From Patescibacteria group bacterium (GTDB lineage Bacteria; Patescibacteriota; Minisyncoccia; Phycocordibacterales; UBA9973), in contig JBBTUV010000003.1 of the NCBI GenBank assembly GCA_038063535.1, positions 83,179 to 147,178 of the forward strand: a stretch of 64,000 nt of DNA, in the 5' to 3' direction. The stretch's first letter is position 1. The number at the start of each line of letters is the position of its first letter. This document shows, piece by piece, positions 1 through 64,000 of the stretch. Below the pieces are notes generated by a model. That model made no database searches. It saw nothing but the letters and a program-made list of their open reading frames with translations, and was not told where the DNA came from. Position numbers and translations under genes: made by a program.

Positions 1-1644
1 GCAGTCCGCATGCAGATCCCAATCGGCCTTGAAGAAAAGTTCGAAGGCGTTGTCGACCTCTTGCGCATGAAGGCCTATTACTTTGAGGGCGAGATGGGCA
101 ATCAAGTGGTAGAGAAAGAAATTCCGGCGGAGCTCAAAATCGATGCAGATAAATATCACCATGAATTGGTGGAGAAAATTGTCGAGACTGATGATATGCT
201 CATGACCGAATATCTCGAAGGCATGGTTCCAAATATTGAAACCTTGAAAAAGACCCTTCGAAAGGCAGTTATCGCCAACATTATTTTCCCTGTCTACACC
301 GGCTCGGCGCTCAAGAACAAAGGTGTGCAACTCGTACTCGATGCGGTAGTAGACTACTTGCCATCACCGATCGATATTCCCGCGATTAAGGGAATTAATC
401 CTGATACAGAAGAACACATAGAGAAACATGCTTCGGATGCTGAACCTTTTGCCGCGCTTGCATTCAAAGTCGCAACTGACCCTTTCGTGGGACAGCTCAT
501 TTTCTTCCGCGTCTATTCGGGAACGCTTGCCGCTGGTAGTTATATTTACAATCCGCGCACCCGCAACAAAGAACGAATTGGCCGCATTCTGCGCATGCAT
601 GCCAACGATCGCGAAGAAGTGAAGAAAGTTTTTGCCGGAGAGATCGCCGCGGCGGTGGGGCTCAAGGACACCATCACCTCCGACACACTTTGTGACGAAA
701 ATAATCCCGTTGAGCTTGACCGAATTGTTTTCCCAGAGCCGGTGATATCGCTTCGCATCGAACCCAAGACCAAGGCCGATCAGGAGAAAATGGGCATGGC
801 CCTTAATCGCCTGGCGCAGGAAGATCCGACTTTCCGTGTCTCGACTGACCAGGAAACTGGAGAGACGATTATCGCCGGCATGGGCGAGCTACATCTCGAG
901 ATTATAGTTGACCGGATGAAGCGAGAATTCACGGTGGAGGCTAATGTCGGCAAACCACAGGTCGCCTACCGCGAGACTATTACCGCGCCGGCTGAAGCCG
1001 AAGGCAAATATATCAAGCAGACCGGCGGCCGCGGCAACTACGGACATGTCAGGATCAAGGTAAAGCCGATGGAAGCGCTTTCCAAGGAGGAGCTGGAAGA
1101 CCTACCGAAGAATACAAAGCGCTCGCAAGGTTTTGAATTCGTAAACTCGATCAAAGGGGGAGTAATACCGCTTGAGTACATTCCCGCCTGCGAGAAAGGT
1201 TTCAAAGAAGGGCTCGACCGCGGGGTTGTGGCCGGATTTAAATTGGTGAACATCTCCGTCGATCTCTGGGACGGCTCATACCACGAAGTAGACTCGAATG
1301 AGATGGCTTTCAAGATCGCCGCCTCGATGGCGGTGCAGGACGCTTGTAAGGTCGCAAAGCCGGTAATCTTAGAGCCGATGATGAAAGTGGAAGTGGTGAC
1401 GCCGGATAAATTTATGGGCGACATTACGGGGAATCTATCCTCCAAACGCGGCCTCATCGAAGGCATGGAAGACCGCGGCATGAACAAAGTCGTCCGTGCC
1501 ATTGTTCCGCTCTCCGAAATGTTCGGCTACATGACCGGCCTGCGCTCCATGACCGAAGGCCGTGCTTCTTTCAATATGGAATTCGTCCGCTACGACATTG
1601 TCCCAAATAATGTGGCGGAAACCATAATCTCCTCTAGAAAGTAG
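1..1644 (+). CDS. fusA: Elongation factor G, C-terminal ~545 aa (5' partial, continues upstream of window)
   Basis: ORF is in frame from nt 1. EF-G domains II-V are recognisable ([30 protein letters not shown]-terminal FNMEF...). Start lies outside the window. Confidence 0.92.
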
Positions 1645-1700
1645 GCGACGAGTTTTCCACACTTGCATCATTTCAAAAAGGTGATACCATTCCACCTAAT

Positions 1701-2930
1701 GTGCCAACGATTGAAGGTAACCTAGTAACAACTCAAAAGGTATTCCGCGGAAGGGTAGAAATCGATCAGAGCGGAACCATCTCGAAAATCGGCGTCCCGA
1801 GCGGGGACGCCGATTTTGTTTTTGGTGAGGAGCTCATTTTTCCCGGATTCGTCGATTTGCACGTCCATGCCCGCGAGTGCGCCGACCATTCTCAGGACTA
1901 TAAAGAAGATTTCCAGAGCGCCGGAGCTGCCGCGATAGCGGGAGGCGTGACTGCTTTTGCGGACATGCCCAACAACCCAACTCCGCCTGTAGATGATGCG
2001 AGCTATAAAACCAAAGCCAAACTTGCCGAAAAATCGTCCGTTCCGGTTCTCTGCTATGCCGGCATTGGAGCAAACACGCAACCCCTAAAGAAAAAAGTTC
2101 CTTATAAGGTTTTCATGGGGCCCTCCGTCGGAGAGCTTTTTTTTAATTCTGACGAAGAGCTCGAGAGAAGAGTTATGCTCTACACTGGGCAAAGCGTAAG
2201 TTTCCACTGCGAGGATCCCGAGATAATTCATGAGAAATCTCACGAGATAACTCATGAGGCGCGCCGACCCAAAGAAGCAGAAGTAGTGGCAGTGGCTTTC
2301 GCACTCGAACTTATAAAAAAATACAAATTGAAGGGTAAAATTTGCCATTGTTCGACCATCGAAGGAATCAGAAAAATTGCCGAAGCCAGGCGCTGGGGCA
2401 TGAACGTTTCTGTTGAAGTCACTCCGCACCATCTCTTCTTCGATGAGACTATATTAAATGAAAAAAACCGTAAGATGTTCCAAGTAAATCCGCCCATCAG
2501 GCAGACTAAGGAGAACAGGCTAGCGATGATCGAAGTACTCCGGGCCGGGGATATAGATTATCTTGCCACCGACCACGCCCCTCATACCCTTGAAGAAAAA
2601 GAAAAAGGTACTTCTGGACTTCCCCACCTTGATACTTACGGTTCTTTCACCACTTGGCTCATGGCCGAGCACAATTTCACACCGGAAGACATTGCTCGAG
2701 TTTCCTCCCGCAATCCAGGAGGATTTTTTAACGAGTTTTCGGAAGAGAAGTGTGGGGAAATAAAAGAGGGCTATACAGGTTCGCTAACCGTCATAAATTT
2801 GAATAAGAAGTTAAAAGTTGAAAAAGAAAAGTTAAAGACCAAGTGCGGCTGGTCGCCGTTTGAAGGAGTGACTTTCCCCGGGAGCGTAGTTATGACTGTG
2901 GTCGGGGGTAAAATTTATGCAAAAAGCTAG
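1701..2930 (+). CDS. pyrC: Dihydroorotase (cyclic amidohydrolase family); GTG start
   Basis: Metal-binding motif DLHVHARE and a later DHAPH, amidohydrolase fold. Position immediately upstream of carA/carB/pyrB supports pyrC rather than another amidohydrolase. Confidence 0.7.
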   Translation: MPTIEGNLVTTQKVFRGRVEIDQSGTISKIGVPSGDADFVFGEELIFPGFVDLHVHARECADHSQDYKEDFQSAGAAAIAGGVTAFADMPNNPTPPVDDASYKTKAKLAEKSSVPVLCYAGIGANTQPLKKKVPYKVFMGPSVGELFFNSDEELERRVMLYTGQSVSFHCEDPEIIHEKSHEITHEARRPKEAEVVAVAFALELIKKYKLKGKICHCSTIEGIRKIAEARRWGMNVSVEVTPHHLFFDETILNEKNRKMFQVNPPIRQTKENRLAMIEVLRAGDIDYLATDHAPHTLEEKEKGTSGLPHLDTYGSFTTWLMAEHNFTPEDIARVSSRNPGGFFNEFSEEKCGEIKEGYTGSLTVINLNKKLKVEKEKLKTKCGWSPFEGVTFPGSVVMTVVGGKIYAKS

Positions 2931-3963
2931 ACTAACACTTAAAGACGGGAGTTCATACGAGGGCATAAGCTTCGGGGCGAGTAGATCCATGGCTGGTGAG
3001 GTAGTCTTTGCAACCGGCATGGTCGGCTACCCGGAGGCGCTCACTGACCCCTCTTTCGCTGGACAGATTTTAGTCCTCACGTATCCCTTGGTCGGGAATT
3101 ACGGCGTGCCGGATGAAAAATTTTGGGAATCGGAGAAAATCCAGGTGGCAGGATTGGTAGTCTCTAATTATATAGATACTCCTTCGCACTGGCAGAGTAA
3201 AATGACTCTGGCCAAATGGTTCCAGAGCGAGAACCTGCCGCTCCTTGAGATCAAAGACACTCGCGGACTCACGCAAAAACTGCGAAGCCAGGGCGTGATG
3301 CTCGGGAAGATCGAGACTGGAAAAAAAATAAACTTTGAAGACCCGAATAAGAGAAACCTGGTCGCGGAAGTTTCGAGGAGAGAAGTTACTCAAGCCGGCG
3401 CAGGTAAAACGACCGTAATTCTCGTTGACTGCGGAGCAAAACGAAATATAGAAAGGAGGCTTGAAGAACGAGGCCTTCGAGTTGTAACGGTGCCTTGGGA
3501 TACCGATCTTGAAAAATTAGATTTCTCGTATAAAGCGGTAGTAATTTCAAACGGTCCCGGTGATCCGAAGATGGCGAGACGCACCGTCGCCAACGTTAAG
3601 AAAATTATGGGCAAAGTTCCGATTCTGGGTATATGTCTGGGCAACCAGATACTTGCGCTTGCTGCCGGCGGGAGCACTTACAAACTCAAATTCGGTCACC
3701 GGAGCCAAAACCAACCAGTCGTCCTCTCCGGCTCGAAGAAATGTTACTTAACGACGCAGAATCACGGTTTTGCTGTCGGGAAAATTCCGCGCAGTTTTCG
3801 TGAATGGTTTCGAAATGCCAATGACGGTACGAACGAGGGGGTTATCCACGAACGTCTGCCCATAATGTCCGTTCAGTTTCATCCGGAATCGTCGCCCGGG
3901 CCGCTCGACACCGACTGGATATTCGATTATTTCCTTAAGCGCGCCAAAATACAAAAGAAATGA
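2917..3963 (+). CDS. carA: Carbamoyl-phosphate synthase small (glutamine amidotransferase) subunit
   Basis: N-terminal CPSase small-chain motif GMVGYPEALTDPSFAGQILV. GATase active site GICLGNQILA and HGF/HPE motifs. Overlaps carB start (ATGA). Confidence 0.9.
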   Translation: MQKARLTLKDGSSYEGISFGASRSMAGEVVFATGMVGYPEALTDPSFAGQILVLTYPLVGNYGVPDEKFWESEKIQVAGLVVSNYIDTPSHWQSKMTLAKWFQSENLPLLEIKDTRGLTQKLRSQGVMLGKIETGKKINFEDPNKRNLVAEVSRREVTQAGAGKTTVILVDCGAKRNIERRLEERGLRVVTVPWDTDLEKLDFSYKAVVISNGPGDPKMARRTVANVKKIMGKVPILGICLGNQILALAAGGSTYKLKFGHRSQNQPVVLSGSKKCYLTTQNHGFAVGKIPRSFREWFRNANDGTNEGVIHERLPIMSVQFHPESSPGPLDTDWIFDYFLKRAKIQKK

Positions 3964-6900
3964 GCAAGTACAAAAAAATTTTGGTTCTAGGCTCTGGCGC
4001 GCTCAAGATCGGAGAAGCCGGCGAGTTCGATTACTCGGGGAGCCAGTGCGTGAAGGCACTTAGAGAAGAAGGAATAAAAGTTGTGCTCGTAAATCCGAAC
4101 ATCGCCACTTACCAGACCTCAAAAGGCCTTGCGGATGAAGTTTACTTCTTGCCGGTGAGTTATTATTTTGTCAAAAGAGTCATTATAAAAGAACGACCGG
4201 ATGCCATCATGCTCTCCTTCGGCGGGCAGACGGCGCTCAACTGCGGGCTTGAGCTCGAGGAGCGCGGGATTTTGAAAAAATACAGTGTCGAGGTTCTAGG
4301 CTCACCGACTTCCGCTATTCGCTTGACCGAGGACCGCGAACTTTTCGCAAGGCACCTAAAAAAGATCGGTCTTCCTATTCCACCCTCCGGTTCTGCGACG
4401 ACATATCACCGAGCAAAAAAAGTAGCAAAGAAAATCGGCTACCCTCTCATGATTAGGGCGGCATATGCCTTGGGGGGACAGAAGTCAGGCGTCGCCGAGA
4501 ACGATGCGGAATTCAAAGAGATAGTCGCGGGGGCCCTCGCTATCTCGCCGCAAATCCTCATCGAGAAATATCTTCACCACTATAAAGAAGTCGAGTACGA
4601 AGTGGTGCGGGACAGGTTCGGCAATATTGTCACCGTCTGCAATATGGAAAATCTCGATCCGCTCGGGATCCACACCGGCGACTCGATCGTGATCGCTCCT
4701 TCTCAGACGCTCACCAACCGCGAATATCACGGCCTGCGCGAAGCCAGCCGAAAAATTGTCGAGAGTTTGGGCATTGTGGGGGAATGTAATGTGCAGTATG
4801 CACTCAACCCGCGCCCAAAGAAGGATGAGCTCGAATATTACGTCATTGAGGTAAACGCTCGGCTCTCGCGCTCCTCGGCGCTCGCCTCGAAGGCGACCGG
4901 TTATCCGCTCGCTTACGTTGCCGCCAAGCTTGCTCTCGGAAAAAGCATGCTTGAAGTAAAAAATAAGATCACTGAAGTCACCCAAAGCTTTTTCGAACCG
5001 GCGCTCGACTATGTCACGGTCAAAATACCGCGCTGGGATCTTGAGAAATTCAGGGGGGCAGAAGAGAAGATAGGAAGCGCGATGAAATCAGTGGGGGAAG
5101 TGATGGCAATCGGTAGAACTTTCGAAGAAGCGCTTGAAAAGGCGGTCCGCATGCAAGGCGGGCAAGGTGAGAGTGTCACCTCAAATGGTTTTAAGGATAG
5201 AGGAGAAATAAAAAAATTCCTGTCCTTCCCGAGTCCGAAGAGAATCTTTGCTGTTGCCGCGAGCCTGGCGGCAGGCGAGAAAATAGAAAAAATTTACAAA
5301 ATGACAGGGATCGATCCGTGGTTTCTCTATCGAATAAAAAATATTGTTGATCTCGAGAGGAGATTTAGGAAAAACCGGAAGCTAGAAAAAGAGGCAATGC
5401 TTGAATTAAAACAAAACGGCTTTTCGGACAAAAAGATAGGAAAAATCATCGGCACTACGGAATTCAAAATTCGCGCCCTTCGCAAAAAGCTCGGCGTTCT
5501 CCCGTCAGTCTTCGCCATTGATACGCTTGCCGGCGAAGTGCCCGCGAAGACGAACTATCTTTATCTCACATACAACGGCGCTCACTCGGACGTTGCCCCG
5601 CTTGGCAAGGATGCGATACTCGTCCTCGGGAGCGGCCCTTATCATATCGGCTCTTCGGTTGAGTTCGACTGGTCGGCGGTGAACGCCGCCCTCGCGCTCA
5701 AACGCCACGGCAAGCGCTCGGTCGTCATTAACTGCAATCCCGAGACTGTCTCGACCGATTACGACATGTCCGACAGGCTATATTTCGAGAATCTTTCCTT
5801 CGAGACGGTGTCCGATATTATGGAGTTCGAGCGAGGCGGAGGCGTCATTATTTCGGTCGGCGGCCAGCGGCCGAATAATCTTGCGAAAAAGCTCGATCGC
5901 GAAGGATTCAATATTCTTGGAACGCGCGCTTCCGACATCGATCGTGCGGAGGACCGTAATCTCTTCTCGGCGCTTTTGGATAAACTTCAGATTGACCAGC
6001 CGAAGTGGAGAAGTTTTACTCATATGAAAGACGCGTTAAAATTTTCCATTGAAGTCGGTTTCCCGGTACTTGTGCGGCCGTCTTATGTTCTCTCCGGCGC
6101 CGCCATGAGCGTCTGCTATAACCGGCGGGAACTAGAGGAATTTGTGAGCAAAGCGGCAGTACTTTCTCCGGAATACCCGGTGACTATCTCCAAATATATC
6201 GAAAACGCCAAGGAGCTTGAATTTGACGCGGTCGCCGAAGAGGGCGAACTGATAATTTATGGAATCTCCGAACACGTAGAGAATGCCGGGGTCCACTCGG
6301 GAGATGCAACGATAGTTTTTCCGACTCAAAGAGTTTACGCTTCGACCGAGCGGCAGCTTCGCGAAATCGCAAAGTTAATTTCCAAAGAGTTAAACATTAC
6401 CGGCCCCTTCAATATACAATTTTTAGTCAAAGACAACCGGCCGTATGTGATCGAAGTGAACCTCCGGGCGAGCCGCACCTTCCCGCTCCTCTCCAAGGCT
6501 ATGGATGCTAATTTCCCGAGCATAGCGGTGGATGCGTTCTTTGGACGCGCGGAACGGAAGAAATACAAACTTCCGAGCTCGGTCGTTGTGAAGTCCCCGC
6601 AGTTTTCGTTCTCCAGGCTTTTGGGCGCCGACCCGGTGCTTCGCGTTGAGATGGCCTCGACCGGCGAAGTGGCGGCTTTTGGGCACGATTACGATGAGGC
6701 GCTCTTGAAGGCGGTGCTTTCTTCCAACAGATTTTACTTCAACAACAAATCGGTTCTGCTCTCGCTCGGCGGTACGGTCAATAAGGCAAAGTTTCTCGAA
6801 GCGGCGAAAATTCTCCGCTCACTCGGTTACAAGATCTTCGCGACTGACACAACAGCAAAATACTTGGATGAGCAGGGTATACAATGCAAAATGGTCCGGA

Positions 6901-7172
6901 AGGCTTATGAAGAATCACCAAACGCGCTGGATATTGTTAGCAAGAAGAAAGTGGGTTTTGTGGTAAATTTAAGTAAGGATGAAACCGAAAGGGCTACTGG
7001 TGGGGCCAAGCGGCGGATTACCGATGGCTTCCGCATACGCCGAGCGACTGTCGACAATCAGATACCGCTCTTCACCGATCTGCACCTCGCGCGGGCTTTC
7101 ATCAAAGCCCTCGGCCGCTACAACATCAAGGATTTGGAAATTAAATCTTATAAAGAATATTTAGATGCCTAA
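3960..7172 (+). CDS. carB: Carbamoyl-phosphate synthase large subunit
   Basis: 1070 aa with duplicated ATP-grasp halves (two copies of ...EVNARLSRSSALASKATGYPLA-like / ...EVNLRASRTFPLLSKA... motifs) and a C-terminal MGS-like domain. Confidence 0.95.
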   Translation: MSKYKKILVLGSGALKIGEAGEFDYSGSQCVKALREEGIKVVLVNPNIATYQTSKGLADEVYFLPVSYYFVKRVIIKERPDAIMLSFGGQTALNCGLELEERGILKKYSVEVLGSPTSAIRLTEDRELFARHLKKIGLPIPPSGSATTYHRAKKVAKKIGYPLMIRAAYALGGQKSGVAENDAEFKEIVAGALAISPQILIEKYLHHYKEVEYEVVRDRFGNIVTVCNMENLDPLGIHTGDSIVIAPSQTLTNREYHGLREASRKIVESLGIVGECNVQYALNPRPKKDELEYYVIEVNARLSRSSALASKATGYPLAYVAAKLALGKSMLEVKNKITEVTQSFFEPALDYVTVKIPRWDLEKFRGAEEKIGSAMKSVGEVMAIGRTFEEALEKAVRMQGGQGESVTSNGFKDRGEIKKFLSFPSPKRIFAVAASLAAGEKIEKIYKMTGIDPWFLYRIKNIVDLERRFRKNRKLEKEAMLELKQNGFSDKKIGKIIGTTEFKIRALRKKLGVLPSVFAIDTLAGEVPAKTNYLYLTYNGAHSDVAPLGKDAILVLGSGPYHIGSSVEFDWSAVNAALALKRHGKRSVVINCNPETVSTDYDMSDRLYFENLSFETVSDIMEFERGGGVIISVGGQRPNNLAKKLDREGFNILGTRASDIDRAEDRNLFSALLDKLQIDQPKWRSFTHMKDALKFSIEVGFPVLVRPSYVLSGAAMSVCYNRRELEEFVSKAAVLSPEYPVTISKYIENAKELEFDAVAEEGELIIYGISEHVENAGVHSGDATIVFPTQRVYASTERQLREIAKLISKELNITGPFNIQFLVKDNRPYVIEVNLRASRTFPLLSKAMDANFPSIAVDAFFGRAERKKYKLPSSVVVKSPQFSFSRLLGADPVLRVEMASTGEVAAFGHDYDEALLKAVLSSNRFYFNNKSVLLSLGGTVNKAKFLEAAKILRSLGYKIFATDTTAKYLDEQGIQCKMVRKAYEESPNALDIVSKKKVGFVVNLSKDETERATGGAKRRITDGFRIRRATVDNQIPLFTDLHLARAFIKALGRYNIKDLEIKSYKEYLDA

Positions 7173-8085
7173 TTTAGTTTCGACCAAAGAATTGAGCCAG
7201 AAAGGCAGAGATGCTATTTTGGCGCTCGCGGAGAAACTGGAGAGAGAATACAAGAAAGGGAAACTCAAAAAGTACCTTGAGGACAAGGTGATCGCCTGCA
7301 TATTCTTCGAGCCCTCCACGCGTACGCGATTATCCTTCGAATCGGCGGCCAAAAGATTGGGCGCGCAAGTTATCTCCACCGAGAACGCAGAGTCGAATTC
7401 CTCCGCATTCAAAGGCGAAAGCATCGAAGACACCGCCCGCATGCTCTCGATCTATGCCGATGCGATCGTCATGCGGCACCGCCAAGCAGGGGCAGCGCAC
7501 GCCGCCGCCGAGGTTTCGGAGAGGCCCATCGTGAATGCCGGCGACGGGGCCAACGAACACCCGACTCAAGCGCTTCAGGATGTATACACGATAAAGAGCC
7601 TCCTGGGGCGGCTTGAGAATTTAAATATCGCTTATGCTGGGGATCTCCTCTATTCGCGGCCGCTCCATTCGATCATGCCGCTATTTTCTACAGAGCAAAA
7701 AAACAATTTCTATTTTATTTCACCGCCGGAATTACGCTTACCTCTAGAATTCAGAAAAGCACTGGAAGGGAGGGGAATTAAATTCACAGAAAGCGAGGAC
7801 TGGCAGAAAATTCTGCCCGAATTCGATGTGCTCTATATGACCCGGGTGCAGAAAGAACGTTTCCCCGATGCCGGGCAATATGAAAAAGTTAAGGACTCGT
7901 TTATTTTAAGATCCGAACATCTGAAAACTATGAAAAAAGATGCGGTCATAATGCACGCGCTTCCGCGAGTGAACGAGATCGAGATTTCGGTCGATACCGA
8001 CCCCCGCGCCGCTTACTTCCGCCAGGCCGAGAACGGCCTCTACGTGCGCATGGCAATATTGCTTTGGTGCTTGGGGATAAAATGA
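7165..8085 (+). CDS. pyrB: Aspartate carbamoyltransferase catalytic subunit
   Basis: Carbamoyl-phosphate binding motif FFEPSTRTRLSFE. Asp/Orn-binding half-domain with HALPR motif. Confidence 0.9.
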   Translation: MPNLVSTKELSQKGRDAILALAEKLEREYKKGKLKKYLEDKVIACIFFEPSTRTRLSFESAAKRLGAQVISTENAESNSSAFKGESIEDTARMLSIYADAIVMRHRQAGAAHAAAEVSERPIVNAGDGANEHPTQALQDVYTIKSLLGRLENLNIAYAGDLLYSRPLHSIMPLFSTEQKNNFYFISPPELRLPLEFRKALEGRGIKFTESEDWQKILPEFDVLYMTRVQKERFPDAGQYEKVKDSFILRSEHLKTMKKDAVIMHALPRVNEIEISVDTDPRAAYFRQAENGLYVRMAILLWCLGIK

Positions 8086-9149
8086 GCAAAATGAACTTGC
8101 CTTTCTACGATCCGACAAAAACCTACGAAGAAAATTATACGGATGGCCCGTTTGGAGTTTTCTCTGACAGGCAAATTTGTGCAACATCGGATGTTGCACA
8201 GAATGATTTTCTCGGAATAAAAGTAAATTCGCTCTTCGGAATACCCGCAGGACCACTAATCAACAGCAATTTCTGTGGGGCGGCATTCGAGAAAGGCTTC
8301 GATATTTGCGTATACAAAACCGTTCGCTCGGGAGTATATCCTTGCCATCCTTTTCCTAATGTCCTTGCAGTGAAAGTGGCGGGTGAGCTTCACTACGGAG
8401 AGAACAAACTCGTTGGGAATACGGACTACACCGAACCGCTCTCGATCACGAATTCTTTCGGCGTGCCTTCAAGAGACCCAAAAATTTGGCAGGAAGACGT
8501 GAAGCGTGCGATCTCTTATGCGCAGAAGGGGCAAGTACTTGTGCTTAGCTTCATGGGGACTGTTCGGGAAGAGCAAACTGAAGAAGAATTTATCGAGGAT
8601 CACAGAAAGGCGGCTAGGCTCGCCAAGGAAACCGGCGCGAAAATTCTTGAAGTCAATTTATCCTGCCCAAATATCGGTAACGAAGGCCTCATCTGCTATG
8701 ACCTAGATATTACGGAGAAAATTTGCGAGGCAATAAGGAAAGAAATCGGAGCGACGTCGCTCATACTCAAAGTAGGTTATTATAAGAGCGAGGAGGATTT
8801 GAAAAATTTAGCTGAAATTGCAGAGAAGTACGCGCAGGCAATCGCGGCCATAAACACGATTCCCGCTGAAATTGTGGATGCGGAAGGTAAGCAGGCATTG
8901 CCGGGACCAAATAGAGTTAAGTCAGGTGTCTGCGGAGCATCGATCAAGTGGGCGGGGATTGAGATGACGCGGAAATTAAAAAAAGTTCGAGATGAAATGA
9001 ACGGTAGTTTTAAAATTATCGGGGTCGGGGGCGTCATGCATGCGGACGATTACTTTGAATATCGCGAAGCCGGCGCGGACTTTGTCATGTCCGCCACCGG
9101 CGCGATGTGGAACCCGTATCTGGCAAAAGAAATTAAAGAGCGATTATGA
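8064..9149 (+). CDS. pyrD: Dihydroorotate dehydrogenase (class 1-like, Cys active site); true start probably internal (MSKMN..., ~8082)
   Basis: TIM-barrel DHOD motifs (NLSCPNIGNEG active-site loop, GIKVNSLFGIPAGP). Position within the pyr operon. Confidence 0.7.
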   Translation: MVLGDKMSKMNLPFYDPTKTYEENYTDGPFGVFSDRQICATSDVAQNDFLGIKVNSLFGIPAGPLINSNFCGAAFEKGFDICVYKTVRSGVYPCHPFPNVLAVKVAGELHYGENKLVGNTDYTEPLSITNSFGVPSRDPKIWQEDVKRAISYAQKGQVLVLSFMGTVREEQTEEEFIEDHRKAARLAKETGAKILEVNLSCPNIGNEGLICYDLDITEKICEAIRKEIGATSLILKVGYYKSEEDLKNLAEIAEKYAQAIAAINTIPAEIVDAEGKQALPGPNRVKSGVCGASIKWAGIEMTRKLKKVRDEMNGSFKIIGVGGVMHADDYFEYREAGADFVMSATGAMWNPYLAKEIKERL

Positions 9150-9769
9150 GTGAAGTTATTGGGATATTAAAAAAAGTAGGTGCGATAATTACTGATAGCC
9201 ATTTTGTAGGAACTTCAGGTCTTCATTTTGATACGTATATAAATAAGGATGCTCTCTTGCCCCATACTGAAGAAGTGTCGAGGATTTGCCAAATTTTTGC
9301 TGAAAAATACAAAGACGATAATATAGAAGTTGTAGTTTCCCCTGCAGTTGCTGGGATTCCATTTTCCCAATGGACGGCCTACCATTTAACCAAGATTTGT
9401 AAAAAAGAAATTCTAAGCGTGTTTACGGAAAAAACTCCAGAAAACGACCAAATATTTAAACGTGGCTACGAAGAATATGTAAAAGAAAAAAGAGTGCTAA
9501 TCCTAGAAGATTCCACGCAAACGGGAGGATCAGTAATGAAAGTTGTTAAGTCGGTAAAGCAGGCTGGAGGTAAAGTCATCGGCGTATGTGTAATAGTAAA
9601 CAAGGATGCCGAAAAGATTAATGCGAAATCTTTGGGAGTAGCTTTTGATTCTCTGGCCGAACTTCCCGTTCAAACTTACCGGGGGAAAGACTGCCCGCTT
9701 TGCAAAAAGGGTATTCCGATCAATACCGTGGTTGGCCACGGCAAGAAATTTTTGGAAAAGAAAAAATGA
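9146..9769 (+). CDS. pyrE: Orotate phosphoribosyltransferase
   Basis: PRPP-binding motif VLILEDSTQTGGS, type I PRTase fold. 4-nt overlaps with both neighbours. Confidence 0.8.
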   Translation: MSEVIGILKKVGAIITDSHFVGTSGLHFDTYINKDALLPHTEEVSRICQIFAEKYKDDNIEVVVSPAVAGIPFSQWTAYHLTKICKKEILSVFTEKTPENDQIFKRGYEEYVKEKRVLILEDSTQTGGSVMKVVKSVKQAGGKVIGVCVIVNKDAEKINAKSLGVAFDSLAELPVQTYRGKDCPLCKKGIPINTVVGHGKKFLEKKK

Positions 9770-10443
9770 ATAAAATAATTCTTGCGCTGGATGAAATAAA
9801 AGATTTAGACGAGGCGGTTACCCTTGTTAAAGATGTGGGGCACTTATTTTATGCAGTTAAAATCCATAACCTATATGACCGATTTGGCCCGGAAGCCGTT
9901 CGCAAACTCAAAGAAGCCGGAGCAGAAAAGGTCTGGGTGGATTTTAAACTCTACGATATCTCCAATACCGTGCGGCTGCGAGCCCGCGACATAGAAGCCG
10001 ACATCATTTCTGTCCATGCGTCTGGCGGAGTAAAGATGATGCGGGAAGCAGTCGCTTCCGGCAAAGAAATTTTTGTCATCACCATTCTTACTTCTTTTTC
10101 TCCTCTCGAAGTTAAGCAAATTTACAATAAAGGGGTTGATGAAGCGGTTTTGGTTTTGGCGAGACTCGCCCAAGAGGCCGGAGTTTCTGGCATCGTTTGT
10201 TCCCCAAAAGAAATTAAAATGATTAGAAATAATCCGGAGTTCAAAAATTTAAAAATTATAGTTCCCGGTACTCGCTCTCTGGGTGTCAACGCCAATGATC
10301 AAATGAGAGTCAGTACGCCCGAGGAAGCAATTCACGACGGCGCGGACTACCTAGTAATAGGGCGACAAATTACCCAGGCCGCCGACCCCCACGCCGAAGC
10401 CCAAAAACTCTGCGAAGAAATCAAGAAGTACAAAAATATTTGA
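9766..10443 (+). CDS. pyrF: Orotidine-5'-phosphate decarboxylase
   Basis: KIILALD...VKIH...DFKLYDISNTV motifs (OMPdecase Asp-Lys-Asp). ATG at 9766 overlaps the pyrE stop (ATGA). The ORF-track start at 9700 is an upstream extension. Confidence 0.85.
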   Translation: MNKIILALDEIKDLDEAVTLVKDVGHLFYAVKIHNLYDRFGPEAVRKLKEAGAEKVWVDFKLYDISNTVRLRARDIEADIISVHASGGVKMMREAVASGKEIFVITILTSFSPLEVKQIYNKGVDEAVLVLARLAQEAGVSGIVCSPKEIKMIRNNPEFKNLKIIVPGTRSLGVNANDQMRVSTPEEAIHDGADYLVIGRQITQAADPHAEAQKLCEEIKKYKNI

Positions 10444-10455
10444 TATAATATAAAT

Positions 10456-10803
10456 ATGCCAGAACCAAAACCACCACAACCAGGAGAGCGCAACCAAGAA
10501 GGTCCCTTGCCTTTTTCTGTTAAGAATCAAAAAATGAAAGATGCGTTTTCAGCTGTACAGAGTCGTGTAAATAACGGCCCTTATGATCAATTGGAAAATT
10601 TTATGACAGAAATAACTTTACGTGTTGAATACTTAAGGAAAAAATATCCCGATTGGCAAAAACGTGCAGTAGTGCACATTATATCCAGCAGTACCATGGA
10701 TCCCAACTCTGAGGTGACAGAGGAAGACTTTTTGGGAGAAGATTCCGTTGAAGCCTTTATAACTAGTTTACAAAATAAGTATGGTGGTAATCTGTCAATT
10801 TGA
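10456..10803 (+). CDS. Hypothetical protein, 115 aa, AT-rich codon usage (possible orphan or horizontally acquired gene)
   Basis: Intact ORF in an AT-rich (~40% GC) segment between pyrF and tuf. No recognisable motif. Followed by a hairpin terminator. Confidence 0.45.
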   Translation: MPEPKPPQPGERNQEGPLPFSVKNQKMKDAFSAVQSRVNNGPYDQLENFMTEITLRVEYLRKKYPDWQKRAVVHIISSSTMDPNSEVTEEDFLGEDSVEAFITSLQNKYGGNLSI

Positions 10804-10833
10804 CAAAGGCTGTTAATTTGTTAGTATGTAAAT

Positions 10834-10860
10834 AACTGCACTTTCGCAGTTTTTCTATTG
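10834..10860 (+). terminator. Putative rho-independent terminator (AACTGC-ACTTTC-GCAGTT followed by T-rich run)
   Basis: 6-bp perfect stem, 6-nt loop, TTTTTCTATTGCTTTTTTT downstream. Seen directly in sequence. Confidence 0.5.
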
Positions 10861-10976
10861 CTTTTTTTCTAAAAAGAAGCCATAGAGCCAATTATTAGTT
10901 ATTAATATCGTTAGTAATTAAGTCTTAGCGACTGGTTCTCGTACGTTAAGTTTTAACTATTAGCACAAAAATTATT

Positions 10977-12167
10977 ATGGCAGAAGAATTTAAGAGAGAC
11001 AAGCCGCACATTAACGTCGGTACCATCGGTCACGTCGACCATGGTAAGACTACGCTCACGGCGGCGATCCTCCATGTTCTAAACATGGCGGGCAAGCAAG
11101 TGCGCTTGAAGGGGGTTGATCAGATCGACAATGCCCCGGAAGAAAAAGCGCGCGGAATCACCATTAACATTTCGCACAACGAGTATGCGACCGACACTCG
11201 GCACTACGCGCACATCGACGCCCCAGGGCACGCCGACTATATCAAGAACATGATCACCGGCGCCGCGCAAATGGACGGCGCGATCCTCGTCGTTGCAGCG
11301 ACCGACGGCGCGATGCCGCAGACCAGAGAGCACGTACTACTCGCACGCCAAGTAGGTGTGCCGAAGATGATTGTATTTCTTAACAAGTGCGATATGGTCG
11401 ACGATAAAGATATGGTTGACCTAGTCGAAGAGGAAATTCGAGAGCTTTTGGCCAAGCAAGGCTTTGACAAAGATTGCCCGGTCATTCGCGGCTCCGCCTT
11501 GAAGGGCCTTGAATCCAAATCCGTCGATGACGAATGGGCGAAGAAGATCCTCGAGCTCGTGACTGCGCTTGACACCTACATTCCGGTCCCGGTTCGAGAC
11601 ACGGCAAAGCCGTTTCTCATGCCGGTAGAAGACATCTTCTCGATCGAAGGCCGCGGCACGGTGGTAACAGGAAAGATCGAGCGGGGCACCGTAAAAGTCG
11701 GTGAGGAAATCGAAGTGGTTGGGATCAAAGCCACTCAGAAAACTACGGTTACCGGCATCGAAATGTTCAACAAGAACCTTCAGGAAGGTATGGCTGGCGA
11801 CAATGCCGGAGTACTTCTGCGGGGCTTGAAGAAAGAAGACATTACTCGAGGCCAGGTGCTCGCTAAGTCCGGGACCGTTACCCCGCATGACAACTTTACC
11901 GCCGAGATTTATGTTCTAAAGAAAGAGGAAGGCGGGCGTCACACCCCGTTCTTTACCGGCTATAAGCCGCAGTTCTACATCCGCACCACCGACGTTACTG
12001 GCGAGGTAACCCTTGCCGAGGGGACGGAGATGGTTATGCCGGGCGATACCGTGAAAATCACAGTCAAACTTGTTACGCCCGTTGCCCTTGAAGAGTCTCA
12101 GAGATTTGCTATCCGCGAAGGCGGGAAAACCGTTGGTGCCGGAGTGGTGACCAAAATCCTGGGATAA
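10977..12167 (+). CDS. tuf: Elongation factor Tu
   Basis: [14 protein letters not shown] (G1), DAPGHADY (G3), NKCD (G4). 396 aa. Confidence 0.97.
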
Positions 12168-12168
12168 C

Positions 12169-12585
12169 ATGGCTGAAAAAGTAGCAACAAAGAAAAAACC
12201 CGCAAAAGGGGCGAAGGCAGTGCCTCTACCCAAGGTATCACTTAAGCCGAAGGAAAAGAAAGGTAAAACAGATGAGGGTAAAGTGGTTCTCCGGATTCGG
12301 GTACGCGCGTACGAGAGCAAGATCCTGGACGCCTCGGTCAAACAGATTATCGATACTGCCCGTCGTTACGACGCAGATATCGTAGGCCCGATACCGCTCC
12401 CAACCGAGATCAAAAAGTACACGGTGAACCGCGCATCTTTTATCTACAAGAACTCCCGTGAGCAGTTCGAGATGCGGGTGCACAAAAGGCTAATCGATAT
12501 CGTGAATCCGAACGCAAAGACGATCGAGGCGCTCACCAACCTCTCGCTTCCTTCTGGGGTGGATATTGACGTGAAAATGGTATGA
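12169..12585 (+). CDS. rpsJ: 30S ribosomal protein S10, with an apparent ~36-aa Lys-rich N-terminal extension. Alternative GTG start near 12277 would give a canonical-length protein.
   Basis: Core RIRVRAYESKILD...GPIPLPT...FEMRVHKRLIDI matches S10. The ATG at 12169 has no Shine-Dalgarno sequence. An internal GTG is preceded by GAGGG. Confidence 0.85.
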   Translation: MAEKVATKKKPAKGAKAVPLPKVSLKPKEKKGKTDEGKVVLRIRVRAYESKILDASVKQIIDTARRYDADIVGPIPLPTEIKKYTVNRASFIYKNSREQFEMRVHKRLIDIVNPNAKTIEALTNLSLPSGVDIDVKMV

Positions 12586-13145
12586 AATTTATCCTTGGGA
12601 AAAAAGAAAAAATGATTGAATTCTTCTCCGAAGACGGTAGAGCCGTCCCGGTGACCGCGGTTTTGGCGGGCCCTGTCGTCGTAACGCGAGTGCTTGAGAA
12701 ATCTAAAGACGGATACGATGCCGTGCAAGTGAGCATGGAAGGCAAGAAAAAAGTCCTGAAAGAATTTCGAATCAAGCCAGGCGAAAAAAGCGAGGTGAAG
12801 ATCGGAGACACTATCGACGTATCGGTTTTCGCTCCCGGGGACAAACTTGCCGTCTCGGGGATTTCAAAGGGCAAGGGATTCCAAGGTGTGGTAAAGCGGC
12901 ACGGATTCCGCGGCGGGCCCCGCACTCACGGACAAAAACATTCCGAGCGCGAGCCGGGTTCGATCGGAGGCGGCCTCCGCACTCATATCCCGAAAGGCAT
13001 GCGCATGGGGGGCAGAATGGGCAGCGACAGGGTGACACAGAAAAATTTGACCGTGGTATCGGTGGACAAAGAGAACAATCTGCTTCTAGTAAAGGGGGCA
13101 CTTCCGGGAGTAAGGGGAACGCTGGTAGAAATAATTTCAAGATAA
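12582..13145 (+). CDS. rplC: 50S ribosomal protein L3
   Basis: S10-operon position. Gly-rich FQGVVKRHGF...GGGLRTH motifs. Confidence 0.9.
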   Translation: MKFILGKKEKMIEFFSEDGRAVPVTAVLAGPVVVTRVLEKSKDGYDAVQVSMEGKKKVLKEFRIKPGEKSEVKIGDTIDVSVFAPGDKLAVSGISKGKGFQGVVKRHGFRGGPRTHGQKHSEREPGSIGGGLRTHIPKGMRMGGRMGSDRVTQKNLTVVSVDKENNLLLVKGALPGVRGTLVEIISR

Positions 13146-13146
13146 C

Positions 13147-13803
13147 ATGCAAGCGAAAATTTACAATCAAAGCGGAAAAGAAGCAGGCAAGGTAGAACTT
13201 CCCGAGAGGGTTTTTGCTGCGCGTTTTCGCGCAGACCTGGTACACCAGGTGGTGGAGAGCATGCGTTCTAATAAGCGAGCAGGCACCGCGGACACCAAAA
13301 GCCGAGGTGAAGTGCGCGGCGGAGGTCGGAAGCCTTGGAAACAGAAAGGGACCGGCCGGGCCCGGCACGGCTCGATACGCTCGCCGATATGGGTCGGCGG
13401 CGGCGTGACGCACGGCCCGCTTGCGGAGAAAAACTACAAGCGCAAAATTTCAAAAAAGATGCGGGCCCAGGCACTTTTCTCGGTGCTCTCTAAAAAACTC
13501 GCCGACGGGGAAATTCTTTTTGTCGACACTCTGGCGCTTCCCGAGATCAAAACCAAAAAGGCGGTGGAGGTAATCAGAAATCTCGAAAAGGCTGCAGGAT
13601 GGAGCATTGGAAGAGGCAAGAAAAAAATACTGACCGCTCTCTATGATCGGGACGGAAAAAAAGAAAAAAGTTTCCGGAACATTGCCGAGCTCGAGACGAG
13701 CTTCGTTAAAAATTTAAATCCACTCGACGCACTTAACAGGAAGTATTTAATTATAGAGAATCCGGAAGAGAGTGTGAAATTCTTTTCCGAGCGCGGTAAG
13801 TAA
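13147..13803 (+). CDS. rplD: 50S ribosomal protein L4
   Basis: Operon position. RGGGRKPWKQKGTGRAR motif of L4. Confidence 0.9.
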   Translation: MQAKIYNQSGKEAGKVELPERVFAARFRADLVHQVVESMRSNKRAGTADTKSRGEVRGGGRKPWKQKGTGRARHGSIRSPIWVGGGVTHGPLAEKNYKRKISKKMRAQALFSVLSKKLADGEILFVDTLALPEIKTKKAVEVIRNLEKAAGWSIGRGKKKILTALYDRDGKKEKSFRNIAELETSFVKNLNPLDALNRKYLIIENPEESVKFFSERGK

Positions 13804-13807
13804 TTTT

Positions 13808-14083
13808 ATGGAGATCGGGAAAATAATCAAAAATCCAAGGGTTACGGAAAAAGGAAGTCTCCTCGGCGCAACAGGGGCCTATGTTTTTGACATTACCGAT
13901 GATGCAGGGAAGGATGAGGTCAAAAAAGCGATCTTTGCGCTTTACAAAGTGAAGCCCCGGAAAGTGAACATACTGAAAGTTCCGGCCAAAAAGATGAGGA
14001 GCCGAGGGAAGGTCGGCGTAAAGAGCGGCGGGAGGAAAGCTGTCGTTTACCTTTCCGCGGGGGATAAAATAGAATTCGTATAA
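13808..14083 (+). CDS. rplW: 50S ribosomal protein L23
   Basis: Operon position and size (91 aa). L23-like KVNILKVPAKK segment. Confidence 0.85.
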   Translation: MEIGKIIKNPRVTEKGSLLGATGAYVFDITDDAGKDEVKKAIFALYKVKPRKVNILKVPAKKMRSRGKVGVKSGGRKAVVYLSAGDKIEFV

Positions 14084-14928
14084 TGAGAACATACAGACCG
14101 ACAACTAAATCGAGAAGGCAGATGTCCCGAGTGGACTATTCGCATCTCACCAAAAAAGCTCCGGAGAAGTCCCTGACTCGGGGCTGGCAGCGCAGGCACG
14201 GACGCAACAGCGCCGGGCGCATCACTACCCGACACAAAGGCGGGGGGCATAAACGGCTCTTTCGGGCGATTGATTTCTTATATGACAAGCGCGACATTCC
14301 CGCCACCGTCCGCTCGGTGGAGTATGATCCGAATCGCAGCGCCTTCATCGGGCTTGCGGTCTATCGCGATGGGGAGAAAAGGTATGTGGTGTTGCCGAAA
14401 GACGTTTCGCCCGGGGGCACTTTTGTCGTTTCCGAGAAAGCCGAGCTTAAACCCGGCAATCGTCTGCCGCTCAAAAATATTCCGGTCGGAACTTTTGTAT
14501 ATAACGTGGAGCTCAAACGCGGAGGCGGAGCCAAACTTGCCCGCTCGGCAGGAATTTTCGCCCAAGTAGTCGCAAACGCCGACGGATACACTAACTTGAA
14601 GATGCCCTCGACCGAGGTAAGGAAAGTGGATGAGGAATGCTGGGCAACCATCGGGGTAGTTTCGAACGAGGAGCACCATTTGGAAAATTACGGTAAAGCT
14701 GGACGCAGTCGCTGGAAAGGAATTCGCCCAACCGTGCGCGGCACGGCGATGAACCCGGTGGATCATCCATACGGAGGTGGCGAAGGCCGGCAAGGTAGGG
14801 GCACACGAAGGCCGAAAACGCTCTGGGGCAAGGTCACTGGAGGCCGCAAGACCCGCACTCCGAAGAAATATTCGAATATTTTCATCGTCTCCCGCCGCCG
14901 AACCGGCAAGAGTAGAAAGCAAACTTAG
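14083..14928 (+). CDS. rplB: 50S ribosomal protein L2
   Basis: GRNSAGRITTRHKGGGHKR and HPYGGGEGR motifs. Confidence 0.95.
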   Translation: MRTYRPTTKSRRQMSRVDYSHLTKKAPEKSLTRGWQRRHGRNSAGRITTRHKGGGHKRLFRAIDFLYDKRDIPATVRSVEYDPNRSAFIGLAVYRDGEKRYVVLPKDVSPGGTFVVSEKAELKPGNRLPLKNIPVGTFVYNVELKRGGGAKLARSAGIFAQVVANADGYTNLKMPSTEVRKVDEECWATIGVVSNEEHHLENYGKAGRSRWKGIRPTVRGTAMNPVDHPYGGGEGRQGRGTRRPKTLWGKVTGGRKTRTPKKYSNIFIVSRRRTGKSRKQT

Positions 14929-14946
14929 TGTGATATAATTGGGTAG

Positions 14947-15192
14947 ATGATGTTCAAACCCGACACTCCTCCCGAGGGCAAGAGAATGGAAAGACGTCTA
15001 CGCCCCGGGAAATGTCCAATCCACGGGGAAGTGGCTTTTCTGGATGGGGAATGCATTAAGTGCAACCCGAGAGATGGCTCCGAGCATTTTCTTTCCGAGC
15101 CTTCGATCGAAAGCTCTCCTCTGACGCGGCGGAGTCGTGTTGATTTCCACGAACAGCAACTCCCAAGGGGCGATCGTTCCGACGCAGCCTAG
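14947..15192 (+). CDS. Hypothetical 81-aa protein with a CPIHG...CIKC (Cys-x2-His / Cys-x2-Cys) putative zinc-ribbon, inserted between rplB and rpsS
   Basis: Intact ORF in a position that is normally a tight rplB-rpsS junction. A TATAAT-like box lies just upstream. Followed by a GC hairpin. Confidence 0.4.
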   Translation: MMFKPDTPPEGKRMERRLRPGKCPIHGEVAFLDGECIKCNPRDGSEHFLSEPSIESSPLTRRSRVDFHEQQLPRGDRSDAA

Positions 15193-15195
15193 CCT

Positions 15196-15225
15196 GGGCA
15201 GCCTTACGGCTGCCCTTGTCTATTT
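15196..15225 (+). terminator. GC-rich hairpin GGGCAGCC-TTAC-GGCTGCCC followed by TTGTCTATTT (terminator/attenuator-like) inside the ribosomal operon
   Basis: Perfect 8-bp inverted repeat seen directly. U-tract is imperfect. Confidence 0.45.
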
Positions 15226-15275
15226 AGGCTCAATTTGCTATTATCTTTCCAAGCTCAATTGGGAGCTTTTTATTT

Positions 15276-15629
15276 ATGACAAGGTCAATTAAAAAAGGAA
15301 TGTATATAGACCCAGGGCTCCTAGAGAAAATCAAGGGCAAAAACCCCATGCAAACTCCGCCGATCAAGACCTGGAAGCGCGCCTCCCAAATTTCTCCCGA
15401 AATGATTGGTTTCACCTTCGGGATCCACAACGGGAAGACCCATGTCGAAGTTCTGATTACTGAGGACATGGTCGGGCACAGGCTCGGCGAATTTTCCCCG
15501 ACCAGGAAATTTATCAAGCACGGCGGGCGCATGCAGAAAGAGATCGAAATGAAACAGAAGGAAACAGAAATAGCGCAGGCGAAAGCCGCTACTGAGGCCG
15601 CGACGGCCGCCAAGGGTCCCGCAAAGTAG
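15276..15629 (+). CDS. rpsS: 30S ribosomal protein S19 with ~25-aa Ala/Lys-rich C-terminal extension
   Basis: GFTFGIHNGKTHVEV...GHRLGEFSPTRKF core of S19. The extension is ...KQKETEIAQAKAATEAATAAKGPAK. Confidence 0.9.
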   Translation: MTRSIKKGMYIDPGLLEKIKGKNPMQTPPIKTWKRASQISPEMIGFTFGIHNGKTHVEVLITEDMVGHRLGEFSPTRKFIKHGGRMQKEIEMKQKETEIAQAKAATEAATAAKGPAK

Positions 15630-15653
15630 TTCGACAGGCTCACATAAATAGTT

Positions 15654-15983
15654 ATGAAAGCATTTTTGAAAAATTACAGACAATCTCCGAGAAAAGTTCG
15701 CTTAGTGGCGGATTTGATCAAGAACAAAAAGGTGGAGGATGCCCTTACCAAACTTGAGTTCTTGGCCAAGCGCGCCGGGGCGCCGCTCCGGAAACTGCTT
15801 CTCTCGGCTGTCGCGAACGCGCGCACGCAAGGGTTTGCGAAAGAAAATTTGAAAGTAAAGGAACTTCGCGTGGATAAGGGTTTAGTTTATAAAAGGATGA
15901 TGCCCCGGGCGATGGGTCGTGCTTCCCGGATAAATAAAAGAACGAGCAACGTCACTCTCGTCCTCTCTGAAAAAAGCAAATGA
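15654..15983 (+). CDS. rplV: 50S ribosomal protein L22
   Basis: Operon position. SPRKVRLVADLIKNKKVEDAL L22 N-terminus. Confidence 0.9.
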   Translation: MKAFLKNYRQSPRKVRLVADLIKNKKVEDALTKLEFLAKRAGAPLRKLLLSAVANARTQGFAKENLKVKELRVDKGLVYKRMMPRAMGRASRINKRTSNVTLVLSEKSK

Positions 15984-16654
15984 GTAAAATTGTCCATCCA
16001 TACGCGCATAGGCTGGTAACACTTCGAGACTGGAAGTCCCGCTGGTTTGCTGATCCGAAAAAATATATTGATTATCTCCGCGGCGACGTGCTCCTCCGCG
16101 AGCACCTCGAGAAAAAACTCCGCGGCATGTATGTTTCTTCAGTTGAGATCGAAAGATCTCGTAAGGCTACCCGCTTTATCATAAGAACCTCCCGACCCGG
16201 ACTTCTTATCGGCCGCTCCGGAGAGGGGGTCGCCAAACTCAAAGACGACATTTTGAAAAAGATCGCCAAGCTCGGCTTGCCGCGGCCGGAAGATTTCAAA
16301 CTGGAGATCGTTGAAGTCAGTAATCCGGAGGCCGACGCCTCGGTGGTGGCCTATATGGTCGCGGAGGGCCTCGAGAAAAGGATGCCCTACCGGAGGATCT
16401 CGAAGCAGGTGCTCGAGAAGGTCATGTCCACGCGCGGAGTGGAAGGCGCGCGGATCGTGCTTTCTGGTCGCCTCGGCGGTGCGGAGATCGCCCGGACAGA
16501 GGAATTCAAGCGCGGCTCGATTCCGCTTCAGACACTTCGCGCAGACATAGATTTCAAACGAGAACGCGCGGTCATGCCCTACGGGACGATCGGGATAAAA
16601 GTTTGGATTTATCGAGGGAAAATTTATGCTAATACCCAAAAAAGTAAAATTTAG
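15980..16654 (+). CDS. rpsC: 30S ribosomal protein S3
   Basis: KH domain plus C-terminal S3 domain (RLGGAEIARTEEFKRGSIPLQTLRADID). Confidence 0.93.
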   Translation: MSKIVHPYAHRLVTLRDWKSRWFADPKKYIDYLRGDVLLREHLEKKLRGMYVSSVEIERSRKATRFIIRTSRPGLLIGRSGEGVAKLKDDILKKIAKLGLPRPEDFKLEIVEVSNPEADASVVAYMVAEGLEKRMPYRRISKQVLEKVMSTRGVEGARIVLSGRLGGAEIARTEEFKRGSIPLQTLRADIDFKRERAVMPYGTIGIKVWIYRGKIYANTQKSKI

Positions 16655-17048
16655 AAAGTGGCAGACCGGCCGGAGGAACCCGAAAAAAGTCGGCCCGGAT
16701 ACGCGCGGCTCGCGCCTCTCTTTCGGCTCGTATGGCCTGAAGGCCGAATCGGCCGCCCGGGTGCGCTCCAATCAACTCGAGTCGGCAAGAAAAATAATTT
16801 CGCGTACTTTAACCAAAGCCGGTAAATATTGGATCCGTGTTTTTCCGGACAGGCCTTACACTGCTAAACCTGCCGAGATGGGCATGGGCAAAGGCAAGGG
16901 CGATCCGCAAGGATATTCGGTGGCAGTTTTCCCCGGCCGAATAATTTTCGAAGTGGACGGGGTGGAAGAAGCGGTTGCACGCGAAGCGCTTCGCAAAGCG
17001 GGCGCGAAGCTGCCGGTCAAATCAAGGATGGTAAAGCGAATGCACTAA
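16626..17048 (+). CDS. rplP: 50S ribosomal protein L16
   Basis: MLIPKKVKFRKWQTGRR... L16 N-terminus. Confidence 0.92.
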   Translation: MLIPKKVKFRKWQTGRRNPKKVGPDTRGSRLSFGSYGLKAESAARVRSNQLESARKIISRTLTKAGKYWIRVFPDRPYTAKPAEMGMGKGKGDPQGYSVAVFPGRIIFEVDGVEEAVAREALRKAGAKLPVKSRMVKRMH

Positions 17049-17049
17049 G

Positions 17050-17247
17050 ATGAAAAAGAGTAATTTAAAAACATTAAGCGCGGGGGAACTTGAGAAAAAA
17101 GTGTCGGAGATGGAGGAATCACTCCGGGAGCTTCGTTTCAAATCTGAGGGGGCTCGGCCGAAGAATGTGAAGGGGGAAAGATCGCTCCGCAAGGAAATCG
17201 CTCGGGCGCTTACGTTTTTACAAATGCAAAAACAACATGAACACTAA
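17050..17247 (+). CDS. rpmC: 50S ribosomal protein L29
   Basis: 65 aa, [11 protein letters not shown]... L29-like helix. Operon position. Confidence 0.85.
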
Positions 17248-17473
17248 AAAGGGAGGAAAAATTTTGGAAGGGGTAGTCGTATCGGACAAAATGAAGGGCA
17301 CGATAGTGGTTTCTGTTTCCCGCTTCGTAAAACACAAAAAATACGGAAAATTCTACAAGATCACTAAAAAATACAAGGCGGACGATCCGGGCAATCAGCA
17401 CAAAGCCGGAGAGAAGGTGGCCATCGTCGAAACCCGGCCGATATCAAAGGATAAAAGATTCAAAGTACTATGA
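17237..17473 (+). CDS. rpsQ: 30S ribosomal protein S17
   Basis: [16 protein letters not shown]...[27 protein letters not shown] (OB fold S17). Confidence 0.9.
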
Positions 17474-17841
17474 TCCAGCCAAGAAGTTTAGTTAAAATAA
17501 CCGATAATGCGGGCGGAACCTTGGGACAAGTCATCAAAGTGCTCGGCTCTTCGAAGAAAAGATACGCGGGCCTCGGCGAGGTAGTGGTCATCTCTGTTAA
17601 GGTCGCAAGTCCCAGGAAGATGGTGAAGAAAAAGGAGGTTCACCAGGCGGTGGTCGTGCGAACCAGAAATGCCCACCGGCGCGCTGACGGCTCCTATATT
17701 CGGTTTGACGATAACGCAGTGGTGATACTCGAGAAAGGCAAGACCGACCCGAAGGCCGGGCGCATTTTCGGTCCGATCCCGAGGGAGCTTCAGGAAAAAG
17801 GTTATCAAAAGATAATTTCGCTCGCCGAAGAGGTGATATAA
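17470..17841 (+). CDS. rplN: 50S ribosomal protein L14
   Basis: [16 protein letters not shown]...[12 protein letters not shown]... L14. Confidence 0.93.
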
Positions 17842-17845
17842 ATCT

Positions 17846-18061
17846 ATGCATGTAAAAAAAGGAGACAATGTAATAATAATAGCGGGAAAGGATAAGGGAA
17901 AGAAGGGAAAAGTCGTGAAGGCCTTTCCGAAAATGAATAAAGTCCTGGTCGAGGGGGCGAATATGACCAAGCGGCACCAACGCCCTCGAAAAAAGGGCGA
18001 AAAGGGACAGGTGATGAATGTCGCCATGCCCATTCATGTTTCGAACATAAGAGTCGCGTAA
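17846..18061 (+). CDS. rplX: 50S ribosomal protein L24 (short form, 71 aa, lacks usual C-terminal region)
   Basis: KKGDNVIIIAGKDKGKKGKV KOW motif. Confidence 0.85.
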   Translation: MHVKKGDNVIIIAGKDKGKKGKVVKAFPKMNKVLVEGANMTKRHQRPRKKGEKGQVMNVAMPIHVSNIRVA

Positions 18062-18065
18062 ACAT

Positions 18066-18626
18066 ATGGCCAAGCATTCTACAATCAAAGAAAAGGAGAA
18101 GAGCGCATACGAAAAAATGAAATCAGAGTTTCATTACCGGAACGCCCTGGCCGCTCCGCGAATGCAAAAAATAGTGGTGAACGTGGGCACCGGGACCCTT
18201 ATGAAAAAAGATCAGAAGAAAAACGAAGCGATCACCGAGCGACTTTCCAAAATCACCGGCCAGAAGGCGGCAATGCGCGGCGCGAAAAAATCGATCTCCA
18301 CTTTCAAAGTGCGCCAGGGCGACCCGATAGGCATAGTCGTTACGCTTCGAGGGAAAAGGATGTATGGGTTTCTCGAGAAGCTCATAAACGTGGCGCTCCC
18401 GCGCACCAAAGACTTCCGCGGAATTCCGCGCCGCTCTGTGGACAATATCGGCAACCTCACCATAGGCATCAAAGAGCACACTATTTTCCCGGAAACGGCC
18501 GACGAGGATATTAAGGACGTTTTCGGCATGTCTATCACCCTAGTCTCGAGCGCTAAAGGCAAATCCGACGGCTTGGCGTTCTTCGAACTTTTGGGGATTC
18601 CGTTTCAGAAGGAGGTCAAGAAGTAA
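18066..18626 (+). CDS. rplE: 50S ribosomal protein L5
   Basis: Operon position. L5 motifs (PRMQKIVVNVGTG..., GMSITLVSSAK). Confidence 0.92.
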   Translation: MAKHSTIKEKEKSAYEKMKSEFHYRNALAAPRMQKIVVNVGTGTLMKKDQKKNEAITERLSKITGQKAAMRGAKKSISTFKVRQGDPIGIVVTLRGKRMYGFLEKLINVALPRTKDFRGIPRRSVDNIGNLTIGIKEHTIFPETADEDIKDVFGMSITLVSSAKGKSDGLAFFELLGIPFQKEVKK

Positions 18627-18723
18627 TTTGACCGAAGTCAGCTTATCTGCTAATATACGTTACAAGGGTAACAAGCTTTGAAGAATCCTTTTTAGGATAT
18701 TATCAAGGCACCCCTTTATTTTT

Positions 18724-18909
18724 ATGGCAAAAAAATCGGTCGTCGCCAGAAGCAAAAAGAAGCCCAAATTCTCTAGCCGGCAGAAGAACCGCTGCTTTCG
18801 TTGCGGGCGGGGGAACGGCTACATGCGGGACTTCGATCTCTGTCGCATTTGTTTTCGCGAACTCGCCAACGAAGGCATGTTGCCCGGTGTTCGTAAATCA
18901 AGCTGGTAA
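18724..18909 (+). CDS. rpsZ: 30S ribosomal protein S14 type Z (zinc-binding, 61 aa)
   Basis: [23 protein letters not shown] = C-x2-C...C-x2-C S14-Z signature. Confidence 0.92.
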
Positions 18910-19050
18910 CATGGATCCCGTTAGAAGCCGCGATCGCAATTTAAATATAAACAAAAATATGAAATTAAGTAATAGAAAAATTAGTAAGATAATATATCAG
19001 ACAAGCGAGTTGATCGCGATCTGCTTCTAAACGGGATGGATCCGATAGCA
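18910..19050. repeat. Imperfect ~30-bp inverted repeat flanking a ~65-nt AT-rich spacer between rpsZ and rpsH. The right arm covers the rpsH RBS and start codon.
   Basis: Left arm ATGGATCCCGTTAGAAGCCGCGATCGC. Right arm GATCGCGATCTGCTTCTAAACGGGATGGATCC. Arms are complementary with one indel. Confidence 0.6.
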
Positions 19051-19422
19051 AACATGATTATAATGATGAAGAACGCCTCGCTCGCCGGCAGGCCGACTGT
19101 GATCCTGCCTTATTCGAAGGTCAAAGAAACAATACTCGAGTGTCTAAAAAAGGAAGGATACGTCGCAAAATTTGAGAGGAAAACACAGAAAGATCACCCG
19201 GTGCTTGAGGTAGAGCTCTCCTATACCGATGAAAGGCCAAAAATTACCGAGGCAGAGAGAGTCTCCAAGCAGTCAAAGAGAGTTTACATAAAAGTGAAGG
19301 ATATTCATTCGGTACGCGGTGGCACAGGAATCCTCGTGCTCTCGACTCCGAAAGGAATTTTATCAGGCAAGGACGCGTGGCGTGAAAAGGTCGGAGGCGA
19401 AGCATTGTTTAAACTCTGGTAA
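19036..19422 (+). CDS. rpsH: 30S ribosomal protein S8
   Basis: MDPIANMIIMMKNA... S8 N-terminus, C-terminal ...GGEALFKLW. Confidence 0.92.
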   Translation: MDPIANMIIMMKNASLAGRPTVILPYSKVKETILECLKKEGYVAKFERKTQKDHPVLEVELSYTDERPKITEAERVSKQSKRVYIKVKDIHSVRGGTGILVLSTPKGILSGKDAWREKVGGEALFKLW

Positions 19423-19955
19423 TGTCAAAAGTCGGCAAAAAAGAAATAGTGATACCCGACGGAGTGAAAGTCGAGCAAAGCGGAGGGGAATTCTCGGTGT
19501 CGGGCCCCAAGGGCACGCTTAAGAGATCTTTCCGAAACGATATCGAAATCAAAATCGGTGATAAGACCATAAATCTCTTGCCGAAAAGGAACGATAAATT
19601 CTCCCAATCTCTTTGGGGCACTTACGCTTCGCATATCCGCAACATGATCGCCGGAGTCCAGGCTCCCTACGAGAAGAAGCTCATCCTCGAAGGCATCGGG
19701 TTCAAGTCCGAGGTGAAGGGCGAGGAACTCAACTTGGCCCTAGGATTCTCCCATCCGGTTGTCAGGAAAATCCCGGAAGGCCTTACCGTAACCGCCGAGA
19801 AGAACGTGATCGCAGTATCCGGGATAGACAAGGAACTCGTCGGCTCATTCACCGCCGCGGTCCGGGCGCTAAAGAAACCGGAGCCATACAAAGGTAAAGG
19901 CATGCGCTACGAGGATGAAGTGATCAGGCGCAAGCAGGGCAAGAAAACCGTCTAA
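19422..19955 (+). CDS. rplF: 50S ribosomal protein L6
   Basis: Two L6 alpha/beta repeats. Operon position. Confidence 0.9.
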
Positions 19956-19957
19956 TC

Positions 19958-20299
19958 ATGCAAAGCAAACTCGAAAAAAGAAATAGGCTCAAGGGAAAGA
20001 TCCGGGCGAAGATATCCGGGGATAAGGAGCGCCCGCGCCTTTCGGTCTACCGATCGAACCGATTCATCTACGCGCAAGTTATCGATGACCGGAGCGGCAA
20101 GACCCTGGCCTCGGCAAGCGACCTCTCGCTCAAGAAGGGCACCAAAACCGAGCACGCAAAGGAAGTCGGGAAACTTATCGGTGCCGCTTGCCAGAAGGCA
20201 AAGATCAAACGAGTGGTTTTCGACCGGAACGGTTTCAAATACACCGGCCGGATAAAACTGGTCGCTGATTCGGCGCGAGAGGCCGGTCTAGAATTTTAG
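19958..20299 (+). CDS. rplR: 50S ribosomal protein L18
   Basis: [18 protein letters not shown]... L18 signature. Confidence 0.92.
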
Positions 20300-20301
20300 A
20301 T

Positions 20302-20832
20302 ATGGAAAAAGACCAAAGAAAAAAGAATACTGCACGCCGGGCCTTCGGAAGGCCGAAGCCGGAATTCGACCAGAAAATCATTTCAATCCGGCGGGTCACG
20401 CGAGTGGTCGCCGGAGGCCGCCGCTTCTCTTTCTCGGTGGCGCTCCTCGCCGGAGACAAGAAAGGCACAGTTGGCCTCGGACTCGGCAAGGCCGCGGATA
20501 CGTCACTTGCAATAAATAAAGCTCTCCGGAGCGCCAAGAAAAATATGGTCAAACTCCGCCTCACTAAAACCTATTCGATACCACACGAGCTTTCGGCGAA
20601 GTTCGGAAGCGCGAGGATCATGCTTCTTCCGAACCGGGGACGGGGCCTGGTGGCCGGCTCGGTGCTCCGGGACATCGTCAAGCTCTCGGGCATGAGAGAC
20701 GTAACCGGTAAAGTCCTCTCAAGGAGCAAGAACAAATTGAATAACGCGAAGGCAACGATCTTGGCGCTCGCTCCGATATCCACAAAGAATCCGAAAACCG
20801 GACCCGAGATAAGCACTTATGCAAATCAATAA
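20302..20832 (+). CDS. rpsE: 30S ribosomal protein S5
   Basis: dsRBD-like RRVTRVVAGGRRFSFSV plus S5 C-terminal domain. Confidence 0.92.
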   Translation: MEKDQRKKNTARRAFGRPKPEFDQKIISIRRVTRVVAGGRRFSFSVALLAGDKKGTVGLGLGKAADTSLAINKALRSAKKNMVKLRLTKTYSIPHELSAKFGSARIMLLPNRGRGLVAGSVLRDIVKLSGMRDVTGKVLSRSKNKLNNAKATILALAPISTKNPKTGPEISTYANQ

Positions 20833-21115
20833 TTTAAAAAGGAAAAATCGGAATATGCGCGACCGCATTGTCGGCCGTGGGGGCAAACACGCCAAAACTT
20901 CCGGCCGCGGCGGGAAGGGTCAGACTGCTCGAGCCGGCAACAAGCGCCGGCCAGAATTGCGTGACATCATCAAGAAACTCCCGAAGAATCGGGGTTACAA
21001 GTTCAAATCCATTCGGAAAGCAAAGGTTGTTTCGGGAGAATCAGCGGGGAAGAAATCATTTTCCGCCCTACGCAAGGAGCTTAAGATAAAGGGTGGTAAA
21101 ATAGTCATAAGATAA
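20819..21115 (+). CDS. rplO: 50S ribosomal protein L15 (minimal 98-aa form). No L30 gene lies between rpsE and rplO.
   Basis: GRGGKHAKTSGRGGKGQTARAG L15 Gly-rich motif. Sits directly upstream of secY. Confidence 0.8.
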   Translation: MQINNLKRKNRNMRDRIVGRGGKHAKTSGRGGKGQTARAGNKRRPELRDIIKKLPKNRGYKFKSIRKAKVVSGESAGKKSFSALRKELKIKGGKIVIR

Positions 21116-22386
21116 TGCAAACTTTTTGGAACAAACTGAAGCTTACCTGGACAGATCCCGGGCTCCGGAGGCGCATTTTATTTGTTCTCGGAGCTCTGGT
21201 AATTTTTCGGCTGCTCGCCTCGATTCCGATTCCGGGTATCGACGCGCTTCAGCTTAATCGCTTCCTTTCGAATAACCAATTCTTTGGGATACTCAATATT
21301 TTTTCCGGCGGAGGTCTTTCAAATCTCTCCATCCTCATGCTCGGAGTAGGCCCTTATATTACGGCCTCGATCATCATGCAGCTTCTCACAATCATGGTAC
21401 CCGCGCTTAAACGCATGTATCACGAAGAAGGTGAGGCGGGAAGAAAAAAGTTTACCCAGTACTCAAGGATACTCACAGTTCCGCTTGCCGCTATCCAGGG
21501 ATTTTCACTTCTCGCCATTCTCGAGAGCCAGAATATACTTCTGGACGTGGCACTCTTTGATCAGATTACCAATATCGTGGTGGTAGTCGCCGGAGCGATG
21601 CTCCTTATGTGGATCGGAGAGCTTATTACCGAGTTCGGCATCGGAAACGGCGTTTCCCTTCTCATCTTTGCCGGTATCGTGGCACAGCTTCCTACTGAGG
21701 TCGGCCAGCTCATCTTCTCTTTCGACACTTCACAAATTCCACTCTACCTCCTCTTTGTCGCGGTCGGGGCGCTGGTGATAGCGCTGGTGGTGTTCATCAC
21801 CGAAGCGGAAAGGCCGATACCAGTAACTTACGCAAAACAGGTGCGGGGGATGAAAATGTACGGCGGGGGTTCGACATATCTTCCACTTCGGGTGAATCAG
21901 GCGGGGGTCATCCCGATAATCTTCGCTCTCTCGATCCTTCTTTTCCCGCAGATGATCGGTACTTTTTTGGCCCGCTTCGACGGGCCGATAATTTCGAAGA
22001 TCTCGAACGCGCTCGTTGCTTTCTCGCAAACCTCGGTTCTTTACGCTGTGCTCTATTTCGTCCTCGTCTTCCTGTTTACTTATTTCTATACCGCAGTCAC
22101 TTTCGACCCCGAGTCACTCTCGAACAATCTCCAGAAAAACGGCGCCTTTATTCCCGGCATCCGGCCCGGTGTTTCCACCGCGCAGTATATATCAAAGATA
22201 CTTACCAGGATCACCACACTGGGTGCGATATTCTTGGGCTTTGTGGCAGTTCTGCCCTTGATTATGAGGGCGGCTACCGGCATCACTGCGATTGCGCTCG
22301 GCGGTACCGCTCTCCTCATTGTCGTCTCGGTAGTACTCGATCTAATCAAGAAAATAGACGCGCAAGTATCGATGCGCGAGTATTAG
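21115..22386 (+). CDS. secY: Preprotein translocase subunit SecY
   Basis: 10-TM protein, GILNIFSGGGLSNLSILMLGVGPYITASIIMQLL plug/TM2 region. Confidence 0.95.
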   Translation: MQTFWNKLKLTWTDPGLRRRILFVLGALVIFRLLASIPIPGIDALQLNRFLSNNQFFGILNIFSGGGLSNLSILMLGVGPYITASIIMQLLTIMVPALKRMYHEEGEAGRKKFTQYSRILTVPLAAIQGFSLLAILESQNILLDVALFDQITNIVVVVAGAMLLMWIGELITEFGIGNGVSLLIFAGIVAQLPTEVGQLIFSFDTSQIPLYLLFVAVGALVIALVVFITEAERPIPVTYAKQVRGMKMYGGGSTYLPLRVNQAGVIPIIFALSILLFPQMIGTFLARFDGPIISKISNALVAFSQTSVLYAVLYFVLVFLFTYFYTAVTFDPESLSNNLQKNGAFIPGIRPGVSTAQYISKILTRITTLGAIFLGFVAVLPLIMRAATGITAIALGGTALLIVVSVVLDLIKKIDAQVSMREY

Positions 22387-22961
22387 CGTTCTGTTAGCCA
22401 CTCTCTGTAGCTTCTAACAATTATACGAGCAACCCCTTCGAGGTTGTTTTTGTTCGTGTCCACCACTAGATCGTAATTTTTTTTGTCGGTATGGTCTTCG
22501 ATGCTGTAGAGTTCTCTGTATCTTTTCCTTTCGCTCTCCAGGCGCTTGGTTATTTTTTCGTAAACTTCTTCCGAAGTTCCGGCACGTTTCTCGCTCGCTT
22601 GCCGCAGTTTGTTCTCCTCGAAATCCTTAAAAATTCTTTCTTTCGATATATTGAGCGGGAGGTCCAAAAATACCTTGAACGATTCAGGGATCCAGTGGAA
22701 GGCGAGCCGTGAATCTATTACCGTCCCGCCGCGATTGCGGAGTTTTTTCACTTCTTCATCTATCGCCTGGTCGATCGAGGTGTCTTTTTCCGCCATCTCC
22801 GAAAGTTTGTTCAGAGTCACGCCGCGCTCGAGCGCGATCTTGCGCATGAAATCTCCGCTCGAAAATCTGTCATAGCCGAGCTCTCGGGCCACCAGGTCAG
22901 CAGTCGAAGATTTTCCCGCCCCCGGTACCCCGTTTATCGTGATAATCTCCTTTCTTACCAT
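22383..22961 (-). CDS. Cytidylate kinase-like nucleoside-monophosphate kinase, reverse strand, inserted between secY and adk
   Basis: P-loop ITINGVPGAGKSST with NMP-kinase-sized protein (192 aa). Resembles archaeal-type CMP kinase. Assignment to cmk versus another NMPK is not secure. Confidence 0.55.
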   Translation of the reverse strand: MVRKEIITINGVPGAGKSSTADLVARELGYDRFSSGDFMRKIALERGVTLNKLSEMAEKDTSIDQAIDEEVKKLRNRGGTVIDSRLAFHWIPESFKVFLDLPLNISKERIFKDFEENKLRQASEKRAGTSEEVYEKITKRLESERKRYRELYSIEDHTDKKNYDLVVDTNKNNLEGVARIIVRSYREWLTER

Positions 22962-22973
22962 TGGGAAGATAAT

Positions 22974-23585
22974 ATGTTATATTCTCTAAGCATGCAAGGT
23001 GAAACATTCGTATTTTTCGGCATTGTGGGTTCCGGCAAGGGCACCCAGGTGAAACTCCTGAAAGAGTATCTTGAGAAAAAATCTGGAAGGGAGTGTGTGT
23101 ATATTGGCACGGGTGAGATCTTTAGAAAAATATTGCAGTCATCAGAAAATAATACTGACACGGAAATTGTAAAGGAAATTTTAAGTTCTGGCAGGTTAAT
23201 GCCAGATAGCGAGACTAATAAGCTCGTCGCGAATGCGATTAGGGCGCAGTGGGTGCCGGGAAAACACTTGCTTTTCGATGGCTACCCAAGAACTGTGCCT
23301 CAGTCGAAGTTTTTTGAAGAAATGACCAATTCCTACAAAATAGAAAATGTGAAAATTATTTATATTGAGCTTAGTAAAGATGAAGCAATGAAACGCAACC
23401 TGCTTCGCGGCAGGCACGATGACACGAAAGAGGGTCTCACGAAGAGGTTTGAAGAATATGAAAAAAATGTAGTACCCGCCATGAATTATTTTAAGGAAAA
23501 ATCGGGCTACACGATCTACCAAATAAATGGGGAACAGAGCATCGAGAATGTAAAGAAAGATATCATTAACGCTCTAAATTTATAA
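22974..23585 (+). CDS. adk: Adenylate kinase (short type); likely real start at internal Met (MQGETF...)
   Basis: GIVGSGKGTQ P-loop followed by NMP-binding and LID-less short form. Canonical position after secY. Confidence 0.8.
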   Translation: MLYSLSMQGETFVFFGIVGSGKGTQVKLLKEYLEKKSGRECVYIGTGEIFRKILQSSENNTDTEIVKEILSSGRLMPDSETNKLVANAIRAQWVPGKHLLFDGYPRTVPQSKFFEEMTNSYKIENVKIIYIELSKDEAMKRNLLRGRHDDTKEGLTKRFEEYEKNVVPAMNYFKEKSGYTIYQINGEQSIENVKKDIINALNL

Positions 23586-23586
23586 A

Positions 23587-24267
23587 ATGAACGAAACCAT
23601 AATCATTTCCCTGGGAGGATCCTTGATTGTGCCAGACGCCATCGACATTGAATTTTTAAAGGATTTTAAATCACTGATCCTGTCTGAAGTGGAAAAAGGA
23701 AAAAGATTCGTCATAATTACGGGCGGAGGTAAAATTGCGCGTAGATATATAGACGTCGCAAAAGATCTGGTGACACCGCCCGATGAGGATCTCGATTTTA
23801 TCGGGATAGCTGCCCTTAGGTTAAATGCGGAGCTACTAAGAGTAGTTTTCGGGAATCAGGCTTATTCAAAAGTTATTTCAGATCTATCGGGTGATCTTTC
23901 TTTTCAAGAATCGATAATCATAGGTTCGGCATATGAGCCGGGGCATAGCACGGATTGGGACGCAGTCTTGGCAGCCAAGAACAAAAAAGCGAAAAAGATC
24001 GTTAATTTGTCTAATGTAAATTATGTATATGATTCTGACCCAAATAAAAATCCCCATGCAAAAAAGATTGAAAAAATTTCCTGGGAAGAATATAAAAAAA
24101 TTATTCCGGGTAGTTGGACCTCGGGACTCAATTCTCCCTTTGACCCTACTGCGTCCGAGGAAGCGGAGGAAGCGGGGATAGAAGTGGTAATTATGAATGG
24201 AAAACCGCTTGATAATTTCGCAAATTATCTTGCGGGCAAAAGTTTTCAGGGTACAGTCATCTCTTAA
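23587..24267 (+). CDS. pyrH: Uridylate (UMP) kinase, archaeal/amino-acid-kinase type
   Basis: Amino-acid kinase fold (IISLGGSLIV...VIITGGGKIAR...). 226 aa typical of archaeal-type UMPK. Unusual location inside the spc-operon tail. Confidence 0.7.
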   Translation: MNETIIISLGGSLIVPDAIDIEFLKDFKSLILSEVEKGKRFVIITGGGKIARRYIDVAKDLVTPPDEDLDFIGIAALRLNAELLRVVFGNQAYSKVISDLSGDLSFQESIIIGSAYEPGHSTDWDAVLAAKNKKAKKIVNLSNVNYVYDSDPNKNPHAKKIEKISWEEYKKIIPGSWTSGLNSPFDPTASEEAEEAGIEVVIMNGKPLDNFANYLAGKSFQGTVIS

Positions 24268-24268
24268 T

Positions 24269-25027
24269 ATGATTGCAAAGACAAAAGAGGAGATTGAAAT
24301 CTTGCGCGAAGGGGGCAAGAGGCTCGGGGAGATTTTACAAAAAGTCGGGAAACTCGTTGCGCCGGGTATCTCTACGAAGAAGCTCGACGAGTACGCCGAG
24401 AAACTAATCCAGGAAGGCGGAGATACACCGGCTTTTTTGAATTATCAACCCGAAGGCGCGAAATATCCCTATCCGGCGAGTTTGTGCGTTTCTATAAATG
24501 ACGAAGTCGTGCACGGCATTCCGACTGCGGAGAAGATTTTAAAAGACGGCGACATTGTTGCCATTGATCTTGGCTTAAAACACCGAGGCCTATTTACTGA
24601 TGCGGCCATATCTGTGCCGGTGGGGAAAATCGATCCCGAATCAAAGAAACTACTCGAGACTACTCGCAAAGCTCTCGCGAAAGGGATTTCAGCCGCCCGC
24701 GCCGGGAATTATGTAGGCGATATAAGTTACGCCATAGAAAGCGCCATCCGCCCGCATGGCTACGGAATAGTAGAGATCCTCGCCGGGCACGGCGTTGGGC
24801 GGGCAATTCACGAAGACCCCTACGTGCCGAATTTCGGCAGGCCCGGCACGGGCGCAAAACTTGTGCCGGGGATGGTGATCGCTATCGAGCCGATGGTAAA
24901 CCTCGGAACGAAAAACGTGAAGCTTGATCCAGACGGCTACACTTACCGGACTCGCGACGGCTCACCGAGCGTCCACTTCGAGCACACGGTTTTAATAACC
25001 AACAAAGGTGCGGAAATCCTAACCTAA
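24269..25027 (+). CDS. map: Methionine aminopeptidase type I
   Basis: Pita-bread fold metal ligands (DIVAIDLG..., HGVGRAIHEDP, EPMVN). ORF-track start at 24197 is an extension overlapping pyrH. Confidence 0.92.
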   Translation: MIAKTKEEIEILREGGKRLGEILQKVGKLVAPGISTKKLDEYAEKLIQEGGDTPAFLNYQPEGAKYPYPASLCVSINDEVVHGIPTAEKILKDGDIVAIDLGLKHRGLFTDAAISVPVGKIDPESKKLLETTRKALAKGISAARAGNYVGDISYAIESAIRPHGYGIVEILAGHGVGRAIHEDPYVPNFGRPGTGAKLVPGMVIAIEPMVNLGTKNVKLDPDGYTYRTRDGSPSVHFEHTVLITNKGAEILT

Positions 25028-25046
25028 ATCTAGTATAATTATCTAG

Positions 25047-27770
25047 ATGGAGCCGTCGTTTTTTAAAGAGACTCCGAGATTCAAGACTCCGGAAGAGGAG
25101 CTTGAGTTTCTGCGCGCTCATGTGGCGCGCAGAGAGCAGGAGCTCGTGGGAAGAGGAGAAAATAAAGAGCAAGCTGTGCATGAGACGCTCGAGGCGTATA
25201 AGAAAATTCCGGCCGGAGAGCTGATTCATAAAGAGAACGCGATCGGAGAACACGAGGCGGATAAGATAGTTCTCAATCTAAAGCCGGAAGCACACGACAA
25301 GATAATGGAAGAGCTCCTTGGAATAGCGATGGCAAAAGGCATCAAGAACGCTCTTTCAGTGGTGGAGAAGATGAATAACCCGCATGTTGACGACGACTTT
25401 CACCGGCTGCTTATCCAATACATAAAAAGCGGGCCCAAAACGGAACTGAAGCAGCCTCTTCTCTCTGAACTCAATATGACTCTCTTTGAGGTCACTCTGC
25501 CGCCTCCTCAAGAAGAGGCAGACAAATCTAAGGGCTTTAAGGAGTTCATCGGCGCTATGGAGCAGTTTTATGCGGGCATGAGCTCGACCGAGGGCTATTT
25601 TACCCTTGAGGTCGCGCTTAGTGCGGCGAGCGACGAAGTGGTAGTCTACGCCGCGATCCCCAACAAATATATCTCACTATTTGAGAAACAAGTTCTCGCT
25701 TTTTATCACGACGCGAAAATCCGCGAAGTTTCCGATGACTACAATGTCTTCTCTGATATGGGCGCTTCGGTCGGCGCCTATGCCGAGCTCAAGGAGCGCG
25801 CGGTCATGCCCCTCAAGACCTACGACAATATCGATCACGACCCGATGAACACCATACTCAATGTCTTTTCAAAATTAAAGACTTCGGGTGAAGGAGCGGC
25901 GATACAGCTCGCCATTGCCCCGGCCGGAGACAAATACATCGACCAGTTCCATCATATTCTCGATGATGTGAAGGAGGGTATGTCGGTGAAGCACGCGGCG
26001 GATAATTTTTACAAGTTCAACAGGGCATTTCTGGATGTTGGTAAGGAGCTCGTCTTCGGCGTCAAGAAGCCCTCCGGTGAGAAAAAAGAGTCGGAAATGA
26101 AAGGGCGCAGGGCGGTGGACCAAGGGGCGGTCGAGAAGATCGGCAACAAAATAAAATCGAACGTGATGAAAGCGAACATTCGGGTGATCGCTTCCGCGGA
26201 GACACCGGGGCGGGCCCGGGATATACTGCGGGAAATAGAATCTTCCTTCAATCAGTTCTCCGAGGCGGCCTCGAATGCGGTCGTCTTCCTCGAGGAAAAA
26301 GGCTCGGATTTGAAGAAATTTTTCCACGATTTTTCCTATCGGGCGTTCTCCGAAGAAAAAATCATGCCGCTTAATCTCAAGGAACTTGCTTCGATCTTCC
26401 ATTTCCCGGTCGGTATCGGTTCCCAACCACAACTCAAAGAAGCCCGCTCCGGCATCGCACCTGCCCCGCTTGAGCTCGGGAGCGAAGGAATACTTCTTGG
26501 CATAAACAGCTACCGCGGGCGCGATACGGAGGTACACCTCGCGCGAGAAGACAGGATGCGGCATTTCTATGTGATCGGCCAGACCGGCACCGGAAAGACC
26601 AACATCATGCTCAATATGATCACGCAAGACATAAAGAATGGCGACGGCTGCTGCTATATAGACCCGCACGGCACGGACATCCAGACGATCCTCTCTCGAG
26701 TTCCCAAAGAGCGTGTCGATGACGTTATCTATTTCGACCCGGCGTATACAGCCAGACCAATGGGGCTCAACATGCTCGAGTATGACCCGAAGTATCCGGA
26801 GCAGAAAACTTTCGTAGTAAACGAAATGATGGGAATTTTCAATAAACTCTTTGATATGAAGATTGGGGGCGGGGCGATGTTTGAGCAATATTTCCGAAAC
26901 TCAGCGTTCCTCGTGATGGAAGACCCGACTTCAGGCTCGACCCTTCTGGAAATTACTCGCGTTTTGGCCGACAAAGAGTTTCGCGACATGAAATTAGCGC
27001 GCTGCAAGAACCCGATCATCAGGCAATTTTGGGTCTCGGCCGAGCAGACGACCGGCGACCAGTCGCTCGCAAACTTCGTGCCTTACATCTCTTCGAAATT
27101 CGACAACTTCATCTCAAATGACATCATGCGGCCGGTTGTACTGCAGCAGAATTCTGTGTTCAACTTCCGGAAGATCATGGACGAGAAGAAAATTCTCTTG
27201 GTTAACCTCTCGAAGGGGAGACTGGGGGACATAAACGCGAATCTGATCGGGCTCGTACTCGTAGGCAAGATACAGATGGCAGCGCTATCGCGAGTAGATA
27301 TGTTCGGCAAACCCATGAACGACTTCTATCTTTACATCGACGAGTTCCAGAACGTCACCACTGATTCGATCGCCTCTATCCTTTCGGAGGCGCGCAAATA
27401 CAGGCTGTCTCTTAACATCGCGCACCAGTACATCACCCAGCTTGAAGAGAACATCAAGAACGCGGTTTTCGGAAACGTCGGCTCGCTCGCAGTCTTTCGA
27501 GTGGGGACCGAGGATGCGAACTTTTTAGAAGCTAAGTTCAAGCCGATTTTCAACGCGCACGACATAACTAAACTTGAGAATTTTAATGCCTACATGTCCA
27601 TGCTGGTGGCCGGCTATCCCGTCAAACCCTTCAACCTTAAAACCCTGCCGCCTGAAGCCGGCAACCCTGGCATCGTTGACTCGCTTAAAGAACTTTCCTA
27701 CGTCAAATACGGCAGAGACAGGGGAGAAGTGGAAGCAGAAATCATGGCAAGGTTTAACACCATGCAGTAA
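25047..27770 (+). CDS. Large (907 aa) FtsK/HerA-superfamily P-loop ATPase with VirB4/VirD4(TraG/TraD)-like C-terminal domain and a ~480-aa N-terminal domain of unknown function
   Basis: Walker A GQTGTGKTN, DPHG motif, Walker B LYIDEFQN, distal LNIAHQYITQLE sensor-like motif. Architecture resembles T4SS ATPases/coupling proteins, but no other T4SS genes are nearby. Confidence 0.55.
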   Translation: MEPSFFKETPRFKTPEEELEFLRAHVARREQELVGRGENKEQAVHETLEAYKKIPAGELIHKENAIGEHEADKIVLNLKPEAHDKIMEELLGIAMAKGIKNALSVVEKMNNPHVDDDFHRLLIQYIKSGPKTELKQPLLSELNMTLFEVTLPPPQEEADKSKGFKEFIGAMEQFYAGMSSTEGYFTLEVALSAASDEVVVYAAIPNKYISLFEKQVLAFYHDAKIREVSDDYNVFSDMGASVGAYAELKERAVMPLKTYDNIDHDPMNTILNVFSKLKTSGEGAAIQLAIAPAGDKYIDQFHHILDDVKEGMSVKHAADNFYKFNRAFLDVGKELVFGVKKPSGEKKESEMKGRRAVDQGAVEKIGNKIKSNVMKANIRVIASAETPGRARDILREIESSFNQFSEAASNAVVFLEEKGSDLKKFFHDFSYRAFSEEKIMPLNLKELASIFHFPVGIGSQPQLKEARSGIAPAPLELGSEGILLGINSYRGRDTEVHLAREDRMRHFYVIGQTGTGKTNIMLNMITQDIKNGDGCCYIDPHGTDIQTILSRVPKERVDDVIYFDPAYTARPMGLNMLEYDPKYPEQKTFVVNEMMGIFNKLFDMKIGGGAMFEQYFRNSAFLVMEDPTSGSTLLEITRVLADKEFRDMKLARCKNPIIRQFWVSAEQTTGDQSLANFVPYISSKFDNFISNDIMRPVVLQQNSVFNFRKIMDEKKILLVNLSKGRLGDINANLIGLVLVGKIQMAALSRVDMFGKPMNDFYLYIDEFQNVTTDSIASILSEARKYRLSLNIAHQYITQLEENIKNAVFGNVGSLAVFRVGTEDANFLEAKFKPIFNAHDITKLENFNAYMSMLVAGYPVKPFNLKTLPPEAGNPGIVDSLKELSYVKYGRDRGEVEAEIMARFNTMQ

Positions 27771-27785
27771 TAAGATATATTTTTT

Positions 27786-28550
27786 ATGAAATTTAATTCT
27801 CTACAGTCTTTTCCGAAGTCCGCAGAAAACAGTAGGGAGGGGATAGTGGATACGCTACAACTTTTAAAAGTTGAGTCAATGTTAGGAAAGATTTACAAAT
27901 CTCACAGAGACCCAAACAAAAGAGCCGCCGCAGTTTTGCAAGAAGCTGAACCTTATTTTCGTCATATTAGTAAAGAAATTATTTCCAACGATAAAATAGA
28001 GGAAATAAAACAAGCTTTAGAGAAATATGGAAGAATCGAAGACCAGAAAGAGTTTGTAAAAAAAGTCATGGAGGCTTTAAGTGCGGTCTTTGCCCTTAGG
28101 AAAACGAACCCAAAAGAGTATGAAGAAGGGCTAGCTAGAGCAGCAAATGAAAAAGCAGGATATATAGAATTGAATAGAGTAGTAAGTTATGAAAAAAAGA
28201 GAAGAGGGATTATCGCACTTCATCATTCCTCGGCAAAAATGGTAAATCCGCTTCGGTTGAATGCTTTGTATAAGGAAGCTATGAAGAAATTAGCAAAGAT
28301 AGTTGCGGCTGATCCTGAGGTGAGACAGATTGAAGCTATTTCTTGGATTGTAGCAAAAGCCCCTGCTCTCTTTACAGAAAATGGCTTTACCGTAGAAAGA
28401 ATGAGAGATCTACCTAATTTGGATTATTTATCTCCTGTCACTTCGGGCGATATGAAAGACCAGCAGGGAAAGAGAATAGCTCTAGCGGTTATAAAAAGAG
28501 AAGATTTTTTGAATAGGTTTTTAGAAAAAAATGACAATGGAAGAATTTGA
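27786..28550 (+). CDS. Hypothetical protein (254 aa), AT-rich; translationally coupled to downstream CYTH gene
   Basis: Intact ORF, 20-nt overlap with the next gene. No recognisable motif. Confidence 0.45.
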   Translation: MKFNSLQSFPKSAENSREGIVDTLQLLKVESMLGKIYKSHRDPNKRAAAVLQEAEPYFRHISKEIISNDKIEEIKQALEKYGRIEDQKEFVKKVMEALSAVFALRKTNPKEYEEGLARAANEKAGYIELNRVVSYEKKRRGIIALHHSSAKMVNPLRLNALYKEAMKKLAKIVAADPEVRQIEAISWIVAKAPALFTENGFTVERMRDLPNLDYLSPVTSGDMKDQQGKRIALAVIKREDFLNRFLEKNDNGRI

Positions 28551-29127
28551 AATAAAATTTTTGGAAGTTAATGTGCCGGAGCTCGAGAAGAAGCTCCTCT
28601 CGATTGGGGCGGAGAAAGTGGGGGAATATGATCAACACATGTTTCTTTTTGATTATCCGGATTTTCGCTTAGATAAGGATCATTCTTGGGTAAAACTTAG
28701 AACTAACGGTAAGGAAACCACATTATCTTATAAGCAAAGAATAGGAGTAAAGTCGACGGATGGAAGTATCCCGGATCAAGGTATGAAAGAAATAGAAGTC
28801 GTAGTAGATAATTTTGAGAAGGTGTATGAGATATTTCTGGCTATGAGTTTTGTTATAAAAAGAGAAGTTCGAAACAGAAGACTGCGCTATAAGAAAGAAA
28901 GTTCTGTATTTGATATCGATTTTTGGCCTGAGATTCCTCCGTATGTGGAAGTCGAAGCAGACTCGCTTGAAAATGTGAAAAAGGCAGCAAGAGAACTTGG
29001 GTTTGACTCAGACAAGGGCCTTGTATGTTCTCCCCTCCAAGTCTATGCCCATTACGGATACGATATGGATCAATATAATTCTGTTACGCTAGAAGGCGGT
29101 TTAAAAAAAGTTGATTTTGCAAATTAA
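28531..29127 (+). CDS. CYTH-domain protein (triphosphate tunnel metalloenzyme / CyaB-like class IV adenylyl cyclase family)
   Basis: N-terminal EFEIKFLEV = ExExK signature of the CYTH fold. Size ~200 aa. Confidence 0.65.
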   Translation: MTMEEFEIKFLEVNVPELEKKLLSIGAEKVGEYDQHMFLFDYPDFRLDKDHSWVKLRTNGKETTLSYKQRIGVKSTDGSIPDQGMKEIEVVVDNFEKVYEIFLAMSFVIKREVRNRRLRYKKESSVFDIDFWPEIPPYVEVEADSLENVKKAARELGFDSDKGLVCSPLQVYAHYGYDMDQYNSVTLEGGLKKVDFAN

Positions 29128-29154
29128 ATTTTTTCTGTTAAGATAACAATCAAT

Positions 29155-29739
29155 ATGAAACACCCGAAAGAGGAACAGACGTTTGTCTTGGTGAAACCCG
29201 ACGGGGTCCGGAAGGGCCTGACGGGCGAGACAATCCGCCGCTTTGAGCAAAGGGACTTGAAGATAGTCGCTCTTGAGATGTTTTCTCCGACGCATGAGCT
29301 CCTTGATACGCATTACCCGAAAGACGAAGCATGGATAACCCGCCTGGGCGAGAAAACCAAGGCAACTTACGAGAAATACGGATACGACATGCTCGCGGAT
29401 TTTGGCACGACCGACACGGCGAAGGTTGGCCCGGAGATAAGGAAGTGGCTGGTTGACTACATGAAGAGCGCACCCCTTGTAAAAATGATCGTGCAGGGCG
29501 TTCACGCCGTTGACGTGGTCCGAAAGATCGCAGGGCCGACGATGCCGTACCTTGCCGAGGTCGGCACTATCCGCGGAGACTTCTCCATCGACTCTCCAGC
29601 CTTGGCAAACAAAGAAAAACGTGCCGTGATGAACATTTTGCATTGCTCCGAAACCGCCGAGGAAGCCGAACATGAGATCAAGCACTGGTTTGGCGCTTCG
29701 AAAACACACGATTATAAAAGATTCGGGGTTGACGAATAA
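29155..29739 (+). CDS. ndk: Nucleoside diphosphate kinase (divergent, with insertions)
   Basis: N-terminal ...TFVLVKPDGVRKGLTGETIRRFE... and catalytic-His region NILHCSET match the NDK pattern (NxxHGSD). Confidence 0.7.
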   Translation: MKHPKEEQTFVLVKPDGVRKGLTGETIRRFEQRDLKIVALEMFSPTHELLDTHYPKDEAWITRLGEKTKATYEKYGYDMLADFGTTDTAKVGPEIRKWLVDYMKSAPLVKMIVQGVHAVDVVRKIAGPTMPYLAEVGTIRGDFSIDSPALANKEKRAVMNILHCSETAEEAEHEIKHWFGASKTHDYKRFGVDE

Positions 29740-29955
29740 GTACGAGCAGCGGGCGAGCATTCGAAAACACTAAATTATTATTGTCTATACTTGCGCAAAG
29801 GCAGGAGAGGGGTAGACTTAAGGTAGGGTTATTTTTAATTATTACCTAGAACAATATTTTTTGGGAACTTCGATCGCGCTCAGCCTTGGCCCTGCACGTC
29901 TGGTACCCACCTAAGCGAGAGCTATGGTAATAAATTGGGAATAGCCCTAAGAAAG

Positions 29956-29985
29956 AATCCGCCGCTTCAAAAGGCGGATTTTTTC
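29956..29985 (+). terminator. Rho-independent terminator AATCCGCC-GCTTCAAAA-GGCGGATT followed by T6
   Basis: Perfect 8-bp stem plus U-tract seen directly. Lies 28 nt upstream of the next start codon (attenuator-like geometry). Confidence 0.7.
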
Positions 29986-30012
29986 GTACTAATCGGATAT
30001 AATACTTATAAG

Positions 30013-30372
30013 ATGCAAAAGGACAAACAACCGATTTTCGTCGCCGGGTTCATTTTTTTAATTTTGATCATAAACTTCGCGGCGATGAAGTTCCACTGGT
30101 ATTACACAATTGCCTGGTTCGACATGCCGATGCACTTTCTCGGGGGGCTCTGGATCGGCTTTGCTCTATTTTACTTCGCGCGAGGCGAGCTGTCTTTTGT
30201 AAAATTCATCGGTTGGGTACTCGGAATAGGAGTTTTGTGGGAAGTGTTCGAACTTTTTAACAATCACTACTTCGGCACTCAAGATCCGTTTGATCTTCTC
30301 GACACACTTTCCGATTTTCTGTTTGATCTCTTGGGCGGAACTGCGGCATATTTGATGAAGCAAAAACGATGA
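30013..30372 (+). CDS. Small integral membrane protein (~120 aa, possibly VanZ-like)
   Basis: 3-4 hydrophobic segments. C-terminal ...HYFGTQDPFDLLDTLSDFLFDLLGG... loosely resembles VanZ-family motif. ORF-track start at 29935 would run through the terminator. Confidence 0.4.
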   Translation: MQKDKQPIFVAGFIFLILIINFAAMKFHWYYTIAWFDMPMHFLGGLWIGFALFYFARGELSFVKFIGWVLGIGVLWEVFELFNNHYFGTQDPFDLLDTLSDFLFDLLGGTAAYLMKQKR

Positions 30373-31733
30373 AGGGTATAGCCACAATTACATTTTCCGG
30401 AGGCGCTGGGTCGGTGACCGGCTCGAATTTCCTTTTCGAAGCGGACGGAAAGAAAATCCTGGTCGACTGCGGACTGCTGCAGGGAGTCAAGCTCGCTGAC
30501 GATATCAACTGGGAGCCCTTTCCATATGAGCCGAAAGAAGTCGACATTCTTTTTGTCACCCATGCCCATGTGGATCATCTCGGGAGGATCCCGAAACTCC
30601 TAGCCGAAGGCTTTCGAGGGAAAATTTTATCGACGCCGCCCACTCGCGCACTCGCCGGGCCGATGCTCGATGATGCGGCGGGGATACTCCGAGGGAACCC
30701 GCATTTTGCGCTCGAGAAAATTTACACGGAAGAGCGTCTCCGAGAAACACTTTCTCTCTGGCAGTCGGTTGATTATCACGCGCCGATTAAGATCACCGAA
30801 AATCTCTCAGCAACGCTCCTCAATTCCGGCCACATTCTTGGCTCAGCGATGGTGGAATTTATTTTTCACGGGAAAAAGATACTTTTCACAAGCGACTTAG
30901 GGAACAGCCCGTCTCTCCTTCTACCCGATAATGAGCGCGTTACCGACGCAGATTATCTCGTGATCGAGAGCGTCTATGGCGACCGAAACCACGAATCCCA
31001 CGCGGAACGACGGGCAGCGCTTGAAAGGATCATTCAAGAAAACTACACCCGCAAGGGGACGCTCCTTATCCCGGTATTTTCCCTCGAGCGCTCGCAGGAG
31101 CTTCTTTTTGAGCTCAATAACTTAGTCGAAGAAAAAAGAATACCGATCATGCCGATTTTCTTCGATTCGCCGCTCGCTATACGTCTCACTGAGATATTCA
31201 AGCGCTATAAGGATTATTTCAACGACCGAGCCCAGGCGGCGATGGTGCACGATAAGTACCTCTTTGATTTCCCGGGCCTGCATTCGACCCTAAAATCAAG
31301 CGAGTCGAAGATGATAGACGAGGTCCCGAACCCGAAGATCATTATCGCGGGTTCCGGTATGTCCTCGGGCGGACGGATAATTTTTCACGAAAGGAGATTT
31401 TTGCCAGACCCGAACAACACAATACTCCTCGCCGGTTACCAATCAGCCGGCACGCCCGGGCGCCTGATTCAGGAAGGAGTAAGGACGGTACGGATCGGGG
31501 GCGAATTTACGGTGGTACGTGCGCGCGTGGTCACCATTTCGGGGTACTCCGGGCACAAGGATTCGGACGGGTTGCTCGAGTTCGTTGCCGGGATGGAGAA
31601 GCGAGTGAAAAAAGTATTTGTGGTGATGGGAGAGCAGAAATCGGCGATGTATCTCACGCAGAAAATCCGAGACAACTCAAATATCGACGCCTACGCGCCG
31701 GAGCGGGGAGACAAAGTCACGCTTGAGTGCTAA
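30369..31733 (+). CDS. Beta-CASP family metallo-beta-lactamase-fold ribonuclease (RNase J-like / CPSF-like)
   Basis: MBL motif HAHVDHLG near N-terminus. Beta-CASP region with conserved D/H motifs. 454 aa. Confidence 0.7.
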   Translation: MKGIATITFSGGAGSVTGSNFLFEADGKKILVDCGLLQGVKLADDINWEPFPYEPKEVDILFVTHAHVDHLGRIPKLLAEGFRGKILSTPPTRALAGPMLDDAAGILRGNPHFALEKIYTEERLRETLSLWQSVDYHAPIKITENLSATLLNSGHILGSAMVEFIFHGKKILFTSDLGNSPSLLLPDNERVTDADYLVIESVYGDRNHESHAERRAALERIIQENYTRKGTLLIPVFSLERSQELLFELNNLVEEKRIPIMPIFFDSPLAIRLTEIFKRYKDYFNDRAQAAMVHDKYLFDFPGLHSTLKSSESKMIDEVPNPKIIIAGSGMSSGGRIIFHERRFLPDPNNTILLAGYQSAGTPGRLIQEGVRTVRIGGEFTVVRARVVTISGYSGHKDSDGLLEFVAGMEKRVKKVFVVMGEQKSAMYLTQKIRDNSNIDAYAPERGDKVTLEC

Positions 31734-31745
31734 AAACTATTTCGG

Positions 31746-32090
31746 CTACTTCACCTCGGCGAGGACTTTTTTGAAAGTCTCCGGGTGATTCTCGGCAAAA
31801 TCCGCGAGGATCTTCCGGTCAAGCACAATATTTTTTTTCTTGAGGGCGCCGATGAGTTTCGAATATGATACTCCCTGCTCCCGAGCTCCGGCGTTAATCT
31901 TGATGTTCCAGAGTTTTCGGTTGAAGGATTTCTTGTCCCTCCTGTGCGCAAGCGCGTAAGCTCCTGCGTGAAGCAGCGCTTCTTTTGCCTGGCGCTCTTT
32001 CTTCGAGCGGCCGTGGCGGAAGCCTTTCGCTTGTTTTAAAATGCTTCTTCGGCGCTTTAGCGCGTGAACTCCTTTTTTAACGCGTGTCAT
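31746..32090 (-). CDS. rplT: 50S ribosomal protein L20
   Basis: MTRVKKGVHALKRRRSILKQAKGFRHGRSK... L20 signature. Confidence 0.93.
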   Translation of the reverse strand: MTRVKKGVHALKRRRSILKQAKGFRHGRSKKERQAKEALLHAGAYALAHRRDKKSFNRKLWNIKINAGAREQGVSYSKLIGALKKKNIVLDRKILADFAENHPETFKKVLAEVK

Positions 32091-32091
32091 A

Positions 32092-32277
32092 TTAGCTAAA
32101 TGGCAAAAGGTGGCTTCTGGGCTTATTCTTAATTGTAAAACCTTTTCGCTTCCTACCGGAGAGTTGGGTAGTTCTCGATTGTTTCGCGTTGAAATGGTTA
32201 AAACCTGGCTTGCGCGAAAGGATTTTCCCGTTTTTCGTGAGCTTCAATCTTTTGCTGTATGATTTGTTCGTTTTCAT
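32092..32277 (-). CDS. rpmI: 50S ribosomal protein L35
   Basis: 61 aa, MKTNKSYSKRLKLTKNGK... L35. Confidence 0.88.
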   Translation of the reverse strand: MKTNKSYSKRLKLTKNGKILSRKPGFNHFNAKQSRTTQLSGRKRKGFTIKNKPRSHLLPFS

Positions 32278-32783
32278 TATTTTGCCTTCTCTATTGTCAT
32301 CGACAGACCCCTCGGGCCTCTTTTGGCCAACTCGGAAACTTTGTAGTCTTCGGCGAGGAGGTGAAGCAATCTCTCGAGCCGCGTATGCAGGAACTTTTCA
32401 TCCAGGTATTTCGCCCGACCGGACAGATATAGTTCAACTTTTATCCGGTGACCTTCCTTGAGCCATTTCGAGGCGGTCCCGGCCTTAAGTGCGAGGTCGT
32501 GGTCCCCGGTGCCGATCTTGATCTGGATAGACTTGGTTTCGGTCGGTTTTGCTCCGGAGCGAGCCTTTTTGAGTTTCTTGCTGGCCTCGTATTGGTATTT
32601 TCCAAATTCCATTATCTTCGCCACAGGTGGGTTTGCATTCGGTGCTATCTCGATGAGGTCGAGGCCCCGTGCCTGCGCTAACTCCAGCGCTTCCTTTATC
32701 GAGAGGACGCCGATACTCTCGTTGTCAGCCCCGAGGACGCGAAGGGAGGAAGCTCTTATTTGATTGTTGATTCTCTCGCGCAA
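32277..32783 (-). CDS. infC: Translation initiation factor IF-3
   Basis: N-domain INNQIRASSLRVLGADNESIGVLSIKEALELAQARGLDLIEI and C-domain. infC-rpmI-rplT order. Start codon uncertain (IF3 often uses a non-ATG start). Confidence 0.88.
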   Translation of the reverse strand: MRERINNQIRASSLRVLGADNESIGVLSIKEALELAQARGLDLIEIAPNANPPVAKIMEFGKYQYEASKKLKKARSGAKPTETKSIQIKIGTGDHDLALKAGTASKWLKEGHRIKVELYLSGRAKYLDEKFLHTRLERLLHLLAEDYKVSELAKRGPRGLSMTIEKAK

Positions 32784-32899
32784 ATGTATCTCAAAATATG
32801 AGGCTCCACGGATTTTAGCCTACTTAGCCCCCAAAGTCAATAAATACATCAATTATTGTAATTTAGCCATAAACCTGCCAAAATTAAAGAAATTAATTT

Positions 32900-34237
32900 A
32901 TGCTTAACGATTCAATTTTCAAGGCCTACGATGTTCGAGGCGTTTACCCCACCGATTTAAACGAGGAAACAGCTTATCTAATAGGGAGGGCATTTGGTGC
33001 GTACGCAAAAGCGGAAAAAATGGTGGTCGGTTGTGACGCCCGACTTTCTTCCCCCCAATTACTGAAAAGTCTTACCGCAGGGATAAATTCACAAAGCATT
33101 TCAGTTATTGATATCGGGTTGTGTCCCGTTGAATTGATTTATTTTGCAGTAGCAAGTAATGATTTTGATGCCGGAATAATGATAACTGCTAGCCATAATC
33201 CTAAACAATATAATGGCTTTAAGATGGTTGTGAAGGTGGGCAGTGACGTAAGTATTATTCCCGGGAGAGAACTTCTGCCCCATGTAGAAGAAATCAAAGA
33301 AATTACTGAAACCTCTAGTAAGAAGTTATCTGATATTAATTTTCAAGATGAGTATCAGAAATATATTTTAAAATTTTGCAATTTAAAGGATATCAAGAAA
33401 TTCAAAATAGTTATCGATGCTTCTAATGGCGTAGCAGGTAGAACCATTTCTTTGCTGGAGTCCCAACTTCCTGCTGATATCATTAAATTGAATTTTGATC
33501 CTGATGGCAACTTTCCCAATCACTCCCCGAACCCGCTTGAATTAAACGCGAGAGATCAAATAACAGAAGCCGTAAAGGAAAATAAGGCAGATTTTGGATT
33601 AATATTTGATGCGGACGGGGATAGAATATTTCTGATCGATGAATTGGGCAATTTTGTACCTGCGGATATCACTCTTCTTTTTTTAGCCAGACATTTTTTA
33701 AAGGGAGCAAAGAGCGCGCCTATCATTTACAACCTTATTTGCTCTAGGGCGGTGCCACAATTTATAAGAAAATGGGGTGGTAAAGCAGTACGAACGGCGG
33801 TGGGGTTTGTAAACGTTCAAAAAGAATTAAAAAAAAGTGGCGGCGCAATGGGCGGTGAACTCTCGGGTCATTATTGCTTCCGTGATTTTTTTAACATGGA
33901 TTCAGGCATTTTCCCGTTCTTAATCCTGTTAGAGGTTTTTTCCAAGGACAACCGAAATATTTCAGAAATGGTTAAAGAACTCAGTTTGTACTCCAAAGTT
34001 GCAGTAAATTTTGAGGTGAGCGACAAAGAAAAAATCTTGGAAAAATTAAAAAAAGAATATGCAGACGGTCAGCAAGATTTTTTGGACGGTATAACTATAG
34101 AATACTCTAATTGGTGGTTTAATGTCCGACCTTCCAACACTGAGCCAATCTTGCGTTTAACCATCGAAGCTGATACGCAAAATTTATTGAGTGAAAAGAC
34201 AAAAGAGATAGAGGAATTTATAAACGTAAATAAATAA
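32900..34237 (+). CDS. Phosphohexomutase (phosphoglucomutase/phosphomannomutase/GlmM family)
   Basis: Active-site TASHNP(KQYNGFK), metal-binding DADGDR, sugar-binding GELSGH motifs. 445 aa. AT-rich codon usage. Confidence 0.8.
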   Translation: MLNDSIFKAYDVRGVYPTDLNEETAYLIGRAFGAYAKAEKMVVGCDARLSSPQLLKSLTAGINSQSISVIDIGLCPVELIYFAVASNDFDAGIMITASHNPKQYNGFKMVVKVGSDVSIIPGRELLPHVEEIKEITETSSKKLSDINFQDEYQKYILKFCNLKDIKKFKIVIDASNGVAGRTISLLESQLPADIIKLNFDPDGNFPNHSPNPLELNARDQITEAVKENKADFGLIFDADGDRIFLIDELGNFVPADITLLFLARHFLKGAKSAPIIYNLICSRAVPQFIRKWGGKAVRTAVGFVNVQKELKKSGGAMGGELSGHYCFRDFFNMDSGIFPFLILLEVFSKDNRNISEMVKELSLYSKVAVNFEVSDKEKILEKLKKEYADGQQDFLDGITIEYSNWWFNVRPSNTEPILRLTIEADTQNLLSEKTKEIEEFINVNK

Positions 34238-34241
34238 TCTG

Positions 34242-34682
34242 ATGGCAAATTATGCAGAAAACAGAAAAGCGCACTTCAATTACGAAATGCTCGAGCGCTA
34301 CGAAGCGGGCGTCGAGCTCCTCGGCACGGAAGTAAAATCCGTCCGCGGGGGCAGAATGTCGCTCGAGGGTTCTTTCGTCATCCTGCGGGGCGGGGAAGCG
34401 TTCCTCATTAACGCGAACATTCCTCCTTATCAGCCGAACAATTCGCCGAAAGATTATGAGCCGCTTCGCGCGCGTCGGCTCCTGCTTACAAAAAAGGAAA
34501 GAGATGAGCTCGCCAAAAGCGAAAAAACAAATTTGACAATCGTGCCCTTAAAAGTGTACAATAAAGGGAAGAAAATCAAACTCGAGATCGCATTGGCCAA
34601 GGGCAAGAAAAAACACGACAAACGCGAAACTATAAAGCAGCGCGAGACCGAGCGTGATATAAGAAGAACTTTGAAAGGTTAG
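34242..34682 (+). CDS. smpB: SsrA-binding protein SmpB
   Basis: NRKAHFNYEMLERYEAGVELLGTEVKS... SmpB N-terminus. Followed by tmRNA. Confidence 0.92.
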   Translation: MANYAENRKAHFNYEMLERYEAGVELLGTEVKSVRGGRMSLEGSFVILRGGEAFLINANIPPYQPNNSPKDYEPLRARRLLLTKKERDELAKSEKTNLTIVPLKVYNKGKKIKLEIALAKGKKKHDKRETIKQRETERDIRRTLKG

Positions 34683-34688
34683 AATTAT

Positions 34689-35061
34689 GGGGATGCAAGG
34701 CATAGACAGAGGGCCGGCTACCTAGATGCATGTCGAGACGGCGGAGCTCGTAAAACACGCCAAAATGTTAATTGCAAAATTGACTTCAAAGCAATCGCCT
34801 TACTTCGGTAATGCGTTTGCTCCGGTTTTCGCGTAAGCCAAGACCGGTGTTCTCTCCATAGACTTCCGATATATGGAAAGGGCATAAAATTATCGGGATA
34901 GTTCCTGCGAGCGTTTCGGCGCTGGAGCAAAACTAAGAAACTCGGTCGGGAAATATTTGGCGCGTTTAAGAATTTTCCGGTCTAAAACAAAAAAGCGCGC
35001 TACACATGTAGACTTTTAGTCAGCAGCTTTCTGCACGGGGGCTCGATTCCCCCCATCTCCA
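34689..35061 (+). ncRNA. ssrA: tmRNA (SsrA)
   Basis: 5' GGGGAUG pairs with 3' CAUCUCC-A to form a tRNA-Ala-like acceptor stem with a G3:U wobble. T-arm GGGGGCUCGAUUCCCCC. Candidate tag ORF ends ...GNAFAPVFA-TAA at ~34834-34836. Lies directly downstream of smpB. Confidence 0.8.
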
Positions 35062-35092
35062 CAAAACGGATTTATTATGATAACCTTAAGCG

Positions 35093-37027
35093 ATGGATTT
35101 TAATTTTTTGAATCAAAAGGACGAGAAAGAGGCGCCCGGCAAAGGGATGAAGCAAAAAACTCCCCCGAAGTTTGGCGGGAGCTTCGCGGGCACCATCCTC
35201 ATCTTTATGCTTATCTCCGCGCTCTACCTTGCTCTCTCAGGAGTGCCTGACACCACTGCCGAGGTTTCTATCTCTGAGCTTGCCAAGAATATTTCCGCCG
35301 GAGAGGTGAAGAAAATCTCAATAGAGGGGGATAACCTGAACGTCACCTACATGAATGACGAGGTAAAGAGATCGAAAAAGGAAGTGAACTCTCCGCTTTC
35401 CGAGACGCTCAAAAATTACGGTGTCACGCCTGAAGCGCTTTCCGCCACCGAGATCGAGGTGAAGAAGGAAAGCGGATTTTTCTACTGGCTAGTGAATATC
35501 CTGCCGATACTTATCCCTATTATCTTTATTCTTATCTTCTTCTGGTACATCTCGCGGCAGATGCGCGGCGCGGGCATCCAGGCTCTTTCCTTCGGCCAAT
35601 CCAAAGCCCGTATCACCGACCCGTCCGATAAATCAAACCGTGTAACGTTCAAAGACGTGGCCGGGGTCAAAGAAGCCAAAGAAGAGCTCAAAGAAATTGT
35701 GGAATTCCTGCGCAGCCCCAAAAAATTTCTGGATATCGGAGCAAGGATCCCCAAAGGCGTGATTCTCACCGGTGCCCCGGGTACGGGCAAGACCTTGCTT
35801 GCGCGCGCGGTTGCGGGGGAGGCAAGCGTTCCTTTCTTCCACCTCTCCGGCTCGGAGTTCGTCGAGATGTTCGTGGGTGTCGGTGCTTCCCGCGTGCGTG
35901 ACCTTTTCAAGATGGCCAAGAAAGCCGCGCCAGCCATTATTTTCGTCGACGAGATCGACGCCATCGGCCGCACCCGCGGCGGAGGATTCGGCGGAGGCAA
36001 CGACGAGCGCGAGCAGACCCTAAACCAGATCCTGGTGGAGATGGATGGTTTTGAGCCCAACGAAAAGGTGATCGTCATGGCCGCCACCAACCGGCCGGAC
36101 GTGCTTGACCCGGCGCTGGTGCGGCCCGGGCGCTTTGACAGAAAAGTGCTTCTCGACATGCCCGACCGCAACGACCGCGAAGAGATTTTAAAAATTCATG
36201 CGCAAAAGAAGCCGCTCGCCGAAGATATCAACCTGCGCCTCATTGCCGAGCGCACCCCGGGATTCTCCGGGGCGGATCTCTATTCGCTTATGAACGAAGG
36301 GGCGATACTGGCCGCACGCGAGAACAGAAAGAAAGTCTCGCAATTCGACCTGATCCGCGCCATCGAGAAAGTCATGCTCGGGCCGGAGCGGAAGAGCCAC
36401 CTTCTCTCCTCGAAAGAAAAAGAGATCACTGCTTATCATGAAGCCGGGCATGCGCTAGTTGCCTCCGTTCTGCCTTATGCCGACCCGGTTCATAAAGTTT
36501 CGATTATCGCTCGCGGTTCGGCCGGTGGCTACACATTGAAACTTCCCATCGAAGAGCGACGTTTACAAAGCAAAAAAGAATTCCTTGACGACATCGCTAT
36601 GTCCTTGGGGGGATACGCGGCCGAACAGATGATCTTCGGGGACATCACCACCGGGCCCTCAAGCGACCTGCAGGTTGCAACCAACTTGGCAAGGGCCATG
36701 GTCACCCGCTTCGGCATGTCCGAAACACTGGGGCCGATTGCGCTTGTGGACGGCGAAGCGAAGATTCGCTTCGGGGAATTCGCAGAGAAGGAATATTCAG
36801 AGAAAGTCGGCGCAGAGATCGATAAAGAAGTTTCGAAAATAATAAATGACGGCATCAAACGCGCCGAGCGCGCGCTCAAAGAGCACAAGGCCGCCTTCAA
36901 GGCAATTGCGGAGAAACTGATCGAAGTGGAAACTCTAGAGCAAGAAGAATTTGAGAAACTCCTGATCGCCCACGGCATCGAGCCGAAGAAAAAAGAAGTG
37001 CCGGCGTCCTTGAATCTGGTCGCCTAG
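35093..37027 (+). CDS. ftsH: ATP-dependent zinc metalloprotease FtsH
   Basis: N-terminal TM segments. AAA Walker A GAPGTGKT, Walker [12 protein letters not shown] region. Zn-binding HEAGHA motif. Confidence 0.96.
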
Positions 37028-37046
37028 CGTTGTAGGATATCCCTAT

Positions 37047-37120
37047 CCGCCCTTAGCTCAGCTGGTTAGAGCACAGAGCTTATACCTCTGGGGTCCTTGG
37101 TTCGAGTCCAAGAGGGCGGA
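37047..37120 (+). tRNA. tRNA-Ile with anticodon UAU (TAT)
   Basis: Cloverleaf: acceptor CCGCCCT/AGGGCGG. D-arm GCTC...GAGC. Anticodon stem CAGAG/CTCTG with loop CTTATAC (U33, anticodon TAT, A37). T-arm CTTGG-TTCGAGT-CCAAG. Discriminator A. No encoded CCA. Confidence 0.85.
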
Positions 37121-37124
37121 CTTT

Positions 37125-37616
37125 TTACGCAAGCCAGGGATATTTCTGGACGAGCGGCGTTCGCCACCACTGGTTGCCCAGGCCGAAATATTTGCCCGGG
37201 GTGGACCAGGCGAGGGCGAGCATGATGAAGAAGTTCACGAAGTGATCATCAATGAACGGGTGATGCTCGGGCGGGATAAGCGCGAGGTACATGAGAAAGT
37301 ACATAAGCGCCCCCACGTATGCCCCGAGCCGAGCCATGATGCCAAGCGTAAGCGTTATTCCGACGAAAAGGAGTCCCAGCATAAAGAGCCAATCCACTAA
37401 TCCCGACCCGGCCAGGGAGTTGAAGAAACCAGTAAAGGGCCCATGCACGCCGAAGCTTAAGAATCCGGTAGTGGGCGAGCCGCCGGAGAGCCAGGCACCC
37501 TCCGGTGCCGTTGCGAACCCAAGCCCCCAAACTTTATCCACAAACGCCCAGAGGAATACGAGCCCCATCGAGAGGCGCAATACTCCTAGCGCCGCCTTGA
37601 ATTTATTTGAATCCAT
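37125..37616 (-). CDS. DoxX-family membrane protein
   Basis: 4-TM protein with LRLSMGLVFLWAFVDKV DoxX-like N-terminal helix. Confidence 0.5.
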   Translation of the reverse strand: MDSNKFKAALGVLRLSMGLVFLWAFVDKVWGLGFATAPEGAWLSGGSPTTGFLSFGVHGPFTGFFNSLAGSGLVDWLFMLGLLFVGITLTLGIMARLGAYVGALMYFLMYLALIPPEHHPFIDDHFVNFFIMLALAWSTPGKYFGLGNQWWRTPLVQKYPWLA

Positions 37617-37619
37617 TTT

Positions 37620-38000
37620 TTAGCGAAACCACTCTCGCAAACTCTTCGGCCAACCGAGCATCATAAGTAGCGCAAGCGGTGCCCCCCAGTTTGCGGAGCG
37701 TTCCACGAAGTCCCAGATCGGCTCTCCGACAAGCGGGCGCACTAAAGCTGTCCAAAATCCCCAGAGCGCGGCCCAGAGCAGCACTATTCGAATCGGTTTT
37801 AGTAAAACGATTATCGCAACCAGCACATCCACTACACCGACCAGCGTAAGTAGGGTAGTGGCCGTTGCCACGTCTGTCCCGGTAAGCTGCTGGATCCAGG
37901 ATATCCACGACGCCTTCCCCTGGAAGGCAAAAATGCCGTGGCCCAGGAATTCTCCGGCCACCGCGATCCTCAAAACCCACTCGATTTTTTTATTATCCAT
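37620..38000 (-). CDS. Small membrane protein (DoxX/DoxD-like)
   Basis: 126 aa, 3-4 hydrophobic helices. Tandem with the preceding DoxX-like gene. Confidence 0.4.
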   Translation of the reverse strand: MDNKKIEWVLRIAVAGEFLGHGIFAFQGKASWISWIQQLTGTDVATATTLLTLVGVVDVLVAIIVLLKPIRIVLLWAALWGFWTALVRPLVGEPIWDFVERSANWGAPLALLMMLGWPKSLREWFR

Positions 38001-38043
38001 GTTCTAAAAAGTTATCCACAAATATGAGGGGACTAGCCTCATG

Positions 38044-38076
38044 TATAATGGTTGCATAGTTTCGAAACCTTGCAAC
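38044..38076 (+). promoter_or_regulatory. TATAAT -10 box followed by a 26-bp quasi-palindrome GTTGCA-TAG-TTTCGAAA-CCT-TGCAAC (operator-like) immediately upstream of the B12-module first gene. A 7-bp palindrome CATGAGG...CCTCATG lies at about -35.
   Basis: Seen directly. Arms GTTGCA/TGCAAC and the central TTTCGAAA are self-complementary. Confidence 0.35.
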
Positions 38077-38078
38077 TT

Positions 38079-38618
38079 ATGGATGTTTATAAAAAAAACT
38101 GGCTAAAGTTTGTTCTCGCAATAATTGCCTGCTTTCTGATTAGAATTATACCATTTCGTCCACCGAATGTGGAACCGATTCTTGCAACCCAGATGCCTTT
38201 TAGTAAGGTCTACGGAGCTTACGTGGGCTTTATATTTGCATTTTTGAGTATTATCTTGTTCGATCTGGCGACCAGCACCTTTGGAGTATGGAGTTTCCTT
38301 ACTTCGACCACCTATGGAGTTCTGGGAATCGCTGGAGCCTACTATCTTAGGAACCGTAAAGCTAACTCTTGGAATTTTGCCAAGTTTGCAATAGTCGGGA
38401 CGCTTTTCTTCGATGCCGTAACCGGCCTCTCTATCGGGCCCCTCTTTTTTAGTCAGCCCTTCTCCGAAGCATTTTTCGGGCAGATCCCGTTCACTCTTTG
38501 GCACCTCCTCGGCAACGTTTCCTTCGCGCTTGTTCTCTCACCAGCCATCTATCGCTATGTAGTTGAGAATAAAAAATTAGAGATATATGCCAAAAGCGAA
38601 AAAATATTTACAACTTAA
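38079..38618 (+). CDS. Multi-pass membrane protein resembling ECF-transporter S components (candidate cobalamin S-component, CbrT/BtuM-like)
   Basis: ~180 aa with 5-6 TM helices typical of S components. First gene of an apparent operon with nrdJ and cobO. Substrate assignment is by context only. Confidence 0.35.
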   Translation: MDVYKKNWLKFVLAIIACFLIRIIPFRPPNVEPILATQMPFSKVYGAYVGFIFAFLSIILFDLATSTFGVWSFLTSTTYGVLGIAGAYYLRNRKANSWNFAKFAIVGTLFFDAVTGLSIGPLFFSQPFSEAFFGQIPFTLWHLLGNVSFALVLSPAIYRYVVENKKLEIYAKSEKIFTT

Positions 38619-40860
38619 AAAAATTCAGAAACGCGACGGCATGATCGTGCCTTTTGACGAGCGCAGGATCGAGCGTGCGGTTTTCCGCGCGATGAACGCC
38701 GCTGGAGAGGGAGGGGAAAAAGAAGCAGAAGCGGCGATGTATAAGGTTTTAGACGCCCTGCTTGTTCTTAAAGAAGAGGAAAAAAATAAGAACTTTATTC
38801 CTTCGGTTGAAAAGATCCAAGATGTGGTGGAGAACGAGTTGATTGCTGCCAATTTTATTCAAACCGCGAAGGCCTACATTTTATATCGCAAGGAGCGCTC
38901 AATCGTGAGGCAGAAAGTCGGTTTTGTCCCGGAGAAAGTGAAAGAGTTGGTGGCTCTAAGCAGAAAATATTTCCGCAACCCTCTGGCAGAGTTTGTTTAC
39001 TATCGCACTTATTCGCGCTGGATTCCGGACGAGGGCCGGCGAGAGACCTGGATCGAGACCGTGAGTCGCTATATGGATTTTATGCGGGAGAGTTTAAACT
39101 CGAAGCTAACTGAGGCGGAATATGGGGAAATCCGGGAGGCGATTTTAAACCAGGAAACGATGCCTTCGATGCGACTCCTCCAATTTGCCGGCCGGGCCGC
39201 TCGTCGGACCAATGTTTGCGCCTATAATTGTTCCTTTATCGCGCCGCGCACTTTTCAGGATTTTGCCGAGATCATGTATATCTCCATGTGTGGCACTGGA
39301 GTTGGTTGGTCGGTGGAAAGTGAAAATATCCAGTCGTTGCCACAGATAAAAAAACAAACTGGCAAAGTTTTGCCCCCCTATATCATCCCAGACAGCAAAG
39401 AAGGCTGGGCGGACGCTTTCGCCTTCGGACTTAAGACCTGGTTTTCCGGAAGTGACGTTACCTTCGACTATTCGCTCATCCGCCCGGCTGGCTCGATTTT
39501 AAAGACGATGGGCGGAAAAAGTTCCGGACCGGAACCGCTCCGGGCGCTGCTTGAATTTTCCCGGGAGCGAATTTTGCGGAGGCAGGGCCGCCGCTTGTCC
39601 AATTTGGATGCGCATGACATCATCTGTAAAATCGGAGAGTGCGTGGTCGCGGGCGGCGTAAGGAGGAGCGCGATGATCTCGCTCTCCGATCTTGATGATG
39701 AAGCAATTCGCGATTCGAAAAAAGGACAATTCTACACAACCGAAGCGCAAAGAATGCTCGCCAATAACTCCGCGGTTTATTCCTCAAAGCCAACCGCCGC
39801 CGAATTCTTGGACGAGTGGGTCGCGCTGGCAAAGTCCGGGTCCGGCGAGAGAGGAATTTTTAATCGCGGTAATCTCTCGAAAACTCTTCCTCCGAGACGT
39901 CTCGCGCAGTGGAAAGACGGGAAATATCCGAGCTGGGGGACCAACCCCTGCGGGGAAATCGTGCTGCAATCGAAGCAATTCTGTAACTTGAGCGAAATTA
40001 TTGCCCGCTCGAATGACACTGAAGAAACCTTGATAAAAAAAATAAGAATCGCCACGATTTTGGGAACTTACCAGGCAACCCTCACCTACTTCCCGTATCT
40101 ATCAGCAGAGTGGAAGAAAAACTGCGAAAAGGAACGTTTACTCGGTGTTTCAATAACCGGCCAATGGGACTCCAAAGCGGTCCGGCATCCGAAAACTCTC
40201 CTGCGTCTACGACAAGTCGCTATTGAAACCAATAAAAAATACGCTAAACGCTTTGGTATTAGTCCGTCCACTTGCATCACTTGCGTGAAGCCTTCTGGAA
40301 ACCTTTCACAGACGGTCAATTCCTCCTCCGGCATGCATCCGCGGCACTCAGAGTATTATATTCGCCGTGTTCGGATTTCGACGACTGATGCTTTGTTTAA
40401 GATGCTTAAAGACCAAGGGGTGCCGTATTTTCCCGAGGTTGGCCAGACCAAAGAAGAAGCGACAACATATGTGTTGGAGTTTCCGGTGAAATCTCCCGAA
40501 GGCGCGATTTTCCGCGACGACTTGACCGCACTAGAGCAGCTTGAACACTGGAAGATCGTGAAAGAAAATTACACAGAGCATAACCCTTCGGTTACGATCT
40601 CGGTCGGTGAGGATGAATGGTTGGCAGTTGGCAACTGGGTTTACGAAAATTGGGACATCGTCGGAGGACTTTCCTTTCTTCCTCGCGAGAACCACGTTTA
40701 TCAGCTCGCTCCTTACGAAGCGATATCAAAGGAGAAGTACGAGGAGATGCTCTCCCATGTAAAAGACCTCGATTTTTCCAAGATCGTGACCTACGAGAAG
40801 GTCGACGAGACGGAAGTAAAAAAAGAATTAGCCTGCGTGGCGGGGGTTTGCGAAGTTTAA
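38587..40860 (+). CDS. nrdJ: Adenosylcobalamin-dependent ribonucleotide reductase, class II, with N-terminal ATP-cone
   Basis: ATP-cone (KIQKRDGMIVPFDERRIERAV). 757-aa RNR ten-stranded barrel region. C-terminal Cys pair (...ELACVAGVCEV). Adjacent cob(I)alamin adenosyltransferase. Confidence 0.75.
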   Translation: MPKAKKYLQLKKIQKRDGMIVPFDERRIERAVFRAMNAAGEGGEKEAEAAMYKVLDALLVLKEEEKNKNFIPSVEKIQDVVENELIAANFIQTAKAYILYRKERSIVRQKVGFVPEKVKELVALSRKYFRNPLAEFVYYRTYSRWIPDEGRRETWIETVSRYMDFMRESLNSKLTEAEYGEIREAILNQETMPSMRLLQFAGRAARRTNVCAYNCSFIAPRTFQDFAEIMYISMCGTGVGWSVESENIQSLPQIKKQTGKVLPPYIIPDSKEGWADAFAFGLKTWFSGSDVTFDYSLIRPAGSILKTMGGKSSGPEPLRALLEFSRERILRRQGRRLSNLDAHDIICKIGECVVAGGVRRSAMISLSDLDDEAIRDSKKGQFYTTEAQRMLANNSAVYSSKPTAAEFLDEWVALAKSGSGERGIFNRGNLSKTLPPRRLAQWKDGKYPSWGTNPCGEIVLQSKQFCNLSEIIARSNDTEETLIKKIRIATILGTYQATLTYFPYLSAEWKKNCEKERLLGVSITGQWDSKAVRHPKTLLRLRQVAIETNKKYAKRFGISPSTCITCVKPSGNLSQTVNSSSGMHPRHSEYYIRRVRISTTDALFKMLKDQGVPYFPEVGQTKEEATTYVLEFPVKSPEGAIFRDDLTALEQLEHWKIVKENYTEHNPSVTISVGEDEWLAVGNWVYENWDIVGGLSFLPRENHVYQLAPYEAISKEKYEEMLSHVKDLDFSKIVTYEKVDETEVKKELACVAGVCEV

Positions 40861-40866
40861 ATTACC

Positions 40867-41391
40867 ATGATGCTGCTTGCTTTTACAGGGAATGGCAAAG
40901 GGAAAACCACGGCGGCGCTCGGGAACGCTCTGCGGCTCCTCGGGGCGGGCAAGCGCGCTCTGATGGTGCAGTTTATCAAAGGGCCGTGGGAATCAGGCGA
41001 GCATAAATCAAGCGCCCGCCTTGAACCGGATCTCAAGATCATAAAAACCGGCAAGGGCTTTGTGGGGATTCTCGGGGACAATTTGCCGATCGAAGAGCAC
41101 CGAGAAGCTGCCGAGGAAGGATTTAAGGTAGCGCGTAAGGAAATTGCCGGGGGCAAATACCATCTCCTTATCTTAGATGAAGTCCATAACGCGATCCGGC
41201 TCGGACTCGTGCCCATTTCTTTTGTGCTCGCATTTCTCGACTATGCCCGCGACAAAGTGGAATATGTTATCACGACCGGCCGAGACGCAGCCAAAGAAAT
41301 TATTGACCGAGCCGATCTGGTGACAGAGATGCGCGACGTGAAACACCCGTTTAAAAAGGGCGTCAAAGCAAAGGTCGGAGTAGATTATTAG
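40867..41391 (+). CDS. cobO: Cob(I)yrinic acid a,c-diamide / cob(I)alamin adenosyltransferase (CobO/CobA/BtuR family)
   Basis: P-loop TGNGKGKTTAALG and QFIKG...LDE motifs characteristic of CobA/BtuR. 174 aa. Confidence 0.85.
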   Translation: MMLLAFTGNGKGKTTAALGNALRLLGAGKRALMVQFIKGPWESGEHKSSARLEPDLKIIKTGKGFVGILGDNLPIEEHREAAEEGFKVARKEIAGGKYHLLILDEVHNAIRLGLVPISFVLAFLDYARDKVEYVITTGRDAAKEIIDRADLVTEMRDVKHPFKKGVKAKVGVDY

Positions 41392-41404
41392 ATTATTAGG
41401 TTTT

Positions 41405-41558
41405 TAACAACTGAAGACGTCTTGCGTTTGGAAGTGAGGTTTAATTCCTCCACTGTGCCGCAACGGTAATCTGCAAAAGCAGTAGTCCGGTCGTTACGTA
41501 AGATGTATCCCGAGCAGGATGTTCGTTCATGAGTCGCCTGCTCTTAGCAGGTTTTTTT
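41405..41558 (+). promoter_or_regulatory. Candidate cobalamin riboswitch with intrinsic terminator expression platform (terminator GCCTGCT-CTT-AGCAGGC + T7 at ~41536-41558)
   Basis: GAGGTTTAATTCCTCCACTGTGCCGCAACGGTAA resembles the conserved cobalamin-aptamer core (GGUGAAAAUCC...CCCGCCACUGU, recalled from memory). The downstream AGCAGGATG...CCTGC is B12-box-like. An alternative anti-terminator pairing GAGCAGG/CCTGCTC is possible. Located between cobO and the DUF4430 gene. Confidence 0.55.
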
Positions 41559-41566
41559 ATTAAAAT

Positions 41567-42454
41567 ATGAAAAAAATAATTTTTGCTTCCATTATCCTTC
41601 TAACTTTTGGCCGGATTGCTTGGGCAGAAGAGGAAATATTGCCTCCTCCACCGGAGGAAGCCGTGGTTGAAGAAGCTCTGCCAGAACCAATTCCCGAACC
41701 GGAAGTAGTCCCCGAAGTCGAGTTTAGTATTCAAGATGGAGATTTTGCTCTCGAGAAAAGTCTCCACCTTCCGGAAGAGGGCAATGTCTCAATAGAGGGG
41801 CATGATGTGGATGCGCGCAGCGTTTTAGCGGTTCTTTATGCTTGGGACGAGGAGAGTAGTGACTTCGAAATTTCCGAGCTCATTTACTACCCATCATTCT
41901 CCGCTTTCTACGTGAAATGCATAACGCTTGAAGAAGAGAAATGCGACTATTGGATGTACAAGGTAAATAGTGAAGCGCCCTCGGTCGGGATGGATAGTTT
42001 CATTCTCGAAGCGGGCGATCAGGTGGAAATTTATTTTGACGACTCCTTCTTCGGTGAGCCGGAGGAAGATCCTCCGCCGGAAGTTGTGGAAGGTCCTCCC
42101 GAGGAAGAAGAAGGACCGCGAATAACGAGTTCAGGAAGCAGAGGGAAGTCGAGGGAGCCCGAAGAACCCAAGGAAGTGCCAACTGAAGAAGTTATCGTGG
42201 CCGCCCCTGCGGCGCCGCCGGTAGTTCCGGCAATTGTGCCTCCGCCGGTTGTATCCAAAGTTGCAAAAGCCGAGCCGGTCCAAGAGACACAGGAGCAAAT
42301 AGCTACAATCCCAGTATTAGAACCTCCGCCGATCGGACTTTCCGCCGCGCCCATCGAGAGTGGAAATTCTCCAAAAGCTCCGATTGTACTCGGCGGGATT
42401 GCCGCACTTCTGGTTTTGATTTTTCTGGGCAAGAGATTTCTAATGAAAAATTAG
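41567..42454 (+). CDS. Secreted/membrane-anchored DUF4430-like protein (putative surface cobalamin-binding protein) with Pro/Glu-rich low-complexity linker
   Basis: Signal peptide MKKIIFASIILLTFGRIAWA. Motif DYWMYKVNSEAPSVGMDSFILEAGDQVEIYF matches the DUF4430 hallmark (WMY.VNG...L..GD.I.W.Y). C-terminal TM anchor. Sits directly downstream of the riboswitch-like leader. Confidence 0.6.
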   Translation: MKKIIFASIILLTFGRIAWAEEEILPPPPEEAVVEEALPEPIPEPEVVPEVEFSIQDGDFALEKSLHLPEEGNVSIEGHDVDARSVLAVLYAWDEESSDFEISELIYYPSFSAFYVKCITLEEEKCDYWMYKVNSEAPSVGMDSFILEAGDQVEIYFDDSFFGEPEEDPPPEVVEGPPEEEEGPRITSSGSRGKSREPEEPKEVPTEEVIVAAPAAPPVVPAIVPPPVVSKVAKAEPVQETQEQIATIPVLEPPPIGLSAAPIESGNSPKAPIVLGGIAALLVLIFLGKRFLMKN

Positions 42455-42488
42455 TTGCAATTTTTTGAAACCAGTTTAAAATTAAAAC

Positions 42489-42797
42489 ATGAACGGACTC
42501 AAAATCAAAAGACCTCTTCCCAGAACCGCTTACGAGCGAAACGCGGTGACCTATAAAATTTTGGCGAACCCGAAGCGATTGGAAATTTTAAATCTCCTGT
42601 GCGAGCAGGAGATGCCGGTGGAATCCCTGGTCAAGGAGCTCGGCATTACCAAGGCGAACGTTTCCCAGCACCTCGCGCTCCTCCGCCACGCCGATCTCGT
42701 GACCGTGCGCCGAAACGGCCTAAACGCTTACTACAACATTATAGATCCGCGCATCGTCGAACCCTGCCGAATCCTGCACAAACTTCACTCGAAGTGA
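42489..42797 (+). CDS. ArsR/SmtB-family transcriptional regulator
   Basis: Winged HTH: LANPKRLEILNLL...ESLVKELGITKANVSQHLALLRHADLV. Confidence 0.85.
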   Translation: MNGLKIKRPLPRTAYERNAVTYKILANPKRLEILNLLCEQEMPVESLVKELGITKANVSQHLALLRHADLVTVRRNGLNAYYNIIDPRIVEPCRILHKLHSK

Positions 42798-42818
42798 AAA
42801 ATCTGATATAATGGGGGA

Positions 42819-43058
42819 ATGTTGACCGATTTCATACAAAAAAGGCTAAAAAGCGCTAAATATAAAATCTTGAAAGACAGAAGTTATTTCGGGGAAATTA
42901 CTGGGATGAGAGGGGTTTGGGCTAACGCAAGAACTCTCGAGGCATGCAGGAAAGAGCTTCAAGAAGTGCTTGAAGATTGGCTGGTTCTATCTATCAAGCG
43001 CGATAAGAATATTCCCGGCTTCAATTTCCCGAGTGCTCGAATTTTGAGAGATGCCTAG
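42819..43058 (+). CDS. hicB: HicB-like antitoxin (UPF0150 family)
   Basis: YFGEITGMRGVWANARTLEACRKELQEVLEDWL matches the HicB N-domain pattern (GE.P.L.GC.A.G.T.EEA....EA...W). Confidence 0.65.
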   Translation: MLTDFIQKRLKSAKYKILKDRSYFGEITGMRGVWANARTLEACRKELQEVLEDWLVLSIKRDKNIPGFNFPSARILRDA

Positions 43059-43263
43059 GGCAGTCTCAGCCAGGAAGCTTATCGAAAACCTCCGACTCTT
43101 TGGTTTTACCGGCCCGTATTCGGGAGGCAGGCACATGTTCATGATCAAAGGAAATTTGAAACTGCGAATCCCTAATCCCCACCACGGCGATATTTCTAAG
43201 AGCTTGCTTTCCGAGATCCTTCGTCAGGCCGGAATTTCCGCAAGCGAGTGGAATAAGTTATAA
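43051..43263 (+). CDS. hicA: HicA-like mRNA interferase toxin (YcfA family)
   Basis: KLIENLRLFGFTGPYSGGRHMFM...IPNPHHGDISKSLLSEILRQAGIS matches HicA (K.L...GW...R..GSH....HP......V.P.H.....GT...I.KQAG). Gene order is antitoxin-first. Confidence 0.65.
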   Translation: MPRAVSARKLIENLRLFGFTGPYSGGRHMFMIKGNLKLRIPNPHHGDISKSLLSEILRQAGISASEWNKL

Positions 43264-43276
43264 TAAAAGTTTTTTC

Positions 43277-43305
43277 TTGACTTTTTAACTCAAAAGGTGT
43301 ATAAT
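43277..43305 (+). promoter_or_regulatory. Near-consensus sigma70 promoter TTGACT-17 bp-TATAAT upstream of the DGR target gene
   Basis: Seen directly. A ~150-nt leader follows before the SD AAGGAGA and the ATG at 43456. Confidence 0.6.
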
Positions 43306-43455
43306 TGAAAGGTAAATAAGTTCTTTCAAGCTACTTGTTTACCTGCCTCTGGTGGGCAAAAAGTCGCCCTAGCTTTGAGCGCATAATTTTTTGTGCTTTC
43401 GGAGCTATGGCGACACCTCGGTCGCCTAGCGGACTCATATTTAAGGAGAACGGCA

Positions 43456-44097
43456 ATGTCTACCCAGAACATGCCGGAAGACGAAGTCGAACTTGCGACC
43501 GATGAACAACTCGGTCATATCCTCGACATGTGGCGCCGCCGGCTGAGGGGCCGCAAGCTCACCAACCCCGAGGCGCAGGCCATCATCACCAACGGCGGGT
43601 TCTATCTGCCGGTGATGGACGAGGCCGCTGATGTGCTCGTGGACCGCGTTCGTTCGGAAATCTCGAACACGATCGTTGTTTATCTGAACAACATCAAGCG
43701 CGGACAGACTGTTGAGCAGCTTCTCGATGCGACGGGGCGCAGGCAGTACACGGAGAAGTCTTCCGTCGCCACCATGCCACTCGTCGGCAACGGCGGCCCA
43801 CTCTCGGGTGAGTTCGTCTGGTTCAAGTCAGACGGTGGATTGTCTGACGCCGGAGTGGAGGAGGAGCGTGTCAGGCGCGGTCTCGTCCGCGATCTAGAGA
43901 TGCAGCTCCAGTACAACGCGGAGCACCCGGAGTTCGCCGATACGCACCCAAACGGCGATAGTTGGCCCGCAGACGACAAGGGCAACTACAATTTCGTCGG
44001 CCTCGGCCGGTGGGGCGGCGGGCGTGGGGTCGTTGTGGGCCGCGGCGGCGGCGGCGGGTGGGGTGCTGGCGACTGGTTCGGGGGCCGCCGCAAGTAG
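43456..44097 (+). CDS. DGR target (variable) protein, 213 aa, Gly-rich C-terminal variable region. ATG with AAGGAGA SD; ORF-track GTG at 43393 is probably an extension.
   Basis: The C-terminal 107 nt (VR) are a near-copy of the downstream TR, differing only at TR adenines. GC-rich relative to neighbours. No signal peptide. Confidence 0.85.
   Translation: MSTQNMPEDEVELATDEQLGHILDMWRRRLRGRKLTNPEAQAIITNGGFYLPVMDEAADVLVDRVRSEISNTIVVYLNNIKRGQTVEQLLDATGRRQYTEKSSVATMPLVGNGGPLSGEFVWFKSDGGLSDAGVEEERVRRGLVRDLEMQLQYNAEHPEFADTHPNGDSWPADDKGNYNFVGLGRWGGGRGVVVGRGGGGGWGAGDWFGGRRK
43987..44093 (+). repeat. DGR variable repeat (VR)
   Basis: 107 bp aligned to TR 44436-44542 without gaps. 25 mismatches, all at TR adenines (24 read G in VR, 1 reads T). 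The 3' 21 nt CTGGTTCGGGGGCCGCCGCAA are identical (IMH-like). Confidence 0.9.
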
Positions 44098-44164
44098 TAC
44101 TTAGGACTTAGTCACTGTGGTCTTTTTGACACTTTGACTTTTGTCCTGCATTGGATTTACCTAG

Positions 44165-44205
44165 GGCTCCGCCGTATACCACGTGCGGAGCCGCTTGTTT
44201 TTATA
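44165..44205 (+). terminator. Hairpin GGCTCCGC-(12 nt)-GCGGAGCC + TTGTTTTT downstream of the target gene (terminator; could double as a DGR homing-enhancing hairpin)
   Basis: Perfect 8-bp inverted repeat followed by a T-rich run, seen directly. Confidence 0.5.
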
Positions 44206-44435
44206 TATAATCAAATTGGTAGTAGGTGAATACGCGGGCGATCACGGTTTCCCGCTACCGAACCCAGTACCCATACATCGAGAGTGCTTGTGACCACGTG
44301 TTTCGGGCAGAGTGATGTATGCAGACACTTCAACAAAAAAAGAAGTTACTTGGTATGAAATGCTAGGGCATTGCGATGCCGAATACGATACAACCTCGAG
44401 AGTATTCGAAGGGTGGTGGCACAGAAGGCATTTCA

Positions 44436-44542
44436 TACAATTTCGTCAACCTCAACCAGTGGAACGACGAGCGTAAGGTCAATGTGAACCGCAGCAACGG
44501 CAACAGGTGGAATGCTAGCAACTGGTTCGGGGGCCGCCGCAA
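44436..44542 (+). repeat. DGR template repeat (TR), rich in AAC/AAT codons
   Basis: Invariant copy of the VR with A at every variable position. Its conceptual translation (ORF 44376-44564) is Asn-rich, as is typical of TRs. Confidence 0.9.
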
Positions 44543-44560
44543 CCCACTTCTTTCTCTCCT

Positions 44561-44962
44561 TTAACCGGGAGAGTTTTGTTTTGCAAGCTGTGCAGTTAGT
44601 TGTCCTTGCCATCCTCCGAGCATTTTGCCAACTTCTTCAATTTTCTCTGACAAAACAATATATTTTTTGTTGTCGAATGATTTAGTTTCCCACAATACCA
44701 TCAAAAGTATTTTTATCGTGTCAACTTTCCTCCTGGCCAAGCGAACCCAAGGCAGCTTCTCTTCTTTTGATAAAAAAGTGGCAATCGAAATTGCCTCAAT
44801 TATTTCTACAAACAAGCAATCAATTCTTTCCCCGAGCGAATATCGATGGATTTTTGCTAAAATGTTATGATAGCTATGCCAGAGAATATAGACACTTTTC
44901 AACTTGCCAAGAACCGGCAAAATCGAAGCGGGGGGGGGCTTTGTAGTCATAAATTTCATCAT
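44561..44962 (-). CDS. avd: Avd-like accessory variability determinant (four-helix-bundle / 23S rRNA IVS protein family), encoded on the strand opposite to TR and RT
   Basis: C-terminal ...LSEKIEEVGKMLGGWQGQL resembles Bordetella phage Avd ...IAEVGRILGSWIARV and TIGR02436-type four-helix-bundle proteins. Its reverse-strand coding was verified by hand translation. Confidence 0.65.
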   Translation of the reverse strand: MMKFMTTKPPPASILPVLGKLKSVYILWHSYHNILAKIHRYSLGERIDCLFVEIIEAISIATFLSKEEKLPWVRLARRKVDTIKILLMVLWETKSFDNKKYIVLSEKIEEVGKMLGGWQGQLTAQLAKQNSPG

Positions 44963-45934
44963 ATCATTTCTCTCGAAAACTTGCTGTTAGCGTGGCAAGA
45001 ATTTCTAGTCGGCAAAAAATCCCGGAAAGACGTGCAGGAATTCGAGAGGAATCTGATGGAGAACATAATTTCTTTACATCAAGATCTCGCCAACAAAACA
45101 TACAGGCATGGAAGTTATCACGCCTTCAACATCTCCGATCCCAAGCCCAGAAACATCCACAAAGCAAACGTTCGAGACAGATTGCTCCATCATGCCATCT
45201 ATCGAGTGCTGTACCCATATTTCGACCCAAAATTCATTACCGATTCATATTCTTGCAGGTTGAATAAAGGCACGCATAGGGCCATGAACAGATTCAGGGA
45301 ATTCGCATATAAAGTTTCGAAGAACAACATGCGAACCTGCTGGATTCTCAAATGCGACATCACGAAATTCTTCGCAAGCATCGATCATGATATGTTGAAG
45401 AAGATTTTAGCAAAACATATCGAGGACAGAGATATTCTTCGATTTTTAGGAGGGGTGATAGATAGTTTTCACACTCCCCAAGGTGTTTCCTTGGGGAAGG
45501 GGTTGCCACTTGGGAATTTAACTTCCCAACTCCTAGTGAATGTGTATATGAACGAGTTTGATCAATTTATGAAGCATAGGCTCAAGGTTAAATATTACGT
45601 CCGCTACGCAGACGACTTTGTGATATTAAGTGAAGGCAGAAACCAACTTATTACATTAAGGCGATATATCGCCATTTTCCTGAAAGAAGAATTGAAACTG
45701 GAACTGCCCCCTAACAAGATTTTTGTCAAAACATCAGCTTCCGGGATAGATTTCTTGGGCTGGGTGCATTTCCCGGAGCATAGAGTGCTGAGAACTACAA
45801 CAAAAAGGAGAATGCTAAAAAATTTAAAAGCAAATTATGAGAACGAAACCCTGCAATCTTATCTGGGGATGCTCTCGCACGGGAATACTCAACTTACTCA
45901 AAATGAAATTCGCCAGCTCGCTCACGCACTCTAG
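44867..45934 (+). CDS. DGR reverse transcriptase
   Basis: RT motifs: DPKPRNIHKA...DRLLHHAIYRVL (domains 1-2), LPLGNLTSQLL (DGR-specific [I/L]GxxxSQ), YVRYADDFVIL (YxDD box). 355 aa. Its 5' ~95 nt overlap avd antisense. Confidence 0.9.
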   Translation: MIAMPENIDTFQLAKNRQNRSGGGLCSHKFHHIISLENLLLAWQEFLVGKKSRKDVQEFERNLMENIISLHQDLANKTYRHGSYHAFNISDPKPRNIHKANVRDRLLHHAIYRVLYPYFDPKFITDSYSCRLNKGTHRAMNRFREFAYKVSKNNMRTCWILKCDITKFFASIDHDMLKKILAKHIEDRDILRFLGGVIDSFHTPQGVSLGKGLPLGNLTSQLLVNVYMNEFDQFMKHRLKVKYYVRYADDFVILSEGRNQLITLRRYIAIFLKEELKLELPPNKIFVKTSASGIDFLGWVHFPEHRVLRTTTKRRMLKNLKANYENETLQSYLGMLSHGNTQLTQNEIRQLAHAL

Positions 45935-48029
45935 ATTTAAGGAGCGGATATTTGAAGAGTTCCGGGTCTTCAGCGATGAGGCGGACCGCTTCGATGCGGG
46001 CCGCTTCTACCATTTTTAGATTTTTTATCGCTTCCATGCCGATGTCCGAGAGGCCCCACTGCTTCGCGCCCGAGAGTTCACCGGCACCGCGCAGTGCTAG
46101 ATCCAGCTCCGCAAGCTCAAACCCGTTCTTAGCGGTTTTAAGCGCTTTCAGGCGCTCCACCGTCTTCCCAGATTTCGCCTCCGCGAAGATGTAGCAGTAT
46201 GCCTGATGAGTGCTACGGAGCACCCGGCCGCGCAGCTGATGCAGTTGTGCCAAGCCGAAGCGCTCTGCGCCTTCGATGATGATGACGGTTGCGTTCGGCA
46301 CGTTCACGCCCACTTCGACCACGCTGGTCGCGCATAGGATATTTATTTTTCCTTTGGCGAAATCGTTCATCACGCCTTCTTTCTTCTCCTTGCTCATTTT
46401 CGAGTGAAGCACCCCCGTATCATATTCTGGAAAAATTTCTTTTTTCAAGCGTTTAGCCTCTTCCACTGCGCTCTTTACGTTAAGCGCCAGCTCTTTTTCC
46501 GGATCGGCCTCATAGATGCGGGGACAAATCACAAAAACCTGCCTTCCGACTTTTATCTCATCTCTCACCCGCTCATAGGTTCCACCTCTGTTATTGGGGG
46601 TAATGATTTCAGTAATTATCTCCTTTCTTCCCGGTGGCATTTCGTCCAAAAGCGATAGATCAAGGTCGCCGTAAATCGTAAGCGCAAGCGTGCGGGGGAT
46701 TGGCGTGGCGGTCATCGACAATAAGTGCGGCGCGACATTATCTTTCCGCACGAGCTTTCTCCTTTGCGCTGTGCCAAATCGGTGCTGCTCGTCGATCACG
46801 ACAAAAGCCAGATTTTTGAATTTCACGGTTTTTTGTATGAGCGCATGTGTGCCGATGAGTATCGGGATCTGTCCTTCGGCGACCCATTTCAAGAGCTGGC
46901 TTCGCGAAATAGGCGTCGCGTCTTTCGGATTTACTTTCGAGGGGAATTTCTTACACCCGCTTCCGGTGATAAGCCCCACTTGGATTCCGGTATGAAAAAA
47001 ATACTGAATGAAAGAATAGAAATGCTGTGTCGCCAAAATTTCCGTGGGCGCCATATACGCTACCTGAAGATTTTTTTTGACCACTTCGTTCGCAGCGGTG
47101 GCCGCGACCGCGGTTTTCCCACTCCCGACATCGCCTTCCAAGAGGCGTGACATCGGAAAGTCGTGCGACATGTCTTCTAAAATAGTTTGGATAGATTTCT
47201 TTTGCGCGCTGGTTGCTTCGAATGGAAAGCGTTTCAAGAATTCATCAACCCCTTTTTTATTTATCTTGATTTTGAAAGATTTGTTTTTCCTGTATTCGTG
47301 CTTGTCATGCTGGCGCTCGAGCTGGATGCAAAAAACCTCCTCGAAAGCGAATCTTTTCCGTGCGGCCTCGGCGTTCTTCGGATTTTTTGGCTTGTGAATC
47401 CAGATGAGTGCGGTTTTGAGAGACGGGAGGGAATATTTTTTCAGGATTTCTTCCGGGATATAATCAGAAATTTTGTAGAGAGTTTTATCTCGCAAAATTT
47501 TCTCTATTGCATGATAAAACCATTTACTCGTTATGCCGCGGGTTTCAGGGTAGACCGGGAAGGAGAGGCCAGTTGAGATTTTACCGTTTGCAAAAATACT
47601 CACATGCGAATCAATGGGCATATTGGGCATGCGCTCGAACTCCGGGTTGGCGAGATACGTGCCGCTCTTTCCGCCAGTAACTCTGCCTGTGAGCTTTACA
47701 CTTTCACCCTCGTGGAGCATCTTGGCAAGGTAGGCCTGGTTGTACCAGATGATTTTGATTTTGCCGGAGAGATCTTCGATGATTCCTTCGGCCATTGGCG
47801 TCTTACTCCGCCAAGCCTTTTTGGTTTTTAGTTTCGAAACCTTCCCGTATATAGTTGCCATCTCGCCGGGCACTAGTTCTTCGATTCTTTTGACCGTACT
47901 CACATCTGAATATCTCACTGGAAAGTGAAAAAGAAGATCGTGAACCGTAAAGAGTTTAAGCCGCCGGAGCGCCCTTTTTTGATTAACATCAATCCTGAAT
48001 TTTTCTTCTAATCTACAGGAGAGTTCCAT
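45894..48029 (-). CDS. recG: ATP-dependent DNA helicase RecG
   Basis: 711 aa. N-terminal wedge/OB. Helicase motifs GDVGSGKT, DEQHRFG, and C-terminal helicase domain. 3' end overlaps the RT gene 3' end by ~40 nt (convergent). Confidence 0.92.
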   Translation of the reverse strand: MELSCRLEEKFRIDVNQKRALRRLKLFTVHDLLFHFPVRYSDVSTVKRIEELVPGEMATIYGKVSKLKTKKAWRSKTPMAEGIIEDLSGKIKIIWYNQAYLAKMLHEGESVKLTGRVTGGKSGTYLANPEFERMPNMPIDSHVSIFANGKISTGLSFPVYPETRGITSKWFYHAIEKILRDKTLYKISDYIPEEILKKYSLPSLKTALIWIHKPKNPKNAEAARKRFAFEEVFCIQLERQHDKHEYRKNKSFKIKINKKGVDEFLKRFPFEATSAQKKSIQTILEDMSHDFPMSRLLEGDVGSGKTAVAATAANEVVKKNLQVAYMAPTEILATQHFYSFIQYFFHTGIQVGLITGSGCKKFPSKVNPKDATPISRSQLLKWVAEGQIPILIGTHALIQKTVKFKNLAFVVIDEQHRFGTAQRRKLVRKDNVAPHLLSMTATPIPRTLALTIYGDLDLSLLDEMPPGRKEIITEIITPNNRGGTYERVRDEIKVGRQVFVICPRIYEADPEKELALNVKSAVEEAKRLKKEIFPEYDTGVLHSKMSKEKKEGVMNDFAKGKINILCATSVVEVGVNVPNATVIIIEGAERFGLAQLHQLRGRVLRSTHQAYCYIFAEAKSGKTVERLKALKTAKNGFELAELDLALRGAGELSGAKQWGLSDIGMEAIKNLKMVEAARIEAVRLIAEDPELFKYPLLKSRVRERAGEFHFE

Positions 48030-48075
48030 AAATTAAAGCGATTTTATTGTATCATGATTTGCAATTTGCACCCGG

Positions 48076-48477
48076 TTGATGTATAATGCTCGCATGAAGC
48101 CTTTGTTTGCGACGCTTATGATCATTAGTTTCACGGCAGTTACCTTACTTGGAGCTTTTGGCATGCATCTAGGCATGCAAAGCCATGACGGCAACTGCAT
48201 CTTCGCGGCCGCCAAAGGCGTCGATTGCCCTAAGGGCAATAGCCTCATCGCATATTTGAATTTTCATCTCGATGCCTATAAAGATTTTTCTCTTACCCTT
48301 CTTTCTTATCTTCTGCTTGCCCTTTCTCTTTCCGCATCCATTTTCACTTTTTACCTTTTCAAACCGCTTCGGCCGCATTTCGCAAAATATCGGGTAGAGA
48401 ATTCTCATTCGCACAAAAGGGCGCGCAAGCTCACTCGTTGGCTCTCTCTTCGCGAGAATAGCCCCAATAGCCTCTAA
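48076..48477 (+). CDS. Small membrane protein with CxxxxxxxC pair (hypothetical); start likely internal (MKPLF...)
   Basis: Two TM helices. Upstream of the thiol-redox genes. Confidence 0.4.
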   Translation: MMYNARMKPLFATLMIISFTAVTLLGAFGMHLGMQSHDGNCIFAAAKGVDCPKGNSLIAYLNFHLDAYKDFSLTLLSYLLLALSLSASIFTFYLFKPLRPHFAKYRVENSHSHKRARKLTRWLSLRENSPNSL

Positions 48478-48539
48478 CTAACCGAGAAAAATCGCGGACG
48501 CGTTTTTTCTCGTGATTTACTCGTTTAACTTTCATTCAA

Positions 48540-49037
48540 ATGAAAAACGTTATCGGTATTTTTGCGGCAATTCTCGTTTTGGCTGGCCTCGTCTATATTG
48601 CCAGACCTTCCGGAGCGGGCGACACGCAAAAAAGAGAAGAGTCAGATACTTCATCAAGCGTACTTCTTGCTGAAGAAACAAGTTACGATTTCGAAGAGGT
48701 CTCAATGGCGAAGGGCAATGTTTCGCATTCGTTCAAAGTAAAAAACGTCAGTACTTCTCCCGTGACCATCGAGAAAATGTACACCTCCTGCATGTGCACG
48801 ACCGCCAAGCTCACAATGGGAGGGAAAGTCTGGGGGCCTTATGGCATGCCAGGGCACATGGCGATTCCGAAAATCGGAGAGGCGCTCGGAGCAGGCGAGG
48901 AAGCGGTAATTGAAACCGTTTTCGATCCCGCAGCCCACGGGCCTGCGGGAGTCGGAAGAATTGAAAGGCAAGTGACGATAGAAAATAGCGCCGGAGAACC
49001 GGTCGAACTTAAGTTCGTTGCCGTGGTAGTTCCTTAA
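48540..49037 (+). CDS. DUF1573-domain protein (secreted, CxC motif)
   Basis: N-terminal TM/signal. YDFEEV...SHSFKVKN...PVTIEKMYTSCMCTTA matches the DUF1573 pattern (..SCGCT). Confidence 0.65.
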   Translation: MKNVIGIFAAILVLAGLVYIARPSGAGDTQKREESDTSSSVLLAEETSYDFEEVSMAKGNVSHSFKVKNVSTSPVTIEKMYTSCMCTTAKLTMGGKVWGPYGMPGHMAIPKIGEALGAGEEAVIETVFDPAAHGPAGVGRIERQVTIENSAGEPVELKFVAVVVP

Positions 49038-49038
49038 A

Positions 49039-49818
49039 ATGAAAAAATTATCAATTCTTGTCGGGATCGCACTTCTCTTGTTCGGAGGCGTGATTCTACT
49101 CAAGACGGGGAATATCGGCACTAATTTCCTCTGGAGCGCAAGCTCCGAGGGGAAGTTCCTGCTGCCCTTGGTCGGTATTGCGGCCCTAATCGACAGCGTG
49201 AACCCCTGCGCCTTCTCGGTGTTGCTTCTTACGATCGCCTTTCTCTTCTCGATCGGGAAAATCCGCTCCGGAATCTTGAAAATTGGAGGCGCCTACATTG
49301 CCGGCATCTTCGCGGCCTATATCCTGATCGGCCTCGGGCTCTTTCACGCGCTTCACCTCTTCAATACTCCGCACTTCATGGCCAAAATCGGGGCGGGGCT
49401 TCTTATTGCACTCGGCAGCATCAACCTCATTAACGAATTCTTCCCGGCTTTCCCGATCAAGCTTCGGATTCCGCAAGCGGCTCATTCGAAAATCGCAGAG
49501 CTTATGAACAAGGCATCATTGCCAACCGCGTTTCTCCTCGGGGGACTAGTCGGTCTCTGCGAGTTTCCCTGCACCGGCGGGCCGTACCTTATGGTAGTGG
49601 GGCTCCTCTACGACCAAGCGACATATCTCTCCGGCGTGGGATATCTTATCCTCTATAACCTCATCTTCATTCTGCCGCTTGCGATAATTCTCGCAATTGC
49701 TTCGAACTCCGCGCTCTATGAGAAGGTGCAGACCTGGCGAAGGGCAGAGACGGGGCATATGAGAATCTGGGGCGGGGTGGCAATGGTCGCGCTTGGAATA
49801 TTAATCTTCCTCTTATGA
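49039..49818 (+). CDS. ccdA: Cytochrome c-type biogenesis / thiol:disulfide interchange membrane protein CcdA (DsbD-beta family)
   Basis: Two conserved Cys in TM helices: DSVNPCAF and CEFPCTGGPY. 6 TM. Confidence 0.85.
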   Translation: MKKLSILVGIALLLFGGVILLKTGNIGTNFLWSASSEGKFLLPLVGIAALIDSVNPCAFSVLLLTIAFLFSIGKIRSGILKIGGAYIAGIFAAYILIGLGLFHALHLFNTPHFMAKIGAGLLIALGSINLINEFFPAFPIKLRIPQAAHSKIAELMNKASLPTAFLLGGLVGLCEFPCTGGPYLMVVGLLYDQATYLSGVGYLILYNLIFILPLAIILAIASNSALYEKVQTWRRAETGHMRIWGGVAMVALGILIFLL

Positions 49819-49991
49819 AACTAAGATTCAAACTGGGCGATGCAATCGCCAAAATCACAAAAGCCCTCCACATTCCGCACTGCGCTAAATGCGAAAAGCG
49901 CCGAGAGATTCTCAATGAGATAGGCAGCGGCAAACCGTGGACGACTGGCGACATTATCAAAAGATTAGCTAACTGCTGCGATGAAAAATAA
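49815..49991 (+). CDS. Unannotated 58-aa Cys-rich ORF (HCAKC...CC) translationally coupled to ccdA (ATGA overlap) and overlapping the next gene start
   Basis: Hand translation: MKLRFKLGDAIAKITKALHIPHCAKCEKRREILNEIGSGKPWTTGDIIKRLANCCDEK. Below the ORF-track size cutoff. Confidence 0.35.
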   Translation: MKLRFKLGDAIAKITKALHIPHCAKCEKRREILNEIGSGKPWTTGDIIKRLANCCDEK

Positions 49992-50643
49992 CAACCTTCT
50001 GGCGATCCTTCTCCTCGCCGCCTTTATCATAGGACTCGGAAGCATTACTCCACCTCCGCAAGACTCATCTGCGGCTGGAATTTCGCTCGGGGATCTGGGC
50101 AGGCAGATGGTTCGTGCCGGCGTGATAGACAGAGACAAATTCCTCGCTCTTTACGCAGGGAGGCCTGAACTTCGCGAAGAAGCTCGCCGTCTGCTTGACG
50201 AAGATAACGTAAAAATTGAAATCACTCCCGAGAATTCTGGGCTCATGCTCAACTTCTTCTGGGCGCTCGGGCTCGGGAACAAAAATCCGATCCTCGAGAT
50301 GGAAATGATGGACCCGCGCTATGGCGGTCCGCAGAATTTCGCCTCAACCGGCGGCTGGACACTTGCCCGAGGCGGTGCGATGAGCCACTACAACGCGCAT
50401 GAGTTCTTGCTCCTTACGGAAGAGGAGCAAGCCTTAGTCGATAAGGTCTCGCGCACAATCTTCCGCCCATGTTGCGGGAACAGCGCCCACTTCCCGGATT
50501 GCAATCACGGGATGGCAATGCTTGCCCATCTTGAGCTCCTCGCCTCGCGGGGGATAGGGGAGAAAGAAATGACGGAGAAAGCTAATGAGCTCAACGCTTT
50601 GTGGTTTCCGGGTTATAATAGTTCTTCGAGTTGCAGTGCTTAG
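49981..50643 (+). CDS. Secreted hypothetical protein with Cys/His cluster (RPCCGNSAHFPDCNHGMAM)
   Basis: Signal peptide. Candidate metal-binding Cys/His motif. Lies within the thiol/copper island. Confidence 0.4.
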   Translation: MKNNNLLAILLLAAFIIGLGSITPPPQDSSAAGISLGDLGRQMVRAGVIDRDKFLALYAGRPELREEARRLLDEDNVKIEITPENSGLMLNFFWALGLGNKNPILEMEMMDPRYGGPQNFASTGGWTLARGGAMSHYNAHEFLLLTEEEQALVDKVSRTIFRPCCGNSAHFPDCNHGMAMLAHLELLASRGIGEKEMTEKANELNALWFPGYNSSSSCSA

Positions 50644-50673
50644 TGTTGATTATTAAATTAATTGTAAAAAATT

Positions 50674-51069
50674 GTGGAAAACAAAAACAATAATATGATT
50701 ATAGGTGCGGTTTTGCTTTTGGTAGGAGTGTTTATCGGCTGGCTGGTCTTCGCCAACCGCGCCAGTTGGAACCAAATGCCCTACAACATGCGTTCGATGT
50801 GGGGCGGCAGCATGATGCAAAATAACAGTATGGACTTCGCGATGCAGGGCATGATGATGGGTCTCTCCGGGAAAACCGGCGACGACTTCGATCGGGCGTT
50901 TCTCTCGGGGATGATCATGCATCACCAGGGCGCGGTTGTGATGGCCGAAGCAGTGCTTAAAACTTCGAAGCGGTCGGAACTCCTTAAACTCGCCAACGAT
51001 ATCATCTCCGCCCAGACCAAAGAAATCGAAATGATGCAGGGTTGGCAGAGGACTTGGTTTGGCGAGTAG
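50674..51069 (+). CDS. DUF305-domain protein (CopM-like, copper-resistance associated)
   Basis: DRAFLSGMIMHHQGAVVMA...AQTKEIEMMQGW matches the DUF305 four-helix motif. Confidence 0.7.
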   Translation: MENKNNNMIIGAVLLLVGVFIGWLVFANRASWNQMPYNMRSMWGGSMMQNNSMDFAMQGMMMGLSGKTGDDFDRAFLSGMIMHHQGAVVMAEAVLKTSKRSELLKLANDIISAQTKEIEMMQGWQRTWFGE

Positions 51070-51605
51070 AGATCATGAGAACAGATTATAAAATTATTAT
51101 TGGCGTGGTGCTCGCGACTGGAATTCTCATCGCCGGCGGAGCGTGGCTCTCGAGCTCAAAAGGGGAGAAAGAAAAAGAAAGGTTGAGCCAAGAGCCTCTC
51201 GGCGAGGCGTTCACTATACTTAATTCCTCTCATGTTCGAGAAGGCGTGGAGCACGCGCCTTACAACTCCAACCCGCCGACCTCCGGCGAGCATTGGGCGG
51301 GGACTGCCGGGCCGGGGATTAAGAGCGAGCCCGCTCCCGACGAGCTCGTGCTTCACAGCATGGAGCATGGCGCAGCGGTTCTCTGGTATCGGGCAGATCT
51401 GCCAGAGGGTGAGATAGATCGCCTGAAAAAGGCCTTCGGCGAGGCAGAAGGGAAGAAGATAATGCTCGCGCGCAAAGACCTAGACGTGCCGGCGACCCTC
51501 ACCTCCTGGGGCTATCTACTTAAGCTCGAAACGATCGACGAGGCAAAAATCGTTGCATTCATAGAAACCAACAACGACCGGGCGCCCGAGAAAGCGCCTA
51601 TCTAG
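51042..51605 (+). CDS. DUF3105-domain protein (secreted, metal-associated)
   Basis: PPTSGEHW...LVLHSMEHGAAVLWY motif of DUF3105. N-terminal TM. Confidence 0.6.
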   Translation: MAEDLVWRVEIMRTDYKIIIGVVLATGILIAGGAWLSSSKGEKEKERLSQEPLGEAFTILNSSHVREGVEHAPYNSNPPTSGEHWAGTAGPGIKSEPAPDELVLHSMEHGAAVLWYRADLPEGEIDRLKKAFGEAEGKKIMLARKDLDVPATLTSWGYLLKLETIDEAKIVAFIETNNDRAPEKAPI

Positions 51606-51635
51606 CCCCCACTCGGAGTTATCCACAGCTCTGCC

Positions 51636-51667
51636 TTGACAAATAGGGGGTAGGGGTATAGGGTATT
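51636..51667 (+). promoter_or_regulatory. TTGACA -35 box followed by three tandem G-rich repeats TAGGGGG/TAGGGG/TAGGGT overlapping the -10 region upstream of the csoR-family gene (candidate operator)
   Basis: Seen directly. CsoR operators are typically GC-rich with G/C tracts. Confidence 0.3.
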
Positions 51668-51670
51668 AGA

Positions 51671-51940
51671 ATGTTAAACCAAAAGCTTAAAAGTCGCGCC
51701 GTTCATCGGGCGAAAATTATCAAAGGTCAGCTCGAAGGGTTAATCGAGGCTATTGAGGCGGAGGTATATTGCCCGAAATTACTCGAGCAGTCGCTCTCCA
51801 TCCAAAGGTCGCTCAAAAGTCTTGACGCCTTTCTTCTCGAGAATCACCTTAAGAGTCATGTCCGGCATGACCTTAACCACAACGAGAAGAGAACGGTCAA
51901 AGAGCTGGTCGATTTATACGTATTAGGAAGTAAAAATTAA
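51671..51940 (+). CDS. CsoR/RcnR-family metal-sensing transcriptional repressor (DUF156)
   Basis: 89 aa all-helical protein. LEGLIEAIEAEVYCPKLLEQ...HLKSHVRHD carries the Cys/His ligand positions of the CsoR family. Confidence 0.7.
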   Translation: MLNQKLKSRAVHRAKIIKGQLEGLIEAIEAEVYCPKLLEQSLSIQRSLKSLDAFLLENHLKSHVRHDLNHNEKRTVKELVDLYVLGSKN

Positions 51941-51944
51941 TAAC

Positions 51945-52145
51945 ATGACTCAAAATTTAGGAAGATTAGACAGGGTTCTGCGGTTTGCGCTCGCGTTTTG
52001 GTGGCTGGGGCCTTGGGCTCCGCAGTATGATGCGGGTTGGGCTAACCTCCTTATTGCCGCCATCGGCTGGATTGCGCTCGTTGAGAGCTTCCTCGGCTGG
52101 TGCTGGCTCCACCGCTGGTTTAAGATAGACAACAAAAATCAATAA
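51945..52145 (+). CDS. DUF2892 (YgaP-like) small membrane protein
   Basis: MTQNLGRLDRVLRFALAFWWL matches the DUF2892 N-terminus (GxxDRxxR). Confidence 0.65.
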   Translation: MTQNLGRLDRVLRFALAFWWLGPWAPQYDAGWANLLIAAIGWIALVESFLGWCWLHRWFKIDNKNQ

Positions 52146-52156
52146 AAGACCTAGCC

Positions 52157-52336
52157 ATGTTTAGCTCTTTCTTCAGCAAACACGACAAAGAACTCCACGA
52201 ATGTCCGGAGTGCGGTTTGCATTACCGAGATGTGGAACAGGCGAGGAAGTGTGAAGAGTGGTGCCGAGAGCACCATAGCTGCAATTTAGAAATTACCAAG
52301 GGTGCCGTTGAGCATGAAAAACATGAACAAACTTAA
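52157..52336 (+). CDS. Unannotated 59-aa Cys/His-rich ORF (CPECG...CEEWC...HHSC), putative zinc-ribbon/metal-binding protein
   Basis: Hand translation MFSSFFSKHDKELHECPECGLHYRDVEQARKCEEWCREHHSCNLEITKGAVEHEKHEQT. The CPECG motif also occurs in the N-terminus of the downstream P1B ATPase. Confidence 0.35.
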   Translation: MFSSFFSKHDKELHECPECGLHYRDVEQARKCEEWCREHHSCNLEITKGAVEHEKHEQT

Positions 52337-52586
52337 CACCCTTGCGCTTGCGAATACTGTAGCGATTATTGATCTGGTGCTGCACCCATTATTCCATTTG
52401 TGGGTATATCTTTCACCGGATTCGTATGAATGGGCGATGAACTTGTTCGTTGCGGGATTGCAATTGAACGTTACGAGTTTTGATTCAAGCTTGACCCATA
52501 TATTGCTTGGCACGGTTGTGGAGGCAGGTGCGTTTTGGCTTTTAGGATATACAGTCGCATCGTTGTATAACCGATTGAACACATGA
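52302..52586 (+). CDS. Small membrane protein (hypothetical); start probably an internal Met
   Basis: Two or three TM helices. Overlaps the preceding small ORF. Confidence 0.35.
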   Translation: MPLSMKNMNKLNTLALANTVAIIDLVLHPLFHLWVYLSPDSYEWAMNLFVAGLQLNVTSFDSSLTHILLGTVVEAGAFWLLGYTVASLYNRLNT

Positions 52587-53134
52587 AGCTCCTCAAGTGG
52601 ACAATTCTTTGGCTGGCTACCTGGGGTATCTCCCAGTGGTTTTGGGGCGGAAACCCACTCCAGCCGACTCTGGTGCCGGGAACCATCTTGATAATTTTCT
52701 TGGCGGCGCTTGTCTTGGCCTTTTTGCTTTTTCCCGACGAAAGAAAAGTGTGGCTTTCCCGCCTATCCTCGTGGGAAATCCCCGTAATCCTCTTTGGCAT
52801 CGTTATCTTTAGTTTCTTGGATACGGGATTGTTTACCAATAATATACTTACCTCTGCGCACGTTTTATTTCAACAGCTTATGATTGCCGTTTTGGTCTTT
52901 ATGGTCCCAGCGGAGAAGTTTAAGCGGACTTTAGTTAGAGTGTTGCTACTTTTTGGAGTGAGCCACTTGTTGCTTGCAGTCTTTATGTCGTGGCCATGGG
53001 CGCTATTTTTCACCATCCTCGCTTCAGCTACCGCAATTCTGTTTACTTTCCTCATGCAAAGAGTAAAATACGGCATTACCTTGAGTTTTCTTATTCACCT
53101 TTCATTTTATTTAATATTTTTTAACCTCATTTAA
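52583..53134 (+). CDS. Polytopic membrane protein, possibly CPBP (CAAX protease)-family
   Basis: 6 TM. Weak matches to CPBP motifs (AEKFKR, H...N pairs). Confidence 0.3.
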   Translation: MKLLKWTILWLATWGISQWFWGGNPLQPTLVPGTILIIFLAALVLAFLLFPDERKVWLSRLSSWEIPVILFGIVIFSFLDTGLFTNNILTSAHVLFQQLMIAVLVFMVPAEKFKRTLVRVLLLFGVSHLLLAVFMSWPWALFFTILASATAILFTFLMQRVKYGITLSFLIHLSFYLIFFNLI

Positions 53135-53136
53135 CC

Positions 53137-55131
53137 ATGGAAGAAAAAACTTACACTTGTCCGATGCATCCAGAGATAAAACAGGACAAGCCCGGAATGT
53201 GCCCGGAGTGCGGGATGGCACTTGTGCCGGAGCGGAAGAAGCCCTCCTCCGCCAAGGCTCCAGAGGGCAAACATGCCGGACATTCCACTCAAATGTTTTT
53301 CAGGAAGTTCTGGGTCAGTTTAATTCTCACTATTCCGGTCGTGCTCTATGCGGATGTGATTGAGAAAATTTTCAAATGGTCTCCGCCGGATTTTCCCGGC
53401 TCGGAGTATCTCACTCTTGTTCTCGGCTCGATCGTCTTTTTCTACGGTGGCTGGGTGTTCTTGGCTGGCGCATACCGGGAGATCCGCGGACGCCTGCCGG
53501 GCATGATGACGCTTATTGCCATCGCCATCTCTGCGGCATATCTCTGGAGCATCTATGCGGTATTCGCAGGCGTTGAAGCGCTTTTCTGGGAACTCACCAC
53601 CCTTATCACCATCATGCTCCTCGGTCACTGGCTTGAGATGCGCGCCGTTTCCGGCGCGCAGGGCGCACTCAAAGAGCTCTCTAAACTTCTGCCAGATACC
53701 GCGGAACTTGTGCAGGCTAATGGCACAAAAAAGATTTCACTGGCCGAGCTTAAAGAGAATGACATCGTGCTTGTCCGCCCCGGAAGTAAAGTGCCGGCGG
53801 ACGGAGAAATTATAGAAGGCGAATCGGACTTAAACGAATCAATGGTAACCGGTGAATCGAAGCCGGTATCTAAAAAAGTTGGCGGAAAAGTGATTGCCGG
53901 AACGATCAATGGCGACGGCGCGCTTAAAATAAAAGTCGCGCAAATCGGCGAGCACACTTTTCTCGCCGGGGTAATGCGCCTCGTGGCTGAAGCCCAAGCT
54001 TCAAAGTCGCGCCTCCAGATCCTCTCCGACCGGGCGGCGCTCTATCTTACTTTTATCGCGATCGGTGGGGGACTTCTTACGCTTTTGGTTTGGCTTTTGG
54101 TCGGCAAAGAAGTTAGTTTTGCGGTCGCGCGCCTGGTGGCGGTTCTCGTAGTCGCCTGTCCGCATGCGCTTGGCCTTGCCGTGCCCCTGGTTGCCTCAAT
54201 ATCAACCACCAAAGCGGCGCAAAACGGCTTTCTCATAAAACAGCGTCTTTCTCTTGAAGCCGCGCGCTCGGTCGACACCGTCCTTTTCGATAAAACCGGA
54301 ACTTTGACTTTGGGGGAATTTGGCGTGACGCAGGCGCAAGATGAAGCGCTTTCCTTCGCGGCTGCAGTTGACGAACACTCCGAACACCCCATCGCCCGCG
54401 CGATCGTCTCCGAGGCCAAAAAGCGAGGATTTGGGAAAAAGGCGACGAATTTTAAAAATATTCCCGGCCGAGGGGCGGAGGCTCTCGTCGACGGAAGAAA
54501 AGTTTTTGTTGGCCACAAAGGCGGGGAGGACATAGTGGTAGAAGTTGACGGAAAACAAATCGGTACCATAGCCGTGGCAGACACCCCCCGTTCGGAGGCG
54601 AAGGAGGCGGTCCAGGCGCTCAAAGAGATGGGGCTCAAACCCGTCATGATCACCGGCGATTCGGAAGAAGTCGCCAGAGAGGTGGCTGGGGAGCTCGGGA
54701 TAGACGAATATTTCGCGAGAGTTTTGCCGGGAGAGAAATCAGAGAAAGTGAAAGAGCTTCAGGCACGCGGAGGCAAGGTGGCGATGGTGGGCGATGGGGT
54801 GAATGACGCCCCGGCCCTCACTCAAGCCGACCTCGGCATCGCCATCGGCGCCGGCACGAATGTCGCAATCGAATCAGCGGGTATCATTCTCGTTAGAAAC
54901 GATCCTCGAGACATCGCGAAGATCATCCGGCTCTCACGGATGACATATACGAAGATGATCCAAAATCTTTGGTGGGCAGCCGGATACAATATTATTGCAT
55001 TACCACTCGCGGCCGGGGTACTTGCCGCGAAAGGAATTCTTCTCGAACCTGCCCTCGCCGCCGTCTTTATGTCGGCGAGCACGGTCATCGTCGCGATTAA
55101 CGCGATCTTTTTGAAAAAACAAAAGTTATAA
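53137..55131 (+). CDS. Heavy-metal (copper) translocating P1B-type ATPase with CPH transport motif and N-terminal CPMHP/CPECG metal-binding region
   Basis: N-terminal YTCPMHPEI...GMCPECGM. TM CPH motif (VVACPHALGLA). DKTGTLT phosphorylation site. GDGVNDAPAL hinge. Confidence 0.9.
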   Translation: MEEKTYTCPMHPEIKQDKPGMCPECGMALVPERKKPSSAKAPEGKHAGHSTQMFFRKFWVSLILTIPVVLYADVIEKIFKWSPPDFPGSEYLTLVLGSIVFFYGGWVFLAGAYREIRGRLPGMMTLIAIAISAAYLWSIYAVFAGVEALFWELTTLITIMLLGHWLEMRAVSGAQGALKELSKLLPDTAELVQANGTKKISLAELKENDIVLVRPGSKVPADGEIIEGESDLNESMVTGESKPVSKKVGGKVIAGTINGDGALKIKVAQIGEHTFLAGVMRLVAEAQASKSRLQILSDRAALYLTFIAIGGGLLTLLVWLLVGKEVSFAVARLVAVLVVACPHALGLAVPLVASISTTKAAQNGFLIKQRLSLEAARSVDTVLFDKTGTLTLGEFGVTQAQDEALSFAAAVDEHSEHPIARAIVSEAKKRGFGKKATNFKNIPGRGAEALVDGRKVFVGHKGGEDIVVEVDGKQIGTIAVADTPRSEAKEAVQALKEMGLKPVMITGDSEEVAREVAGELGIDEYFARVLPGEKSEKVKELQARGGKVAMVGDGVNDAPALTQADLGIAIGAGTNVAIESAGIILVRNDPRDIAKIIRLSRMTYTKMIQNLWWAAGYNIIALPLAAGVLAAKGILLEPALAAVFMSASTVIVAINAIFLKKQKL

Positions 55132-55135
55132 AACT

Positions 55136-55225
55136 TGGCGGAGACGGTGAGATTCGAACTCACGAGGCCCTTACGAACCTAACACCTTAGCACGGTGCCG
55201 CTTTAGACCACTCAGCCACGTCTCC
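55136..55225 (-). tRNA. tRNA-Ser (anticodon GCU), type II with long variable arm, CCA encoded
   Basis: Reverse complement GGAGACG...GCACC-GTGCTAA-GGTGT...GTGAG-TTCGAAT-CTCAC-CGTCTCC-G-CCA. Anticodon loop has GCT at 34-36. Confidence 0.88.
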
Positions 55226-55321
55226 TCGTTCACTTTGTTCACTCGTCGACATGGCTTCGTGCCTTCCCAGGCCCTCCCTAGAGCCTGCCTCGCATCGGCT
55301 CTTTCTGCTTCGCAGAATCAG

Positions 55322-55349
55322 ATGAAATATGAAGCAGTTCATATTTCAT
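55322..55349. promoter_or_regulatory. Perfect 12-bp inverted repeat ATGAAATATGAA-GCAG-TTCATATTTCAT upstream of a TATAAT box and the small ORF/FAD-oxidoreductase unit (candidate operator)
   Basis: Seen directly. Confidence 0.35.
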
Positions 55350-55407
55350 AGCCACATCTCCGTGTCGCTATACTAGCATATTTGCTATAATTTTATAAGC
55401 CTTTTAC

Positions 55408-55593
55408 ATGTCTCAATTTGAAAAAACTAAAAAAGAGTTTGAAGACCTGTGGAAACATTTGCAGAGCTTGCTTCGGGGAGAGAAACCCGGCGAGAATGAT
55501 GCGATGCGGGCGGCGAGGGTAGCGAACGCGAAAACGGGCGAGATATATTTTGCTATACTTTTAATAACAGATGAAAAGTCTCGAAGAGCATAA
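55408..55593 (+). CDS. Hypothetical small protein (61 aa)
   Basis: ORF immediately upstream of and overlapping the FAD oxidoreductase gene. Confidence 0.3.
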   Translation: MSQFEKTKKEFEDLWKHLQSLLRGEKPGENDAMRAARVANAKTGEIYFAILLITDEKSRRA

Positions 55594-56998
55594 AAAATAC
55601 GTTGAAGGCATCATTGCCCAGATGAGAACTATTGCGCAAGACCCGACCAGTAAAAGAATTAATTTTATTCACGGAAGTACTAATTCCACCAGGACGGAAG
55701 AAAACAAGGACTTCGCTTTTGTGGACATCACTAACTTAAATGATGTAATTGAAATCAATACCAGAGATCACTACGCTCTTGTTGAACCCAACGTGGCTCT
55801 AGATAAGCTATTACAATCGACACTGGAGTATAACTTAATCCCGGAAGTCATTGCAGAATTTCCCGGTATCACTGTGGGTGGAGCAGTCAATGGAGCATCT
55901 CTCGAGAGTTCCTCTTTCAAATACGGCCAATTCAATGATACTGCTGAAGAATATGAAATTGTCTTAGCAAGTGGGGACGTTATCCAGGCGTCTAAAGGGG
56001 GAAATAGCGATTTATTTTATGGCATATCTGGTTCATATGGCACCTTAGGCTTACTTACCTTGATTAAACTTCGACTGACTCCGTCAAAAAAATACGCAAA
56101 GCTAATGTATGAACCAACTTCTTCTCATCAAGAATGTTTGGATTTATTGTACCGACGTTGCACCGATAATTCCGTAGATTATACCGAAGCTGTAATCTTT
56201 GATACGCAAAAAGGTGTAGTTTTGAGTGCGTTATTAACTGACGATGCTGGCGATCTACCGATTCGCACATACAGTCACTCTTCCGATGCGTGGTTTTATC
56301 TTCAAGCGCAGAAAGTAGCCTCTGAAGGAAAGCATTTTGAGGAAGCAGTACCCATTGCCGATTATCTTTTTAGATACAATAGGGGGGCATTTTGGATGGG
56401 GGAATATGTATTTGATATTTTACACCTTCCACATCAAAGAATGTTGCGCCACTTACTAAATCCGATAATGAATACCCGTAATCTCTATAAAGCACTTCAC
56501 GCCACCAATCTTTCTCAACAATATTTTATCCAAGATTTTTACGTTCCCCTTGATCGTACTTTAGAATTTATTAAAAAAAGCGACGAAGAGCTCGGAATTT
56601 TCCCTATATGGCTTTGTCCAATGAAGCCTACGCAAACTCCACAGAAACTTTCTCCACACTTTCTAACTACAGATCTGATCATAGATGTAGGTATCTGGGG
56701 GCAATCGGAGAAATATCTTAAAGATCCCATAAACCTAAATGAAAAATTTGAGCAGTATGCGCGGGATGTGGGGGGACGAAAGATGCTATATGCGCACGCC
56801 TATTATTCCCAAGATGAATTTTGGAAGATCTACGACCATGCATGGTATCAAGAGTTACGCAAAAAATATCATGCCGAGAAAGCATTTCCAGAAATTTGGG
56901 AGAAAGTACACGTCGCTCCACATCACTTCGAGGTACACATGCTTAAGGGAATAACAAAATTTCTTATTGAAATGATCGAGCAACCTTCAACGAAATAA
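55571..56998 (+). CDS. FAD-binding oxidoreductase (PCMH-type FAD_binding_4 family; DprE1/alditol-oxidase/DHCR24-like)
   Basis: FAD-binding segments ...GITVGGAVNGASLESSSFKYG... and ...NSDLFYGISGSYGTLGLLT.... 475 aa. AT-rich codon usage. Confidence 0.65.
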   Translation: MKSLEEHKKYVEGIIAQMRTIAQDPTSKRINFIHGSTNSTRTEENKDFAFVDITNLNDVIEINTRDHYALVEPNVALDKLLQSTLEYNLIPEVIAEFPGITVGGAVNGASLESSSFKYGQFNDTAEEYEIVLASGDVIQASKGGNSDLFYGISGSYGTLGLLTLIKLRLTPSKKYAKLMYEPTSSHQECLDLLYRRCTDNSVDYTEAVIFDTQKGVVLSALLTDDAGDLPIRTYSHSSDAWFYLQAQKVASEGKHFEEAVPIADYLFRYNRGAFWMGEYVFDILHLPHQRMLRHLLNPIMNTRNLYKALHATNLSQQYFIQDFYVPLDRTLEFIKKSDEELGIFPIWLCPMKPTQTPQKLSPHFLTTDLIIDVGIWGQSEKYLKDPINLNEKFEQYARDVGGRKMLYAHAYYSQDEFWKIYDHAWYQELRKKYHAEKAFPEIWEKVHVAPHHFEVHMLKGITKFLIEMIEQPSTK

Positions 56999-57074
56999 AG
57001 TCATCCCGCCCCGCTATTTCCCCTTCTTCGTCTTCGCATCTTCGATAAGGACGGGTGTAATTAATTGTTTTTTA

Positions 57075-57392
57075 TTGTATCATAATTCCATGCAAGGTTT
57101 TATTAATTTCGTAAGAGAGCAGGGGGTGATGGGCCTGGCCGTCGGGTTTATTTTGGGCGGAGCGGTTTCGAAAGTGGTCTCCGCACTTGTCACCGATATT
57201 ATCAATCCGCTCTTAAGTGTCGCTCTGGGCTCGGGGGAAGGCTTACGAACCGCAACGCTCAGGGTTGGCACTGCCGAGATTCTCTATGGCGACATGATCG
57301 CCGTTATCGTTGATTTCCTTGTTATCGCTCTGGTCGTGTATTTCGGCGTAAAGTTTCTGGGCATTGATAGATTAGACAAGAAAAAAGAGTGA
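57075..57392 (+). CDS. mscL: Large-conductance mechanosensitive channel MscL (probable true start at internal ATG ~57090, MQGFINF...)
   Basis: GFINFVREQGVMGLAVGFILGGAVSKVVSALVTDIINPLL matches the MscL TM1/S1 signature. About 100 aa. Confidence 0.85.
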   Translation: MYHNSMQGFINFVREQGVMGLAVGFILGGAVSKVVSALVTDIINPLLSVALGSGEGLRTATLRVGTAEILYGDMIAVIVDFLVIALVVYFGVKFLGIDRLDKKKE

Positions 57393-57407
57393 GGGTATAA
57401 TTATCAA

Positions 57408-57638
57408 ATGAATTACTTCAACGTAAACGACATAGGCGGGTGGCCGGTGTTTGTTCTAGTCGTGGCGTGGTCCTTGTTTTGGAAGGGCTTAGCGCTCTGG
57501 CATGCCGCAAAGCGCGGGCAAATAAAATGGTTCCTGGTCATGCTTATCTTAAACACTCTGGGGATACTTGAGATCATTTACCTTTTTGCGGTAGTGAAGA
57601 TAAAATTCGGCAAGCCCAAGGATATGCTACAATGGTAG
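57408..57638 (+). CDS. Small two-TM membrane protein (hypothetical)
   Basis: 76 aa hydrophobic ORF. Confidence 0.4.
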   Translation: MNYFNVNDIGGWPVFVLVVAWSLFWKGLALWHAAKRGQIKWFLVMLILNTLGILEIIYLFAVVKIKFGKPKDMLQW

Positions 57639-57681
57639 CAGGTCGGGGATTAAGATTCATAACCCGAAATTAACATGACTG

Positions 57682-58866
57682 GTGATCACTAATCAAAAAG
57701 AACCGATAGTTATAGAAGGAGGTTGTTCCTATTGCGGAGATGCGGCCATAAACCACACTCTCGCATACTGGAGCAGCCTCTTTTTCGATCCGTTCGAGGA
57801 GCATATGGTGCGGACGGCCTACCACTCTCCGAAATTTTTGAAAAATTTCGTCGACTGGCTTGCGATATTTTTTCTCAATCTCCTTGCATTTTTTGGGATC
57901 GTAAAATTTTCGAGCGATTTAGGGCGCGCCAAAAGTTTCCGCTCGCGAGTGATATGGGAAGAAGCCCGGAGGCGGGGAATACAGATGGAGCAGGTGATAA
58001 TATTCGGGAAGCCGATCGATTACTACCGGGCCCTCATTGGTGGCAAATATATATATTTCGAAAGTCTGCCGATACCGCCCGAGCACCTGGATTTTCGCAG
58101 AAATTGGGACGATAAATCTATTTTGAAAGATGAATTAGCAAGGCATAGTGTCCCCACGCCGAAGTACAAAATGGTCAGAGGAAATTTGGAACAACTTTGG
58201 CACGGGCTAGAGAAACCCCTTATCGTAAAACCGAAACTCGGCTCGCGAGGCAGGCACACATTTACGGGTATAAATATGCTCGAAGATTTTAAGAATGCCG
58301 TGAAAATTTCGGGCGAGATTTCACCGTATCTGGTTGCCGAGGAACACATCGCCGGCGACGTCTGCCGAGCGACGTTTGTGTCTGGGAAGCTTGCCGGATT
58401 TTATCGCGGCCGAGCGCCTAGCGTTACCGGTGATGGGAAGAAGAACATAGCCGAGCTTATCAAAGAGAAGGACCGAATCCGGCCCGAGCGCGTGGAAAAA
58501 GTAAGGAGGGGCAAGGAACTCGAGAGCCACCTTGCGAGGCAGGGCTACGGGCTTGATGATGTTCTCTCGGAAGGCAAAATGGTCACGCTCTCGCATCGGA
58601 TCGGCCGTCTCTTTGGCGGCACGACGCGGGAGATGATCGGTGAGCTTCATCCGAGTTTTATTCCTATCTTCAGACGCGCCGCGGAGATTACCGGACTTGC
58701 TGTCGTCGGCTTCGACGCCGTCATCCCCGACCCGACGGCGTCGGCCGATTCGCAACGCTGGGGCATCATCGAAGCCAATACTCTGCCCTTCATTGATCTT
58801 CACTACTATGCGCTCGAAGGCAAACCGCGCAACATCGCCGGCATGATTTGGAATTTGTGGAAATAA
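57682..58866 (+). CDS. ATP-grasp superfamily enzyme with N-terminal hydrophobic segment (RimK/cyanophycin-synthetase-like ligase)
   Basis: ATP-grasp signature ...LIVKPKLGSRGRHTFTGI... and a C-terminal glycine-rich loop. N-terminal CSYCG and a TM-like helix. Confidence 0.5.
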   Translation: MITNQKEPIVIEGGCSYCGDAAINHTLAYWSSLFFDPFEEHMVRTAYHSPKFLKNFVDWLAIFFLNLLAFFGIVKFSSDLGRAKSFRSRVIWEEARRRGIQMEQVIIFGKPIDYYRALIGGKYIYFESLPIPPEHLDFRRNWDDKSILKDELARHSVPTPKYKMVRGNLEQLWHGLEKPLIVKPKLGSRGRHTFTGINMLEDFKNAVKISGEISPYLVAEEHIAGDVCRATFVSGKLAGFYRGRAPSVTGDGKKNIAELIKEKDRIRPERVEKVRRGKELESHLARQGYGLDDVLSEGKMVTLSHRIGRLFGGTTREMIGELHPSFIPIFRRAAEITGLAVVGFDAVIPDPTASADSQRWGIIEANTLPFIDLHYYALEGKPRNIAGMIWNLWK

Positions 58867-58914
58867 TCGCCTGTGTACATATTTAGACAGTCGTCAATTT
58901 ATGTTAAGATAGGT

Positions 58915-59565
58915 TCAGTGCGCAACCGTGAAGGCGACCACCTTACGTGCGCCGGCCTCTCGCAAAACTTTCTTTGCTTCCGAGAGTGTCGCGCCGGTAG
59001 TAGTGATGTCATCTATTAGAATTATATTCCTCCCAGAAATTTTTTCCGGATTTTTTACGGAAAAAGCGCCGACTATATTTTCGAGGCGCTTTTTCCGCTC
59101 TTCAATCCGCGCCTGATGTTCCGAATCTTTCGGGCGCGCAAGCGCGCCGGTCTCTAGCGTAAAGTTCTCTTCTCGGTCGAGCTCGACCAACTTCCTGCAA
59201 ATGAGCTCCGCCTGATTGAAGCCTCGCTCCCGCCTTCTTTTCCGCGAAAGCGGAATCGGCAGGAGCAAGGGCTCGCCGAAATTTTCCATGATTTTACGGT
59301 CGGCAAGTTCCTCGAGCATCCTTGGATAGAGAATTTCAGCAAACACTTCGGCGAGCTGCCTCTTTCCAGAATACTTCAGCTGCCAGAGCGCGTCCTTCAG
59401 GGGCTTGTGTCTATAGTCGAGCATCGGATGTATCCAATCAGCCGATTCGCGCTCGGCAGAAGGCATCGCCGAAATGCATTCCGTGCAGAGGTATTCTCCG
59501 TTTTTTCCGCAGGCCAGGCATACAGGCGGGAAAACAAGGTCCAAGATGGAATTTAGAAGTTGCAT
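58915..59565 (-). CDS. comFC: ComF family protein (ComFC; zinc-ribbon + phosphoribosyltransferase domain)
   Basis: N-terminal CLACG...CTEC double zinc ribbon. C-terminal PRTase motif IILIDDITTTGATL. Confidence 0.85.
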   Translation of the reverse strand: MQLLNSILDLVFPPVCLACGKNGEYLCTECISAMPSAERESADWIHPMLDYRHKPLKDALWQLKYSGKRQLAEVFAEILYPRMLEELADRKIMENFGEPLLLPIPLSRKRRRERGFNQAELICRKLVELDREENFTLETGALARPKDSEHQARIEERKKRLENIVGAFSVKNPEKISGRNIILIDDITTTGATLSEAKKVLREAGARKVVAFTVAH

Positions 59566-59591
59566 ATACTATAATTAAAGGGTATTTTAAC

Positions 59592-60713
59592 ATGGCTAAT
59601 CCGCTTGCAAAAATCTTTAAAAGCTCCGGAATCTTTTCCGGCCCGTCCGAGTCCGCCGTCGGCATCGACGTCGGAACTTCCGCGATAAAAGTTGTTGAGA
59701 TCAAGAGAAAAGGAGGTAGGGCTGTGCTCGAGACTTACGGGGCGATTTCGCTCGGACCCTATGCGGGCGCCGACGTCGGTCGGGTTACCAATCTTCCGAT
59801 CGAAAAAATCACCGAAGCTCTCAAAGAAGTCCTCAAACAAGCCGGAGTAAGCTCAAGCTCCGCAGGCTTTTCGATTCCGGTTCGGGAGAGCCTGATCTTT
59901 ACACTCGAGCTACCTGGACAGACCAAGCCGGAACAGATTCCGGCGATCGTACCGACCGAAGCACGTAAATATATTCCAGTCCCGATCACCGAAGTCACAC
60001 TCGACTACTTTGTGCTTCCCAAAAAAGAGCAGTCTCATGAGGAGGCGAGCACTCCCTTGGGAGGCGAATCGGGAAAAACAGAGGTCCTGGTGGTAGCTCT
60101 CCAGAACGAATCGGTCTCGCGCTTCCGGTCGCTCGTTTCCGAGACAAGCCTCAACGCTTCATTTTTTGAGATAGAAATTTTTGCCACGATCCGTTCGACT
60201 TTCGAACACGAGCTCTCGCTCGTGCTGCTCCTTGATTTCGGAGCTTCGAGTACGAAGCTCACTTTGGTCGAATTCGGCACGGTTCGAAGTTATCACACTA
60301 TCGCCCGCGGAGGCGCAGACATCACTGACTCGATCGCGACCTCTCTCGGCGTCACTTTTTCCGAAGCGGAAAAAGTGAAAAAAGAGTCTGGCCTTTCAAA
60401 AAATGCCGCCGAAAAAAACGTTGCCGACATCATTCGGACCCACGTCGACTATATTTTTGCCGAAGCAAACACCGTACTTCTCGCTTACGAGCAAAAATAC
60501 GGCCGAACCGTTTCCAAGGTCATTCTTTCGGGCGGCGGGGCACTCCTTCATGGTCTTTCGGAGGCGGCGGCGGAGAATTTTCGCGCGGAAATCGAGCTCG
60601 GAGAGCCTTTCCGCAAAGTGAACGCGCCGGCGTTCCTCGACAAAGTGCTGGCCGCGACTGGTCCGGAATTCGCCGTAGCGCTGGGCTTGGCTTTGCGCAA
60701 GTTAGAGAAATAG
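59592..60713 (+). CDS. pilM: Type IV pilus assembly protein PilM
   Basis: Actin-like ATPase fold. VGIDVGTSAIKVVEI N-terminal phosphate-1 motif. ORF-track start at 59322 is an upstream extension. Confidence 0.85.
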   Translation: MANPLAKIFKSSGIFSGPSESAVGIDVGTSAIKVVEIKRKGGRAVLETYGAISLGPYAGADVGRVTNLPIEKITEALKEVLKQAGVSSSSAGFSIPVRESLIFTLELPGQTKPEQIPAIVPTEARKYIPVPITEVTLDYFVLPKKEQSHEEASTPLGGESGKTEVLVVALQNESVSRFRSLVSETSLNASFFEIEIFATIRSTFEHELSLVLLLDFGASSTKLTLVEFGTVRSYHTIARGGADITDSIATSLGVTFSEAEKVKKESGLSKNAAEKNVADIIRTHVDYIFAEANTVLLAYEQKYGRTVSKVILSGGGALLHGLSEAAAENFRAEIELGEPFRKVNAPAFLDKVLAATGPEFAVALGLALRKLEK

Positions 60714-60733
60714 AGGTATAATATATCGTAGAT

Positions 60734-61372
60734 ATGGAGCAAAATTTTCAAACCTCTTTCATCCCGAAAAAACCCCCGGTCCCGGAACGCGTATCGGTGG
60801 CCCGGCCCGTCGGCCTTCTTTCGGCCATTGCTTTTTTGATTTTTTTTACGATGCTCATCGCCACCGGCGGGCTTTATCTTTACCGGGGCTTTTTGAATAA
60901 AAGCATCAGTCAGTCGGCCGGCGACCTGACGGCGGCGAAAAATCGATTCGAGCCCTCCAGGCTTGAGACACTGCAGTCCCTCGACAAGCGTCTGCGGGTC
61001 GCAAACGAGATTCTCTCGAGCCACATCGCAACCTCTCCGATTTTCGAGGCGCTCGAGGCGATAACCATGAAGAGTGTTCGCTATACTAAATTTGGCTACA
61101 AGCTGGAAGGGGACAAGAATTCGAAAGCCACCGTCAATATCTCGGGGGTCGCTGTCGGTTACCGCGCGGTCGCACTGCAGTCGGATCTCTTTACAAAAAA
61201 CAAAAATCTGATCGATCCAGTTTTTTCGAACCTCACTCTTGATGATAAGGGCAATGTCCTCTTTGACCTTGTGTTTTCGGTCGATCCCGGATTTATTAAT
61301 TATAAAGCGACGCTTGCGAGAGCCGTTCCTCCAGTAAGCCCCGAGGCTGCGCCCTCGGTAATAACCCAGTAA
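60734..61372 (+). CDS. pilN: Type IV pilus assembly protein PilN
   Basis: Single N-terminal TM followed by a periplasmic coiled-coil. Position after pilM. Confidence 0.7.
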   Translation: MEQNFQTSFIPKKPPVPERVSVARPVGLLSAIAFLIFFTMLIATGGLYLYRGFLNKSISQSAGDLTAAKNRFEPSRLETLQSLDKRLRVANEILSSHIATSPIFEALEAITMKSVRYTKFGYKLEGDKNSKATVNISGVAVGYRAVALQSDLFTKNKNLIDPVFSNLTLDDKGNVLFDLVFSVDPGFINYKATLARAVPPVSPEAAPSVITQ

Positions 61373-61373
61373 A

Positions 61374-61952
61374 ATGTTCAAGCTGATCATTCCAATTATT
61401 TTGATAGTTATCTCCGGGATAATGTTTGTCACTTTTACCGGCCCGCTTTACGGCGATATCCGAATGGCTCGGGAAGAGGCGGGGGCGTACAAAGAAGCGC
61501 TAGGGAATTCCAAAGCGCTCGAGAATGAGCGCGACAAACTCACCCAGAAATACAACGCCATCGATTCCATTCAACTTTCCCGGTTGGAAAAAATGATCCC
61601 GGAAAACGTGGATAATATCCGTCTCATCCTCGAGATCGAGAAAATCGCGATGCCTTACGGGATGGTGTTGAAAGGCGTAAAGTACGATTCGGCGCCGAAA
61701 AAAGAAGAAGGCGCGGTCACGTCGCCTGCGATCGGAGTGTCCGAGAATCCGGATTACGGCACCTGGACGCTCGAGTTCTCGACTTCGAGCACTTACGCCA
61801 ACTTCATAAGTTTCCTTAAGGATCTTGAGAGGAATCTCCGGATCGTGGATGTCTCCGAGCTTTCTTTTGCTTCGGACGCGGATATTTCCAATCAAGGCTT
61901 CGGAACGTACAAGTTCGATTTTAAGATTAAAACATACTGGCTCAAAAATTAA
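61374..61952 (+). CDS. pilO: Type IV pilus assembly protein PilO
   Basis: N-terminal TM plus coiled-coil. Position in pilMNO order. Confidence 0.65.
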   Translation: MFKLIIPIILIVISGIMFVTFTGPLYGDIRMAREEAGAYKEALGNSKALENERDKLTQKYNAIDSIQLSRLEKMIPENVDNIRLILEIEKIAMPYGMVLKGVKYDSAPKKEEGAVTSPAIGVSENPDYGTWTLEFSTSSTYANFISFLKDLERNLRIVDVSELSFASDADISNQGFGTYKFDFKIKTYWLKN

Positions 61953-62285
61953 ATGACCCCGAAACTCAAAAATATAATAATGTTCCTCGTGGTCGCGGTA
62001 TGCCTCGTCGTCATCTACCTTGCACTTTTTAGGGGAAAGGGCGACGAAGAAGCGCTACTTTCTTCTTCCGGAGAGGTAGCGACGGTTGCGACAGGGAGCG
62101 GCGGAAGCTCGGGGATCACTGGTAGCTTTCTCTCTCTCCTTCTTTCGGTGAAGGGCTTGAGCCTAAACGACGCGATCATTTCCGATCCCGCTTTTATCTC
62201 GCTCGTCGACTCCTCGATCGAGCTGGTGCCTGAAGGCAATGAGGGCAGGCCAAACCCGTTTGCGCCGCTCGGGTTTGATTTTTAG
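61953..62285 (+). CDS. Small membrane-anchored protein in the pilus cluster (PilP-like or accessory)
   Basis: 110 aa, N-terminal TM, Ser/Gly-rich. Lies between pilO and pilB. Confidence 0.4.
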   Translation: MTPKLKNIIMFLVVAVCLVVIYLALFRGKGDEEALLSSSGEVATVATGSGGSSGITGSFLSLLLSVKGLSLNDAIISDPAFISLVDSSIELVPEGNEGRPNPFAPLGFDF

Positions 62286-62294
62286 AATTTTCAC

Positions 62295-64000
62295 ATGAGT
62301 TTTTTAGACGCATTAGCCAATTCCGGGGTAATTAAAAAAACCGAGATCGATGATGTAAAATCTCTCGCGGCGGAAAAATACAATGGCGACATCGAAGGTG
62401 TGCTTCTCGATCAAGGAGTACCCGAAGAAACGATACTCGCCGAAAAAGGCAAATACTTGAAGATCCCGACCCGGAAAGTAAGCTCCCGCGACGTTTCTTT
62501 CGAGGCGCTTAAATACATCCCGGAGGACTCGGCGATCTACTACCGATTCGTGCCGATCGGGTTTTCCGAAGGGGTGCTCGAAGTCGGAGTGACCGACCCG
62601 GAGAACCTCGCGGCCATGGACGCTCTCCAATTCATCTCTGCGAAGCTCGGCATCCCGTTTAAAATTTTTCTCATTTCCAAGAACGACTACGAAGCGGTGC
62701 GTGAGGCTTATAAGGCGATGTCCGTACAGATGGAGGAACCGTTTTTAAACTATGACTCGGCTTCTCGCCCAGATGAGGAGTTGAAAAGCGCGCATCTTGA
62801 AAAGCCCGGGGAACTCCAAAAACCCGGCGAGGAGGCAAAAATAGTCGAGGACGCGCCGATCATAAAGATAGTGTCGGTGATCATCAAAAATGCCATCGAA
62901 TCAAACGCCTCGGACATACACATCGAACATGCCGGCGCAAACGTAAAAGTGCGATACCGGGTCGACGGCGTACTGCACACCTCCCTGCTTTTGCCTGTCA
63001 ATGTTTATAGCGGCATTATTGCGAGGATCAAACTTCTTTCCAAGCTGCGCCTTGACGAGAAGCGCAAACCCCAAGATGGATCCTTTGGTACAGAAGTAGA
63101 CGGGAGGAAAATAGACTTCCGAGTTTCGACAATGCCAGCCTATTACGGCGAAAAGGTGGCAATGCGCATACTCGATTCGGAAAAGGGGGTAAAGCCGCTC
63201 GGGGAGCTGGGGCTATCAAAAAGAAATCTCGAGATGATAAGGAACGCAATCAAGAAGCCTTATGGTCTCATTCTCATTACCGGCCCGACCGGTTCCGGTA
63301 AATCCACCACTCTCTATTCAATGATGAACGAGCTCGAAAAAGAGAAAGAGAACATCGTTTCTCTGGAAGATCCGATTGAGTACCACATGCCCGACATCAA
63401 TCAGTCGCAAGTAATGCCGGAAATCGGCTATTCTTTCGCTTCGGGACTACGCTCGATCTTGCGTCAGGACCCGGATATCATCATGGTCGGGGAAATCCGC
63501 GACAAGGAAACCGCCCAGCTCGCCATCCAGGCGGCACTCACCGGGCACTTGGTACTCTCCACTCTCCATACGAACAGCGCAATCGGTGCAATCCCACGCC
63601 TCGTAGATATGGGAGTCGACCCCTACCTCATCGCGCCGACCCTGATTCTCTCCGTCGCCCAGCGTCTAGCTCGGATGATTTACCCGACTTCGAAAAAAGC
63701 AGTGCCGATGGACCCTTCGGTACGGATGCAAGTAGAAGAGCAACTCAAAGATCTTCCGGAAGAGTTCAAAAAAGAAATCAAAATCAGAAATGAAATGTAC
63801 GAGGTGGTGCCCTCTTCCGAATCTCCTTCCGGAACCCGCGGTCGGATCGCGATTTTCGAAATGTTCGATATCGATAGGGAGATGCAAGCTGTGATCCTTA
63901 AAAATCCGGTTGACGTGGAGCTTTACAAAGTGGCTCGAAAAAAGGGGATGCTTCTCATGCGAGAGGACGCAATGGTAAAAGCCATGGAGGGGACAATTCC
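62295..64000 (+). CDS. pilB: Type IV pilus assembly ATPase PilB / GspE family (3' partial; absent from the ORF track because no stop codon lies within the window)
   Basis: Hand translation from the ATG at 62295 gives a continuous ORF to the window end. It contains Walker A ITGPTGSGKSTTLYS, Asp box, Walker B IMVGEIRD and His box LVLSTLHTNSA. Confidence 0.85.
   Translation, partial: MSFLDALANSGVIKKTEIDDVKSLAAEKYNGDIEGVLLDQGVPEETILAEKGKYLKIPTRKVSSRDVSFEALKYIPEDSAIYYRFVPIGFSEGVLEVGVTDPENLAAMDALQFISAKLGIPFKIFLISKNDYEAVREAYKAMSVQMEEPFLNYDSASRPDEELKSAHLEKPGELQKPGEEAKIVEDAPIIKIVSVIIKNAIESNASDIHIEHAGANVKVRYRVDGVLHTSLLLPVNVYSGIIARIKLLSKLRLDEKRKPQDGSFGTEVDGRKIDFRVSTMPAYYGEKVAMRILDSEKGVKPLGELGLSKRNLEMIRNAIKKPYGLILITGPTGSGKSTTLYSMMNELEKEKENIVSLEDPIEYHMPDINQSQVMPEIGYSFASGLRSILRQDPDIIMVGEIRDKETAQLAIQAALTGHLVLSTLHTNSAIGAIPRLVDMGVDPYLIAPTLILSVAQRLARMIYPTSKKAVPMDPSVRMQVEEQLKDLPEEFKKEIKIRNEMYEVVPSSESPSGTRGRIAIFEMFDIDREMQAVILKNPVDVELYKVARKKGMLLMREDAMVKAMEGTI

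Follow-up and report, generated by a model that had tools for sequence, protein, structure and literature searches.

The region downstream of map in this patescibacterial genome combines conserved core synteny with an accessory cassette in a variable slot; it is quite probable that a native ATPase motor and a native nucleoside-diphosphate kinase gene (ndk) flank an imported p254−CYTH cassette, and that the four genes do not form a functional module. The window, i.e., the whole 64-kb stretch of DNA that was analyzed, comes from a host of the Patescibacteria (CPR), Nomurabacteria/Paceibacteria group, whose cells are ultra-small and which is known from Hainich groundwater assemblies. The genes concerned, with their neighbors for context, are as follows.

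24269−25027, + strand: map, methionine aminopeptidase (Pfam Peptidase_M24, 6.9e-45), the gene that ends the spc-type ribosomal operon (context)
25047−27770, + strand: ATPase, 907 aa, after a 19-nt spacer to map; soluble P-loop motor, VirB4/T4CP-like, Pfam DUF8128 family
27846−28550, + strand: p254, orphan protein, AT-rich accessory gene; an earlier ORF start at ATG 27786 gives 254 aa and a 15-nt spacer after the ATPase
28537−29127, + strand: CYTH, triphosphate-tunnel metalloenzyme, 196 aa, AT-rich accessory gene overlapping the p254 stop by 14 nt
29155−29739, + strand: ndk, nucleoside-diphosphate kinase of the long type (194 aa, ~43-aa insertion), after a 27-nt spacer to CYTH
30013−30372, + strand: DUF2238 membrane protein, with TATAAT at 29998−30003, 9 nt 5' of its ATG (context)
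30369−31733, + strand: beta-CASP metallo-beta-lactamase RNase-type protein, forming with DUF2238 a conserved downstream pair (context)

Gene order is kept across 80 related species as secY-cmk(-)-adk-UMP-kinase-like-map-ATPase-slot-ndk-ncRNA-DUF2238-beta-CASP. The map gene, which probably truly starts at 24269 (252 aa, same as in relatives), precedes the ATPase in 78 of 82 loci; ndk lies downstream of the ATPase in 68 of the 72 informative loci, CYTH present or not, and in 35 of these the two are separated by no more than 150 nt. The sequence-only reading had located the four ORFs correctly, its spacers of 16−28 nt being slightly off (19, 15, and 27 nt, plus a 20-nt ORF overlap), and its gene identities hold: a VirB4/VirD4-like ATPase of the FtsK/HerA superfamily with an extra N-domain, an orphan, a CYTH protein with an intact ExExK motif, and an NDK. 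It was also right that the spc operon here is without its usual distal genes; infA, rpmJ, rpsM, rpsK, rpsD, rpoA, and rplQ have no tblastn match in the entire 64-kb window.

The drop in GC content that it described for the middle genes is real, with the quoted 52% and 40% close to the measured values: 50.8% for the ATPase, 36.7% for p254, 38.2% for CYTH, and 53.2% for ndk, which places p254 and CYTH 13−16 points under the flanking genes. The ATPase has the GC content of core genes, and the closest relatives (L001 and L004) carry neither p254 nor CYTH. The acquisition suggested earlier is retained for part of the cluster; of the four genes only the AT-rich p254 and CYTH look imported, whereas the ATPase and ndk are native core genes.

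The ATPase, native and under strong constraint, is a soluble motor from the FtsK/HerA/VirB4/VirD4 lineage and has the following parts.

Residues 1−130: lineage-specific helical extension, common to close relatives
Residues ~136−470: VirB4-NTD-like domain
Residues ~480−907: TrwB/HerA-like motor with an all-alpha insert
26577−26600, + strand: Walker A GQTGTGKT, residues 511−518
27339−27350, + strand: Walker B DEFQ, residues 765−768

Walker A residues G511, G514, and K517 and Walker B residues D765 and E766 are invariant among 63 ATPase homologues with identity down to 30%. Mean identity across relatives is 75.7% for the ATPase, compared with 77.3% for SecY, 78.4% for L20, 73.6% for IF3, 66.7% for map, and 53.7% for adk; more than 100 database clusters match it over the full length at ~80% identity, and at E <1e-30 the family comprises 4,970 clusters (50% identity level). 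Pfam places TrwB_AAD_bind (23.4 bits, cut-off 20.5), TraG-D_C (24.7 bits, cut-off 22), and, weakly, DUF87 on the protein. The N-domain had been taken as unknown; a portion of it is VirB4-NTD-like. With AF2 models (pLDDT 86.7 and 89.1), Foldseek matches TrwK/VirB4 over the full length (E 5e-14), and also TrwB (TM 0.66; motor domain 0.63−0.69), HerA, and DndH-C. The N-terminus is hydrophilic and helical, and no TM helix was found anywhere in the protein; the top 19-residue Kyte-Doolittle mean, 1.54 at residue 729, falls within the motor domain.

The ATPase resembles TrwK/VirB4, the type IV secretion ATPase of R388 (PDB 7o42, 8rtd), in its architecture, a VirB4-type N-terminal domain ahead of a C-terminal motor; however, identity is just 10−12%, the VirB4 profiles of Pfam and NCBIfam (CagE_TrbE_VirB, VirB4) do not match it, and virB3, virB6, and virB8 were not seen near it in the window or the related loci. 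The patescibacterial VirB4 is encoded by another gene, located in Paceibacteria near dnaA and dnaN (PMC12102498). The all-alpha-insert motor superposes on that of TrwB, one of the TrwB/VirD4/TraD coupling proteins (PDB 1e9r, 1gki; DotL 6sz9); these have an N-terminal transmembrane anchor, whereas the ATPase has the VirB4-like N-domain in its place. The NCBIfam TraD/VirD4 cut-offs are missed (SXT_TraD 43 vs 366 bits, TOL TraD 36 vs 648, CD1115 32 vs 250), and no relaxase or T4SS genes lie within 7−10 kb of the ATPase in the window or in the related and distant loci with listed genes. Of 3,035 Patescibacteria genomes, 2,918 encode VirD4-type T4CP homologues, 5,713 in total; just 148 of these homologues are near virB4, and the authors leave exaptation possible (PMC12102498). 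The ATPase probably belongs among these T4CP homologues.

Close and distant homologues share the patescibacterial Pfam domain DUF8128 (PF26449) with the same motor after it; family members in other lineages are found as paralogue pairs in tandem or as fusions of 2,000 aa. The ATPase is an ordinary member, its sole distinction being the N-extension of ~130 residues that close relatives also have. PF26449 is precomputed on all homologues and on the L089 gene from the source contig (same position, same length, identical CYTH); a local Pfam search gave no PF26449 match to the window ATPase, and the DUF8128 assignment is made through the precomputed annotation of these counterparts.

Transcription of the ATPase and ndk appears to be directed by elements of their own.

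25034−25039, + strand: TATAAT, −10 box of the ATPase, ending 7 nt 5' of its ATG; there is no Shine-Dalgarno site
29117−29144, + strand: putative ndk promoter, TTGCAA at 29117−29122, 16 nt, then TGT-TAAGAT at 29136−29144; the −35 box overlaps the end of CYTH

In 63 of 74 related loci a (TGn)TATAAT box stands at the identical distance from the ATPase ATG, and this conserved position suggests that the gene has its own promoter and yields a leaderless mRNA with a predicted start. Upstream of ndk, a TTTTGCAAA...TTTCTGCTA(G/A)(T/A)AT element is found in most related loci whichever gene precedes it (conserved form TTGCAA-N16-TGnTAAGAT); from this conservation, ndk is predicted to have its own functional promoter. 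Tight co-transcription with the ribosomal operon, as proposed from the sequence, is doubtful in view of these two elements. No + strand terminator is predicted between 25047 and 29958, so read-through from map to ndk is possible. In ~8 loci CYTH starts 0−19 nt from the ATPase stop with no promoter between; there CYTH must ride the ATPase transcript, so the two may be functionally linked.

The slot between the ATPase and ndk is an insertion hotspot. CYTH is carried by 13−15 loci (~15 of 80 species) and lies immediately 5' of ndk in 13 of 14 carrying loci; Nudix genes occupy the slot in 8 loci and NTPase_I-T in 2. Further slot genes include NADAR, a cytidylyltransferase, HicAB, RelE, an IS200-like gene, and others, many of which have no nucleotide connection. 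The commonest occupants are small NTP/triphosphate phosphohydrolases (CYTH, two Nudix families, and an ITPase-type NTPase), and the presence of Nudix and ITPase-type enzymes at the CYTH position elsewhere suggests NTP-pool upkeep, not defence.

CYTH matches Pfam PF01928 at 42.4 bits (cut-off 23.2; 8.6e-11), and 14 orthologues keep its tunnel residues E5-x-E7-x-K9 and, downstream, R, K, ExE, R, D, and ExE. It starts at ATG 28537 in the orthologues and the NCBI call; the 20-nt overlap noted earlier belongs to the longer ORF 28531−29127. The nearest PDB entry is 2dc4, a hypothetical protein; ExExK and the acidic and basic tunnel residues are shared with 2dc4, CyaB, and the bacterial and archaeal inorganic triphosphatases. 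Among NCBIfam models cyaB comes nearest, and NCBI names an identical protein class IV adenylate cyclase; however, CYTH scores 35.5 bits against that model (TIGR00318), under the equivalog cut-off of 57.95. This CYTH subfamily is seen in Patescibacteria only.

The start of p254 is likely GTG 27846, behind an AGGGAGG Shine-Dalgarno site; an identical database protein begins there, which favors a length of 234 aa. The protein is motifless, as first described; searches of Pfam, NCBIfam, PADLOC, PHROGs, and the PDB gave nothing for it, and it has 5 homologues among 5.8 billion proteins. It adjoins CYTH in L086; in L009 it sits in the same slot with three genes between it and CYTH, and in L084 it lies in an unrelated context without CYTH.

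The ndk product, a Pyrobaculum-like long form, matches Pfam NDK in two stretches (5.8e-33, 114 bits, cut-off 27); NCBIfam NDK equivalog cut-offs are missed because of the insertion. Its best PDB match is 1xqi, a 195-aa NDK (1.6e-47, residues 7−181), with which it shares its length and an insertion of ~40 residues, although its host is bacterial; NILHCSE, the motif with the catalytic His, lines up with NLVHASD in 1xqi. A canonical NDK of ~150 aa, 28−37% identical to it, fills the same position in half of the related species.

Beyond ndk lies an uncatalogued conserved structured ncRNA gene, supported by covariation.

29813−29818, + strand: TAGACT, −10-like element ahead of the ncRNA
29823−29984, + strand: non-coding RNA of ~165 nt, core 29823−29954, with its own intrinsic terminator at 29958−29984
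29958−29978, + strand: terminator hairpin of the ncRNA, T-run to 29984, ~220 nt past ndk

In the fold obtained from the alignment and RNAalifold, the closing helix is 23 bp long, the internal loop is asymmetric, and the inner stem-loop shows covariation. Blastn finds 69 related loci at 70−88% identity; in the alignment 99.1% of cells are paired compared with 35−47% in slid controls, and 163 cells show double changes compared with 37 in shuffles. A covariance model also finds the RNA in distant-clade loci, and no Rfam family matches it. The strong terminator noted earlier behind the four-gene cluster is present as a hairpin, but is part of this separate RNA gene.

The earlier proposal saw in the four genes a single module for nucleotide signalling or nucleotide depletion (defence-like), gained by horizontal transfer, sharing a transcript with the ribosomal operon, and made up of an NTP-consuming motor, a triphosphate-tunnel enzyme, and an NDP kinase. 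It is now very improbable, the data on synteny and conservation having largely refuted it. In its favor, ATPase-CYTH-ndk recurs in ~15 species and the full four-gene order in one further contig, L086; the terminator-free interval from 25047 to 29958 and a faint likeness of the motor domain to the HerA and mad8 defence ATPases would also fit. Against this, the ATPase and ndk are adjacent core genes irrespective of CYTH, each with its own conserved promoter, and the ATPase is core-like in GC and conserved at the level of SecY. Other species fill the slot with many genes of unrelated kinds, the four are not co-conserved as a unit, and one of the few p254 homologues is in an unrelated context. A defence signal is absent; PADLOC finds nothing for p254, CYTH, and ndk, and its ATPase matches are weak and generic (partial mad8, 1e-11, and HerA, in the P-loop region). 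A narrower functional pairing, in which CYTH produces or breaks down a nucleotide or triphosphate signal controlling the motor, would explain a translationally coupled CYTH placed 3'-terminally on the ATPase transcript; it is considered improbable. The promoterless arrangement in ~8 loci and the cyaB naming speak for it; however, of the species retaining the ATPase ~80% lack CYTH, inserted genes separate the two while CYTH remains beside ndk, Nudix and ITPase-type genes take the CYTH position in other species, and the cyaB score is under its cut-off.

For the motor itself, a purely cytoplasmic housekeeping role in DNA translocation or repair (FtsK/HerA-like), unconnected to secretion or uptake, is unlikely but carries some weight. 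The ATPase is soluble and without a membrane anchor, its conservation is extreme, its structural matches include HerA and DndH-C, and distant family members adjoin scpAB, rmuC, recR-dnaB, and gyrB. No T4SS, competence, or DNA-repair genes lie within 7−10 kb of the ATPase in any of the loci examined, so the link to an envelope machine is drawn from homology.

On the preferred reading of native core genes and an imported cassette, p254 is a rare orphan that would have arrived together with CYTH, probably from a lower-GC relative via recombination in the conserved flanks. CYTH is predicted to hydrolyze a triphosphate, inorganic or nucleoside, in a metal-dependent tunnel; judging by family names, the data are consistent with a role of the slot phosphohydrolases in 'house-cleaning' or balancing of NTP pools around NDK. 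The native ndk completes a local nucleotide-kinase cluster of cmk-like, adk, UMP-kinase-like, and ndk genes. By analogy with the proteins it resembles in structure, the ATPase would most likely form a hexamer ring whose ATP hydrolysis moves or remodels a polymer substrate, with putative partners; most likely it would feed this substrate to T4SS-like or DNA-uptake envelope machinery of Patescibacteria encoded elsewhere, cytoplasmic DNA handling being the next option.

The 907-aa ATPase encoded downstream of map is a VirB4/T4CP-like motor, followed by an orphan protein (p254), a CYTH (triphosphate-tunnel metalloenzyme) gene and ndk; the four ORFs of the sequence-only reading are all present at the positions it described.

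Features of the locus (window positions)
25047-27770, + strand: ATPase gene, 907 aa
27786-28550, + strand: 254-aa ORF (p254) as read
28531-29127, + strand: CYTH ORF as read
29155-29739, + strand: ndk
25034-25039, + strand: putative ATPase -10 box TATAAT, ending 7 nt before the ATG
29117-29144, + strand: ndk promoter-like element TTGCAA-N16-TGT-TAAGAT, kept before ndk in most loci
29813-29984, + strand: structured RNA (~165 nt) carrying a -10-like box and a terminator of its own
within 29998-30012, + strand: TATAAT of the DUF2238 gene, 9 nt before the ATG

The spacers before the ATPase, p254 and ndk are 19, 15 and 27 nt, and the single overlap, between the p254 and CYTH ORFs, is 20 nt. Both of these starts probably need revising: a database protein identical to p254 starts at GTG 27846 with AGGGAGG upstream, a start from which p254 is likely 234 aa long, and MEEFEIKF at 28537 is the start of all CYTH orthologues and of the NCBI call for the identical protein. 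The GC drop reported for the middle genes is confirmed (ATPase 50.8%, p254 36.7%, CYTH 38.2%, ndk 53.2%), as is the lack of distal ribosomal genes; none of infA, rpmJ, rpsM, rpsK, rpsD, rpoA or rplQ is detectable in the whole 64-kb window. fusA, tuf and genes of pyrimidine synthesis occupy the upstream part of the window, together with secY and the ribosomal genes of the S10 and spc operons; between secY and the ATPase lie a cytidylate-kinase-like gene (minus strand), adk, an amino-acid-kinase-family gene of UMP-kinase type, and map. Downstream of ndk lie genes for a DUF2238 protein and a beta-CASP protein and rplT-rpmI-infC (minus strand), then a phosphomannomutase/phosphoglucomutase-family gene (PGM_PMM domains), smpB, tmRNA and ftsH. 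In a background of ~50% GC, adk and the amino-acid-kinase-family gene (22974-24267) and the PMM/PGM-family gene (32900-34237) have 38-41% GC; all are conserved and syntenic, and the adk and kinase genes of the closest relative (L001) are at 48-49%, which suggests mosaic allele replacement from low-GC relatives. A tRNA-Ile with anticodon UAU is found by ARAGORN at 37047-37121 (+); few bacteria read AUA with a UAU anticodon, the majority relying on a lysidine-modified CAU.

One genome per species was scanned for related loci, giving 80 loci with an ATPase 63-83% identical to that of the window, onto which the window proteins were mapped. Of 82 loci, 78 have map upstream of the ATPase, 45 of them with less than 150 nt between the two, and ndk is downstream in 68 of the 72 with sufficient flank (within 150 nt in 35); 3' of ndk the order is DUF2238 gene, beta-CASP gene, rplT/infC. 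More than 100 database clusters match the ATPase over its full length at ~80% identity, all named Nomurabacteria, Paceibacteria or Patescibacteria, and a protein identical to the window CYTH occurs on Hainich groundwater contigs in the same gene order; on these grounds the organism belongs to the CPR/Patescibacteria. An spc operon ending at map and followed by the ATPase and ndk is therefore the norm of the whole clade rather than a recent replacement of the distal ribosomal operon.

Mean identity over the 82 loci is 75.7% for the ATPase, close to SecY (77.3%) and L20 (78.4%) and above IF3 (73.6%), map (66.7%) and adk (53.7%), which argues for a core, multiply constrained protein. Residues G511, G514 and K517 of Walker A, D765 and E766 of Walker B, and E781/R783/K784 are invariant in a 63-member alignment, and the invariant Walker residues predict an active ATPase. 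Sequence matches are short and weak (Pfam TraG-D_C, TrwB_AAD_bind and DUF87; the Walker-A regions of DotL, TrwB and HerA in the PDB), and scores against the NCBIfam TraD/VirD4 models are far under their cut-offs. The AlphaFold model (pLDDT 86.7) is aligned by Foldseek with TrwK/VirB4 over its full length (E 5e-14); its C-domain matches TrwB at TM 0.63-0.69, with further matches to HerA, DotL and DndH-C. The homologues carry Pfam DUF8128, a family of 4,970 clusters (50% identity) at E <1e-30 with full-length matches down to ~32% identity; the ATPase is an ordinary member of a recognised, functionally unexplained Patescibacteria family, and the component families of the locus are all known. It also matches PHROG phrog_5156 (function unknown) at 1e-80 over residues 181-906, and relatives 21-25% identical occur in the large Bacillus phages CP-51 and phage G and in Geobacillus phage TP-84. 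These matches indicate by homology that the family extends to Firmicutes phages; they are the only hint of a phage link, and are taken as distant family members and not as a sign that the ATPase gene itself is mobile.

Distant members (32-45% identity) adjoin yqeY (twice), lie near scpAB, rmuC or gyrB, or form tandem paralogue pairs beside secDF (twice); one is a 2,006-aa fusion. T4SS genes never adjoin them in the loci examined, and the differing neighbours gave no firm partner of the ATPase in distant lineages. The paralogue pairs lie on the same strand next to secD/secF, adjacent in the distant locus L092 (2581-7985) and split by a 174-aa ORF in L094 (1909-8216), which hints at hetero-oligomeric motors; they agree with literature figures of about two "T4CP homologues" in each genome. 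A 2025 survey of 3,035 Patescibacteria genomes counted 5,713 VirD4-type T4CP homologues, spread over 2,918 of the genomes; no more than 148 were near virB4, and its authors state that exaptation cannot be excluded. They also note that the S. epibionticum T4CP homologue, a possible DUF8128 member, was dispensable for epibiotic growth (PMC12102498). The window ATPase is most simply one of the surveyed homologues. A literature search on "DUF8128" returned no papers.

The sequence-only reading also had the four genes tightly co-transcribed with the ribosomal operon. No Shine-Dalgarno site precedes the ATPase ATG, and a (TGn)TATAAT lies at the same distance in 63 of 74 related loci, independent of the upstream gene; this geometry is as expected for a leaderless mRNA, which the ATPase transcript is inferred to be. 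Promoter-like elements thus stand before both the ATPase and ndk, and the conserved signals do not seem to point to tight co-transcription; since no + strand terminator is predicted between 25047 and 29958, read-through in that interval is possible. Core genes seem to have similar (TGn)TATAAT boxes at 7-10 nt from the ATG, without Shine-Dalgarno sites (window 25034-25046, 29998-30012 and 29117-29154; related loci L001-L083), suggesting widespread leaderless or near-leaderless transcription in the lineage, so that short intergenic gaps would not imply operons. Operon continuation in these genomes can therefore be illusory, as genes seem to have their own leaderless-type promoters.

The interval between the ATPase and ndk is a variable slot, without any gene in about half of species. 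A CYTH orthologue (39-63% identity) occupies it in ~15 loci (L086, a related locus, counted), two Nudix families in 8 and an NTPase_I-T/DUF84 ITPase-type enzyme in 2; further occupants are a second CYTH type, NADAR, a cytidylyltransferase, a 23S-IVS four-helix protein, DUF559, HicAB, RelE/antitoxin, an IS200-like gene, an arginase-family gene, an ABC1-type kinase (assigned from sequence alone) and others. Alongside HicB-like (UPF0150) and HicA toxin genes, a separate stretch of the window, 42819-45934 (+), has small ORFs, an unknown protein of 234 aa and a reverse transcriptase of 355 aa (RVT_1, 9e-25); it is likely a mobile or defence islet. The recurrence of ATPase, CYTH and ndk together reflects a synteny of ATPase and ndk that is universal, combined with an insertion site in frequent use.

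Five homologues of p254 were found in total among 5.8 billion proteins: apart from the window, p254 lies between the ATPase and CYTH in a single contig, L086, where ndk is of the short type; in L009 it occupies the slot apart from CYTH, and in L084 it lies in an unrelated context containing pilM. NCBIfam, PDB profile search and neighbourhood analysis gave no function for p254, and Pfam gave no more than a sub-threshold YkoP match (17 vs 27 bits). The p254-CYTH cassette is absent from the closest relatives (L001 and L004), and CYTH GC is 4-14 points under the flanks in every genome examined, with the largest gap in GC-richer genomes; import from a lower-GC relative is inferred from this distribution and composition.

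The CYTH protein is above the Pfam threshold and scores under the cyaB equivalog cut-off, and every orthologue retains ExExK and the remaining tunnel residues; we call it a putative triphosphate-tunnel hydrolase rather than an adenylate cyclase of the CyaB type (class IV). The nearest PDB entry is 2dc4, a 165-aa hypothetical protein. The window NDK is a long form with a ~43-residue insertion and the catalytic His, nearest to PDB 1xqi (a 195-aa nucleoside diphosphate kinase; 1.6e-47). At the same locus 34 genomes have the long 194-aa form and 34 the canonical ~150-aa form (e.g. L001:13152-13736 and L003:11110-11583, respectively); the two are only 28-37% identical and non-orthologous, an in-place displacement at the ndk position. 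Elsewhere in the window, 38587-42454 (+) encodes a B12-dependent (class II) ribonucleotide reductase with ATP-cone and a corrinoid adenosyltransferase. An AdoCbl riboswitch (41403-41546, Rfam 55.7 bits) follows these two, ahead of a DUF4430 protein gene, and the stretch looks like a compact cobalamin-linked dNTP-supply unit.

CYTH is immediately 5' of ndk (28-114 nt) in 13 of 14 carrying loci, additional genes inserting between the ATPase and CYTH; at the position just before ndk CYTH, Nudix and ITPase-type enzymes alternate, and four nucleotide kinases lie within 7 kb, which suggests, by family names, nucleotide-pool maintenance as the theme of the locus. A functional tie between CYTH and the motor is retained as a minority reading, since in some loci CYTH adjoins the ATPase stop codon and must use its transcript. 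The nucleotide-signalling or depletion module first proposed, and a defence reading of the locus, are not supported: ATPase-ndk synteny is universal, and PADLOC and PHROGs scans were empty for p254, CYTH and ndk. This removes a false lead, as the locus is neither a new defence module nor a new signalling one.

The strong terminator noted after ndk exists as a hairpin and T-run at 29958-29984, and is part of a separate RNA gene with covariation support. The 220 nt 3' of ndk are 70-88% identical in 69 related loci, and the RNA is always just 5' of the DUF2238 gene, even with ndk more than 1 kb off. In the alignment the RNA has a -10-like box and a closing helix of 23 bp, with an internal loop that is asymmetric (~14 and 17 nt), an inner stem-loop with many compensatory changes, and a terminator with a covarying stem. 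In the 132-nt core 99.1% of cells pair, vs 35-47% with slid partners, and there are 163 double-change cells vs 37±10 in shuffles; by covariance model the window has a single copy (133 bits), and copies in the deeper clade score 51-90 bits. Rfam has no match at gathering score, and permissive E-values in three species give only chance-level terminator, leader and microRNA-precursor matches. The rod with a central bubble and the stand-alone signals fit a 6S-like RNA, an identification given somewhat less than even odds; searches of the literature on CPR 6S or other ncRNA were unproductive. The main alternative is a leader of the DUF2238/beta-CASP genes. A riboswitch is less likely: the closing helix looks too stable for switching, covariation in the stem of the terminator is free and shows no conserved anti-terminator, and a separate -10 box serves the gene downstream.

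It is a long shot that the DUF8128 motor serves as importer or processor of a nucleic-acid scavenging centre. The ATPase, exapted from conjugation, would then combine VirB4 and coupling-protein parts in a hybrid that is essential and Patescibacteria-wide, and in this lineage would be a cytoplasmic motor for importing or processing nucleic acid from the host; products of the adjoining cmk, adk, UMP-kinase-like, CYTH/Nudix and ndk genes would re-phosphorylate and clean the nucleotides so released. As a separate part of the same long shot, the post-ndk RNA could be the 6S-type RNA missing from the lineage. New here are the modelled VirB4-type fold of DUF8128, the SecY-level conservation of the ATPase, its putative leaderless-type promoter, the variable slot for phosphohydrolases ahead of ndk, and a structured RNA that is uncatalogued and well supported. 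The Patescibacteria, a very large group with few cultured members, depend on hosts for building blocks; a soluble VirB4/T4CP-like ATPase with conservation close to that of SecY, without T4SS neighbours, is a concrete candidate for genetics and biochemistry in the few cultivable strains.

Follow-up and report, generated by a model that had tools for sequence, protein, structure and literature searches.

A compact cobalamin riboswitch between cobO and a DUF4430 gene as a probable B12-dependent OFF switch in a Patescibacteria bacterium

Cobalamin riboswitches of the Cbl-II class have no P2 loop-stem-loop between P1 and P3 and carry only a short P6 extension, and AdoCbl selectivity has been reported for Cbl-IIb (PMC7367189). 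In the repressing corrinoid riboswitch of Priestia megaterium metE, compensatory mutagenesis demonstrated a three-part logic in which a kissing loop stabilises a weak P13 while, in the ligand-free RNA, part of P13 and the 5' arm of the terminator together form an antiterminator (PMC10327014). The consensus of the L5 loop is UCCCG, and the kissing loop of the env8 riboswitch has a bulge in L13 (PMC10327014). Here we describe an RNA element in the spacer between cobO and a gene for a DUF4430 protein in 64 kb of Patescibacteria DNA (the whole stretch analysed, hereafter the window). The element is confirmed as a genuine cobalamin riboswitch, an ordinary though divergent member of a well-known RNA class. 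We consider it probable that this compact, class-II-type RNA shuts off transcription of the DUF4430 gene, and possibly of the arsR gene that follows, in response to B12.

The riboswitch lies inside a conserved cluster with the order S-component-like gene, nrdJ, cobO, DUF4430, arsR, all on the + strand. The cluster opens with a gene (38052–38618) for a small membrane protein that weakly resembles the S component of ECF transporters (PF07155, 27.9 bits against a cut-off of 26.7). This protein gave no match to DUF6580, a family that occurs under the riboswitch elsewhere. Three relatives (L081, L085 and L087) also have a small gene upstream of nrdJ, with a weak S-component match for the L085 product only and no Pfam match for the L081 product. 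The nrdJ-type gene (38587–40860) encodes the cluster's B12 user, an adenosylcobalamin-dependent ribonucleotide reductase with ATP-cone, RNR_Alpha and RNR-II insertion domains (TIGR02505 RTPR, E 5e-89). It is followed by cobO/btuR (40867–41391), encoding an ATP:corrinoid adenosyltransferase (PF02572, E 8e-53; NCBIfam cob(I)yrinic acid a,c-diamide adenosyltransferase), which is directly 5' of the riboswitch and outside its control. The spacer between the cobO stop codon (41389–41391) and the ATG of the DUF4430 gene (41567) measures 175 nt, as a first-pass annotation of the sequence had stated; in one relative without a riboswitch (L085), cobO abuts the DUF4430 gene. A scan of the + strand from 40650 to 42455 returned no sigma-70 promoter, including in front of the riboswitch.

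The regulated gene (41567–42454) encodes a protein of 295 aa. It begins with a signal sequence and continues with a DUF4430 domain (PF14478 at residues 110–158, 33.6 bits, cut-off 23.8), a linker rich in Pro and Glu, and a membrane anchor at the C-terminus. A gene for an ArsR/SmtB-family regulator (42489–42797; PF01022, NF033788) begins 35 nt past the DUF4430 stop codon and stands behind the DUF4430 gene in every relative with a long enough locus (L081, L084, L085, L086 and L087). Because of this short gap and constant position, arsR may be co-transcribed and co-repressed with the DUF4430 gene, so that the initial proposal that B12 represses only the surface binding protein was reasonable but slightly too strong.

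Family membership is established by covariance-model search. RF01482 (AdoCbl riboswitch) matches 41403–41546 along model positions 1–149 of 149 with 55.7 bits, the gathering score being 50 (E 1.7e-7 when the whole window is searched with 4227 families), and a subfamily model that we built (R1) finds a single match, at 41414–41524, with 109 bits. By the Rfam scan and this model the element is the sole cobalamin-type riboswitch in the window, in agreement with the earlier reading that it sits after cobO and not before the operon. Its ligand is presumably a corrinoid (B12). The first-pass annotation had seen here a cobalamin aptamer whose antiterminator and terminator compete directly upstream of the DUF4430 gene, and had suggested a search with Rfam models; the Rfam match, covarying helices and an independent terminator scan all bear it out, and about 100 relatives support the conserved fold.

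The aptamer (41417–41506) is a four-way junction of the outer helix, P4/L4, P5/L5 and P6. The outer helix P1/P3 (5' strand 41417–41427, 3' strand 41496–41506) is a continuous run of 11 bp without a P2 module, found alike in the Rfam alignment, the minimum-energy fold and the covariation. The J3/4 junction TTGGAA (41428–41433), which includes the conserved GGAA, aligns to the consensus UGGAAG; in an alignment of relatives (A3) G17 and A19 are invariant and G18 and A20 nearly so (at least 90%). The sequence GAGGTTTAATTCCTCCACTGTGCCGCAACGGTAA spans 41436–41469. The P4 hairpin (41434–41451) bears the L4 loop TTTAATT, where close relatives have an inserted hairpin of 22–32 nt. A tertiary contact of L4 with ATTAAA (41559–41564) was considered and rejected, as L4 has large insertions in near-identical relatives. 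P5 (41454–41462) carries L5, which reads TGCCG (41456–41460, Rfam model positions 54–58) and is the counterpart of UCCCG. In P6 (41464–41489) the Rfam alignment pairs CGG (41464–41466) with CCG (41487–41489), and its extension is a 4-bp hairpin (41471–41482; CTGC 41471–41474 with GCAG 41479–41482) that varies in length and is absent from some relatives. The 3' side of P6 and J6/3 make up the B12-box equivalent AGTCCGGTC (41484–41492), Rfam-aligned to the consensus AAGUCAGGUC, and the AGTCCG within it is invariant in 51 relatives. The B12-box-like AGCAGGATG...CCTGC named in the first-pass annotation is really L13 and the 3' side of P13 together with the antiterminator partner. The core motif named there was partly correct: GGTTTAATTCC is the counterpart of the canonical GGUGAAAAUCC (P4/L4), but CCACTGT had been matched out of register, since Rfam aligns it to GCaCGGu (end of P4, start of P5) and not to the canonical GCCACUGU, whose counterpart is GCAACGGTAA.

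The core recurs in about 108 distinct relatives, drawn from metagenomes of groundwater and of the candidate phyla radiation (CPR), and their helices have undergone compensatory changes. Among 51 relatives aligned by MAFFT without regard to structure, pairing holds in 88% of cells, compared with 37–55% in controls whose 3' partners were slid by 1–3 columns, and 18 pairs have changed on both sides, values reached in none of 500 shuffles. All nine counted pairs of the outer helix show changes on both sides, the P4 pairs are 99.6% paired (two with compensatory changes), and the four pairs of the P6 extension all show compensatory changes. With RF01482, relatives in the same position score from 55.0 down to 42.9 bits. 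Among 18 members tested against the Rfam thresholds, five reach RF01482 and one reaches RF01689, about two thirds being missed; L106, a member free of the P6 extension, is called RF01689 AdoCbl-II. The first downstream gene carries DUF4430 in 89 of 103 members, and among the products of the second downstream genes are full transcobalamin-like proteins, of which some match PF01122. The position next to cobO is specific to the window's narrow lineage: among 80 cobO loci of species-representative genomes, a strong riboswitch match occurs within 5 kb only in L015 and L016, and in neither does it directly follow cobO.

Immediately behind the aptamer stands the P13 hairpin (41507–41520), with an ATCC/GGAT stem and the loop L13 CGAGCA (41511–41516). 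Of 131 pattern matches, 126 have this loop after the aptamer. The stem comprises 3–4 bp, its inner three pairs are paired in 94–99% of relatives, and some relatives have compensatory variants (TCT..AGA, GTTC..GAAC, AATC..GATT, CCC..GGG). L13 is complementary to L5 UGCCG in five pairs around one bulged A, and we propose the contacts G60-C11, C59-G12, C58-G14, G57-C15 and U56-A16 with A13 bulged. This complementarity and the published model (PMC10327014) point to an L5–L13 kissing loop. The canonical riboswitches L078 and L070 have UCCCG as L5, and the platform of L070 holds GGGA, the complement of UCCC; the subfamily's UGCCG with CGaGCA thus differs from canonical UCCCG/GGGA by one flipped pair. 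In the metagenome set L5 was fixed by the search pattern and L13 is invariant, and covariation between them is not possible within the subfamily because both are invariant there; related loci contained no extra copies with a different L5 in which such covariation could be followed. P13 and the kissing loop, which the first-pass annotation missed, would account for the coupling of ligand binding to the terminator.

The intrinsic terminator GCCTGCT-CTT-AGCAGGT (41536–41558; 7 pairs, 4 G-C, loop of 3, T-run 41552–41558) ends 8 nt 5' of the ATG and recurs in relatives. Its hairpin, T-run and distance to the ATG are as first annotated, with one correction: the 3' arm is AGCAGGT, not AGCAGGC, and the closing pair is G-U. 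The alternative pairing noticed at the same time also holds, as GAGCAGG (41512–41518) is exactly complementary to CCTGCTC (41537–41543). This antiterminator (41512–41543) has an energy of -11.0 kcal/mol and, with extra pairs, is the minimum-energy fold (-14.7 kcal/mol) of 41507–41545, before the 3' arm of the terminator emerges. By comparison, P13 alone yields -1.9 to -2.6 kcal/mol, the terminator -9.7 kcal/mol and the two together -12.3 kcal/mol. P13 (41507–41520) and the terminator (41536–41552) do not overlap and are compatible, whereas the GAGCAGG:CCTGCTC pairing overlaps and excludes both, which is the repressing P13/antiterminator/terminator arrangement. The duplex of the GAGCAGG segment with the terminator 5' arm has a z of -2.5 in the window and of -2.4 to -4.0 in the nearest relatives, and L116 covaries in the antiterminator (GAGCAGAA with TTCTGCTC). 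In 74 of 103 members a hairpin and U-run separate L13 from the ATG, and in 39 of these 74 CTGC, the complement of the GCAG in L13/P13, is in or at the 5' arm. Across the whole subfamily the complementarity of the L13/P13 segment to the terminator 5' arm is enriched (mean z -0.74, 23% below -1.64) but not universal, so other members must use other antiterminators.

We hypothesize that, with corrinoid bound, L5 (UGCCG) would kiss L13 (CGAGCA, one A bulged) of the weak P13 and so hold GAGCAGG. The freed CCUGCU(C) would pair with the downstream AGCAGG to form the terminator (41536–41552, followed by the U-run), and RNA polymerase would stop 8 nt before the ATG. In the absence of ligand, P13 (about -2 kcal/mol) would be too weak on its own, GAGCAGG would capture CCUGCUC once it is transcribed, and the resulting antiterminator (-11 to -15 kcal/mol) would block the terminator and allow expression of the DUF4430 gene. 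B12 most likely turns transcription off because the layout matches the published repressing P13/antiterminator/terminator design. The upstream genes that use or activate B12 would escape this control, and the extracellular B12-capture protein alone would be shut down when B12 is sufficient. A riboswitch placed after cobO makes sense, since nrdJ and cobO use B12 and only the B12-capture gene needs repression.

The polarity of the switch would be reversed if the Rfam alignment were read literally. RF01482 labels GAGCAG (41512–41517) and CTGCTC (41538–41543) as 'P13', a 3' hairpin that excludes the terminator; were it the true P13, ligand would stabilise it and block the terminator, giving an activating corrinoid riboswitch with exactly the logic described for A. 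halodurans cobT (PMC10327014). We judge such an ON switch very unlikely. The 18-nt loop of that hairpin (ATGTTCGTTCATGAGTCG) holds no complement of L5 (no GGCA or CGGC) and is conserved neither in sequence nor in length among the closest relatives, whereas the L5-complementary CGAGCA is invariant across about 108 sequences. The hairpin that does carry the conserved L5 complement leaves the terminator untouched, which sets it apart from the cobT type. In 18 of 103 members, moreover, the ATG comes directly after L13 (at most 14 nt away); there the GGA of P13 would be the ribosome-binding site, and its sequestering in P13 can only repress. Induction of a B12 scavenger under abundant B12 would also make little physiological sense. 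Since the loop of the Rfam 3' hairpin lacks both conservation and complementarity to L5, we rejected this hairpin as P13; it corresponds to the antiterminator of the published repressing design (PMC10327014).

Repression might instead act mainly on translation, or at both levels, with the hairpin 41536–41552 and the AU-rich leader gating ribosome access and the U-run serving as an inefficient terminator. Part of the subfamily is clearly translational, no Shine-Dalgarno sequence is recognisable between 41553 and 41566, before the ATG, and the terminator hairpin is short (7 bp including the G-U pair) and weaker still in the nearest relatives (about -5 kcal/mol). Yet the hairpin stops 15 nt short of the ATG and leaves it uncovered, and seven U directly after the stem give the standard form of an intrinsic terminator, the form that recurs in those 74 members; we therefore hold this reading to be unlikely. 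A decayed, ligand-blind aptamer, with a constitutive terminator for the nrdJ-cobO operon and a DUF4430 gene transcribed separately, would agree with an Rfam score just 5.7 bits over the threshold and with an L4 that deviates from the canonical GUGAAAAUC. It is extremely improbable, given that all core positions are invariant in about 100 relatives while the helices covary, which implies purifying selection on a structured RNA, that the association with genes for B12-binding domains is strict (89 of 103), and that a conserved antiterminator would be pointless beside a constitutive terminator. A ligand-responsive, repressing transcriptional switch remains our preferred reading.

The nature of the regulated protein accords with control by B12. 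Riboswitch-linked DUF4430 domains, combined into a profile, match the C-terminal (beta) domains of transcobalamin-1, transcobalamin-2 and intrinsic factor in the PDB; the profile was required, as the DUF4430 protein of the window found no match as a single-sequence query against PDB sequences. These matches suggest that DUF4430 is a transcobalamin-like domain and that the window protein is a predicted surface protein for B12 binding or capture. Linkage to the riboswitch is strong 'guilt by association' evidence for bacterial DUF4430 proteins as B12 binders.

For the window itself the outcome is a routine annotation, a B12 riboswitch before the gene of a B12-binding protein. It shows how the B12 economy is wired in a small-genome Patescibacteria bacterium dependent on outside B12: the B12-dependent ribonucleotide reductase and the adenosyltransferase would be expressed regardless, and the capture protein would be throttled by a switch between cistrons. 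We give roughly even chances to a broader reading, in which the relatives form a distinct riboswitch lineage (UGCCG/CGAGCA kissing loop, class-II core, optional L4 insertion) that defines an as yet undescribed B12-scavenging regulon in bacteria unable to make B12. Members of this candidate lineage were seen here in groundwater metagenomes and in genome bins of Patescibacteria (CPR). The regulon would then comprise single-domain DUF4430 proteins that are secreted or anchored, full transcobalamin-like proteins that combine a toroid with DUF4430, membrane proteins of the DUF6580 family and several families with no Pfam or NCBIfam match. Our literature search returned no paper linking CPR, cobalamin and riboswitches, and nothing relevant on DUF4430 with B12 or on transcobalamin with a cobalamin riboswitch. 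The subfamily of about 108 sequences could improve the Rfam models, and it flags several unknown protein families as B12-regulated.

Among described families the element is closest to RF01482 'AdoCbl' (clan CL00101, with RF00174 and RF01689), whose curated threshold it exceeds over the full model, although its subfamily lies at the edge of the Rfam models. Shared features are the four-way junction, the GGAA of J3/4, the P4/L4 hairpin, P5/L5, P6, the AGUC(A/C)GG segment and a leader position directly 5' of a B12-related gene. The two differ in L5 (UGCCG here, UCCCG there), in P6 (CGG/CCG here, CUG/CAG there) and in L4 (UUUAAUU here, GUGAAAAUC there). The continuous 11-bp helix (41417–41427/41496–41506) and the 4-bp P6 extension hairpin (41471–41482) place the element in Cbl-II, an assignment drawn from secondary structure, in a subfamily whose P6 extension varies and is sometimes absent. 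The hallmarks of Cbl-I, a P2 module and a large P7–P11 extension of P6 that folds back on the core, are both missing from the element. Within class II, the continuous paired P1/P3, the short P6 extension and the presence of a putative partner for an L5–L13 kissing loop resemble Cbl-IIb, and the context of a cobO adenosyltransferase and an AdoCbl-dependent ribonucleotide reductase fits the AdoCbl selectivity of that group.

In its predicted regulatory design the element is the same as the P. megaterium metE riboswitch (Kennedy et al. 2023, PMC10327014). Unlike metE, its antiterminator uses loop bases of L13 plus the 3' side of P13, its P13 has just 4 bp, the proposed kissing loop contains a bulged A and one flipped pair, and its position is between cistrons, not at the head of an operon. 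With the env8 hydroxocobalamin riboswitch (Cbl-IIa; PDB 4FRN, 4FRG) it has in common a compact aptamer, a short P6 extension and, as proposed, a kissing loop with a bulge in L13, and translational members of the subfamily hide the ribosome-binding site in P13 as env8 does. However, env8 acts on translation, with selectivity for small upper ligands, whereas the window element is probably transcriptional and its paired P1/P3 segment looks more like that of Cbl-IIb.

Rfam 15, searched over the 64-kb window at curated thresholds, returned four matches: a tmRNA (131.5 bits) and two tRNA genes (34689-35064, 37047-37120 and 55139-55225), and RF01482, the 'AdoCbl riboswitch aptamer', at 41403-41546 (+). 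The last match spans the full model and scores 55.7 bits, above the gathering score of 50 (E 1.7e-7), so the cobalamin riboswitch proposed in the first-pass annotation is real and a chance resemblance is excluded. It is the only cobalamin element in the window by both Rfam and R1, a model built from a metagenome subfamily of relatives. The spacer that holds it does measure 175 nt, from the end of a cobO-like ORF at 41391 to the next ORF start at 41567, and the 34-mer originally quoted lies at 41436-41469. The motif assignments need correction: the B12 box does not lie at the 'B12-box-like AGCAGGATG...CCTGC' but at 41484-92, where AGTCCGGTC corresponds to the consensus AAGUCAGGUC, and CCACTGT is aligned by Rfam to the end of P4 and start of P5, not to the canonical GCCACUGU.

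In the window aptamer P1 and P3 run on as one helix, the P2 module is absent and P6 bears a short hairpin; this agrees with the Cbl-II definition and comes closest to Cbl-IIb (PMC7367189). The reported preference of Cbl-IIb for adenosylcobalamin (PMC7367189) fits, by analogy, the cobO/nrdJ context. When the window structure was projected onto a MAFFT alignment of 51 subfamily sequences fitted to no structure, 88% of cells were paired, against 37–55% with the 3' partners slid by 1–3 columns; both sides changed in 18 pairs, and none of 500 shuffles reached the observed values. In this alignment covariation was found in all nine outer-helix pairs, two P4 pairs and all four pairs of the P6 extension, while P13 contributed three variable pairs with a few compensatory cases.

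Scanning metagenomes with the invariant core CCACTGNGCCGCNACGGTAA gave at least 120 stretches. Among the matches listed, CGAGCA followed within 260 nt in 126 of 131 pattern matches. These reduce to about 108 distinct sequences with one common layout: GGAAG-(P4/L4)-CCACTGTGCCGCAACGGTAA, a variable P6 extension, AGTCCG(G/A)TC, the outer-helix 3' strand and YCC-CGAGCA-GGR. Six of 18 members tested among loci L091-L119 reached a curated Rfam threshold (RF01482 in five, RF01689 in one), five scored below threshold and seven were unreported at E<=0.01. Rfam thresholds catch only about a third of the subfamily; the riboswitch of locus L015 was likewise missed at the gathering score.

Directly after the outer helix stands the P13 hairpin, ATCC-CGAGCA-GGAT (41507-41520, +). 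Among the matches listed, the subfamily shows no variation in its loop L13 (CGAGCA, 41511-41516); pairing at the three inner stem positions reaches 94–99%, with compensatory variants that include TCT..AGA, GTTC..GAAC, AATC..GATT and CCC..GGG. L13 can form five pairs around one bulged A with L5 (UGCCG, 41456-60), which occupies the consensus UCCCG positions. Canonical riboswitches from the same search carry UCCCG in L5, and the platform of locus L070 is GGGA; by this comparison the subfamily differs in one flipped pair. We infer an L5–L13 kissing loop from this complementarity; the ligand of the window riboswitch is predicted to be a corrinoid.

Downstream on the same strand, a hairpin recovered by an independent terminator scan (GCCTGCT-CTT-AGCAGGT) runs into seven T at 41552-41558, ending 8 nt before the ATG. 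Hairpin, T-run and spacing are as first described, except that the 3' arm ends in T, making a G-U pair, not in C. The proposed alternative pairing is exact: GAGCAGG (41512-18) is the complement of CCTGCTC (41537-43). Computed energies are −1.9 to −2.6 kcal/mol for P13 alone, −9.7 for the terminator, −12.3 for both, and −11.0 for the antiterminator (−14.7 with extra pairs). For a transcript ending at 41545, with the 3' terminator arm still to come, the antiterminator is the fold of lowest energy; for this reason, and from published design, Rfam's 'P13' hairpin is better read as antiterminator than as true P13.

Kennedy et al. worked out a repressing transcriptional corrinoid riboswitch by compensatory mutagenesis, in which an L5–L13 kissing loop steadies a weak P13 and permits the terminator, whereas without ligand the P13 bases and the terminator 5' arm form an antiterminator (PMC10327014). 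By sequence and computed energies the window fits this design exactly. Bound ligand would let the kissing loop hold the weak P13 and the terminator form; without ligand, GAGCAGG would pair with CCTGCTC in the terminator 5' arm. We consider it very probable that the window riboswitch is an OFF switch acting through transcription termination.

Three less probable readings were weighed. An ON switch would take Rfam's 3' hairpin, which excludes the terminator, as the true P13; the loop of that hairpin varies among the closest relatives and offers no complement of L5. A dead aptamer, one that no longer switches, would agree with the narrow margin of the window's Rfam score over threshold, and is opposed by the covariation and by the association with DUF4430 genes. 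A mainly translational mode finds some support in a leader survey of 103 members with a downstream ORF (among the matches listed): in 18 the ATG lies within 14 nt of L13, so that the P13 GGA would be the ribosome-binding site. A hairpin with U-run separates L13 from the start codon in 74, with CTGC in or at the 5' arm in 39 of these, and 11 have neither arrangement. No Shine-Dalgarno sequence precedes the DUF4430 ATG in the window. The L13/P13 segment and the terminator 5' arm are strongly complementary in the window and in its closest relatives (z −2.4 to −4.0); over the whole set such a match is enriched without being universal (mean z −0.74, 23% below −1.64). In locus L116, P13, antiterminator and terminator change together (GAGCAGAA with TTCTGCTC, 3' arm CAGAAAT).

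The window comes from a Patescibacteria (candidate phyla radiation, CPR) bacterium, and NCBI gives this name to a protein identical to its DUF4430 product. The forward-strand neighbourhood comprises a small membrane protein with a weak ECF S-component match (38052-38618), an nrdJ-type adenosylcobalamin-dependent ribonucleotide reductase (38587-40860), the corrinoid adenosyltransferase CobO/BtuR (40867-41391), whose nearest relatives are in Sungbacteria and Parcubacteria genome bins, the riboswitch and terminator (41403-41558), a 295-aa DUF4430 protein with signal sequence and C-terminal anchor (41567-42454), an ArsR-family regulator (42489-42797) and, directly past it, a HicB-like (UPF0150)/HicA toxin-antitoxin pair (42819-43263). 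P1 lies only about 17–25 nt past the cobO stop, and a scan found no promoter-like site ahead of the riboswitch; transcription may continue through from cobO or begin within its 3' end. That end (41381-41399) carries an 8-nt tandem duplication, TAGATTAT TAGATTAT TAG, lacking in relatives; cobO stops at the second TAG (41389-91). Further along lies a complete diversity-generating retroelement (43393-45934), with target ORF (43393-44097; variable repeat 43987-44093), template repeat (44436-44542), bAvd-like gene (44561-44962, minus strand) and reverse transcriptase (44867-45934); the repeats mismatch at 25 positions, every one an adenine in the template (A to G at 24, A to T at one).

The gene order is the same around the DUF4430 homologues P0002-P0005, and the riboswitch recurs at the same place in loci L081-L084 and L087-L089, at 55.0 down to 42.9 bits, some below threshold. 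Locus L085 (4900-5020) keeps the order without the riboswitch, the DUF4430 start following the cobO stop after 3 nt, which points to gain or loss inside an operon. Shared order and these abutting genes suggest that in this lineage DUF4430 ordinarily belongs to the nrdJ-cobO transcription unit, with the riboswitch between cistrons. The order ftsH, tRNA, small membrane genes, nrdJ cluster, recG is common to the window, L085 and L087. The 333-aa call for P0004 (L087:5001-6002, also L088 and L089) begins within the aptamer and is an annotation artefact; the true start is the ATG at L087:5157, past the terminator. An L4 hairpin insertion of 22 or 32 nt distinguishes otherwise near-identical contigs (L081:3375-3591 and L083:3261-3467 from L082:3294-3478); it is absent from the window and L082, and insertions of this kind occur in many subfamily members.

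Three lines of evidence support the predicted role of the DUF4430 protein in binding B12 at the surface. Pfam DUF4430 matches 89 of 103 first downstream ORFs (among the matches listed). The top PDB matches to a profile of the domain are all B12 carriers, each hit in its C-terminal beta domain (transcobalamin-1, E 0.0015; transcobalamin-2 and intrinsic factor weaker). Among 52 second genes of riboswitch operons in L096-L209, 34 encode a squalene-hopene-cyclase or prenyltransferase toroid, 19 a DUF4430 domain, 12 a PF01122 'eukaryotic cobalamin-binding protein' match and nine DUF6580 membrane proteins (a family of about 170 aa). Second genes often follow a small DUF4430 gene, frequently overlapping it by 11–20 nt. 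Products of 500–960 aa uniting toroid, DUF4430 and sometimes PF01122 are, judged by their domains, predicted bacterial transcobalamin-like proteins. No link between the riboswitch subfamily and such a regulon appeared in the literature searched.

The subfamily also precedes proteins of about 565–590, 378–386, 421–457 and 436 aa (L106:3276-5030, L104:4282-6039, L160:2401-4158, L123:211-1902, L197:493-2214, L204:4895-6625, L182:11048-12181, L200:4182-5339, L187:452-1714, L174:419-1789, L157:12505-13812), with no Pfam match at E<=0.001 and no NCBIfam match in the five tested; these are uncharacterised families that appear to be under B12 control.

A position after cobO would be expected, since the genes ahead of the riboswitch use up or activate B12 and ought to escape repression by it. 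The claim that only the surface binding protein is repressed is reasonable, though perhaps a little too narrow: arsR begins 35 nt past the DUF4430 gene and follows it in every relative extending that far. A cobalamin riboswitch ahead of a B12-uptake or B12-binding gene is a textbook arrangement of a known class; mildly new are the intercistronic position, the L5/L13 pair variant and a CPR/groundwater subfamily at the margin of the Rfam models.

Follow-up and report, generated by a model that had tools for sequence, protein, structure and literature searches.

The segment at positions 43277–45934 of the window (the whole 64,000-nt stretch of DNA that was analysed) is very probably a chromosomal diversity-generating retroelement (DGR) of the Patescibacteria (CPR) type. 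In agreement with the original prediction of a complete DGR, it brings together a DGR-type reverse transcriptase (RT), an Avd homologue, a non-coding template region (TR), a variable region (VR) at the 3′ end of an open reading frame, a G+C-rich 3′ end shared by the two repeats, and a target protein modelled with a fold resembling that of C-type lectins. The window also carries tmRNA, tRNAs and recG, and a groundwater Patescibacteria MAG has an identical protein in its annotation. The parts, with strand in parentheses, are arranged as follows.

43277–43305 (+): sigma-70-like promoter of the target gene, TTGACT-17-TATAAT, 11/12 positions matching
43306–43455 (+): conserved 150-nt 5′ leader of the target, from alignment and consensus fold
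43456–44097 (+): target (variable protein) gene, 213 aa, ATG at 43456; helical N-terminal part and C-type-lectin-like C-terminal domain by model
43987–44093 (+): VR, 107 nt, gapless against the TR, with 25 mismatches at TR adenines
44073–44093 (+): G+C-rich 3′ end common to VR and TR (IMH-like), the last 21 nt identical
44103–44147 (+): imperfect hairpin 10 nt 3′ of the VR, conserved; candidate target-site recognition element
44165–44202 (+): G+C-rich hairpin (44165–44192) and T run, a terminator-like end of the target transcript, from folding
44206–44211 (+): TATAAT, which may serve the TR RNA as −10 promoter element (TGATATAAT in relatives), in a block conserved in the alignment
44218–44435 (+): structured 5′ domain of the TR-containing non-coding RNA, from covariation
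44436–44542 (+): TR, non-coding, from repeat alignment; 10 AAY codons
44546–44583 (+): RNA elements directly 3′ of the TR (pairing and stem-loop, with compensatory changes in relatives)
44561–44962 (−): avd (accessory variability determinant), ORF of 133 aa, from profile matches
44867–45934 (+): RT of the DGR type, 355 aa when reading starts at ATG 44867 and crosses the G tract
44930–44938 (no strand assigned): G9 homopolymer overlapping the 5′ ends of avd and RT, from length comparison

The two repeats, both on the plus strand, align without gaps over the length and coordinates originally given, with 342 nt between them and 449 nt from start to start. Every mismatch (25/25) falls at a TR adenine and the non-adenine positions are identical (76/76), as originally stated for the mismatches; the alignment thus does not show the differences at other TR positions that had been named as a refutation. 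The published threshold asks that 75% or more of the mismatches in a TR/VR pair fall at TR adenines (PMC8144416). When all adenines of the TR are turned into N, the resulting pattern occurs at exactly two sites in the 64 kb, namely the VR and the TR, versus 0 in 100 shuffles; a chance repeat is rejected. The terminal 21 nt, described beforehand as identical and IMH-like, are limited to these same sites, the only two matches in the window with up to three mismatches allowed. Neither of these searches uncovered a further VR or TR copy in the window, and a degenerate DNA pattern of the VR/TR 3′ end, run over genome contigs, returned only single chance matches in unrelated phyla. The VR ends 4 nt ahead of the stop codon of the target ORF, and the TR lies outside that gene, 324 nt 5′ of the RT ATG. 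Read in the target frame, 10 of the 35 TR codons are AAY, in keeping with the predicted richness in AAC/AAT, and the changed VR positions are all at codon position 1 or 2. A 62-aa ORF spanning the TR, which is annotated as a gene in public records, is probably spurious.

The RT reading frame contains both motifs that had been attributed to it, YVRYADD and LGNLTSQ. DGR RTs have the signature [I/V/L]GxxxSQ in place of QGxxxSP (PMC7826257), and LGNLTSQ aligns to IGSLTSQ of the Bordetella phage DGR RT (bRT), whose R74 is also conserved. The protein matches the RT profiles Pfam RVT_1 (9.3e-25) and PHROG 1423 (2.8e-109), and its best solved relative is bRT as found in the BPP-1 DGR ribonucleoprotein (8ub7, 1.1e-39). 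The alternative is that the enzyme belongs with group II intron, retron or defence-associated RTs and that the 107-nt repeat arose by an unrelated duplication. In its favour one could cite the best NCBIfam match, which is to the group II intron RT/maturase model and scores 149 bits where the cut-off is 300, the generic RT and DRT models given by PADLOC, and the source labels of homologues as “retron-type” or “group II intron” RT. All such matches, however, are generic or under cut-off, the non-DGR RT models of NCBIfam far under it, and among solved structures group II intron and retron-type RTs reach only about 1e-21 (2e-21 or weaker), so that bRT leads the solved relatives by 18 orders of magnitude. 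Since there are also a DGR motif, an adjacent Avd gene and a repeat whose copies differ only where one of them has adenine, and since the Rfam results contain neither an intron RNA nor a retron msr/msd family, the non-DGR reading retains practically no probability and is rejected, and the sequence comparisons support an RT of the DGR type. Homologues of the RT number at least 7992 at E ≤ 1e-60; their taxon-bearing names are mostly those of CPR lineages, and the others are generic (“bacterium”).

The Avd-like ORF of the original prediction does lie between the TR and the RT; contrary to what had been assumed, it is encoded on the minus strand, so that it runs divergently from the RT, whose start it overlaps. 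Its conserved core, of 119 aa, starts at TTG 44920. It matches Pfam bAvd (1.1e-8) and the NCBIfam DGR Avd model (DivGenRetAVD, 1.6e-13), both under the curated cut-offs, as well as the PHROG family “Avd protein of DGR” (4.2e-13). A low-confidence single-sequence model (pLDDT 60) has four helices, and Foldseek places Avd chains among its top matches at E-values that are not significant; a sequence search for solved relatives of Avd found none. The order target (+), gap, avd (−), RT (+) is the same in three related sequences (L002, L005 and L136) and in the P0007 contig.

The target gene is equipped with expression signals of its own. Its promoter, near-consensus as predicted, is kept in relatives whose upstream genes differ. 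The long leader that had also been noticed is conserved in relatives and contains a long hairpin (43364–43385 with 43392–43413), and its GTTCTT (43320–43325) could pair with the Shine-Dalgarno region (43446–43451); the consensus fold of six relatives comprises 29 pairs, with compensatory changes in nine, and Rfam returned on this leader only a weak sub-threshold match, DUF3800-V (E = 0.16). The encoded protein has no match in Pfam (FGE-sulfatase and DUF1566 included), NCBIfam, PHROG or PADLOC, as expected from the earlier statement that it lacks a recognised domain. Its Kyte–Doolittle hydropathy over 19 residues peaks at 0.78 and it thus has no hydrophobic segment, which, with hydropathy as the only test, agrees with the predicted lack of a signal peptide. 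The structure prediction suggested at the outset yielded a confident model whose C-terminal half resembles C-type lectin folds, as had been surmised from the VR-encoded tail, and in this model the variable residues would occupy the last strands. Foldseek found no significant match of the model in the PDB, and a sequence search with the target family against the PDB gave chance matches only. This family comprises over 1200 un-annotated clusters at 50% identity, and its VR-encoded tail is hypervariable around fixed scaffold W, R, V and G residues; a closer target alignment used as query recovered 0 loci from the genome collection and 2 from the metagenome collection.

Where a hairpin after the VR had been claimed, two were found, in a region whose DNA fold z-score is −3.7 (44060–44215). 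The one at 44103–44147, whose sequence is kept in five relatives, is by analogy with other DGRs a candidate target-site recognition element; the G+C-rich one followed by the T run is replaced at the same place in relatives by a hairpin of other sequence. Shortly 3′ of it stands the TATAAT at 44206–44211, for which a −35 element was not found and which we regard as a putative −10. The TR appears to sit within a discrete non-coding RNA of ~370 nt that has promoter-like and terminator-like elements of its own and a structure supported by covariation. The 5′ domain of this RNA forms helices at 44234–44255, 44272–44321, 44353–44365 with 44426–44438, and 44389–44418, and the consensus of five sequences has 76 pairs (94% paired), 30 of them with compensatory changes, compared with 13.3 ± 2.6 in shuffles and 3–7 when the partners were slid. 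On the 3′ side of the TR, ACTTCTTT (44546–44553) pairs with AAAGAAGT (44339–44346) on its 5′ side, and a stem-loop at 44554–44573 is followed by TTTTGTTTTG; the helix and the stem-loop both show compensatory changes in relatives, and they resemble the flanking duplex and downstream Avd-binding stem-loop in the RNA of other DGRs (10.1101/2023.10.23.563531). Rfam has no family for the leader, the VR–TR spacer or the TR RNA, with sub-threshold matches at chance level only, and a search of viral contigs for the conserved TR-RNA motif gave 0 matches.

These parts can be assembled into a mechanism, each step of which is inferred from the BPP-1 model; what comes directly from the present element is its sequence parts, their families, the fold resemblance, the RNA covariation and the allele identity described below. 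The ~370-nt non-coding RNA would be transcribed from its own promoter (~44206–44211) to the stem-loop and U run (~44583), and in it the structured 5′ domain would be followed by the 107-nt TR and then by 3′ elements whose pairing partners lie in the 5′ domain. The RT and the divergently encoded Avd would then copy the TR into cDNA, misincorporating opposite adenines only, and this cDNA would take the place of the VR at the 3′ end of the 213-aa gene; the G+C-rich 3′ end that both repeats have would direct the replacement, probably together with the hairpin directly 3′ of the VR. In the last homing event on record, 25 of 31 template adenines would have been changed, 24 of them to G, giving the sole allele seen in four assemblies.

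The resulting substitution spectrum is peculiar. The claim of adenine-specific divergence holds as to position, all changes being at TR adenines, but the spectrum is not the usual A-to-N mixture seen in BPP-1 and in three relatives: 24 of the 25 changes are A-to-G, one is A-to-T and none is A-to-C. Outside the terminal TACAAT and GCAA, 25 of 26 TR adenines are altered. Published bRT spectra would yield 24 or more G in 25 changes with a probability of 1e-10 to 4e-5. Adenine-specific VR/TR differences, counted in L002, L005, L006, L007 and L136, indicate that a strong A-to-G bias is common to some relatives (L136 has 15 G, 1 T and 0 C), with the G share of changes forming a continuous range from 33% to 96%. 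GC-biased repair was rejected as a source of the A-to-G excess, as it would favour C too and changes to C are 0/25; so was off-target mutagenesis depleting the target gene of A, in which the rarest coding-strand base is T, not A. A different proposal is that A-to-inosine deamination in the TR RNA, or adenine deamination in DNA, precedes copying and that the RT then reads G faithfully. It would fit the near-complete conversion, its poor match to published bRT spectra, the like pattern in L136, and the faithful copying by bRT–Avd of bases with a C6 carbonyl (PMC7826257). We nevertheless consider it very unlikely: no deaminase linked to the cassette was seen in the part of the neighbouring genes looked at, the G share in relatives is continuous, one change is to T, and C is already the dominant misincorporation of bRT in E. 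coli, at 59% of errors (PMC12875486), so a stronger bRT-like bias or a dNTP-pool effect is the simpler account. The all-G VR might also be an assembly artefact, a per-site consensus of a hypervariable population that would come out all-G provided that every variable site had G as its most frequent base, and one contig (L134) does break in the VR–TR spacer, at 44233. The same haplotype was, however, assembled independently at 3x and 57x coverage, by different pipelines and from different samples, and De Bruijn contigs would be expected to track real k-mers over many variable sites rather than a per-site consensus; an artefact is accordingly extremely improbable and is rejected.

A related question is whether the element is still active. 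One and the same VR allele is present in the window, L011, L133 (57x coverage, on a 292-kb contig) and L135, and the comparison of these four assemblies at contig level thus gives no sign of ongoing VR diversification in this organism. It is conceivable, if somewhat unlikely in our judgement, that this is a DGR by descent that is now silent or off, its VR frozen by selection or by loss of RT activity, for example via the G tract. The shared allele, found across several samples and assembled straight through in the 57x contig, is what such silencing would leave; a G8 variant exists of the tract that the RT reading must cross; and there is decay within the family, L002 having an RT without its C-terminal part, and L001 and L003/L004 having targets without adjacent avd/RT and without a TR in the locus examined. 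Set against this, every ORF in the window is intact, the promoters and RNA elements are conserved, minority variants are compatible with identity at contig level, and the VR/TR identity at all 76 non-adenine positions, synonymous sites included, implies that the last homing was recent relative to point mutation.

The G tract deserves consideration in its own right. It is the only G/C run of at least 7 in the 64-kb window, and it is situated downstream of ATG 44867 and ahead of the RT core, two points between which no further start codon occurs. In other sequences the tract is G8 (L011) or, at the same place, G9–G11 (L002, L005, L012, L136, L137), the G10 of L137 and the G11 of L136 both being in frame. 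G9 is found in four other sequences and G8 in one contig (L011), where at only 3x coverage it may be an error. Some relatives have an ATG 3′ of the tract, which would there be located in the 5′ UTR. Poly-G contingency loci of Neisseria and Campylobacter are phase-variable homopolymeric tracts. Like them, the present element has a G/C run of at least 9 near the 5′ end of an ORF, the run varies in length (G9 vs. G8 in near-identical sequences, G9–G11 in relatives), and a one-base change shifts the RT frame from its ATG. Unlike them, it offers a single length variant, at 3x, and is a candidate for switching only, and in some relatives the tract is 5′ of the ATG. On these sequence features, the tract at the divergent avd/RT 5′ ends could act as a phase switch. 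A more elaborate proposal, which we put forward tentatively and consider unlikely, is that G9–G11 is a slipped-strand on/off switch for the DGR family that allows burst diversification, the fixed A-to-G VR being the product of one burst with essentially C-only misincorporation opposite A. Such a C-only regime might be a property of the RT or reflect host dNTP pools.

Compared with the BPP-1 DGR (mtd, avd, TR, brt), the cassette shares a bRT-homologous RT with [I/V/L]GxxxSQ and R74, an Avd partner, adenine-only TR-to-VR divergence, AAY codons in the TR, a G+C-rich shared 3′ end with a hairpin after the VR, and a CLec-type fold (here by model) whose C-terminus the VR encodes. Unlike in BPP-1, avd is on the opposite strand and 3′ of the TR, so that the RNA 5′ of the TR is a dedicated structured non-coding domain of ~220 nt rather than avd coding sequence, and the TR is apparently transcribed separately, between promoter-like and terminator-like elements. 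Furthermore, the element is chromosomal and not phage-borne, the target is a 213-aa protein without signal peptide or membrane segment where BPP-1 has a phage tail-fibre protein, the 21 nt common to VR and TR show no difference whereas the BPP-1 IMH and IMH* differ, and the spectrum is nearly A-to-G only. DGRs of this type are already known to be very frequent among groundwater bacteria of the CPR, and the group they make up is huge. CPR DGRs form their own clade (DGR clade 2), with targets that lack transmembrane segments or known domains and for which a C-Lec-like fold was anticipated (Roux et al. 2021, PMC8144416). The present element likewise is cellular and chromosomal in a groundwater Patescibacteria MAG, has a target in which no transmembrane segment, signal sequence or Pfam domain was recognised, and has RT homologues in the thousands whose taxon-bearing names come from CPR lineages; judged by host, target type and RT homologue names, nothing tested contradicts membership in this clade. 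In common with Mtd, TvpA and TaqVP (C-type-lectin/FGE-type folds), the VR encodes the last ~35 residues, an alternation of variable positions with an invariant W, R, V and G scaffold; unlike these proteins, the target has no sequence similarity to any solved protein, and its domain is very small, at ~140 residues after a three-helix N-terminal part. A literature search, aimed elsewhere than at the leader and RNA domain, found no description of the conserved G tract, the leader or the 5′ RNA domain.

Finally, a DGR as such adds little, CPR genomes being DGR-rich and close RT homologues numbering in the thousands in databases. The model of the target as a minimal C-type-lectin-like domain bears on whether CPR DGR targets are truly non-membrane proteins. 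The modular anatomy, with a target that has its own promoter and leader, a TR in a separate RNA, and divergent avd and RT, is clean enough to make the cassette a compact candidate for reconstitution. The oddities of this otherwise ordinary cassette are the near-pure A-to-G VR and the conserved run of 9–11 G at the start of the RT; if confirmed, the A-to-G bias and the mutable G tract would offer something new on the natural control of both the activity and the mutational spectrum of DGRs.

The cassette at 43277–45934 was correctly interpreted as a diversity-generating retroelement (DGR), and the observation on which that interpretation rests is real. Its variable region (VR, 43987–44093) and template region (TR, 44436–44542), 107 nt each, align without gaps, all 25 mismatches fall at adenines of the TR, and all 76 non-adenine positions are identical, precisely the adenine-specific divergence originally described; what requires correction is the spectrum of that divergence, A-to-G making up all but one of the 25 changes. 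When every adenine of the TR is replaced by N, the resulting pattern occurs at two sites in the window, the VR and the TR themselves, and at none in 100 shuffles. The last 21 nt of the two repeats (CTGGTTCGGGGGCCGCCGCAA) are identical, resembling an IMH element, and are found nowhere else in the window. In the frame of the target gene, 10 of the 35 TR codons are AAY, in keeping with the AAC/AAT richness noted earlier, and the changes in the VR are confined to codon positions 1 and 2.

The 355-aa reverse transcriptase (RT) bears both LGNLTSQ and YVRYADD, as claimed. LGNLTSQ aligns with the IGSLTSQ of bRT, the RT of the reference DGR from Bordetella phage BPP-1, and R74 of bRT is conserved; published work gives [I/V/L]GxxxSQ as the signature of DGR RTs and describes what R74 and I181 do (PMC7826257). 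Pfam identifies the protein as RVT_1 (9.3e-25). Of the solved structures, the Bordetella phage DGR ribonucleoprotein (8ub7, chain A) stands far ahead at 1.1e-39, and the next relatives are group II intron and retron-type RTs at 2e-21 or weaker. In NCBIfam, which holds no DGR RT model, the best match is a group II intron RT, whose 149 bits fall short of the cut-off of 300; PADLOC returns generic RT and DRT models only, and PHROG 1423 matches at 2.8e-109. Homologues number at least 7992 at E<=1e-60; the sources that name a taxon belong to the Patescibacteria (CPR), namely Nomurabacteria, Berkelbacteria, Parcubacteria, Azambacteria, Zambryskibacteria, Harrisonbacteria and Paceibacterota, and the remaining source names are generic (e.g., 'bacterium'). 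Public gene calls start the RT at GTG 45032 (45032–45934, 300 aa), thereby losing conserved N-terminal sequence.

An Avd-like protein is indeed present, although its strand must be corrected: the open reading frame at 44561–44962 lies on the minus strand. It matches Pfam bAvd (1.1e-8) and the NCBIfam 'DGR protein Avd' (1.6e-13), both under the curated cut-offs, as well as the PHROG 'Avd protein of DGR' (4.2e-13). The anticipated four long helices appear in a single-sequence model of low confidence (pLDDT 60), and Avd 4dwl is among its top Foldseek matches, as are the Avd chains of 8ub7, at non-significant E-values.

The target protein of 213 aa starts at ATG 43456, with AGGAG eight bases 5′ of a start that is kept in relatives; public gene calls begin it at Met6 (43471–44097, 208 aa). 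Consistent with the original prediction, it has no match in Pfam, NCBIfam, PHROGs or PADLOC, and no hydrophobic stretch (Kyte–Doolittle maximum 0.78 over 19 residues). A Patescibacteria MAG carries an annotated protein identical to the target. A word-indexed search recovers only 16 homologues; an exhaustive profile search yields 1221 cluster representatives at E<=0.001, or 917 when the threshold is 1e-10, with a conserved core at residues 70–212. Within the VR-encoded tail of the family alignment, fixed W, R, V and G alternate with positions that take almost any residue. The AlphaFold2 model (17-sequence alignment, mean pLDDT 90.2, pTM 0.79) shows a mixed alpha/beta domain after three N-terminal helices, its last strands being encoded by the VR. 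Foldseek against the PDB finds nothing significant for this model; the weak matches include the C-type lectins (CLec) CD23 and langerin, while Mtd, TvpA and TaqVP are absent from the matches listed. The proposed resemblance to CLec-type variable proteins thus stands at moderate strength, as a reading of a predicted fold. Orphan targets occur in three relatives (L001, 6001–6636; L003, 5464–6084; L004, 2523–3143): the 2–6 kb fetched on each side contain neither avd nor RT nor TR. In a fourth, L002 (2258–3271), the RT lacks the C-terminal part that would follow the YADD region. In some genomes, it seems, the cassette is decaying or works in trans.

Relatives whose targets are 45–81% identical share the layout of target (+), a gap of roughly 340–490 nt, avd (−) and RT (+), and in each of them the mismatches between VR and TR fall almost exclusively on adenines of the TR. 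The VR-to-TR spacer is likewise conserved, and together with the 3′ flank of the TR it carries the following elements.

Elements flanking the TR, in window coordinates and read in the direction of the target gene
44103–44147: conserved imperfect hairpin, 10 nt after the VR
44165–44202: terminator-like element, in which a T run comes after a hairpin of variable sequence
44206–44211: TATAAT, a conserved TGATATAAT-like putative −10 element
44218–44435: highly conserved segment of about 220 nt
44546–44583: ACTTCTTT, stem-loop and U run, 3′ of the TR

Unlike in BPP-1, avd here lies on the opposite strand, and the RNA upstream of the TR is therefore a dedicated non-coding domain. In the RNAalifold prediction for five sequences, helices fill the 5′ segment of the TR RNA, a long-range duplex (44339–44346 with 44546–44553) encloses the TR, and a helix (44353–44365 with 44426–44438) abuts the start of the TR. 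The 76 non-TR pairs are 94% paired, and 30 show compensatory changes versus 13.3 +/- 2.6 in shuffles, of which 0 of 500 reach 30; sliding the partners by 1–3 columns leaves 3–7. This argues well, if not finally, for the predicted structure, which was drawn from the same five-sequence alignment. These features fit the two RNA elements described in 207 of 278 Avd-type DGRs, CPR included (Handa et al., 10.1101/2023.10.23.563531); Rfam holds no family matching the TR RNA. A 62-aa open reading frame called publicly across the TR (44376–44564) is probably spurious. A same-organism contig from SRR32696708 (L134) breaks within the VR–TR spacer, ending at window 44233, perhaps because of the VR/TR repeat or of heterogeneity hidden in the VR.

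The promoter proposed for the target (TTGACT-17-TATAAT, 43277–43305) is borne out, matching at 11 of 12 positions, and with its 150-nt leader (43306–43455) it is kept in relatives despite different upstream genes. The consensus fold of the leader comprises a long hairpin (43364–43385 with 43392–43413) with variable apical insertions and some covariation, and a 6-bp pairing is predicted between GTTCTT (43320–43325) and the Shine–Dalgarno region (43446–43451), which suggests that the target may be under translational control. Rfam gives the leader a weak, sub-threshold match only (DUF3800-V, E=0.16).

The base that replaces each TR adenine differs between members of this one family.

VR bases at TR adenines (G / T / C / kept A)
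Window: 24 / 1 / 0 / 6
L136, an unrelated CPR genome (VR 2658–2760, TR 3079–3180): 15 / 1 / 0 / 13
L009 (TR inferred from a relative): 16 / 1 / 2 / 10
L006: 11 / 2 / 4 / 10
L005: 8 / 9 / 3 / 10
L007: 6 / 7 / 2 / 16
L002: 4 / 6 / 2 / 17

In the window the changes span 43999–44071, and five of the six kept adenines lie at the two ends of the repeat. G accounts for 24 of 25 changes here, 15 of 16 in L136 and 16 of 19 in L009, as compared with 33–40% in L002, L005 and L007; the window differs from L002, L005, L006 and L007 pooled at Fisher p = 6e-6. On the sense strand, bRT errs in vitro to T in 43%, G in 34.5% and C in 22.5% of cases (PMC7826257, percentages as quoted in PMC12875486), changing about 52% of adenines (PMC7826257), and in E. 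coli to G in 59%, C in 26% and T in 14% (PMC12875486). At least 24 G in 25 changes would have a probability of 1e-10 to 4e-5 under these published spectra, and of 0.09 if G made up 85% of the changes, much as it does in L136 and L009. Editing of the TR RNA to inosine, or selection, could possibly yield the spectrum of the window; the simplest reading is that misincorporation is strongly C-biased in part of the family, or in its hosts, with the window at the extreme.

In every locus with a known avd/RT junction, a G tract sits where these two divergent genes overlap at their 5′ ends, and in the window it is the sole G/C homopolymer of seven or more in 64 kb. Over 2 kb, the same-organism contig L011 differs from the window only by one substitution (44833) and by G8 for G9.

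Length of the G tract at the avd/RT junction
Window: G9 (44930–44938)
L011, 3x contig: G8 (1112–1119)
L002: G9 (2260–2268)
L005: G10 (3919–3928)
L012: G10
L136: G11 (3555–3565)
L137: G10 (3516–3525)

In the window, L136 and L137, no start codon (ATG, GTG or TTG) separates the tract from the conserved RT core. Translation of the RT must therefore begin upstream and cross the tract, whose length preserves that frame in each of these three loci; L002 and L005 have an ATG 13–16 nt after the tract. On the minus strand, the C run lies inside the longer avd frame, 5–9 nt upstream of the conserved TTG that opens the Avd core. GGG(G) recurs in the N-terminal extension of 39 of 120 called RT homologues. 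Judged from sequence, the tract may be a slipped-strand on/off phase switch; alternatively, it could be a Shine–Dalgarno-like element or a site of transcriptional slippage, and the G8 of L011 may be a low-coverage error. A text search of the literature found no paper tying DGRs to homopolymeric-tract phase variation, the only co-mention being a Campylobacter phage-resistance study.

Outside the VR, the target gene exceeds its surroundings in G+C in all six loci compared, by 10–25 percentage points.

G+C of the target outside the VR versus the rest of the locus
Window (43456–43986): 60.5% versus 49.2%
L002: 60.0% versus 35.5%
L136: 58.0% versus 44.5%
L001: 53.6% versus 40.5%
L005: 51.4% versus 39.6%
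L003: 48.5% versus 38.0%

RT (41.9%) and avd (38.8%) fall below the average for the window. On the target coding strand T, not A, is the scarcest base, and simple adenine depletion is therefore rejected as the source of this richness. Immediately 5′ of the target lies a HicB-like (UPF0150)/HicA toxin–antitoxin pair (42819–43263), which is also found 5′ of the target in L136 (1584–2034) in the opposite orientation; other relatives have different genes there. Further upstream comes an AdoCbl riboswitch (41403–41546) that, at 55.7 bits, exceeds the gathering score. The protein that follows it (41567–42454, 295 aa) has a DUF4430 domain, stretches rich in Pro/Glu and a hydrophobic segment at the N-terminus. 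The window carries two tRNAs, one a tRNA-Ile with anticodon TAT (37047–37121), a tmRNA gene (34689–35064, 131.5 bits) and recG besides this riboswitch, and it is chromosomal.

DNA identical to that of the window is present in contigs with names that indicate the Hainich groundwater wells. The VR is identical to that of the window in three same-organism assemblies: L011 (ERZ1292630, 3x), L133 (ERZ1292624, a 292-kb contig at 57x) and L135 (SRR32696680). Among these assemblies there is no sign of current diversification at the contig level, and a de Bruijn contig running through the VR at 57x implies, we infer, one dominant haplotype. By analogy with BPP-1, the mechanism would be that of a DGR. 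Given a DGR clade restricted to Patescibacteria (Roux et al., 2021, PMC8144416) and the abundance of CPR RT homologues, the cassette fits a known, abundant class and is one more of a very common kind. Within it, the modestly interesting leads, of novelty not established, are the structured 5′ RNA domain, the conserved leader, the A-to-G spectrum, the G tract and the G+C-rich target.
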